Virus record (IMG/VR): IMGVR_UViG_3300032332_002443
Span: 1 to 24,483 of that record
DNA: 24,483 nucleotides
Strand: one strand, 5' to 3'
Source: a virus
Taxonomy: Duplodnaviria; Caudoviricetes
Part shown: positions 1 through 24,483 of the stretch, one piece after another
How positions within the stretch are numbered: the first letter of the stretch is position 1
Layout: every line of letters begins with the position of its first letter
Translations under genes and position numbers: made by a program
Notes under the pieces: model-generated
The model's input: the letters and a program-made list of their open reading frames with translations, nothing else
What the model was told of the DNA's origin: nothing
Database searches by the model: none

Positions 1-231
1 AACCTTAGCAATAGCAGCAATCGGCATTCCCTCATTAGTTAGACAAGATACTTCATATGCATTCCATATATCATATCCACAGAACGGAGGATTATTATCA
101 GAAATGTCTAAATGCTTTCTATTATTCTGTCTTGGCTCGCGAACTAAGAGTGATGGATCATATGTACATTTATACCCGGTTATTTTACCGAGATGCTTTG
201 ATATATTACTATTATCTAATTCCGTATTCAT
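1..231 (-). CDS. queF: 7-cyano-7-deazaguanine (preQ0) reductase QueF, bimodular type; N-terminal part, runs off the window edge
   Basis: Not in the ORF track. Manual translation from ATG 231: MNTELDNSNISKHLGKITGYKCTYDPSLLVREPRQNNRKHLDISDNNPPFCGYDIWNAYEVSCLTNEGMPIAAIAKV. This matches the E. coli-type QueF N-terminus (LGK-x-T-x-Y-x3-YD-x-SLL-x3-PR..R..L...PF-x-G-x-DIW-x2-YE-x-S-x-L-x3-G-x-P). Overlaps the end of the kinase gene by 20 nt. Confidence 0.9.
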   Translation of the reverse strand, partial: MNTELDNSNISKHLGKITGYKCTYDPSLLVREPRQNNRKHLDISDNNPPFCGYDIWNAYEVSCLTNEGMPIAAIAKV

Positions 232-790
232 TAAGTTTTATTTTAATTGCTTCCATTCGTTCTTCAACTGTTCCTTTTAAAATAGTTACCTTACCTTTTA
301 ACCGTTCATCTTTTAACCAAAAGTTCTCATACAAATCAATAATTGCATCTCTAAATTCTTTATTTGTACTTCTCTCACCATCGTCTACCAACGGTACATC
401 ATGAGGACTCGGATAAAAAATATGATCATATCTTTTAATATAATTTGTATAATATAAGAGACCTAAGCTATTAGACACAGGAAAATCATTTAGTCTGTCT
501 CTAGCAAAATAGCTTGTATAAACCATCCCATCCATTAAGCAGCGATCATGTAATATGCCTTGAAAATTAAATCCTTTATAATTATAAAACAAATTCTCAA
601 ATTCTTTATTCAGAATTAACGTCTGCGTTACATCATTAGCACCTTCTTCGTTTATATCACAATTATGCCAACGTTTAATTAGCCTAGTTACTTCATCAAT
701 ATAGCATAGCTTAGAGTCATAATATTCTTTACACTTCTTTAAAAGAGTAGTCTTACCCGAACACTGAGGACCTGTAAAAGTAAATATCAT
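212..790 (-). CDS. P-loop nucleotide kinase-like protein (AAA_28/NadR-like; putative (d)NMP kinase)
   Basis: Walker A GPQCSGKTT, E-x-x-R, HDRCLMDG (DR motif of TMPK-like kinases), YDHIFY, DDGER, LKGTVEER. Confidence 0.75.
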   Translation of the reverse strand: MIFTFTGPQCSGKTTLLKKCKEYYDSKLCYIDEVTRLIKRWHNCDINEEGANDVTQTLILNKEFENLFYNYKGFNFQGILHDRCLMDGMVYTSYFARDRLNDFPVSNSLGLLYYTNYIKRYDHIFYPSPHDVPLVDDGERSTNKEFRDAIIDLYENFWLKDERLKGKVTILKGTVEERMEAIKIKLNEYGIR

Positions 791-957
791 TTTTTAAGTA
801 TCTTAGCAGTATATTCTAACTCAATGCCATATAAAAGCTCTTTTAATGTTCTTACTTCTTCGCGAAGAATACGATTTTCTTCTTCTATTTTTTTTAGCTG
901 CTTTACTAATTCTGCTTTATTATCAGTTATTTGTCTATACCAATGCATTAAAGACAT
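787..957 (-). CDS. small coiled-coil hypothetical protein (56 aa)
   Basis: Manual translation MSLMHWYRQITDNKAELVKQLKKIEEENRILREEVRTLKELLYGIELEYTAKILKK. Fills the operon gap exactly, with an ATGA overlap into the kinase start. Confidence 0.7.
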   Translation of the reverse strand: MSLMHWYRQITDNKAELVKQLKKIEEENRILREEVRTLKELLYGIELEYTAKILKK

Positions 958-959
958 CT

Positions 960-1307
960 TTATTTACCCCACTTACCATTATATACTATTTCTGCAATAA
1001 TGCCATACACTGCAGAATCTCTAAATGCATCCATAACTGGCTCATTTGCTGAGCTCATTGCTTTCTTTTTTAAAACTAAATTAATTAACCGCTGAATTTT
1101 ATCATTAAGACGAACAACAATAGCAGATATTGCAGCAAACCTATCCTCTTGTTTTACTAAATCTGAACCAAGAGAAATATTTCCAGGACCGTAATCAAAT
1201 TGTTTTTTGCAAAACGTTTCGTAAAGCTCTATTTGTATTTTTTGAAACTCTTTGCATGTTTCAGGAAAATTTTTCTCTACGTATTTAATGGCATCTTCTT
1301 TATTCAC
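960..1307 (-). CDS. DUF1599 / nucleotide-modification-associated domain 1 (Nmad1), all-alpha protein
   Basis: KKQFDYGPGNI, RLNDKIQRLINL and EPVMDAFRDSAVYGII motifs. GTGA overlap with the guaC stop. Confidence 0.75.
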   Translation of the reverse strand: MNKEDAIKYVEKNFPETCKEFQKIQIELYETFCKKQFDYGPGNISLGSDLVKQEDRFAAISAIVVRLNDKIQRLINLVLKKKAMSSANEPVMDAFRDSAVYGIIAEIVYNGKWGK

Positions 1308-2263
1308 AATCTCACACCGTAATTCACTTTATTTAAATTTAATGAACCTAGATTGCAACCACCTGCATAGCTAATTGCACTCTGCAAATCTTGTTTTATT
1401 TCATCGAGTTTTTCTAGATATGTAAACGTATCTGTATCCATAAGCTTCATTGTACCTTCGATATTTTTCTTTTCAATTTTATTATGAACGCTAGCAGATC
1501 CAAAATATTGTTTATATCTTCTACCATTTGCATCCTTAACAAGGGGCGCTGGACTATCTGAACATGCAGCAAATATAGAACCGCACATTACCATATTAGC
1601 ACCTGCAACTAGCGCCTTAGCAATATCACCATTACTACGTACACCGCCGTCCGCAATAATAGGAATATTTCTATCTTTCGCACACTCCATAATACAGCTA
1701 AACATCGGATAGGTAAATCCGGTCTTATCTTTTGTTGTACATGCATATCCACCGCCAATGCCAACTTTTACTGCATCAGCCCCTGCATCATGCAAACACT
1801 CTACGCCTTCAAAAGTAGCTACATTACCAGCTATAACTATTGCCTTAGGCAAATTATCCTTAATTACTTTAATTTGATTAGCGACCTTGGAGTGGTGACC
1901 GTGTGCAACATCTATAGTGACGAAATCTACTCTAAGTTTATGGTTAGCTAAATTATTAATTAATGCTTTATCTTTAAATTGTATTCCTACGCTAATTGAA
2001 ACATTATTAAAAAGAGCTTCATTTGCATCTCTCACAAAAGCAAAAATATCATGATCAAATCTATGCATAATATAAAAGTAGTGTTTTGAATCCAATAATT
2101 GACAAATATCAAAATCAACACAACATCTCATATTAGCTGGTATAACTGGCAATTTAAATACTTTGCCTAAAAAATTAACATCTGTTTCAATTTCGCTACG
2201 AGTCTTAACAGAACTAAAGTTGGGTTTTAGAAAAACATTTTCGTAATGAAGAGATATATCCAT
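1304..2263 (-). CDS. guaC: GMP reductase
   Basis: IMPDH/GMPR barrel without CBS domains: PVIPANM, YIMHRF, TIDVAHGH, IAGNVAT, KVGIGGGYACTT (catalytic Cys), IIADGG, YFGSAS, DLQSAISYAGG. Confidence 0.9.
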   Translation of the reverse strand: MDISLHYENVFLKPNFSSVKTRSEIETDVNFLGKVFKLPVIPANMRCCVDFDICQLLDSKHYFYIMHRFDHDIFAFVRDANEALFNNVSISVGIQFKDKALINNLANHKLRVDFVTIDVAHGHHSKVANQIKVIKDNLPKAIVIAGNVATFEGVECLHDAGADAVKVGIGGGYACTTKDKTGFTYPMFSCIMECAKDRNIPIIADGGVRSNGDIAKALVAGANMVMCGSIFAACSDSPAPLVKDANGRRYKQYFGSASVHNKIEKKNIEGTMKLMDTDTFTYLEKLDEIKQDLQSAISYAGGCNLGSLNLNKVNYGVRL

Positions 2264-2264
2264 A

Positions 2265-2834
2265 TTATTTTTCTAAAACCTTATAAGCTGTGAAAAAACT
2301 TTTCCAGAGATCAAGTGCAGTGTCTCTCAGAGCACCGTATACACCATTTAAATCCATACCCTCAATACCTACGCCCTGACTCATTAATATTTCTCCCTCA
2401 TCTACACCTGGGGTAACCTTGTGTATAACACAACCGGCTAATTTGTAGCCTTGCACAAAAGCTCTTTCCTGCGGATTAAACCCTTTAAGCGATGGGAACT
2501 TATCAATCAGCCCTGGATGTAAGTTATATATTTCATACTGTTCACAAATCTCTTTAGGAATTATTCTCAAGTACCCATGAAGAGTGATCACCGGGTTATT
2601 AAAACACTTTAAGATTTTTAAATAATTGCTTGCAACCGGTTTGCTAGGCAAAGATATTAAAATAGTTTTATTAAGCTTATGCTCTCTAAACTGTGTTACA
2701 CTCAATAATCCCTTATTAACGTTTTTTAAATCTGACTTATTAGTTACAATTGCATCCGGATATACACCTAGCGTATTTGATATATCATGTATCTCGGTGC
2801 CGGTTTGCGAGAAAAATGTTATCCAAGGTCTCAT
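2265..2834 (-). CDS. PurN-like formyltransferase; by context probably a preQ1 formyltransferase (DpdN-like)
   Basis: FFSQTGTE, LHGYLRII, YNLHPGL (catalytic N/H), GCVIHKVTPGVDEGEIL (catalytic D). ATGA-coupled to the TGT-like gene. Confidence 0.8.
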   Translation of the reverse strand: MRPWITFFSQTGTEIHDISNTLGVYPDAIVTNKSDLKNVNKGLLSVTQFREHKLNKTILISLPSKPVASNYLKILKCFNNPVITLHGYLRIIPKEICEQYEIYNLHPGLIDKFPSLKGFNPQERAFVQGYKLAGCVIHKVTPGVDEGEILMSQGVGIEGMDLNGVYGALRDTALDLWKSFFTAYKVLEK

Positions 2835-3643
2835 CTACGAATAATCTTCTTAAACATTGTAGTATTATACTTTACTAGTTCAAGCTGATCATCAGTAATT
2901 TTATGTGTAATGAGATCGGCTAATTTTGTTGTCGGCTTATTTGTTAGACCGTAATCCGCATCATACTTTAAATTAAAGATAGCGGCAACGACAGGGTTAC
3001 TTGTATCACAAGAAACAATATTGTAGATATTCCTATCAACATAATATCGGAATTCTTTAGCCAAAGAGCAGCCTAATAAATGATGAGGTTTATTCCAGTT
3101 CCAAATATTACTATTAATTAAATCAGCAATAAAGCGCTGACGACCAGAACAGAACCTTTCAAGATCATTAGCACCATATCCAGTTGTCTGGTAGTAGCTA
3201 AAATCAAAACTTATTGCTATCATATCAGCACTATCAGACATAAACTTGTAACAATCAGCTAAATCTTTCCATGTCTTACCTTGAACAGCACCGATAGATT
3301 TCGTATAAAAGGATTTCTTAATATCATCAGTTTTCGTTTCAAATGCAACAAAGCTGCTAACAGTACCGTCAGCATCCTCTAGTACGTCAGGTACAATAAA
3401 CATATTTGGCTGAATATCTAGTGCAGCCTTATAAAACTTCTCAGGATTAAAAGCTTTGCCTAATTCAAATATTGAATTATCTAGAAGAACTTCTCTATTA
3501 TAAACAGAGCGCGCAGATTTAAAAAAGTTATAATATTCTGGAAATTCTTCAAAAAGATGAACTAATGCATAGTCAAAATCATTATATTTTTGTGACTCTT
3601 GGAGTATAGATATAGGCGATTCGTGTGAAACTTTCATTAGCAT
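2831..3643 (-). CDS. dpdA: TGT-fold deazaguanine transglycosylase-like protein (DpdA family, probably DpdA3-type)
   Basis: TIM-barrel motifs in TGT order: VLLDNSIFE, FIVPDV, GAVQG, IAISF, HHLLGC, SCDTSNP. No C-terminal Zn site. Start moved from TTG 3694 to ATG 3643, which lies 6 nt below a -10 box. Confidence 0.75.
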   Translation of the reverse strand: MLMKVSHESPISILQESQKYNDFDYALVHLFEEFPEYYNFFKSARSVYNREVLLDNSIFELGKAFNPEKFYKAALDIQPNMFIVPDVLEDADGTVSSFVAFETKTDDIKKSFYTKSIGAVQGKTWKDLADCYKFMSDSADMIAISFDFSYYQTTGYGANDLERFCSGRQRFIADLINSNIWNWNKPHHLLGCSLAKEFRYYVDRNIYNIVSCDTSNPVVAAIFNLKYDADYGLTNKPTTKLADLITHKITDDQLELVKYNTTMFKKIIRR

Positions 3644-3649
3644 AAATGT

Positions 3650-3678
3650 ATTATAACTGTAAATATTACATAGATCAA
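3650..3678 (-). promoter_or_regulatory. sigma70-like promoter of the modification operon
   Basis: TTGATC-17 nt-TATAAT, 6 nt upstream of ATG 3643. A plus-strand TAAATA (3660-3665) lies inside the spacer. Confidence 0.7.
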
Positions 3679-6279
3679 ATGAATTATCCAACATTTCATG
3701 GTAATTATTTGGGCATAGTTGTGCAGAACAATGACCCGCTCAAGAGAGGTAGAGTAAAGGTCTTTGTTCCTCATATTTCACCTTCTGTATACAAGAACTG
3801 GACTGAAAATAATGCGGATAAAAAATTTAAATTTTTAGGTAAAAATGTTAACAGCGATCTATCAAGTATTATAGATGATTTAAAGAAAATATTACCTTGG
3901 GCAGAATTATCGGTACCACTAGCAGGTGAGACAAGTAGCGGTAGATATAATGCCTATAAAAATACCGGTACAATAAGCGATAGTAGTAACTTGAATAGTA
4001 CTTTTAATAGTCCTACGAATTCTGAAATCGACCCAGCCAAGCTTACGCAGTTTTCTCAAAATCAAGATAATATAGGTGAAAAACCAGGAAATGTTTTTGA
4101 TATTAGCTATTATAAGTTAAAAGATGCATTTAATACTCCTAGTGAGACGAATGTTAATAACGCAAACAAATATAGTTATAATTATACACCAGAATGTTAT
4201 AGTAATTGTGCGCGCGGTAGTTTTCCTGTATTAAATGTTGGAGCTCACGTATGGGTGTTTTTTAATAACGGCGATCCTCTTAAACCAGTTGTTTTTGGTG
4301 GTTCATTCGGTTCAAATGACTGGCAAGGTATATTTGATAGCACTTCACCTGAATTATCTGCTGCAGGTACAAGCTTAGATTACCCAGGTAGCTATGAAAA
4401 TATATCAAATATAGATAATGAAAATTACGATATTAATACAGAAACTTATAGAAATAAATATGTCATAAATCAAAAAGGCGGAACATTAGCTTTTATCAAT
4501 ACCGATAATAGAGAGGTTTTAAAGTTAACGCATTACTCAGGATCATTTAAAGAGTTTAATAATTTTGCAAATATTGAGCTAGCTACAAACAACGATCAAA
4601 AATTAGTTTTAAATGATCAATTTTTAACTATACGGGGTACCAGAAATGAATTTACTGAGCTTGATTATGATCAGGTAACCAAGGGAGATATATATAGAAA
4701 AGTTGGTAACCTAGATCGTGAGTCTAGTTTGCTCTGGAAGACAATAGTTTCAGAGATAGCAGACGTAAAGCAGTTGTTTGATATTCAAAGAGCGGATAGC
4801 GCAACATCTATAGGCGGGCTAAAGCTTACATCATCTAAGCAGAGAAAAGTTTCTGGCTCTTTAAACAACCCGTGCCCTGTTTGTAATTCTAGCGCCACAA
4901 CATATTTTGCGGTTAACAATTCATTTAATCCAGATTTTGATTTAGGTATAATAGGCGGTACAACAAACGTTAAAGGTGATTTTCCTTTCGGTAATACATT
5001 TTCGCCAAACGGAATACAGCCGAGTATGGGATTTTTAGGAAATTTAGGCACTCCTCAAGCTATTACTCCTGTAGATAGTCTTGGCGGAACCGTCGACGGT
5101 TCTTCCGCATCCACTGGACCGGGGTATATTTTTGGTATACCATGCCCTGCGTGTAATCCAAATGATACTAACAGAAGTAATCCACAGAAAAGAGGAATTA
5201 ATCCTAGCTCTCAAGGTGGCTCATGGCCCGCGGATACTGAGAAACAAAAGCTACCAGATCTAATTAAAAGTAAAATTAAAGATTTAGCTGCTATAGAAAA
5301 AAGACTCGGTATAGGTGGCAGTGAAATTATTGAAATAACTAAGCATAAAATAGAAACTATCGGTACTGTAATGAATGATTTTGGCTCTATAAGAGTTGAT
5401 ATGCTTGGAAAAATGTATGTATCAGAAGTTCAGGTTGGTAAACACGGATCATTCTATAATAGAACACCTACCCCTCTAGTTGAGCTAGTTCATGTTGATG
5501 ATTTACCAGGCGGTAACTATACTCTTAATGTTTGTAATAGATACAATATAATGGTAGGAGCAGGTGGAGTTAGCTTAAAATCATACGGGCCTGTTAATAT
5601 AAGCGGCTCAATTACTAACGTAGCAGGCGAGCAGGTTAATATATCTAGTGAATTAGAAACAAATATAGACGGCGGAAAACGCCTTTCACTGGTAGGAGAT
5701 GTCGTTAGTATTAGACAAAGAGAAGGTAAGCAAGTAGTTGTAGAGGGCTCTTTAGGTGTTACTAATAATGTAATTGTAGCAGGCGGTATGCATGTAGAAG
5801 GCGAGCTAACAGCTAATCATATTACAATACCTACAGATGTACAGAACACTGAACAACAAATTGTATACAGTACTCCAGTAGAAGGAATGGCAATTGGTCG
5901 GGGATATACATCTACTACTAAAATAATAGGCTACCTAAAAGCATCTGATGTTACTAAGATATATTATACTATAGATGGAGAGCAAACGCCTTGCTCTATA
6001 CAACCTGGGTTTAGTTTAATACCTATATACGGATCTGGTATAGGAGCCACAGATATAGCTGCAGGTGTAGATAATTTTAGTAATGCAGCTGCAGACTCCC
6101 TGCCATTAGAAATTTATGGTACAGGAGCAGATCCTGATAGTATCTTTAGCCCCGCACATAGTCATAAGTTTAAGGGCGTTGCATCTACATTAACAAAAAC
6201 GAATGCAGAGGCACGAGAAGTTATTTCCGGTCAATATGCAGCAATTAATGCTGAGCCGTCCTCTGCAGGTCCAAAGTAA
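3679..6279 (+). CDS. baseplate hub/central spike protein, T4 gp5/VgrG-like
   Basis: OB-fold motifs YLGIVVQNNDPLKRGRVKV, LPWAE, VGAHVWVFFNNGDPLKPV; LTHYSGSFKEF beta-helix entry; beta-rich C-terminal region with HSH. Likely start is ATG 3679 (MNYPTF). Confidence 0.8.
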   Translation: MNYPTFHGNYLGIVVQNNDPLKRGRVKVFVPHISPSVYKNWTENNADKKFKFLGKNVNSDLSSIIDDLKKILPWAELSVPLAGETSSGRYNAYKNTGTISDSSNLNSTFNSPTNSEIDPAKLTQFSQNQDNIGEKPGNVFDISYYKLKDAFNTPSETNVNNANKYSYNYTPECYSNCARGSFPVLNVGAHVWVFFNNGDPLKPVVFGGSFGSNDWQGIFDSTSPELSAAGTSLDYPGSYENISNIDNENYDINTETYRNKYVINQKGGTLAFINTDNREVLKLTHYSGSFKEFNNFANIELATNNDQKLVLNDQFLTIRGTRNEFTELDYDQVTKGDIYRKVGNLDRESSLLWKTIVSEIADVKQLFDIQRADSATSIGGLKLTSSKQRKVSGSLNNPCPVCNSSATTYFAVNNSFNPDFDLGIIGGTTNVKGDFPFGNTFSPNGIQPSMGFLGNLGTPQAITPVDSLGGTVDGSSASTGPGYIFGIPCPACNPNDTNRSNPQKRGINPSSQGGSWPADTEKQKLPDLIKSKIKDLAAIEKRLGIGGSEIIEITKHKIETIGTVMNDFGSIRVDMLGKMYVSEVQVGKHGSFYNRTPTPLVELVHVDDLPGGNYTLNVCNRYNIMVGAGGVSLKSYGPVNISGSITNVAGEQVNISSELETNIDGGKRLSLVGDVVSIRQREGKQVVVEGSLGVTNNVIVAGGMHVEGELTANHITIPTDVQNTEQQIVYSTPVEGMAIGRGYTSTTKIIGYLKASDVTKIYYTIDGEQTPCSIQPGFSLIPIYGSGIGATDIAAGVDNFSNAAADSLPLEIYGTGADPDSIFSPAHSHKFKGVASTLTKTNAEAREVISGQYAAINAEPSSAGPK

Positions 6280-6474
6280 TTATCTTCTACTCTTTTTCCA
6301 GTTATTTCTGTGATTAGATACCCAATCGATTAAAGCGCGCTCAAACCCAACATCTTTATGTTCGCGTTCCGACATGCACCATTTATGCTTATGTATTTCA
6401 TCTCTTTCAGCTTGAAATTCTTTATACAAAGCTGAATTTTGTAGCAATACACCAAATGACGATAAGGCCGCCAT
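6280..6474 (-). CDS. DUF4032-like small protein
   Basis: EIHKHKWCMSE...DVGFERALIDW motif; TAAATA 5 nt upstream. Confidence 0.65.
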   Translation of the reverse strand: MAALSSFGVLLQNSALYKEFQAERDEIHKHKWCMSEREHKDVGFERALIDWVSNHRNNWKKSRR

Positions 6475-6475
6475 A

Positions 6476-6577
6476 TCAATATTTAGTCCTATGAGCAGTA
6501 AAATACACTACATCAGTAACCTCAAAAGGTTCCCACCAACCCACCCCTGATGTATAAAAATACAACTTCTCCTTCAA
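6476..6577 (-). CDS. possible 33-aa microprotein (or a structured RNA; see findings)
   Basis: TTG-start ORF MKEKLYFYTSGVGWWEPFEVTDVVYFTAHRTKY fills the gap exactly; TAAATA at 6582-6587. Confidence 0.3.
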   Translation of the reverse strand: MKEKLYFYTSGVGWWEPFEVTDVVYFTAHRTKY

Positions 6578-6587
6578 AATTTATTTA

Positions 6588-6806
6588 TTATTGAGCGGAT
6601 AATTTTTCTTTAAGACTATCAAATATTGTTTGTTTTTCTTCCAGGGCTTGAGACTTAAGTACATCAATAATCTTTAATACAACCGGAATGCGCAGTGTTT
6701 TTAGTGTCATGTGATTAGGTTCAAACGGTAAAAATCTTTGACAAATAAGATAAAGAATAGAAACTTCTTCTTCAGTAAGGCTCTGAAGCGTATGAGAATA
6801 AATCAT
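6588..6806 (-). CDS. hypothetical protein
   Basis: 72-aa ORF with an ATGA overlap with the nrdB stop. Confidence 0.65.
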   Translation of the reverse strand: MIYSHTLQSLTEEEVSILYLICQRFLPFEPNHMTLKTLRIPVVLKIIDVLKSQALEEKQTIFDSLKEKLSAQ

Positions 6807-7867
6807 AGCTTAATATCATCAAACGTATCTTCTGTTATATTCGTATCACGGGCACCGATCTTATAAGCAGAGATCTCTGTTTCTTGCGGTGCTACCTGAA
6901 CCTTACTACTATCCAGATAGCTATCAAGCCACCCTGCAATAGGATTTTCTTTTTGATTAAACAGCTTTTTATATCCTAGAGAACGCAACCTATTATCACA
7001 CAACCACTTTGTGTAACCGCCAAGTACGTCGGGGTTCAAGCCAAGCAAAGCACCTTTACTAAACAAATAATGTGCCCAATCTATTTCATTTTTTACAGCT
7101 TGCTCATAAAACGCATATACCTTATCCTCACTCTTTTTTGCAATTCCAGTAAATCCTTCCTTATCTTCATCACGAAATATTTTCAACAAATTCTGTGTAA
7201 TGCCAAAATGTAGAGCTTCATCGCGCTGAATAAACTTAATAATCTTAGAATTACCTTCCATCTTGCCGCGGTAACCGAAATAAAAGCTACAAGCAAACGA
7301 TACATAAAAAACAAGCCCTTCCATTACGTTGGTCGAAAGTACACAATCATAAATTTTCTCCCTCTTATCTTTCTTTTCATCTGATCCAAGAATTTTATCA
7401 TAATTATTTCGGATTAACTCAGCTCTGCTTACAATTTCCTTATCCTCCATAATGCTGTCAAAAAATTTGGTAGCATCTGGATGAACATTATTAAGCAGAT
7501 ATGAATAGCTATAGCTATGAATACCCTCAAACCGTGCCCATGTATTCATACATATTTCTAGTTCAGGATTAGTTACGTACTCTTTTAATGAATGTATAGA
7601 CCTAGAGAGCATGCTATCTCCTAATGTTTGAAATCTTAGATTTTGATCGAATACAAACCGTTCTTCTGCTGTCAACTCCTTATAGTCACTCCTATCTTTT
7701 TGCAAAGAGATTTCATGAGGCCACCAGAAGAATTCTTCTTGCTTTTTAAATAACTCAAAAAAGATAGGGTACTTAAACCTATCATATCTCTGAAGATTTA
7801 AATCTTCACCAAGAAATATTGGCTGCTTGGTGTAGTCAATATTTTTTAAATTAAGTACAGACTTCAT
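6803..7867 (-). CDS. nrdB: ribonucleotide reductase class Ia beta subunit
   Basis: FFWWPHE, TLGDS, FEGIHSYSY (radical Tyr), MEGLVFYVSF, RDEALH, VAPQETEISAY. Confidence 0.95.
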   Translation of the reverse strand: MKSVLNLKNIDYTKQPIFLGEDLNLQRYDRFKYPIFFELFKKQEEFFWWPHEISLQKDRSDYKELTAEERFVFDQNLRFQTLGDSMLSRSIHSLKEYVTNPELEICMNTWARFEGIHSYSYSYLLNNVHPDATKFFDSIMEDKEIVSRAELIRNNYDKILGSDEKKDKREKIYDCVLSTNVMEGLVFYVSFACSFYFGYRGKMEGNSKIIKFIQRDEALHFGITQNLLKIFRDEDKEGFTGIAKKSEDKVYAFYEQAVKNEIDWAHYLFSKGALLGLNPDVLGGYTKWLCDNRLRSLGYKKLFNQKENPIAGWLDSYLDSSKVQVAPQETEISAYKIGARDTNITEDTFDDIKL

Positions 7868-7876
7868 AAGGTTGTA

Positions 7877-8461
7877 TTATTTATAGTAAAAATTATTTTT
7901 ACTCATTATAGTTAAGCCATAGCAAAATGCTATCTTGTTATTATTTCTTTTATGAATATGCAGCGGACACCAGCCCTTACTTACTAGATAATTATTAAGA
8001 CGTCTTTCAGGTGCATCATCTGATTTAAATCCATATCTTAATAAGCTCCACGCGCCTGTATCATGTATCGCAATAATAGTTTTATCGGTTATTTTCTGAG
8101 AACTTAGCATTGTTTCAAAAAAAATAATCTGACCATCACTATCATGTGTATCAAAAAATATTAAATCTATATTATCCATCGGGATATCATCTGGAACAAT
8201 ATTCTTAATATCTTTATGAATAAAAATAAATCCCCTATAAGCATTCTTATATTCATTTTTATCTATGCTTACTACTTTTCCGTCAAACGAAGATACGGAT
8301 TGCAAAAAATTATTTGCTGAATATCCGGTACTAGTACCTAATTCGACTATATTTTTTAATCTCATAGCTCTACATAAAGCATAAAGAAATAATGCTTCAT
8401 CATCACTAATTGCATTAGGTACAGTATCTAGGTGCTGTATTAAATGAGACATATGATACAT
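7877..8461 (-). CDS. class I SAM-dependent methyltransferase (Methyltransf_24-like)
   Basis: IVELGTSTGYS, VVSID, IDLIFFDTHD, IAIHDT. Start moved to ATG 8461 (or 8452), just after the nrdA stop. Confidence 0.8.
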   Translation of the reverse strand: MYHMSHLIQHLDTVPNAISDDEALFLYALCRAMRLKNIVELGTSTGYSANNFLQSVSSFDGKVVSIDKNEYKNAYRGFIFIHKDIKNIVPDDIPMDNIDLIFFDTHDSDGQIIFFETMLSSQKITDKTIIAIHDTGAWSLLRYGFKSDDAPERRLNNYLVSKGWCPLHIHKRNNNKIAFCYGLTIMSKNNFYYK

Positions 8462-8468
8462 GGCTAAC

Positions 8469-10727
8469 CTACAGCTTGCATGCGCCGCTAGAGCAATCAG
8501 CTTCTTTATTTGTCGACTGCTCTTTATCGCCATCATCCGTGTTATTATAATATAAACTTATAAGACCCATACTGTAAGCATACATTAGTTCTTTCATTAC
8601 TTTTGCATCAGGTAGAACATTATTTTCATACTGACTGTAGTTGTAGTAAATGTTAGTCGAAATAGCCATATCAATATATTTTTGTATAACAGCATTTATA
8701 TTAATAATACCCGTATTGTCTTTAAAATTATAAGCTAATTCATAATTCGAATCATACTTTCCAATACCCGGAACAAGTACTGGTAATTTACCCATCTTAG
8801 ACATCTTGTATGTTATTAATGACCGTACTGGCTCTACACCATTGGTAGAGCATTGTATTACAGAGCTTGACTCGCAAGGCATACAGCAGGAAAGTGTTGA
8901 ATGTCTGAGACCAAATTCTTTTATTTGCTCGCGCAAGCTCTTCCAGTCAAGCGATAATTTTCTTTTTAAAATTTCATCAACATTTTTCTTATAGGTATCA
9001 ATTGAAAGGATACCTTTGGCAAATTTTGTTCGTTCATATTTTTCACACTTACCCTTCTCTTTAGCTAGCTTATTACTCGAAGAAAGAAGATAATATTGAA
9101 AATGTTCCATCCATTCATCAATTAAAACTAGTGCCTGTTTGGAGTTATATGATACTTCATTCTTAGCTAAGAACGCAGCAAGATTGGTGATCCCTATACC
9201 TAAGCTTCTTCTTTTTTTAGCAAAATTTTCTGCTGCTTTATTGAAGTAATATTGTATATCAATTATTTCCTCTAAAAATCTTACCGCAAGATCACATGTT
9301 TTCTCAAGGTCTTTCCAATCTTTAATCTCAAGCATATTAATTGCAGACAAGATACACATGCCTATCTCACCATCTGAATCATGATAGTCTTTAAGAGGTA
9401 TGGTGGGGTGTAGTACTTCAGTACAAAGATTACTCATTGTTACCTTATCCAACCAAGGAGTGTGTTCATTTGCTGTATCTACGTTTAAAATATAGATGCG
9501 ACCGGTCTCAACACGCTCCTTAATAATTAGAGAAAATAGCTTACGAGCTGATATTTTCTTTTTAAGTTTAATTTTTTTATCTGATTCACACTCTTCATAC
9601 ACTTTATTAAATCGTGATGTGCCCCATGCTTCATATAGATGTGGTACTTCAGCGGGGCTAAATAGAGTTATATTTTCGTTTTTTATTACTCTGTCATAAA
9701 AAAGCTTTGACATACCCACTGTGTAATCAAGCTTACGAACTCTATTATCATCAGTACCTGCATTATTTTTAAGTACAACAATATCATCAATTTCATAATG
9801 CCACCACTGAACATTAACTGTAGCTGAACCACCTCTTAAGCCATTCTGCTGCCATGCTTTAACTGAAGCTTCATAAATCTTTAAAAACGGAATCAGACCA
9901 GTATGAACTACTTCACCGTTATTAACAGATGAACCAATAGCTCTTATTTTAGAGACATCAATACCAATGCCACATCTACTCGCAGTAGCAATTGATATAG
10001 CTGTACCGGATGCTGTAATTGACTCCTTTGTGTCATCGACACCTATCAAGCAACAACTTGCATAGCTTTTCGATCTCGATCTCACACCTGCCATAATAGG
10101 TGTAGGTAGATTAATCTTATGCCTTGAAATAGCGTTATAAAACCTTCTTACATATTCTAACCGAGCTTCTGCTGGATAATTTATAAACGCATACATAGCT
10201 ATGAGAATATAAGCAAATTGAGGTGTTTCAAAAATTTTATCTGTAACTCTATTTTTAATTAGATATTTGTCACAAAGTTGTTTTATACCAGCGTAAGTAA
10301 ATAAAAAGTCTCTATCATGATCAATATATTCACCAATTTTGTTTATTTCATCCTCAGAATATTTTTCAATTATAGCAGGATCATAAATTTCCTTTCTAAG
10401 TCCAGAATTAATTACATCAAGCAATCGTGGAGGATGCTTACCACCCCAAACATCTTTACGTAATTGATAATTTAATAATCTACCTGCAACATATTGATAG
10501 TTTGGTTTTTCAAGTGATATTAAATTTGCTGCTGATTCAATTAAAACTTGGTGTATATCTTGTGTAGAAATGTTTTCCGTTATATTAAGTTTTGAATTAA
10601 TTTCTACTTCCGATAAGCTTACACCGCTTATCCCTTCAACCGCCCACGAGATTACCTTATTAATCTTTTCAATATTAAATTTTTCTACCTGACCGTTGCG
10701 TTTTTTTACGAATATTTGAGTGCTCAT
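8469..10727 (-). CDS. nrdA: ribonucleotide reductase class Ia alpha subunit with ATP cone
   Basis: VKKRNG ATP cone, LPTPIM, SCCLI, SNLCTE, MPCESSS, SLYY, C-terminal CSSGACKL. Confidence 0.95.
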   Translation of the reverse strand: MSTQIFVKKRNGQVEKFNIEKINKVISWAVEGISGVSLSEVEINSKLNITENISTQDIHQVLIESAANLISLEKPNYQYVAGRLLNYQLRKDVWGGKHPPRLLDVINSGLRKEIYDPAIIEKYSEDEINKIGEYIDHDRDFLFTYAGIKQLCDKYLIKNRVTDKIFETPQFAYILIAMYAFINYPAEARLEYVRRFYNAISRHKINLPTPIMAGVRSRSKSYASCCLIGVDDTKESITASGTAISIATASRCGIGIDVSKIRAIGSSVNNGEVVHTGLIPFLKIYEASVKAWQQNGLRGGSATVNVQWWHYEIDDIVVLKNNAGTDDNRVRKLDYTVGMSKLFYDRVIKNENITLFSPAEVPHLYEAWGTSRFNKVYEECESDKKIKLKKKISARKLFSLIIKERVETGRIYILNVDTANEHTPWLDKVTMSNLCTEVLHPTIPLKDYHDSDGEIGMCILSAINMLEIKDWKDLEKTCDLAVRFLEEIIDIQYYFNKAAENFAKKRRSLGIGITNLAAFLAKNEVSYNSKQALVLIDEWMEHFQYYLLSSSNKLAKEKGKCEKYERTKFAKGILSIDTYKKNVDEILKRKLSLDWKSLREQIKEFGLRHSTLSCCMPCESSSVIQCSTNGVEPVRSLITYKMSKMGKLPVLVPGIGKYDSNYELAYNFKDNTGIININAVIQKYIDMAISTNIYYNYSQYENNVLPDAKVMKELMYAYSMGLISLYYNNTDDGDKEQSTNKEADCSSGACKL

Positions 10728-10760
10728 ATGTAGTGAAACAAAAAAGTATTTATGGTATTC

Positions 10761-11342
10761 TTATACAGAATTATACTTTTTTACTACTGCGTGTAAATAA
10801 TTTTTTGTTGGCGTTTTATAGGTATTTTTATTACTTAAAATATAAATAACAAAGTAACCAAACGTCTGAAAAAGAAAATCGTTATGCTCGAGAACATCAG
10901 AGTAAAGTTCATCTTGAGTTAAATTCGTTGAAGAAATTATACTTAAACATTCACTATCGATCGGATATATTCCTTTATTAAGATAAGCAAAACAATTCTC
11001 ACACTTTAAATTATAATTCTTTAAAATACTTTTATAATTCTCTACACTAACTGGTGTTGTGTTTTGCGTGCCAATTACTTCTAGGTGACTAATTAAAGGT
11101 AAAAATTCTTTTTTAATGGTAAGATCAATGCCTCTAAAAAACTTCGGCATTACAGCATCATTGGGGACTAGATGTATAATATCTCTTGGGTTATATTTTT
11201 TATTAATAATAAGTCTCTTTTGATCATATAAATTTTTTAATTGAAACCCTAATACGCATGCAGGGTAATCCTCATCGTTGAGGTAGGTAAAAGAATCAAT
11301 ATCTAGCGGTTCATTTACCAGTTCGATATCTAACATGCTCAT
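10761..11342 (-). CDS. hypothetical protein
   Basis: 193-aa ORF preceded by a sigma70-like promoter. Confidence 0.7.
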   Translation of the reverse strand: MSMLDIELVNEPLDIDSFTYLNDEDYPACVLGFQLKNLYDQKRLIINKKYNPRDIIHLVPNDAVMPKFFRGIDLTIKKEFLPLISHLEVIGTQNTTPVSVENYKSILKNYNLKCENCFAYLNKGIYPIDSECLSIISSTNLTQDELYSDVLEHNDFLFQTFGYFVIYILSNKNTYKTPTKNYLHAVVKKYNSV

Positions 11343-11348
11343 GTACGT

Positions 11349-11376
11349 ATTATAGGAACGTTCTCTCCGTTATCAA
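11349..11376 (-). promoter_or_regulatory. sigma70-like promoter
   Basis: TTGATA-16 nt-TATAAT, 6 nt upstream of ATG 11342. Confidence 0.65.
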
Positions 11377-11792
11377 CCATGAAATCTTTTTAAAAATTCG
11401 GCCAATAAAATAACAAAAACTGATGTACAAGATGCTAGAAGGGTTGTTGTGATAGCGGTTTTAAAATTCCATGAATGTGTTGACTCTGCATTTTTGCGTC
11501 CAAACTCACCAGATATCTGCGCAGCAATATTATTAAATCTCTCAGTCACTACATCGGTAATATTTTTAAATTTCAATTCAATTTCGGTTTCTATGTTATT
11601 CATTTTTTCATAAACATTAACAAGCTTTGTCTCAATTTGTTCATGGTTTGACTTCATCTTACCCGTAAGTTCAGATAATTGTGTAATTATAGCAGGCTTA
11701 CCGTTACCTAGATATACAACTTTATAAACCTCTTTTAATTCTTCTTGAAGTTTTTTTAACGTTGCTGCTTGATTGTTACTATTTTTTGGCAT
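11373..11792 (-). CDS. coiled-coil protein with C-terminal transmembrane helix
   Basis: GNGKP turn, heptad-rich middle, hydrophobic AITTTLLASCTSVFVILLA followed by a basic tail. Confidence 0.65.
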   Translation of the reverse strand: MPKNSNNQAATLKKLQEELKEVYKVVYLGNGKPAIITQLSELTGKMKSNHEQIETKLVNVYEKMNNIETEIELKFKNITDVVTERFNNIAAQISGEFGRKNAESTHSWNFKTAITTTLLASCTSVFVILLAEFLKRFHG

Positions 11793-11793
11793 A

Positions 11794-12027
11794 TTATTTT
11801 ATTTGAAATGAATATAAAAGTATACCTTTTGGAAGGCTGTATACTTTGCCCCGCGATAGACCAGATCGCTCTTTGACGACTACAGTCATTTTATCTTGTG
11901 TAACTATAGGTCCATTAACTATTTCCACAGCCCCTAAATTTAAGCTGTATGTTTTAATACCCTTAAGTACATCAAAAACATTTATAGTGCTCTTTCCGGA
12001 TAATACTGCAGAGTACATCTTTTTCAC
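11794..12027 (-). CDS. hypothetical protein
   Basis: GTG start 6 nt below TAAATA (12034-12039); stop abuts the next gene. Confidence 0.65.
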   Translation of the reverse strand: MKKMYSAVLSGKSTINVFDVLKGIKTYSLNLGAVEIVNGPIVTQDKMTVVVKERSGLSRGKVYSLPKGILLYSFQIK

Positions 12028-12083
12028 GATAATTATTTATTGTTGTTTAATAGCATAAAATCATAAATAATTAAGAATAATTT

Positions 12084-13322
12084 ATGGCTGATATAGTTAC
12101 AAAGATACAATTTAGACAAGGAACAGATGCACAAAGGCGTACCGCTAATAGTACCGGTATAGTATTCAGTACTGGTGAGCCGGGGTTCTGTATTGATACA
12201 AAAAGAGTTTTTATAGGCGGTGATTCATTTGCCGGCGGGTGGCCAGTAGGTATACAAAATATTGGTTTTGCTAATAAATTATTCGGCACATCGACAAACG
12301 GATTTACTACCGAAGCCTTAGGTCTCTTTAATTCAAAAGGTGCTGCTCTCGGTGATATCATTTACGATAAAGACACGAGAGGTATTTACGCACTAACTGC
12401 TGTTAGTTCTTTTCCTCCTTTATCATCAGATTTCGTAAAGTATGATTCTTCCCCCTTACTAGACAGCACACAATTTCAGTATAATAGCCAAAAAGAACTT
12501 CAGATAAAACAGGGCGGAGTAGGTCCACAGCAATTAGGCTTTACTACAGTAGATAATATTACACTAGCAAAGCCGTCATATGCCTCACCACTACAATTAA
12601 AATCTAACGGTGTAGCAAACGGGTATCTTGCACAAATGTTACCTTATACTGTTAAGATTAATAATAGATCTAGTACTAGTGACCCTACAGATCAGGTAAT
12701 ATTACCCAACCATGTCTTAGGAAGAACAAGCACATCAGTTTTAACATCTGTTCCGTTTGAAGCAATATTTCAAGAGGCAAATTATGTCGGTGACAACGGA
12801 ATACTGATTGATAAAACTTTAGCAGCCCCGAAGTTTTACCTCGATACAGCAATGTTATCTTCAACACCACTAAAACTCTATCTAAAGAAAGCTACTGATG
12901 TACAGGGTAATCTTGGTGTTACCGGCGTAATCACTGGCTCGAGCAGTCTCTCACTAGCCGGTAATGCTACCGTTCAGGGAACAATATATTGCAGAAATGA
13001 TATTATTGCATATCAACCGCCTTCGGATATTAAAATAAAAAATAATGTTAAGATAATCGATAGCCCTATAGAAAAAGTAAAGCAGCTAAATGGTTGTTCC
13101 TTTATATTTAATCAAGATGCCCCAGAGCATCTACAGAACAAATCTTCATATGGTCTTATTGCACAGGATGTTGAAAAGGTGTTGCCTCATGCTGTTGAAG
13201 AGCGTCACACGGGTATTAAGGGAGTAAATTATCATAATATAACACCTCTTCTAGTCGAATGTATTAAGAAGTTATCTGAAAAAGTTGAAGCTTTAGAAAA
13301 TGAAATTCGAAAATCTAGTTAA
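12084..13322 (+). CDS. tail fibre/spike with N-terminal Mtd_N/hyaluronidase-like domain and C-terminal peptidase S74 chaperone
   Basis: KIQFRQGT...GEPGFCIDTKRVFIG; SDIKIKNNV...YGLIAQDVEKVLP...VNY...LLVECIK. Confidence 0.85.
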   Translation: MADIVTKIQFRQGTDAQRRTANSTGIVFSTGEPGFCIDTKRVFIGGDSFAGGWPVGIQNIGFANKLFGTSTNGFTTEALGLFNSKGAALGDIIYDKDTRGIYALTAVSSFPPLSSDFVKYDSSPLLDSTQFQYNSQKELQIKQGGVGPQQLGFTTVDNITLAKPSYASPLQLKSNGVANGYLAQMLPYTVKINNRSSTSDPTDQVILPNHVLGRTSTSVLTSVPFEAIFQEANYVGDNGILIDKTLAAPKFYLDTAMLSSTPLKLYLKKATDVQGNLGVTGVITGSSSLSLAGNATVQGTIYCRNDIIAYQPPSDIKIKNNVKIIDSPIEKVKQLNGCSFIFNQDAPEHLQNKSSYGLIAQDVEKVLPHAVEERHTGIKGVNYHNITPLLVECIKKLSEKVEALENEIRKSS

Positions 13323-13494
13323 ATCTATCTTAGAAGATTTTAATATATCCCCGCAATCGCAAGCCGTATCAAGCACTGGACCGGATTGCGGTATGACAAG
13401 CGGCGATATGAGCAATACTTTTCCTAGTAAAATGGAGACAGTAAAGTTTAAGCTAAAGAATAAAAAAATTAAGAAGAAGCTAAGAAGAGACTGA
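13300..13494 (+). CDS. small hypothetical protein, possibly head-internal
   Basis: N-terminal MKFENLVKSILEDF and Lys-rich C-terminus. Confidence 0.55.
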   Translation: MKFENLVKSILEDFNISPQSQAVSSTGPDCGMTSGDMSNTFPSKMETVKFKLKNKKIKKKLRRD

Positions 13495-14146
13495 TTACAC
13501 TTTTGGCTCGCTTACCAACTTGAGTTGCCCATTTACTATTCTGTAATTCTTTAGCTGCATTAGAATAATCTTTAGATAAAATAAAGTCTTTTGTTTTTAT
13601 AAATTTACTTAACCTTGAGTATCCCATATTGAACGACAGATCTAAAACAGCTAATTTAATATTTTTTGGCAACCCATCGAAATTATGTATCCACTGTTTG
13701 GCATCTTTGTAGGCAATAGTCATTGTTATCTTAAAAATATCTTTAATTTGCTCATCAGATAAATCTTCTTTACCGAGCAATATATTCTGATAATTTACGC
13801 CTGCTTGCTGTGCTATCTTTTTTGCATCAGGTCTTGTTAAATTAAACCCTATACCTATAGTTGGTATACCTAGGGAATCCTTATAAACATGGGGCCTATA
13901 ACCTTCATGATCCTTTACGAAATTGAAGATATCATCAAATGTTAACTTAGTATCTTCTGCTTGTTGAATTATAGCGGGTGGCGGTGGCGGTACATCTACA
14001 CCCTCTTTAAAGATATGCTTTCTACTTATAGAGGCATATATATCGGCAAGCTCTTTATTCTCTTGCTTAATGTCCTTTGGATCTGGTCTTTTATAATAGT
14101 CAGATATCTCACCGCCGTATAATTGGTGCTTAACCTCCGGATGCAT
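13469..14146 (-). CDS. GH24 (T4-type) lysozyme with N-terminal extension
   Basis: HEGYRPHVYKDSLGIPTIGIG (E-8-D-5-T triad), LDLSFNMG, SKWATQVGKRA; PPPPP linker. Confidence 0.9.
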   Translation of the reverse strand: MHPEVKHQLYGGEISDYYKRPDPKDIKQENKELADIYASISRKHIFKEGVDVPPPPPAIIQQAEDTKLTFDDIFNFVKDHEGYRPHVYKDSLGIPTIGIGFNLTRPDAKKIAQQAGVNYQNILLGKEDLSDEQIKDIFKITMTIAYKDAKQWIHNFDGLPKNIKLAVLDLSFNMGYSRLSKFIKTKDFILSKDYSNAAKELQNSKWATQVGKRAKSVISLFLASS

Positions 14147-14154
14147 GTATATAT

Positions 14155-14730
14155 TTAATTAAGAACAGCTACCTTTACTATTTTTGGATGTGAATCTGCG
14201 AAATCAATTGCATCGCTTTTATTAACAAAGAATACATCAATAACTGGTAACTTACCGCCAGACGCTACTTTATCCTTAACTGCAGTGCCTGTATCTACAG
14301 CTCTAACAAGACCAACGTTGGGGATAATAACTTCTTTATCATAAGGAATGATACGCGGATCGACAGCAATTGAATCGCCTTGCTTGAGTGTATAACCGGT
14401 AGAGCTTCTCATTCTACGACTATCGGCATCTGTACCGCTACCTCGCGCCCAATATACAGTTAACCTAACAGTAAGAACTTTGTAGTCGCTCTTATCTGTC
14501 TTAGGTATAAACGTTCCATTATATTTTATACCATCTTTCTTGACTTCTATCTTCTTGGCTATTTCTTGTTCTTTTACTAGTGTTAAAGATTTCAATTCTT
14601 TCTTAACATCACTAACAGTTAGGTTCCTTTCTATACGCTGAAAAGCTGTTAGACTTATAGGATTAGTAGTTAATATTAATCCTACCAGGATTAATAATAG
14701 TTTATTTGTTCTTGTGTTTTTTGTTTTCAT
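14155..14730 (-). CDS. 3D-domain (MltA-like) peptidoglycan-active protein with N-terminal signal/TM segment
   Basis: RLTVY, IAVDPRIIPY, AVDTG, VIDVF (three Asp); hydrophobic LLLILVGLILTT. Confidence 0.85.
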   Translation of the reverse strand: MKTKNTRTNKLLLILVGLILTTNPISLTAFQRIERNLTVSDVKKELKSLTLVKEQEIAKKIEVKKDGIKYNGTFIPKTDKSDYKVLTVRLTVYWARGSGTDADSRRMRSSTGYTLKQGDSIAVDPRIIPYDKEVIIPNVGLVRAVDTGTAVKDKVASGGKLPVIDVFFVNKSDAIDFADSHPKIVKVAVLN

Positions 14731-14735
14731 AGATT

Positions 14736-14756
14736 AAAAAAAAGTCGCTTTGCGAC
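14736..14756 (-). terminator. intrinsic terminator-like hairpin
   Basis: Minus strand GTCGC-AAA-GCGAC followed by T8. Confidence 0.55.
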
Positions 14757-14790
14757 GGGCCTAATTAGGCACTAATGTATGTCTTAATAT

Positions 14791-15249
14791 TTAATCTAGT
14801 TTAACGGATTCCCAAGGAAAGTCAAGCCAAATATTGTCGTCAAATTCTCTTATATAAAAATTCGGAATAAACTGTGTAGATTTCTTTATGTAGAGTGTGG
14901 CAAATTTAAAATTAGTAAACTCACATGATTCAAAATAATCTTTTACGGCTAAAAGCGTTTTACCTTTATCGGAAAGATCGTCAATAATTACAACTCTTTT
15001 CTCTCTAAATTCTGAATTAAATTTAAACCCCGGTATTTGTCCAAATTCTAATTCACCAGCAGTAAAGTCGTGATAAGATTTAATAGCAAAATTTGCTACC
15101 GGTACATCAAATATATAAGAAATAATAGCACCGGGTACTAAGCCCCCACGACCAATAGCAACAATAGCATCACAAGGACCAATAAGGTTAGCTAAATCTT
15201 TACAATCTTTATGTATTTGATCCCACGCCAGGCTTATACGTTCCGACAT
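14791..15249 (-). CDS. purine phosphoribosyltransferase (Gpt/XGPRT-like)
   Basis: AIGRGGLVPG, IKSY, PRPP loop VIIDDLSDKGKT, WLDFPWE. Confidence 0.85.
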   Translation of the reverse strand: MSERISLAWDQIHKDCKDLANLIGPCDAIVAIGRGGLVPGAIISYIFDVPVANFAIKSYHDFTAGELEFGQIPGFKFNSEFREKRVVIIDDLSDKGKTLLAVKDYFESCEFTNFKFATLYIKKSTQFIPNFYIREFDDNIWLDFPWESVKLD

Positions 15250-15255
15250 TAAGAT

Positions 15256-15283
15256 ATTTTAAATTATAAATTTAAAAATTCAA
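15256..15283 (-). promoter_or_regulatory. sigma70-like promoter
   Basis: TTGAAT-16 nt-TAAAAT, 6 nt upstream of ATG 15249. Confidence 0.5.
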
Positions 15284-15552
15284 ACATTATTAATAGCAGA
15301 GGATAAATCCTTATGAAGCTTACTCATACTAGTAAGAATATAAAGATAGTCTTCCTTTAAGCCGCGAGATGCTCTTTTTGTCATATTGTTAAGCTCAGAA
15401 GCTATTCTCTTTTTTAAAATTGATTCTTCGTCTTCTTGATTATGGATAGCATCATACTCCTTCGGTGCATATGCATAAGAGTCAGTACTTCTTGTAGTAT
15501 GATTAATACCTGCACGATATGCTTCACTTATAGCTTTATGATCTTTAGTCAC
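15280..15552 (-). CDS. hypothetical protein with KDxxxIxEAY leader
   Basis: GTG start 5 nt below TAAATA; MTKDHKAISEAY. Confidence 0.7.
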   Translation of the reverse strand: MTKDHKAISEAYRAGINHTTRSTDSYAYAPKEYDAIHNQEDEESILKKRIASELNNMTKRASRGLKEDYLYILTSMSKLHKDLSSAINNV

Positions 15553-15553
15553 C

Positions 15554-15563
15554 TAAATATTTA
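15554..15563. promoter_or_regulatory. palindromic bidirectional late-type promoter TAAATATTTA
   Basis: Provides TAAATA on both strands between divergent starts at 15552 and 15569. Confidence 0.55.
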
Positions 15564-15568
15564 TGTAA

Positions 15569-15799
15569 ATGAAGAAGGGTTCTCTACGAAAAACGCTTGC
15601 CGCTCAAATAATGCTAGACAATGCCGATTGTTATAAAGTATGCTTAGGTTGTGAATCTGTAATACTCTATAGTAGTACCTTCTGTCCATTATGTGATAGT
15701 TACAGATTTGATGAAGATGTAGAGCAAGTTATTAAGTTTATAAATGCACTAATAAAAAAAGATAATACGACTATTTTACCACCTGATCAGCAGTTTTAA
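15569..15799 (+). CDS. small zinc-ribbon protein
   Basis: YKVCLGC...FCPLCDSYRFDE (CxxC-x10-CxxC). Confidence 0.7.
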   Translation: MKKGSLRKTLAAQIMLDNADCYKVCLGCESVILYSSTFCPLCDSYRFDEDVEQVIKFINALIKKDNTTILPPDQQF

Positions 15800-15938
15800 T
15801 ATATTCGTTTAAATGCTGAGAGAGGAAAATTACTTTTCTCATCAATTCTTCTTTTTTGGTAAGCTTCTTTTCCTTCTTTGCCTTAGCGTATAGATCTAAT
15901 ATTGTATCAGCGGTAACTTTTTTTCTTTCCGCACTCAT
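15771..15938 (-). CDS. small basic hypothetical protein (55 aa)
   Basis: Manual translation MSAERKKVTADTILDLYAKAKKEKKLTKKEELMRKVIFLSQHLNEYIKTADQVVK; TAAATA 5 nt upstream. Confidence 0.6.
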   Translation of the reverse strand: MSAERKKVTADTILDLYAKAKKEKKLTKKEELMRKVIFLSQHLNEYIKTADQVVK

Positions 15939-15994
15939 ATTAATATTTAATTTATAACCAGTTGCTTTTCGTTCAAGTTATAATAAAAATATCT

Positions 15995-16189
15995 ATGTCA
16001 AACATTAATCCCCTAACACTTCAAGAACACGTTGCAACCTTTACTGCCGAATACGAAAAGTTTTCTGGCGGTAATAATGCCGCAGGTACTCGTACCCGCA
16101 AGGCTCTTCAGGAGGTAATTAAGTTTGCCCGTGAAGCACGCAAAGGTGTTCAAGAAGAAAAGAATGCCCGCAAGGCTGCTAAAAAGTAA
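15995..16189 (+). CDS. histone H1-like Hc1-family small basic protein
   Basis: KF-x2-GNNAAGTRTRKAL...ARKGVQEEKN signature; likely start ATG 15995. Confidence 0.75.
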   Translation: MSNINPLTLQEHVATFTAEYEKFSGGNNAAGTRTRKALQEVIKFAREARKGVQEEKNARKAAKK

Positions 16190-16197
16190 TTTTTAGT

Positions 16198-16521
16198 TTA
16201 TTTCTTTATTCCAAGCTGTCGCTTTCGCTCATTACGGTGAACGGAAGCGATAGTTTGGATTATATCGGTCGCTCTCTGAAAAGTATCAACTGTCTTATAA
16301 ATTGCGTCAACTATTTCATATGCTGCATGTACAGCTTTACGCTCGGTATTAATATCTTCTAAAGCAATCTTCTGTTCTTTCTTTTCTTTCTTCTCTTCAT
16401 TCTCTGCAGCAGGCGGTCTCACCGGCGCTACAACAACCTGCTTAGGTTGAGTACTAATAGAAACAGCAGGAACCCCTTGTGATGTATATGCTTCAAATAT
16501 AAGATGAATATCTTTGTTCAC
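16198..16521 (-). CDS. hypothetical protein with KDxxxIxEAY leader
   Basis: GTG start 6 nt below TAAATA; MNKDIHLIFEAY. Confidence 0.7.
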   Translation of the reverse strand: MNKDIHLIFEAYTSQGVPAVSISTQPKQVVVAPVRPPAAENEEKKEKKEQKIALEDINTERKAVHAAYEIVDAIYKTVDTFQRATDIIQTIASVHRNERKRQLGIKK

Positions 16522-16527
16522 TATTAT

Positions 16528-16551
16528 TATTTAATCTTTTTAGAATAAATA
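16528..16551. promoter_or_regulatory. back-to-back late-type TAAATA promoters
   Basis: TATTTA 16528-16533 and TAAATA 16546-16551, each 6 nt from a start codon. Confidence 0.6.
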
Positions 16552-16557
16552 ATTAGT

Positions 16558-17628
16558 ATGGCTGATACTACTATATCTCAATTGACTCAAAGTACGCCTG
16601 CAGGTAGTAGTATTCTTCCGTATAGTACTGGATCTAATACATTAGGTGTTCCTGTATCTGCTATATTTCAAAATACTAATAGAGTAGGAATAGGTACTTC
16701 TACGCCAGGATATCCCCTAGAAGTTGCTGACAACGATTTTCCTTACATTCTCCTCAGAGGAAGTAACAGTAATTCTCTTGCTATATATGGAGGAACAACA
16801 TCAACCGATTACTCTGTAGTTCATTCTGGTATTAATAAAGATTTAAGTATATCCTCCAATGGAGGGGTTCCGCTGGGAGGTTTATATATTAAAGCATCGG
16901 GTAATATAGGTATCGGTACCCTAACGCCTACTACTAAGCTAGATGTAGCTGGTACTGTTAATGCTACAAATATATACAAGGGTGGTGTAGAGGTACCTAT
17001 AGGTCTTAACGGGACACTTCTCTATTCCACTGCTGGTAGCTCTACTTGGACAGTACCTCCATTAATTACTCGAGTAAGAATTACTGCAGTTGGTGGTGGG
17101 GGGGGATCAGGTGGCGCAGCATCTAACGTCACACCGACGGCAGGTAGTCAAACAACAGTTGTATTAGGAGCAACAACCCTCACAGCGGGCGGCGGCGGTA
17201 ATAGTGCAAACAGCAGTAGTGCTGGTGGTGCAGGTGGTACAGCTTCCGGTGGTACATATAATATTAATGGGCAAGATGGTACTGATGGAAATTATAATAA
17301 CGTCGGTAGTGGTTTAACTTTTCCAGTTTTTGGTGGTAGAGCCCCGTTTGCTCTATCTATCAGCGGTGTGGGTGGTAACCGAAGCCCATCTAGTACGCCG
17401 TTGTTTGGCGGTGGAGGTGGCGGTAGCTATAATACTGGCTTTGGTGGTAGTATTGGCGCAGGCGGTAGTGGTGGTGTTTCTACTGCAGTGATAACAACTA
17501 CCCCAGGTTCAACAGCAACTATAACTGTAGGTGCAGGGGGTAATGGTGCTACTTCTGTTAATACTGGAAGCTCAGCGTATATATATGGTCAGGCGGGAGC
17601 TGCAGGCTGTGTTCTTATTGAGTGGTAA
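16558..17628 (+). CDS. tail fibre/receptor-binding paralogue 1 (Gly-rich C-terminal domain)
   Basis: MADTTISQL anchor, (N/R)(V/I)GIGTxxP repeats, TWTVP...VGGGGG...GCVLIEW glycine-rich domain. Confidence 0.75.
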   Translation: MADTTISQLTQSTPAGSSILPYSTGSNTLGVPVSAIFQNTNRVGIGTSTPGYPLEVADNDFPYILLRGSNSNSLAIYGGTTSTDYSVVHSGINKDLSISSNGGVPLGGLYIKASGNIGIGTLTPTTKLDVAGTVNATNIYKGGVEVPIGLNGTLLYSTAGSSTWTVPPLITRVRITAVGGGGGSGGAASNVTPTAGSQTTVVLGATTLTAGGGGNSANSSSAGGAGGTASGGTYNINGQDGTDGNYNNVGSGLTFPVFGGRAPFALSISGVGGNRSPSSTPLFGGGGGGSYNTGFGGSIGAGGSGGVSTAVITTTPGSTATITVGAGGNGATSVNTGSSAYIYGQAGAAGCVLIEW

Positions 17629-17823
17629 TTACCAGTGATGTATAGCGTTTGCTATAATAAAACCACACGTAATAAAATTAACCAAGACAATTAGCGTACG
17701 TATAAATAAGCTAATATTCGCATCTCGTACCTTTAAGGTAGGTACATCAGGCTTACAATCATCGGTTAAGCCAACGCGATGATCTACCGCACGTGACCAA
17801 ATAAGCCAAAGCTTCTTAAGCAT
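17629..17823 (-). CDS. small membrane protein of a type common in T4-like phages
   Basis: LWLIW...IRTLIVLVNFITCGFIIANAIHHW; TAATG overlap with the upstream gene. Confidence 0.65.
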   Translation of the reverse strand: MLKKLWLIWSRAVDHRVGLTDDCKPDVPTLKVRDANISLFIRTLIVLVNFITCGFIIANAIHHW

Positions 17824-17969
17824 TAATATTTCTTACGCTTGGTACCTTTATCAGAACGAGTAGCACGAATACTAGTACCACAATTTTTACGAGCATAAGC
17901 AGCATAACTTTTAGTCACACGATAAGAAGGATTCTGCCTATTAAATGTAGATTTAATTTTGTTTACCAT
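17823..17969 (-). CDS. small basic protein (48 aa) with RSDKGxxR motif
   Basis: Manual translation MVNKIKSTFNRQNPSYRVTKSYAAYARKNCGTSIRATRSDKGTKRKKY. Confidence 0.65.
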   Translation of the reverse strand: MVNKIKSTFNRQNPSYRVTKSYAAYARKNCGTSIRATRSDKGTKRKKY

Positions 17970-18003
17970 ATTAAGAGTATAGCGGACTCTTAATTCTTAT
18001 CAA
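17970..18003 (-). promoter_or_regulatory. sigma70-like promoter overlapped by a 9-bp inverted repeat
   Basis: TTGATA-16-TATACT, 6 nt above ATG 17969; ATTAAGAGT-N7-ACTCTTAAT at 17970-17994. Confidence 0.6.
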
Positions 18004-18151
18004 ATGTTTTTTTTACAAGCAGTTGTTGCTGGCGCTCTAAAACTTTTTGAACATATTGACATTGTAATTGTCCGCCTAATTTAGCAATTATATCTTCGCA
18101 TTCTTTTAGCGAGAGCTGATTAACTTTTTTGCTTTTCTTTTCTTTTGCCAT
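17990..18151 (-). CDS. small hypothetical protein (53 aa)
   Basis: Manual translation MAKEKKSKKVNQLSLKECEDIIAKLGGQLQCQYVQKVLERQQQLLVKKTFDKN; starts 4 nt after the upstream stop. Confidence 0.6.
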   Translation of the reverse strand: MAKEKKSKKVNQLSLKECEDIIAKLGGQLQCQYVQKVLERQQQLLVKKTFDKN

Positions 18152-18155
18152 ATAG

Positions 18156-18857
18156 TTACCTGTACGCGCTATGTCCAGTTAAACTATTAAAACAAATAGT
18201 ATTTTCATTTACATACAAAGGATCCGTATCAACATTTTCAGAATACACAACAACCTCAGTTATACCTGAATAATTAGTTCCACTATATAATATTGTTTTA
18301 TTAAAAAGAGGTGCTTGATTCTCATAATTTTCTCTAAAAACTTTAAATACATTATAATCGCCAATGCCAGGGCCATTTATTTTCCATATTTTTAAAGTAA
18401 AAACAGAATCAGATCGATAGGGATAGTTAATATCAACCCACCCACCATTATAATCATACCCCATATATTTTGGTGTACTAATATCAGTCATAGCTCTAAA
18501 CCCTGCAACAAGGGTACCACCGGTATAAAATCTTGCTCCTTTTTCACCATGACGGAAGTTTATACCAAGCTTCAAGGTTAATACACCGGTATCAATACCA
18601 TTACCCTCAGATAAAGGCATAGCTAATTGACGCGATACTGACATCTCAACATTAGGTGCATACATCCTAAAGCAGGAGGTATCGTCACTAGCCAAATTTG
18701 GATATATGCCTAGAGCGTTATTATAATAAGCTGGTCCCGCAGAATATATACCGCCGGTACCGCTAGCCTCATATGATGTCCAAGCCTGCCACCCTGTACC
18801 GCCATTAGCAGGTACTGCAGAAAGCCCGATACCAGAGGGATCATTAGTCCAAGCCAT
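18156..18857 (-). CDS. hypothetical beta-rich protein, possibly virion-associated
   Basis: 233-aa G/Y/N/T-rich ORF with NGGTGWQAW; TAAATA 7 nt upstream. Confidence 0.65.
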   Translation of the reverse strand: MAWTNDPSGIGLSAVPANGGTGWQAWTSYEASGTGGIYSAGPAYYNNALGIYPNLASDDTSCFRMYAPNVEMSVSRQLAMPLSEGNGIDTGVLTLKLGINFRHGEKGARFYTGGTLVAGFRAMTDISTPKYMGYDYNGGWVDINYPYRSDSVFTLKIWKINGPGIGDYNVFKVFRENYENQAPLFNKTILYSGTNYSGITEVVVYSENVDTDPLYVNENTICFNSLTGHSAYR

Positions 18858-18928
18858 ATATTAATATTTATTGTCAAATGCGATATAATATGGTGTTGCT
18901 TTATTATTAACCTTATCTAAATAAAGGT

Positions 18929-19126
18929 GTGAAAATAATTCTTGAAACTACTATCAGTAAGGACAATAAAGCAGCTGAAACTCTTCGCGTTGGATTAGAG
19001 TTAGATCAAGTAGCTAGTATTGCAAAGACAAGAGGACTAGCTGAAGCTAATAAAGCTATCGATAAGTTTATCGGTAAATACACCGAAGACCTTAAAGAGA
19101 AGCTAGCATCTGTTCTAACTAAATAA
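18929..19126 (+). CDS. hypothetical protein
   Basis: GTG start 5 nt below TAAATA (18918-18923). Confidence 0.65.
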   Translation: MKIILETTISKDNKAAETLRVGLELDQVASIAKTRGLAEANKAIDKFIGKYTEDLKEKLASVLTK

Positions 19127-19172
19127 CTTATCACTATCTAAAGAGTTTGTCTTTAAGCCATAAATAATTAGT

Positions 19173-19934
19173 ATGGCTGATGTAACTATTAATGGATTAA
19201 CTCCTGGAACGCCTGCTGGTAATAATATATTACCCTATAGCACCGGTGCTAATACTCTCAGCGTGTCAGTATCTGCTTTGTTTCATAACGCAGGTAACAT
19301 AGGTATTGGAACAAGCAATCCTGTCACAAGGCTCACTGTTAATGGAGATAGTTTTTTAAATTATACTAACACCTCTGGCTTGCTGCTTAGAAATTTGGCA
19401 TCTGAAAATCGCATTGATTCATACAATTATCCAATTACACAAGGATATCCTTTGGCTGTTCTTGCTTCAACAGTTAGATTTCAAAATGCAAGTAATGAAA
19501 CTATGCGCATTGATGCTGCAGGCAATGTGGGTATAGGTACATCCACACCTCAGGCTAGACTAGATGTAAATGGTAATATGTACAACAACAATCTTCCTAT
19601 GTATGGTATAAGAGCATGGGTAAGATTTTCAGGAGCAAACGATGTAAACGGCAATGTAAGTACAGCAAATACAGATAGGCAAATCATTGCGAGTGGAAAT
19701 ATAACACGTGTTAATAGAACTTCATTAGGAAATTATGATATATACATTACCACAGGATTTGCTAATACAAACTATTCTGTAGTAGCAAACATAGTACATG
19801 CCGTTGGAGCTACTACAGCTGTACATATTGATGCATACTCCTCAACCTCTTCGCTAGTTAAAGCGTGGTGTTCATACCAACCTAATACTATAAGTTATGA
19901 CCCCAGCGGTGTCGATATATGGATAATAGGATAA
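19173..19934 (+). CDS. tail fibre/receptor-binding paralogue 2
   Basis: MADVTI anchor, GN(I/V)GIGT repeats, RAWVRF C-terminal module. Confidence 0.75.
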   Translation: MADVTINGLTPGTPAGNNILPYSTGANTLSVSVSALFHNAGNIGIGTSNPVTRLTVNGDSFLNYTNTSGLLLRNLASENRIDSYNYPITQGYPLAVLASTVRFQNASNETMRIDAAGNVGIGTSTPQARLDVNGNMYNNNLPMYGIRAWVRFSGANDVNGNVSTANTDRQIIASGNITRVNRTSLGNYDIYITTGFANTNYSVVANIVHAVGATTAVHIDAYSSTSSLVKAWCSYQPNTISYDPSGVDIWIIG

Positions 19935-19938
19935 TAAT

Positions 19939-20562
19939 ATGGCTGATACTACAATAACTGGATTAAATGGTCTATCGCCATCCACTAATACCTATGTACC
20001 TATATCTAACGGTACAACTACAGGTAGAGCATTATATAATCCGGTTCCCGTTGGCGGTATTATAATGTGGTCAGGGGCAGTAGCCGATATACCAACTGGT
20101 TGGGCCCTCTGTAACGGGCAAGTAGTTAATGGTAATACTACTCCCAATCTACTCGATAAATTTATCCTAGGTGCAGGCAGTGCATATAACCCGGGTAATA
20201 CCGGCGGATCAAGTACAACTACCCCTGCTGGTACAATAGGTAATACTGCGATTACACCTACCGGTACTGTAGGTGATACTACACTGACAAGTGCTCAAAT
20301 ACCAGCACATAGCCACACCACTGCAATTAAAACATGTGGATCCGAGGCAACTGGATATGGCTTGCAGGCAGGTTCTGGGAGCTTTAGAGACAGGATCTAC
20401 GTAACCGGTGGTAGTACAGATACTAGTTCAACTGGAAGTGGAGGCAGTCATAATCATACATTCACCGGTACCAGTCAAAGTCATAATCATACATTCACCG
20501 GTACCAGTCAAGCCAATCTTCCACCGTACTATGCTTTGGCATATATAATGAGGGTATATTAA
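19939..20562 (+). CDS. tail fibre paralogue 3 with tail-collar domain and HxH needle
   Basis: PVGGIIMWSG...PTGWALCNG...TPNLLDKFILGAG collar; HSH, HNH, HNH; NLPPYYALAYIMR. Confidence 0.8.
   Translation: MADTTITGLNGLSPSTNTYVPISNGTTTGRALYNPVPVGGIIMWSGAVADIPTGWALCNGQVVNGNTTPNLLDKFILGAGSAYNPGNTGGSSTTTPAGTIGNTAITPTGTVGDTTLTSAQIPAHSHTTAIKTCGSEATGYGLQAGSGSFRDRIYVTGGSTDTSSTGSGGSHNHTFTGTSQSHNHTFTGTSQANLPPYYALAYIMRVY
20446..20511 (+). repeat. perfect 33-bp tandem duplication (SHNHTFTGTSQ x2)
   Basis: agtcataatcatacattcaccggtaccagtcaa at 20446-20478 and 20479-20511. Confidence 0.95.
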
Positions 20563-20563
20563 T

Positions 20564-21292
20564 ATGGCCGATGTAACGATTAATGAATTAACAAAAGGTA
20601 CTCCTACAGGTAATAGTATATTACCATATAGTACCGGTTCAAATACACTAGGTGTACCAGTATCAGCTATATTACAAGATGCAGGTAATATAGGTATAGG
20701 AAATAATAGCCCGCAAAGCAAACTACATGTTTATGATGCTTCTAATAGCTTAATAGCTCTTGGAAGAGCTGGAAATCCACAAGCACTTGCAAAATGGGAA
20801 TATAATAGCGGTACTTGTTCTTTTGGAACAAGAGATACAGATAACTTAGAATTAATAACAAACAACGTCTCAAGATTATTCATGAATACAGTAGGTAATG
20901 TAGGTATAGGTACATCATCACCTACAGCTAAGCTAGATGTAAATGGTGATGTTAAGGCTACCAATACACCAAAAGCATGGGTAAATTTTGACGGGATTAA
21001 TGGCAGTACGGTTGGAGGTGAATTTAGGTGTAATATACTTAAAAATTATAATATCAATAAAGTTGTAAGAACTGCTACAGGCAGATACACTGTTTACTTT
21101 ACAACAGCTGCACCAGATGCATACTACGTTACAACTGGTGCTTGTAATTACAATAATGCTAATGATGATAATCTAACCATATTCTCCATCGGCTCACAAT
21201 ATACAAGCTACTGTCAAGTGGTAAGCAGGGGATATGGAACTGCAGCAGGCTACTTCAATCCCAGCTCTATGCAGGTTTTAATTCATTATTAA
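20564..21292 (+). CDS. tail fibre/receptor-binding paralogue 4
   Basis: MADVTI anchor, GN(I/V)GIG repeats, TPKAWVNFDG module. Confidence 0.75.
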   Translation: MADVTINELTKGTPTGNSILPYSTGSNTLGVPVSAILQDAGNIGIGNNSPQSKLHVYDASNSLIALGRAGNPQALAKWEYNSGTCSFGTRDTDNLELITNNVSRLFMNTVGNVGIGTSSPTAKLDVNGDVKATNTPKAWVNFDGINGSTVGGEFRCNILKNYNINKVVRTATGRYTVYFTTAAPDAYYVTTGACNYNNANDDNLTIFSIGSQYTSYCQVVSRGYGTAAGYFNPSSMQVLIHY

Positions 21293-21337
21293 GATCTAGT
21301 ATACTCTAAAGGGACTCTAAAGGGAGTGAGTATACTT

Positions 21338-21377
21338 ACGAGCGCAGCGAATAGGCACGGCTTGGAACATAAATAAT
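21338..21377 (+). repeat. 40-bp intergenic element, copy 1 (ends in TAAATA promoter)
   Basis: acgagcgcagcgaataggcacggcttggaacataaataat; 36/40 identical to 22192-22231. Confidence 0.9.
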
Positions 21378-21382
21378 AGCAT

Positions 21383-22171
21383 ATGGCTGATACTACTATA
21401 TCAGGGTTAACACTAACAACGCCTACCCCTTCATTTCTATTACCTTGTAGTGATGGATCTACAACATATTCATCCTGTATCTCGAGTATGTTTTTAAATA
21501 TGGGTAACAAGTATATTAATGTCTTTGGTAATAGCAATGAATTTAACACCGGCACAGGTCTTGTGCTACGCAATTCATATTCAGGGCATGGATTTACAAG
21601 TATATACTTTGGTAACGATGCCTCTTTTAATGCAGGAGCCGTATGGCAGGGCAGTAGCAATTACACATATTATGCAGGTCCAAGCAGTATGAACATAGGT
21701 ACACTTATTAATTCACCTCTAGGATTAGTAGCGGGTAATAGCGTAAGAATGCTTATAACAAGCGGGGGTAATGTAGGTGTAGGTACAAACACCCCGCAAG
21801 CCAAATTGGATGTAGTCGGAGATGTTAAAGCAACAAATACACCAAAAGCATGGGTAAATTTTGATGGAACTGGCGCCATTGGCACCAATCAAACCATCAG
21901 AAGCTCATACAATGTTGCATCAGTTTATAAGGGCAACACAGGCTCATATAGAATTACATTCACATCTGCACAAACAGATAATAATTATTGTGTAACAGGA
22001 GCATCAGCTCCTGCGTATTCTGCATATTGGACAAGCTTAGCATTACATACTGCTGCACCCACTAATGGGGGAACTGAGTCAGCCCCTACAAATGCATATT
22101 TTGATGTATGTGTGGTGATGCAGACTACCGGCAAGGTAGATTCAAAGTATGTGAGTGTTGTTGTGCTTTAA
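21383..22171 (+). CDS. tail fibre/receptor-binding paralogue 5
   Basis: MADTTI anchor, GNVGVGT repeat, TPKAWVNFDG module. Confidence 0.75.
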   Translation: MADTTISGLTLTTPTPSFLLPCSDGSTTYSSCISSMFLNMGNKYINVFGNSNEFNTGTGLVLRNSYSGHGFTSIYFGNDASFNAGAVWQGSSNYTYYAGPSSMNIGTLINSPLGLVAGNSVRMLITSGGNVGVGTNTPQAKLDVVGDVKATNTPKAWVNFDGTGAIGTNQTIRSSYNVASVYKGNTGSYRITFTSAQTDNNYCVTGASAPAYSAYWTSLALHTAAPTNGGTESAPTNAYFDVCVVMQTTGKVDSKYVSVVVL

Positions 22172-22191
22172 ACAACAACAAGGTTATACAA

Positions 22192-22231
22192 ACGAGCGTA
22201 GCGAATAGGCACGGCACAGAACATAAATAAT
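22192..22231 (+). repeat. 40-bp intergenic element, copy 2
   Basis: acgagcgtagcgaataggcacggcacagaacataaataat. Confidence 0.9.
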
Positions 22232-22235
22232 CAAT

Positions 22236-23264
22236 ATGGCTGATGTAACAATATCAGAGCTTAATAAAGGTATACCCGCTGGTAATGCATTATTACCGTA
22301 TAGTACCGGTTCAAATACATTAGGAGTGCCTGTATCAGCTATATTACAAAATGCAGGTAATATAGGCATAGGAACTAATAACCCGTCTCAAAAACTTGAT
22401 GTTTATGGTGGAGGAGCCTTTACATTTGTTGAGGTCGGTAAAAGCGGTCAAACAGGAAATAGATTTGCATATGTTGATCTTACAGGTGATGATACATATA
22501 CAGATTACGGATTTAGAATTCTTAGAGGGAATACAGGAGCTAATACAGACACTACTTTAATAAACAGAGGATCTGGATTGTTAATTGTTGCTGCTGGACA
22601 AGCTACTGGAGAAACAGGGCAGGTTGTAATTTCCACCGCTAATACAGAACGCATGCGCATTGATTCGAGCGGTAATGTTGGTATAGGTACTTCCTCTCCA
22701 GCCAGACAGCTTACGGTGGATAGTGCAGCAAATCCTGAAATTGGATTGTATACATCTGGAATAGAAAGAGTCAAATTATCTACAGGAGGATCAGCTTTGA
22801 GCCAGCTTGTGATTGATACAGCAGGACAACCGCGCGTTGTCATTAATAGCGTGGGCATGGGCATTAGCACTATATCACCTATAGAGAGATTGACTGTGTC
22901 AGGCAACATCAGTGCTTCTGGAGATGTAAAATCTACAAATACACCTAAAGCGTGGGTGAATTTCAACGGTACAACAGGTGCCACAGTAGGTACTGAGTTT
23001 ATATGTACAATTAGATCAGATTATAATGTCGATAGAGTTGTTCGAACCTCGACTGGTAATTTTAGGGTTTATTTCACTACGGCAATGTCAAATACTAACT
23101 ATACTATTAATACTACAGCAAATACACTGACTTCACCTACATGCTTCTTTATTGGACCGCTCGATGGTGGTATAGCAACCAGTTATTTTGATATACGGGT
23201 AATCAATTTTAATAATAGTCCAGCAAATCCTGTTATTATATCTGCTGTTGTATACAGTTCATAA
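22236..23264 (+). CDS. tail fibre/receptor-binding paralogue 6
   Basis: MADVTI anchor, three GIGT-type repeats, TPKAWVNFNG module. Confidence 0.75.
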   Translation: MADVTISELNKGIPAGNALLPYSTGSNTLGVPVSAILQNAGNIGIGTNNPSQKLDVYGGGAFTFVEVGKSGQTGNRFAYVDLTGDDTYTDYGFRILRGNTGANTDTTLINRGSGLLIVAAGQATGETGQVVISTANTERMRIDSSGNVGIGTSSPARQLTVDSAANPEIGLYTSGIERVKLSTGGSALSQLVIDTAGQPRVVINSVGMGISTISPIERLTVSGNISASGDVKSTNTPKAWVNFNGTTGATVGTEFICTIRSDYNVDRVVRTSTGNFRVYFTTAMSNTNYTINTTANTLTSPTCFFIGPLDGGIATSYFDIRVINFNNSPANPVIISAVVYSS

Positions 23265-23422
23265 TTCAACGCACTTTACCGTAAAGTAATTCCTAATAAG
23301 AGCTATATAAAAATTTAGCAAAAAAAATTATATAAAATTTTCGGCATGCACCTATAGAAAACAACCCCGCTGTCCACGTATGTATAAATTCCCGTACTGG
23401 GGGTTATATCCCCGTGGGGGTT

Positions 23423-23611
23423 TTAGAACCCCACCTCGGTTTTAGAAACAGGTACGCTATCTAGATACCATGGTCTAGAATTAAAGACAACCTCTTGATC
23501 CACATCACCATACCATTTGTGTTCACCTTCTACATAACGATCGATATGTTTCTTTCTACTTAAGAAGTACTCTGCTGCTGTTAAGGTTACTACTTGTGTA
23601 CTATCATTCAT
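23423..23611 (-). CDS. hypothetical protein (62 aa)
   Basis: The track start lies inside the tRNA. ATG 23611 is preceded by AGGAGG and by TTGTCG-16-TACAAT (23624-23651). Confidence 0.6.
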   Translation of the reverse strand: MNDSTQVVTLTAAEYFLSRKKHIDRYVEGEHKWYGDVDQEVVFNSRPWYLDSVPVSKTEVGF

Positions 23612-23659
23612 ACTATACCTCCTATTGTATATGCTATCTATCGTTCGACAATATCTATT

Positions 23660-23732
23660 TGGGCTCGGAGGGACTTGAACCCCCAACCAAAGCATTATGA
23701 GTGCTCTGCTCTGACCATTGAGCTACAAGCCC
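23660..23732 (-). tRNA. tRNA with CAT anticodon, Ile2 (lysidine)-like; CCA not encoded
   Basis: GGGCTTGTAGCTCAATGGTCAGAGCAGAGCACTCATAATGCTTTGGTTGGGGGTTCAAGTCCCTCCGAGCCCA. Full cloverleaf, G1:C72 paired, no GGG/CCC anticodon stem (so not initiator), A73. Confidence 0.9.
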
Positions 23733-23738
23733 AACGTA

Positions 23739-24035
23739 CTAGCTATCTAAACCTTCGTACCGCTTCAATGCCTCATCAATCGATGTGCATGTCCAAGCCG
23801 TAATGCCCCATAACGAACTTCCTGGATAGGTCTCTGCAGGCTCAATCATCACCCCACCCATCAAGTAACCATTATGTCTTCCGATCTTTACGATCTCGTA
23901 ATTGTTCAATGAGCTACCTTCTCTTGTCTGTTGGAAGATGGCCCTCTTACACTCTCTCTTTAATTGTGTATAGGTAAAGCCCTTCTTCTTGAACTGCGTG
24001 GGTATCGTCTTATATTCTACTTCTGTATTCATCAT
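23739..24035 (-). CDS. hypothetical phage protein
   Basis: 98-aa ORF with ETYPGSSLWGITAWT; strong promoter directly upstream. Confidence 0.7.
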   Translation of the reverse strand: MMNTEVEYKTIPTQFKKKGFTYTQLKRECKRAIFQQTREGSSLNNYEIVKIGRHNGYLMGGVMIEPAETYPGSSLWGITAWTCTSIDEALKRYEGLDS

Positions 24036-24042
24036 GTGGTAT

Positions 24043-24071
24043 ATTGTATCGGCTTAATAACGTGCGGTCAA
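24043..24071 (-). promoter_or_regulatory. sigma70-like (early) promoter
   Basis: TTGACC-17 nt-TACAAT, 7 nt upstream of ATG 24035. Confidence 0.75.
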
Positions 24072-24120
24072 TAACAAACTTAATATGGCTACTAGTATGC
24101 CTAGTTCAAGATAGGCCATC

Positions 24121-24483
24121 TTAGGCTAGCTCCTCTACCCCATGACGACTGCCACTGGCCATAGACTCATAAACGTTCTTCTCAGACACATATGACTCCA
24201 AGAGATGCTCTACCAATTCACGTAACGTACCACCCTCATGTTGCATCTCGGCTGCAGCAGCCAATGCACGGTCGATAGCAATGAATCGCTTATCGGACTT
24301 CTTTACAACCACTCGCTCTGAGCCAATGCGGTATGCATGAAAGGGATTCTTATCATCCTTACAATATTTACTCTTATACTTCTTCACCATGTTAGCAGCC
24401 TTCTCATCTAGAGAGGTACGAGCATAGCCTTTGTTCTTAACCTTCTCTACCTTGAGACCAAATGACTCAGCCTTAGTCTTGAA
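24121..24483 (-). CDS. C-terminal part of a gene running off the window; possibly SprT-like
   Basis: The frame stays open to the window end: FKTKAESFGLKVEKVKNKGYART precedes the track's Met. This resembles the segment after the third His ligand of SprT-like domains; HExxH is not in the window. Confidence 0.5.
   Translation of the reverse strand, partial: FKTKAESFGLKVEKVKNKGYARTSLDEKAANMVKKYKSKYCKDDKNPFHAYRIGSERVVVKKSDKRFIAIDRALAAAAEMQHEGGTLRELVEHLLESYVSEKNVYESMASGSRHGVEELA

Follow-up and report, generated by a model that had tools for sequence, protein, structure and literature searches.

A dpdA3-dpdN-queF operon in an uncultured T4-like phage and the possible part of its kinase in making a modified nucleotide

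The operon and its promoter

The window, a stretch of 24,483 nucleotides that is a whole contig, comes from an uncultured T4-like phage. Seven minus-strand open reading frames at positions 1-3643, all behind one conserved promoter, encode, in this order, DpdA3, DpdN, a GuaC-like protein, a DUF1599/Nmad1-like protein, a small coiled coil, a P-loop kinase and QueF (Table 1). The operon is a variant of a published DNA modification system, not a new one. The first-pass annotation had reported seven co-oriented genes and a single promoter in front of them, and both features were borne out. The TGT fold, the PurN-like formyltransferase and the QueF that it had named were confirmed by Pfam, NCBIfam and fold searches, but the four middle genes (GuaC-like, DUF1599-like, coiled coil and kinase) had been left without names. 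The six junctions include the expected 4-base overlaps (ATGA, GTGA and ATGA) and gaps of 1 and 2 nt, as well as a previously undescribed 20-nt overlap between the kinase gene and queF. When positions 1-3700 are divided into 30 bins, every bin is covered by contigs of the public run X1, several pieces of which show no differences; X1 is possibly the sample that the window came from.

Table 1. Features of the operon and their positions in the window
Feature	Positions	Strand	Remarks
dpdA3	2831-3643	minus	270 aa, start ATG 3643
dpdN	2265-2834	minus	189 aa
GMP reductase (GuaC)-like	1304-2263	minus	319 aa
DUF1599/Nmad1-like, all-helical	960-1307	minus	115 aa, GTG start
Coiled-coil ORF	787-957	minus	56 aa
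P-loop nucleoside/nucleotide kinase (AAA_28, PHROG 2107)	212-790	minus	192 aa
QueF, N-terminal part	1-231	minus	77 aa, runs off contig end
Sigma70-type promoter TTGATC-17-TATAAT	3650-3678	minus	score 10/12; -10 box ends 6 nt before ATG

The ORF tool placed the dpdA3 start at 3694. The real start is the ATG at 3643, because the relatives align from there and the promoter sits between the two positions. This promoter shares the top score of its region, and promoter-like sites as such are not more numerous than in shuffled sequences (22 found, 20.5 expected). A -10-like hexamer is found 4-10 nt (mostly 6) upstream of the dpdA3 start in 34 of 39 relatives, which remained from 40 hand-picked ones after one was dropped for having no start codon. 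An SD-like motif precedes the start in none of the 39. The conserved position of the -10 hexamer and the missing SD-like motif make it likely that the operon mRNA is leaderless.

The 7-deazaguanine proteins

The best match of the window DpdA3 among 50,697 phage records belongs to Flavobacterium phage immuto_2-6A, in which fdPreQ1 replaces dG fully and no dG is left (Cui et al. 2023, PMC10516641). The window protein matches the DpdA3 of this phage at 46% and that of phage CP220 at 45%, in both cases over about 255 aa (the reference proteins, YP_010114477 and YP_009169190, are those named in Cui 2023 Data S1). All 22 phage records matched in this search are DpdA3-type. The family is large, with 3354 proteins when clustered at 90% and 628 representatives when clustered at 50% (E up to 1e-10).

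The AF2 model of DpdA3 (pLDDT 97) is a TGT-type barrel. The top 50 Foldseek matches are all TGTs, with tRNA TGTs in the top rows, and the best VIA structural match is DpdA 7ui4 (Z 17.4, rmsd 3.1, 230 residues aligned). The sequence has no match in Pfam or NCBIfam, including PF01702/tgt, and in PHROGs it matches solely families of unknown function. The PDB sequence-profile search returned 7ui4 alone, at E 0.29. Residues D55, D86, H188 and D213 are invariant in all 131 rows of the DpdA3 alignment; their counterparts in Cap10, D73, D122, H226 and D248, were assigned from residue order and motif rather than by superposing the structures. In the tree, the window protein groups with those of immuto_2-6A and CP220 (support 96/99), and DpdA1 lies on the other side of a 100/99 branch. 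The immuto_2-6A protein (fdPreQ1) pairs with that of CP220 (dADG) at 94/93, and the DpdA3 phylogeny does not track the base made.

Assignment to DpdA1 was rejected on the basis of this branch and of a 2% hhalign probability against the DpdA1 of phage 9g. A zinc-binding Cys cluster is the mark of tRNA-acting TGTs, and the DpdA3 alignment has just two scattered conserved Cys columns; together with the missing family match, this led to the rejection of a tRNA-acting enzyme. Thus the protein first described as a DpdA-like TGT has the TGT fold and groups with DpdA3 rather than with tRNA-acting TGTs. Charge was discarded as a sign of DNA binding, since the median pI of DpdA3 (5.55) overlaps several DpdA1, including that of 9g (5.64), and small size was likewise discarded as a sign, since one DpdA1 has 240 aa. 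An apparent DpdA3-Nmad1 fusion in P0354 was not accepted (hhalign probability 6%, no Pfam match).

The short formyltransferase matches PF00551, and its catalytic triad, N104, H106 and D145, is invariant in 31 of 31 rows. In alignments, the N-terminal loop SQTG[TS]E falls opposite SGTGSN, the phosphate-binding loop of GAR transformylase. The best match among the 50,697 phage records, 46% over 95% of the length, is YP_010114479 of immuto_2-6A, named DpdN in the publication, where formyl transfer is itself a prediction (Cui et al. 2023, PMC10516641). The link between DpdN, DpdA3 and fdPreQ1 in a Flavobacterium phage, which the first-pass annotation had mentioned, is therefore real. Cyanophage PurN matches at just 34% over half the length, and the score against the PurN equivalog TIGR00639 is 54.5 bits, far below the cut-off of 150.1. 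The earlier statement that this 'purN' is not a purine-biosynthesis auxiliary gene is thus supported. The protein is likely DpdN, predicted to formylate preQ1 or dPreQ1. Homologs in which DpdA3 is fused to DpdN (P0246 and P0301) or to QueF (P0391-P0393) tie the three genes together.

The QueF fragment matches PF14819 and TIGR03138 and agrees at 97% with the complete two-domain QueF of relative L005. Since the window is the whole contig, only the N-terminal residues are present. The ESKS.KLY and catalytic Cys motifs, which are QueF signatures, occur in L005 and in 56 of 67 full-length relatives, and lie beyond the contig end here. The search for folE, queD, queE and queC beyond position 1, advised in the first-pass annotation, meets the end of the window at that position, but all four genes are present in 5 of 5 long relatives, tens of kb from the operon. 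NCBIfam scores in these relatives are above the cut-off for QueC and below it for FolE, QueD and QueE. The window itself shows DpdA3 and QueF, and we infer the preQ0 genes of its phage from the five relatives.

The kinase and its neighbors

The profile of the window kinase gives weak matches to thymidylate kinases, a deoxynucleoside kinase and NadR alike. Its orthologs adjoin dpdA3 in immuto_2-6A and CP220. Of 79 window-like loci, 74 have a kinase within 10 kb of dpdA3, and a contig end cuts 4 of the 5 that do not; a kinase is likewise near dpdA3 in 74 of 80 immuto-like loci (all 6 misses have no more than 400 bases downstream) and in 4 of 4 phiST-like loci; the environmental loci are kin, so these counts overstate independence. 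When DpdA3 is clustered at 70% identity, 19 of 22 clusters have the kinase. In the window-like loci it is commoner than dpdN (64/79) or queF (67/79). dNMP kinases are common in large phages anyway. DpdA1 controls, scanned for the Walker A motif independently of any query, had a neighboring kinase in 0 of 17 and 1 of 9 cases; the 17 are mostly 9g relatives, and the control loci are all of the DpdA1 type.

Detection by tblastn is circular for cultured DpdA3 phages; Pfam and the motif scan were relied on, and they identified a kinase in 5 of the first 7. A kinase is found beside dpdA3 in 8 of 10 cultured lineages, from three separate, unrelated kinase groups, and in Ahp1 and D479 the slot is occupied by a T4 gp1-type dNMP kinase. 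In immuto_2-6A, CP220 and phiST, for which complete G replacement by different bases has been measured, the kinase is within two genes of dpdA3. In two cultured phages, Rhizobium I1_18 and Brevundimonas StAshley, dpdA3 has no kinase neighbor, and neither StAshley nor the L075 contig (48% complete) has an AAA_28 match. The window kinase matches 21 of the 50,697 phage records, and 18 of these also carry DpdA3. No DpdA3-kinase fusion was seen among 9 long representatives and 4 longer matches. At 0.78, the distance correlation between DpdA3 and the kinase falls within the range of the other operon pairs (0.57-0.82; 42 loci left after dereplication of 53) and thus shows no special co-evolution. No paper linking DpdA3 to a kinase was found in the literature searched, most subscription papers being outside it.

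The GuaC-like protein scores 337.9 bits against PRK05458 (cut-off 344) and keeps the GGGYACTT motif, whose Cys is presumably catalytic in GMP reductase. Its gene is an optional member of the operon: 34 of 79 loci have it within 10 kb, and it occupies two positions. The coiled-coil ORF is also optional (12/79 by tblastn), and contigs in runs X1 and X2 skip roughly this stretch. The Nmad1-like protein scores 0.96 in Atlas to DUF1599 clusters, and its homologs match PF07659 below the cut-off. The gene is present in 58 of 79 loci, accompanied by DpdN in 57 of the 58. Foldseek gave no match with E below 1. The fold match to 2p06 (Z 7.2, rmsd 3.7, 86 aligned) is tied with generic helical bundles; 2p06, like 2a3q, presumably has a MazG-like fold, and 2q9l, titled iMazG, is also among the matches. 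The protein is a candidate nucleotide pyrophosphatase.

Other nucleotide-cleaving genes accompany dpdA3 elsewhere: PRA-PH in 77 of 80 immuto-like loci, DCD/dUTPase-like genes in 4 of 4 phiST-like loci, with MazG in phiST, and a dATP/dGTP diphosphohydrolase (PF18909) in the Nmad1 slot of 3 of 79 loci. The long relatives lack MazG (0/5), PRA-PH (0/5) and DNMK (0/3); PF18909 is at 0/5 as well, its control having matched nowhere either. All five long relatives have a weak DCD/dUTPase-like match, at a great distance from the operon. No recognized dNTPase was found near dpdA3 in the 11 DpdN-less window-like loci.

Proposed pathway, alternatives and known systems

The operon likely represents an fdPreQ1-type system, in which formyl-preQ1 would replace the phage guanine, because DpdA3 and DpdN are near those of immuto_2-6A and the preQ0 genes occur in the long relatives. 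FolE, QueD, QueE and QueC would convert GTP to preQ0, which QueF would turn into preQ1 by established chemistry. DpdA3 would exchange guanine for preQ1 using Asp213 as a nucleophile, with deoxyguanosine or dGMP, rather than DNA, as its putative substrate. DpdN is predicted to formylate the aminomethyl group from formyl-folate, on the base, nucleotide or DNA. Phosphorylation to the triphosphate, which the family B polymerase of the phage would then use, would fall to the operon kinase, possibly helped by the host NDP kinase and by another kinase encoded next to queE. The pyrophosphatase slot, here perhaps Nmad1, might drain dGTP, and GuaC could conceivably act as an optional guanine sink. The resulting nuclease-resistant DNA would armor the phage against host nucleases.

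The linkage of kinase and dpdA3 and the nearby dNTP-cleaving genes favor a base exchange that precedes replication and acts on free deoxyguanosine or dGMP. We put its chances slightly above even; given an fdPreQ1-type system, a pool-level route is somewhat more likely than not. For the whole explanation, an fdPreQ1 operon with the modified base built into free nucleotides before replication, our estimate is about 0.5. The chances are about even that DpdA3, the kinase and a dGTP sink together create a non-canonical dGTP pool, which would make formyl-preQ1 a true fourth letter, copied by the polymerase of the phage in the way that Z stands in for A, in a large aquatic-phage family. ADG nucleoside was observed in infected cytoplasm, and plasmid DNA in E. 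coli was left unmodified when DpdA3 was tested on it (Cui et al. 2023, PMC10516641); the failure may be explained by the kinase, as none was reported in that test. Against the pool route count the origin of all its support in gene context and the two cultured DpdA3 phages without an adjacent kinase.

Cui et al. concluded that all such modifications are post-replicative and modeled a DNA-binding groove on DpdN; their table also has one phage with DpdN and DpdA1 (PMC10516641). It is possible, but on the unlikely side, that DpdA3 inserts preQ1 or formyl-preQ1 into finished DNA and that the kinase, GuaC, Nmad1 and a distant phosphoribosyltransferase (PRTase) do no more than keep nucleotide pools in balance or salvage them, for instance by reusing the guanine set free at each G site. 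In E. coli, DNA is the substrate of DpdA1 and DpdA2 (PMC10516641), the nearest structure, 7ui4, is a DNA-acting DpdA, and two cultured phages do without an adjoining kinase. Furthermore, the window encodes a xanthine/guanine PRTase at 14791-15249, and 59 of 80 immuto-like loci have one close to dpdA3. Salvage, however, should serve DpdA1 phages too, with up to 30% of G replaced, and kinases are almost missing beside DpdA1; dGTP-cleaving enzymes would probably starve a phage that needs dGTP for copying, and DpdA3 left plasmid DNA unmodified. It is less probable still that the same cluster makes unformylated dPreQ1, a mixture or a partial replacement. DpdN activity is a prediction in PMC10516641 too, the DpdA3 tree ignores the base, and six window-like loci have QueF and the kinase without DpdN; but DpdN is intact with an invariant triad, its gene overlaps dpdA3 by 4 bases, it is fused to DpdA3 in two homologs, and three of three measured DpdA3 phages are fully replaced.

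Two further explanations appear very improbable. P-loop kinases that phosphorylate a DNA base exist (5-HMUDK, PMC8989533), and a kinase whose substrate is DNA or a side product of the pathway, and which would be silent on timing, could have left a phosphate that was missed because published digests use phosphatase. Nevertheless, phiST has a kinase and plain 7-deazaguanine without a side chain to phosphorylate, and Ahp1 and D479 fill the slot with a classical dNMP kinase family. Least credible is a reading in which the formyltransferase gene and guaC are auxiliary genes of ordinary purine metabolism and tRNA is the substrate of the TGT-fold protein. The PHROG label of DpdN ('phosphoribosylglycinamide formyltransferase'), the tRNA TGTs heading the Foldseek results and guaC-like genes in 73 phage records of other kinds are in its favor, but the formyltransferase matches only DpdN at full length, and the TGT-fold protein, with neither a Pfam TGT match nor a Cys cluster, is placed in DpdA3 by sequence and tree.

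What the window adds to the published system, as the kinase link suggests, is mechanism, in that it addresses how DpdA3 phages reach 100% guanine replacement. If exchange is indeed pre-replicative, it would no longer hold that every 7-deazaguanine mark in DNA is post-replicative, the TGT family would gain a new substrate class, and the enzymes could serve to produce modified dGTP and DNA that resists nucleases; if it is not, the operon is one more member of the published system.

Compared with immuto_2-6A, the order dpdA3-dpdN-kinase-queF is common to both, the kinases agree at 29% and the QueF proteins at 57% over 68 aa, and FolE, QueD, QueE and QueC are found in the window's relatives. Unlike immuto_2-6A, the window operon has the GuaC, Nmad1 and coiled-coil genes inserted and is divergent from a gp5-like baseplate gene, its relatives lack the PRA-PH/MazG-like hydrolase and keep the preQ0 genes at a distance, and the polymerase is family B instead of family A. 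Campylobacter phage CP220 (dADG) and Cellulophaga phage phiST (dDG), both with complete G replacement (PMC10516641), share DpdA3 and an adjacent P-loop kinase, from another group in phiST; they lack QueF and DpdN and therefore have a different base. DpdA1, DpdA2 and bacterial DpdA, which are post-replicative and replace 0.1-30% (PMC10516641), share the TGT fold and the DNS/DSG and DTS/DSS motifs but form a separate clade, and DpdA1 has ParB-like proteins, clamps and polymerases for neighbors in place of kinases. Base replacement is pre-replicative in 5-hmdU phages (PMC8989533). The base and the enzymes of these phages are different from those of the window, whose route is inferred from gene context. 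In Z-genome phages, which differ in the same way, A is replaced by Z before replication. The logic would be shared by all three: a nucleotide-level base-maker, a kinase and a dNTP remover, the last exemplified by the PF18909 enzyme of three window relatives, lead to full replacement.

Operon layout and the first gene

An ORF scan of the window (24,483 bases, the entire virus contig) finds seven minus-strand ORFs running from position 3643 to the contig end. Three of the junctions are 4-base overlaps and two are gaps of 1 nt and 2 nt, much as the first-pass annotation described, but one is a 20-nt overlap. The sigma70-like sequence ahead of the operon is predicted to be a leaderless promoter, read by the host polymerase. 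Of 39 relatives picked by hand, 34 have a -10-like box 4-10 nt upstream of the start, and none has an SD-like motif. Promoter-like sites as such show no excess (22, compared to 20.5 in shuffles). Divergent signals are interleaved in the short gap: a plus-strand TGTAAATA, which we take to resemble the T4 late promoter consensus, precedes the likely gp5 start at 3679. Its counterpart, TATTTAC, is found again in many relatives.

Features of the window
Feature	Position	Strand	Remarks
P-loop kinase	212-790	minus	substrate class left unsettled by the sequence
Small coiled coil	787-957	minus	optional; 12/79 loci
DUF1599/Nmad1-like	960-1307	minus	58/79 loci
GMP reductase-like	1304-2263	minus	at 34/79 related loci, in two positions, hence optional
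DpdA3	2831-3643	minus	first operon gene
Promoter TTGATC-17-TATAAT	within 3644-3678	minus	sigma70-like; occupies 35-bp gap to divergent gp5-like gene
TGTAAATA	3658-3665	plus
nrdA + nrdB	6803-10727		class Ia ribonucleotide reductase
Methyltransferase	7877-8536		between nrdA and nrdB
Tail-fibre-like ORFs	12084-23264	plus	at least seven, mostly with MAD(T/V)TI start; one with S74 chaperone domain
Lysozyme	13469-14146		among tail-fibre-like ORFs
3D-domain protein	14155-14730		among tail-fibre-like ORFs
Xanthine/guanine phosphoribosyltransferase-like	14791-15249		homologue near dpdA3 in 59/80 immuto-like loci

The first gene encodes DpdA3. Searches of Pfam and NCBIfam gave no match to its product. 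In 50,697 phage records, tblastn finds 22 matches, the best being in immuto_2-6A (46%) and in Campylobacter phages, CP220 (45%) among them. The proteins of these two phages are both named DpdA3 by Cui et al. (PMC10516641). With the AlphaFold2 model (pLDDT 97; alignment of 131 sequences), TGTs fill 50 of 50 rows among the Foldseek matches listed. A wider fold search is headed by DpdA 7ui4 (Z 17.4, rmsd 3.1, 230 aligned), followed by an archaeal (17.3) and a bacterial TGT (16.6), the three being tied within 1. D55, D86, H188 and D213 are invariant in all 131 rows. In a 26-row tree, the window protein, immuto and CP220 share one 96/99 clade, and a 100/99 branch parts DpdA3 from DpdA1. The TGT-fold, DpdA-like reading proposed earlier is upheld by the structure search, and sequence and tree place the protein in DpdA3.

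DpdN, QueF and the predicted base

By its sequence the second gene is dpdN. N104, H106 and D145 of its product are invariant in 31 of 31 rows, and PurN catalysis uses the equivalent residues. The protein matches YP_010114479, the DpdN named by Cui et al., over its full length at 46%, compared to 34% over half its length for a cyanophage PurN, and it scores far under the PurN cut-off. The 'purN' is very unlikely to be a purine-biosynthesis gene, in line with the first-pass annotation. The queF noted earlier, the operon's last gene, proved to be the N-terminal part of one, 97% identical to the complete two-domain QueF of the related locus L005.

Each of the five long relatives searched (157-230 kb; five out of the 79 window-like loci) has genes for QueC, FolE, QueD-like and QueE-like proteins, together with a family B polymerase. 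Homologues of DpdA3 include fusions to DpdN (P0246, P0301) and to QueF (P0391-P0393). Because of the identities of DpdA3, DpdN and QueF, these fusions and the preQ0 genes, the earlier prediction of fdPreQ1 stands; by analogy with the one phage in which this base was measured, the window phage probably carries it in its DNA.

Six loci (L036, L050, L051, L053, L054, L056) have dpdA3, kinase and queF without dpdN, and are predicted to yield dPreQ1. Five others (L052, L057, L060, L065, L077) have dpdA3 and kinase with neither dpdN nor queF nearby and may make another base. The C-terminal domain of P0248 looks acetyltransferase-like by eye, with no Pfam match; if genuine, it would hint at an acetyl variant in place of formyl. 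Other DpdA3 homologues have a 317-aa N-terminal domain matching no family (P0273), a tail bearing NUMOD3 (P0305) or a weak Nmad1-like tail (P0354).

The kinase beside dpdA3

Three sets of environmental dpdA3 loci were compared. Of the 79 window-like loci, 74 have a kinase gene no more than 10 kb from dpdA3; four of the others are cut off by a contig end, and L075 is a true miss. It is near dpdA3 in 74 of the 80 immuto-like loci kept out of 99 found, all six misses being contig ends, and in 4/4 phiST-like loci. The link holds up when DpdA3 is clustered: 89 of the 95 clusters formed at 90% have it, as do 19 of the 22 formed at 70%. Eight of ten cultured lineages have the kinase within 4 kb (immuto, CP220, phiST, MA9V-3, Youna2, Ahp1, D479 and Bakedbeans); the DpdA3 labels of MA9V-3, Youna2, D479, Bakedbeans and StAshley were assigned here, and the Youna2 kinase was called from a Walker A motif and from how its Bacillus relatives are annotated. 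Two of the three lineages added after the kinase idea had formed (D479, Bakedbeans, StAshley) fit. I1_18 has AAA_28-type genes elsewhere only, none beside dpdA3, and a search for such a gene in StAshley found none.

Among control loci, all of them DpdA1, few and mostly kin, such a kinase occurs within 4 kb in 0/17 from IMG/VR and 1/9 cultured. The sole exception is a Ploopntkinase3 in Quesadilla, five genes off and beside the terminase. The window kinase matches 21 phage records: 18 with DpdA3, two representing a further contig of a DpdA3 phage, and Campylobacter phage CC_R7 (PQ092953.1), which has no DpdA3 match by tblastn of the 50,697 records. Three groups are seen among the dpdA3-adjacent kinases, a pattern that speaks for repeated recruitment rather than for a single inherited block.

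A second AAA_28-type kinase is found at or near queE in 3/3 long relatives examined and, adjoining a dUTPase, in Campylobacter phages (L213:729-1472 (G003); G001:107901, G004:179667; L216:3983-4507). Two kinases could perform the nucleoside-to-NMP and NMP-to-NDP steps. In Vibrio phage Bakedbeans a dihydrofolate reductase gene (L222:2915-3472) is immediately upstream of dpdA3, with kinases on either side. In L003, L031, L040, L048 and L055 the operon has gained genes of unrelated kinds (tryptophan halogenase-like, radical SAM/SPASM, cupin, HIT hydrolase, ornithine cyclodeaminase-like).

Modification before or after replication

The analysis establishes the genes, their folds and residues, and their linkage, from which all substrates and the timing are inferred; we favour a pool-level route, with a probability of about 0.5. 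PreQ0 would be converted to preQ1, DpdA3 would exchange the base of dG or dGMP, DpdN would formylate it and the kinase would phosphorylate the product, which the phage polymerase would incorporate while dGTP is drained. Genes for putative dNTP-cleaving enzymes recur near dpdA3: PRA-PH in 77/80 immuto-like loci, DCD/dUTPase-like genes in 4/4 phiST-like loci and in Ahp1, D479, I1_18 and MA9V-3, and MazG in phiST. In L046, L058 and L059 the very slot of Nmad1 is taken by a dATP/dGTP diphosphohydrolase. This recurrence makes Nmad1 a candidate dGTP sink. However, Nmad1 accompanies DpdN in 57 of 58 loci, and 11 window-like loci that lack DpdN have no recognised dNTP-cleaving gene nearby, which counts against such a role. 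The Nmad1 model is helical (pLDDT 88), and fold searches gave no clear match.

In the published route, exchange is post-replicative, and the salvage genes would be helpers alongside; we regard this as rather unlikely. The words 'kinase' and 'phosphate' have no occurrence in the full supplement text of PMC10516641. That paper describes other deazaguanine phages as being without homologues of phiST CGPG_00066, which, by position and size, we take to be the kinase. A modified-dGTP route was already proposed for Campylobacter phages, according to PMC6884629, which takes the general idea back to 2019; in the literature searched, no paper was found that ties a kinase to DpdA3. The operon is real and is a variant of the published system, and its kinase link presents a testable challenge to the mechanism published for DpdA3.

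Follow-up and report, generated by a model that had tools for sequence, protein, structure and literature searches.

Replacement of 100% of the guanine has been reported for the phages CP220, phiST and immuto_2-6A, and in the same account all 7-deazaguanine DNA marks are proposed to be post-replicative and tests of DpdA3 in E. coli are described as failing (Cui et al. 2023, PMC10516641). The words kinase, GMP and dGTP are absent from the main text of PMC10516641; its supplements may list neighbouring genes. A modified dGTP has already been raised for Campylobacter phages (Hutinet 2019, PMC6884629). The DpdA3/DpdN/fdPreQ1 base system is published and the idea of a pool route has thus been voiced before; judged by titles and abstract openings, no paper retrieved from the non-subscription literature connects DpdA3 with a kinase, GuaC or DUF1599. 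In the T4 hmC pathway full substitution is reached through the dNTP pool. The pool enzymes of Z-genome phages (DUF5664, MazZ and DmtZ) have in common with the scheme considered here the logic of full substitution via the dNTP pool, and DmtZ exchanges the base on a dNMP, which is a precedent for base exchange at the monomer level (PMC12884076). DmtZ is an NDT-family enzyme whereas DpdA3 has the TGT fold. The DpdA1 systems of phages 9g, CAjan and phiSM share TGT-family motifs and preQ0 pathway genes, whereas their modification is partial and post-replicative.

Here we report on a 24,483-bp virus fragment, taken as the whole record and referred to as the window. It belongs to an uncultured T4-like phage, and T4-like gp5, nrdAB, lysozyme and tail-fibre genes are present in the fragment. 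The features of interest are:

1..231, minus strand: 5' part of queF, bimodular (preQ0 reductase), truncated by the contig end (QueF_N, E 3.7e-17)
212..790, minus strand: AAA_28 P-loop nucleoside/nucleotide kinase, 192 aa, core DpdA3 partner (profile matches, invariant residues, linkage)
787..957, minus strand: 56-aa ORF with no assigned function, patchy among relatives
960..1307, minus strand: Nmad1/DUF1599-like four-helix protein, 115 aa, candidate dNTP pyrophosphatase (homologue profiles, structure model, ESM Atlas)
1304..2263, minus strand: guaC, GMP reductase, accessory (Pfam, NCBIfam and PDB matches; Cys175 loop intact)
2265..2834, minus strand: dpdN, PurN-like formyltransferase, 189 aa (Formyl_trans_N, E 8.6e-16; PurN is the best NCBIfam match)
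2831..3643, minus strand: dpdA3, TGT-fold guanine transglycosylase, about 268-270 aa (the ORF continues to 3694)
14791..15249, minus strand: xanthine/guanine phosphoribosyltransferase-like (PRT) gene (NF006613, E 1.8e-23), 11 kb from the operon

The gene order on the minus strand is dpdA3–dpdN–guaC–Nmad1-like–56-aa ORF–kinase–queF. The gene junctions (-4, +1, -4, +2, -4 and -20 bp) are so tight that the dpd block can be taken as one operon, and the cassette is bordered on one side by T4-like gp5 and on the other, as seen in relatives, by the major capsid gene. A sequence-only reading of the window had put guaC, a DUF1599/Nmad1 gene and a kinase between dpdN and queF, and all three genes are present there; its DUF1599 label, however, has indirect backing only, and it had omitted the 56-aa ORF (787-957) between the Nmad1-like gene and the kinase. 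Complete QueF comprises 304-316 aa in close relatives. Genes for FolE, QueD, QueE and QueC were not found within the 24.5-kb fragment, and the complete relative G004, which has the same operon, encodes all of them. The operon is predicted to replace DNA guanine by formyl-preQ1, a formylated 7-deazaguanine.

The closest known system is that of the fdPreQ1 phage immuto_2-6A (PMC10516641), which shares the dpdA3-dpdN-kinase-queF order (identities between window and immuto_2-6A: DpdA3 46.5%, DpdN 46% and kinase 29%). The window differs in having guaC and the Nmad1-like gene between dpdN and the kinase; immuto_2-6A has neither, and carries a PRA-PH/MazG-type hydrolase gene two genes upstream. In CP220 (dADG) and phiST (dDG) a kinase gene directly adjoins dpdA3, whereas the final base differs from fdPreQ1 and DpdN, GuaC and Nmad1 are lacking; phiST has MazG three genes from dpdA3, and CP220 has an HD-AAA gene upstream.

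Window DpdA3 is also 45% identical to CP220 DpdA3. Its AlphaFold model has a pLDDT of 95, and the top Foldseek matches are all TGT (E 4.6e-8). The residues D53, D84, G120, G189 and D211 are invariant across 46 DpdA3 sequences, and D53 together with D211 we take to be the TGT catalytic pair; the CxCxxC motif is absent from window DpdA3. The dpdN and queF genes are both linked to dpdA3 in the window, and PurN, the best match of DpdN, acts on a nucleotide monomer. The median surface charge per 100 aa is -3.2 for DpdA3 and -1.9 for DpdA1, and it was given little weight because both are acidic.

Gene linkage was surveyed in a DpdA3 set of 370 ORFs, which gave 176 clusters at 90% identity and 54 at 70%; only clusters flanked on either side by 3 kb or more of sequence were kept (121 and 40, respectively). 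The linkage control consisted of DpdA1 only (the DpdA1 profile did not retrieve the VH7D gene for DpdA2), with 96 ORFs in 54 and 27 clusters, of which 46 and 23 were kept. The DpdA3 clusters are mutually related and Fisher p-values therefore overstate the association.

A kinase gene is located within 4 kb of dpdA3 in 114/121 clusters at 90% identity and 35/40 at 70%, and within 1.5 kb in 92/121, while for DpdA1 the numbers within 4 kb are 2/46 and 2/23, with none within 1.5 kb, in control phages that are mostly small (55-60 kb), which makes genome size a confounder of this comparison. Since the kinase profiles were built from DpdA3 neighbours a family-blind P-loop pattern was added, and it was present in 105/121 DpdA3 clusters vs 1/46 DpdA1 clusters. 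Seven DpdA3 clusters have no kinase within 4 kb: in three of these (L056, L154 and L235) it is 6-7 kb away, a fourth (L162) has the same insertion as L154, and for L075, L204 and L324 no clear kinase was found near dpdA3. In CP220, phiST and immuto, the three verified full-replacement phages, the kinase is beside or at most two genes from dpdA3; in phiST the adjoining gene, CGPG_00066, encodes a P-loop AAA_18 protein. The window kinase itself matches 21 of 50,697 phage records, all from Campylobacter or immuto phages, that is, DpdA3 carriers. Among GTDB genomes we detected seven DpdA3 loci, with a kinase in 3/7, while three end too early and one (L596) is without a kinase in 5 kb; all seven are on MAG contigs of phage-derived appearance, and thus no cellular system is shown by them.

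The window kinase (212-790) matches AAA_28 in Pfam (E 3.6e-12) and the PHROG 'thymidylate kinase' (E 9.9e-22). The P-loop, the DR motif and the lid arginines are all present, and G7, G12, K13, R36, D82, R83, D137, R140 and R178 are invariant. Its profile scores about equally with NadR ribosylnicotinamide kinase (1.4e-6), deoxynucleoside kinase (1.2e-5) and thymidylate kinase (2e-5), and we therefore assign it to neither the nucleoside nor the monophosphate substrate class. Across the DpdA3 tree four kinase families were identified, AAA_28, AAA_18, Tmk and DUF3310; Tmk-type, AAA_18-type and AAA_28-type kinases are those of the deepest clades, and in four clusters the AAA_28-type gives way to DUF3310. 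T7 gp1.7, which belongs to DUF3310, is described as phosphorylating dTMP and dGMP (PMC7693777). Moreover, the kinase is fused to DpdL in five loci, and none of the 370 DpdA3 ORFs showed a fusion of DpdA3 itself with a kinase. Taken together, the gene context strongly backs the kinase as a core DpdA3 partner, and with it a predicted nucleotide-level route.

The other two genes behave differently. Close relatives comprise 79 loci, 66 of them with at least 3.6 kb downstream, and among these 66 we found the kinase in 65, QueF in 59 and DpdN in 56, while 52 have the Nmad1-like gene and 23 a downstream GuaC; kinase, Nmad1-like gene and GuaC are thus nested layers. The sequence-only reading had named co-occurrence of guaC, DUF1599 and AAA_28 with dpdA3/dpdN as a check. 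Such co-occurrence holds for the kinase, while the Nmad1-like gene is restricted to a single clade (44/121 clusters, support 87, always with DpdN) and GuaC is patchy, being near dpdA3 in 24/121 clusters at 90% identity and in 2/40 at 70%. The combination of guaC, Nmad1 and kinase that had been put forward as part of the full set of a candidate undescribed system is accordingly one lineage's variant rather than the core system.

GuaC matches Pfam IMPDH (E 1.7e-54), and in NCBIfam it scores 337.9 bits with GMP reductase NF003966 (about 6 under the cut-off of 344) vs 160.7 bits with IMPDH. Its best PDB match is the GMP reductase 1YPF (E 8.7e-77, full length). It has no CBS domain, and the loop with the catalytic Cys175 is intact and canonical-looking. 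Searches seeded with the window GuaC gave 43 loci, 39 with the gene inside the operon and four with it just upstream of gp5; gene order is conserved, and this subtype is confined to the dpdA3 locus. In further DpdA3 genomes there are other subtypes, at 29-52% identity, whose genes lie upstream, behind Nmad1 or at other places. GuaC/GuaB-type genes were detected in 73 phage records, most of which lack dpdA3, and GuaC presence shows 11 state changes on the DpdA3 tree. GuaC is absent from immuto_2-6A, CP220, phiST and two further DpdA3 contigs; missing from the three verified phages and patchy on the tree, it was rejected as a core member and gives the impression of a purine-balance gene acquired several times. 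A strong GMP drain would, we infer, starve FolE of GTP, and recycling of the released guanine to adenine nucleotides is therefore a likelier role for GuaC than enforcing the substitution.

For the 115-aa Nmad1-like protein there is no Pfam match. Forty-five of its 61 aligned homologues match PF07659 at E<=1 (best E 0.0014), homologue matches stay below the curated cut-off with E 1.7e-4 as the best value, and in the ESM Atlas top clusters at 0.96 DUF1599 is carried by 30-59% of the members, so that DUF1599 is an indirect label. The model is all-helical with four helices (pLDDT 92). A match to MazG/dUTPase-type folds, the comparison suggested in the sequence-only reading, was not obtained: Foldseek against the PDB gave no match at E<=0.001, VIA-align gave a best Z of 7.2 to generic hairpins with no MazG among the 50 matches listed, and hhalign yielded nothing significant with any of seven local families (probabilities <1%), the alignment to the PRA-PH D...D helix covering nine columns at a non-significant level. 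The canonical ExxE...ExxD metal-binding motif is absent from this protein. Its invariant residues are D69, K70, E89, D93, D97 and Y101, and D69, E89, D93 and D97 could bind metal.

PF18909 (DUF5664), one of the Z-genome pool enzyme families, fills the Nmad1 slot in three clusters inside the Nmad1 clade (L046, L058 and L140), and it is described as turning dATP, dUTP and dGTP into monophosphates (PMC12884076). Other DpdA3 clades have PRA-PH/MazG types, which in immuto and phiST are at most three genes from dpdA3, and four loci (L395, L399, L401 and L402) encode a DpdN-Nmad1 fusion. The pyrophosphatase classes are mutually exclusive per cluster (N44, M28, D3, F2, none 44), with 13 state changes of the slot on the DpdA3 tree. 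A candidate canonical-dNTP hydrolase is thus near 77/121 clusters, with none within 4 kb in 44/121; the DpdA1 control count of 2/46 is an undercount, as a few further MazG-like neighbours of DpdA1 exist. An all-alpha pyrophosphatase was found neither in CP220 (local profiles, 198 ORFs; Pfam, 105 of 130 small ORFs) nor in the complete genome G010, in both cases for known families only. Of 80 loci seeded with Nmad1, 48 have dpdA3 within 6 kb and 32 do not. Nmad1 as a universal DpdA3 partner was rejected (0/5 in one set and 1/5 in another). The claim that Nmad1 is a dGTP pyrophosphatase is thus favoured by the slot replacement and the DpdN fusion, while the fold and profile comparisons gave no MazG match; we consider it plausible, perhaps about as probable as its opposite.

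From the gene identities, the gene order, the TGT fold and the co-occurrence we infer every enzymatic step of the following scheme. FolE, QueD, QueE and QueC together with QueF would supply preQ1, and DpdA3 would put preQ1 in the place of guanine, with dGMP or deoxyguanosine as its substrate. The PurN-like DpdN would then formylate the free aminomethyl nucleotide, and phosphorylation of the modified nucleotide towards the triphosphate for the phage polymerase would fall to the linked kinase; the host guanylate kinase may refuse the modified nucleotide. The Nmad1-like protein would occupy an optional slot, possibly converting dGTP to dGMP and so both removing a competitor and feeding DpdA3. GuaC, an ordinary GMP reductase and a late gain in the lineage, would turn salvaged guanine into IMP and adenine nucleotides without being required, and the PRT-like gene product would salvage the released guanine. 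Both a base swap at the (d)GMP level and a kinase in a pre-replicative route had been proposed from the sequence, and the kinase–DpdA3 linkage supports them as predicted steps. We know of no TGT-fold enzyme that acts on a monomer. In work from 2019 by Crippen, phosphates of dADG were reportedly missing from cells infected with CP220, which counts against a nucleotide-level route. Weighing this, we give about an even chance to a pre-replicative route in which free dGMP is the substrate of the base swap by DpdA3 and replication is supplied through the kinase.

A mixed route would keep the TGT chemistry on the polymer: DpdA3 would swap bases in DNA, the kinase would recycle modified dNMPs or nucleosides from proofreading, recombination and turnover, and part of the modification would re-enter by replication, bringing the level to 100%. 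This accounts for the kinase linkage without a universal dGTPase, it agrees with a kinase profile closest to the nucleoside kinases NadR and dNK, and ADG nucleoside has been reported in the cytoplasm of CP220-infected cells (Cui 2023, PMC10516641). Salvage should, however, help the 25-30%-modified DpdA1 phages too, yet these have the kinase in 2/46 clusters only, and a kinase fused to DpdL, a base-making enzyme, fits a forward pathway better. We consider the mixed route possible but rather unlikely.

It is less probable still, and in our view improbable, that the published model stands unchanged, with DpdA3 acting on finished DNA only and the kinase, Nmad1 and GuaC being generic dNTP-supply genes, of the kind large phages have, that cluster by chance. 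In its favour are the post-replicative proposal itself (Cui 2023, PMC10516641), the many phages that have GuaC without dpdA3, in several subtypes and at varied positions, the Nmad1 homologues that belong to replication modules or to phages with no dpdA3 nearby, and the second kinase paralogue in CP220, G004 and G010. It accounts for GuaC but not for four kinase families flanking dpdA3, and it leaves unexplained both the DpdL fusions and a window kinase family limited to DpdA3 phages among 50,697 records.

A ribonucleotide route, in which the PRT joins preQ1 and PRPP, the kinase and NrdAB lead to the deoxy-triphosphate and GMP or deaza-GMP is the substrate of GuaC, draws on the PRT and nrdAB genes in the window, on a PRT within the immuto que cluster and on GMP-reductase homologues that act on deazapurine nucleotides in toyocamycin synthesis, but is very improbable, for it offers no reason why the TGT catalytic residues should be invariant in DpdA3, the GuaC active-site loop is canonical-looking, and the PRT is as common beside DpdA1 (20/46) as beside DpdA3 (30/121), for which reason it was also rejected as a marker of a pool route.

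Returning to the pre-replicative route, its boldest form, to which we give somewhat less than an even chance, is that DpdA3 would be the first TGT-fold enzyme to act on a free nucleotide (dGMP), giving pre-replicative G-free genomes together with a dedicated kinase that was enlisted on four or more occasions, that Nmad1/DUF1599 would be a new dGTP pyrophosphatase family, and that GuaC would have been captured repeatedly and would drain the displaced guanine. The DpdA3 mechanism matters for understanding how phages come to replace 100% of their guanine, and the kinase link names a missing DpdA3 partner and reduces this question to a simple assay. If the pre-replicative reading is true, 7-deaza-dGTP analogues and DNA with all of its G substituted could be made enzymatically, the TGT fold would gain a further class of substrates, and DUF1599 would have a candidate function.

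The dpd operon carries further passenger genes at four other loci (L003, L042, L048 and L063), as follows.

L003, L042, L048, L063: Trp-halogenase, cupin, HIT, ornithine cyclodeaminase and inorganic pyrophosphatase, within the dpd operon

Because the operon is a hot spot for insertions, the position of the GMP reductase gene, guaC, inside it carries less weight. At L154, L162 and L235 an inserted block of approximately 6 kb, whose genes look bacterial and run on the other strand, lies downstream of dpdA3 (encoding the TGT-fold guanine transglycosylase) and separates it from its kinase. A further locus has two DpdA3-like genes.

L184:5962-7621: a tandem pair of DpdA3-like genes, of 265 and 289 aa, sharing an operon with DpdN, DUF3310 and QueF

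Outside the dpd operon, two features of the window were noted.

7877-8536, (-) strand: class I methyltransferase gene, between nrdA and nrdB
16558-23264, (+) strand: at least six paralogous tail-fibre-like ORFs sharing an N-terminal MADxTI start

The methyltransferase gene looks like a recent insertion, because contig L001, which is 97-98% identical, lacks window positions 7887-8472, and because among 598 loci a homologue was found on a single further contig (L118/L565, 42%). Four of the tail-fibre-like ORFs also have a C-terminal domain in common, and the group possibly represents a cassette array of receptor-binding modules.

Among the loci of the comparison family DpdA1 (L437-L508), PRT domains are present immediately upstream of dpdA1 in 33; the ORFs bearing them, approximately 300-400 aa long, may be PRT-FolE fusions, and their placement would suit salvage of the guanine set free.

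Finally, the T4-like DpdA3 genomes G004, Campylobacter phage CP220 and G010 each have an additional paralogue of the dpdA3-linked kinase, and CP220 also encodes an HD-domain protein next to dpdA3.

L081:10868-11899: CP220 gp055, HD-domain and AAA_33 protein, immediately upstream of dpdA3
L522:351-1097: second kinase paralogue of G004, adjoining queE
L510:5407-5940: second kinase paralogue of CP220, adjoining the dUTPase gene
L537:17266-18093: second kinase paralogue of G010, close to queD/queE

We regard gp055 as a candidate dGTP hydrolase, which would supply the missing activity, and the paired kinases could possibly reflect two phosphorylation steps or a divided specificity.
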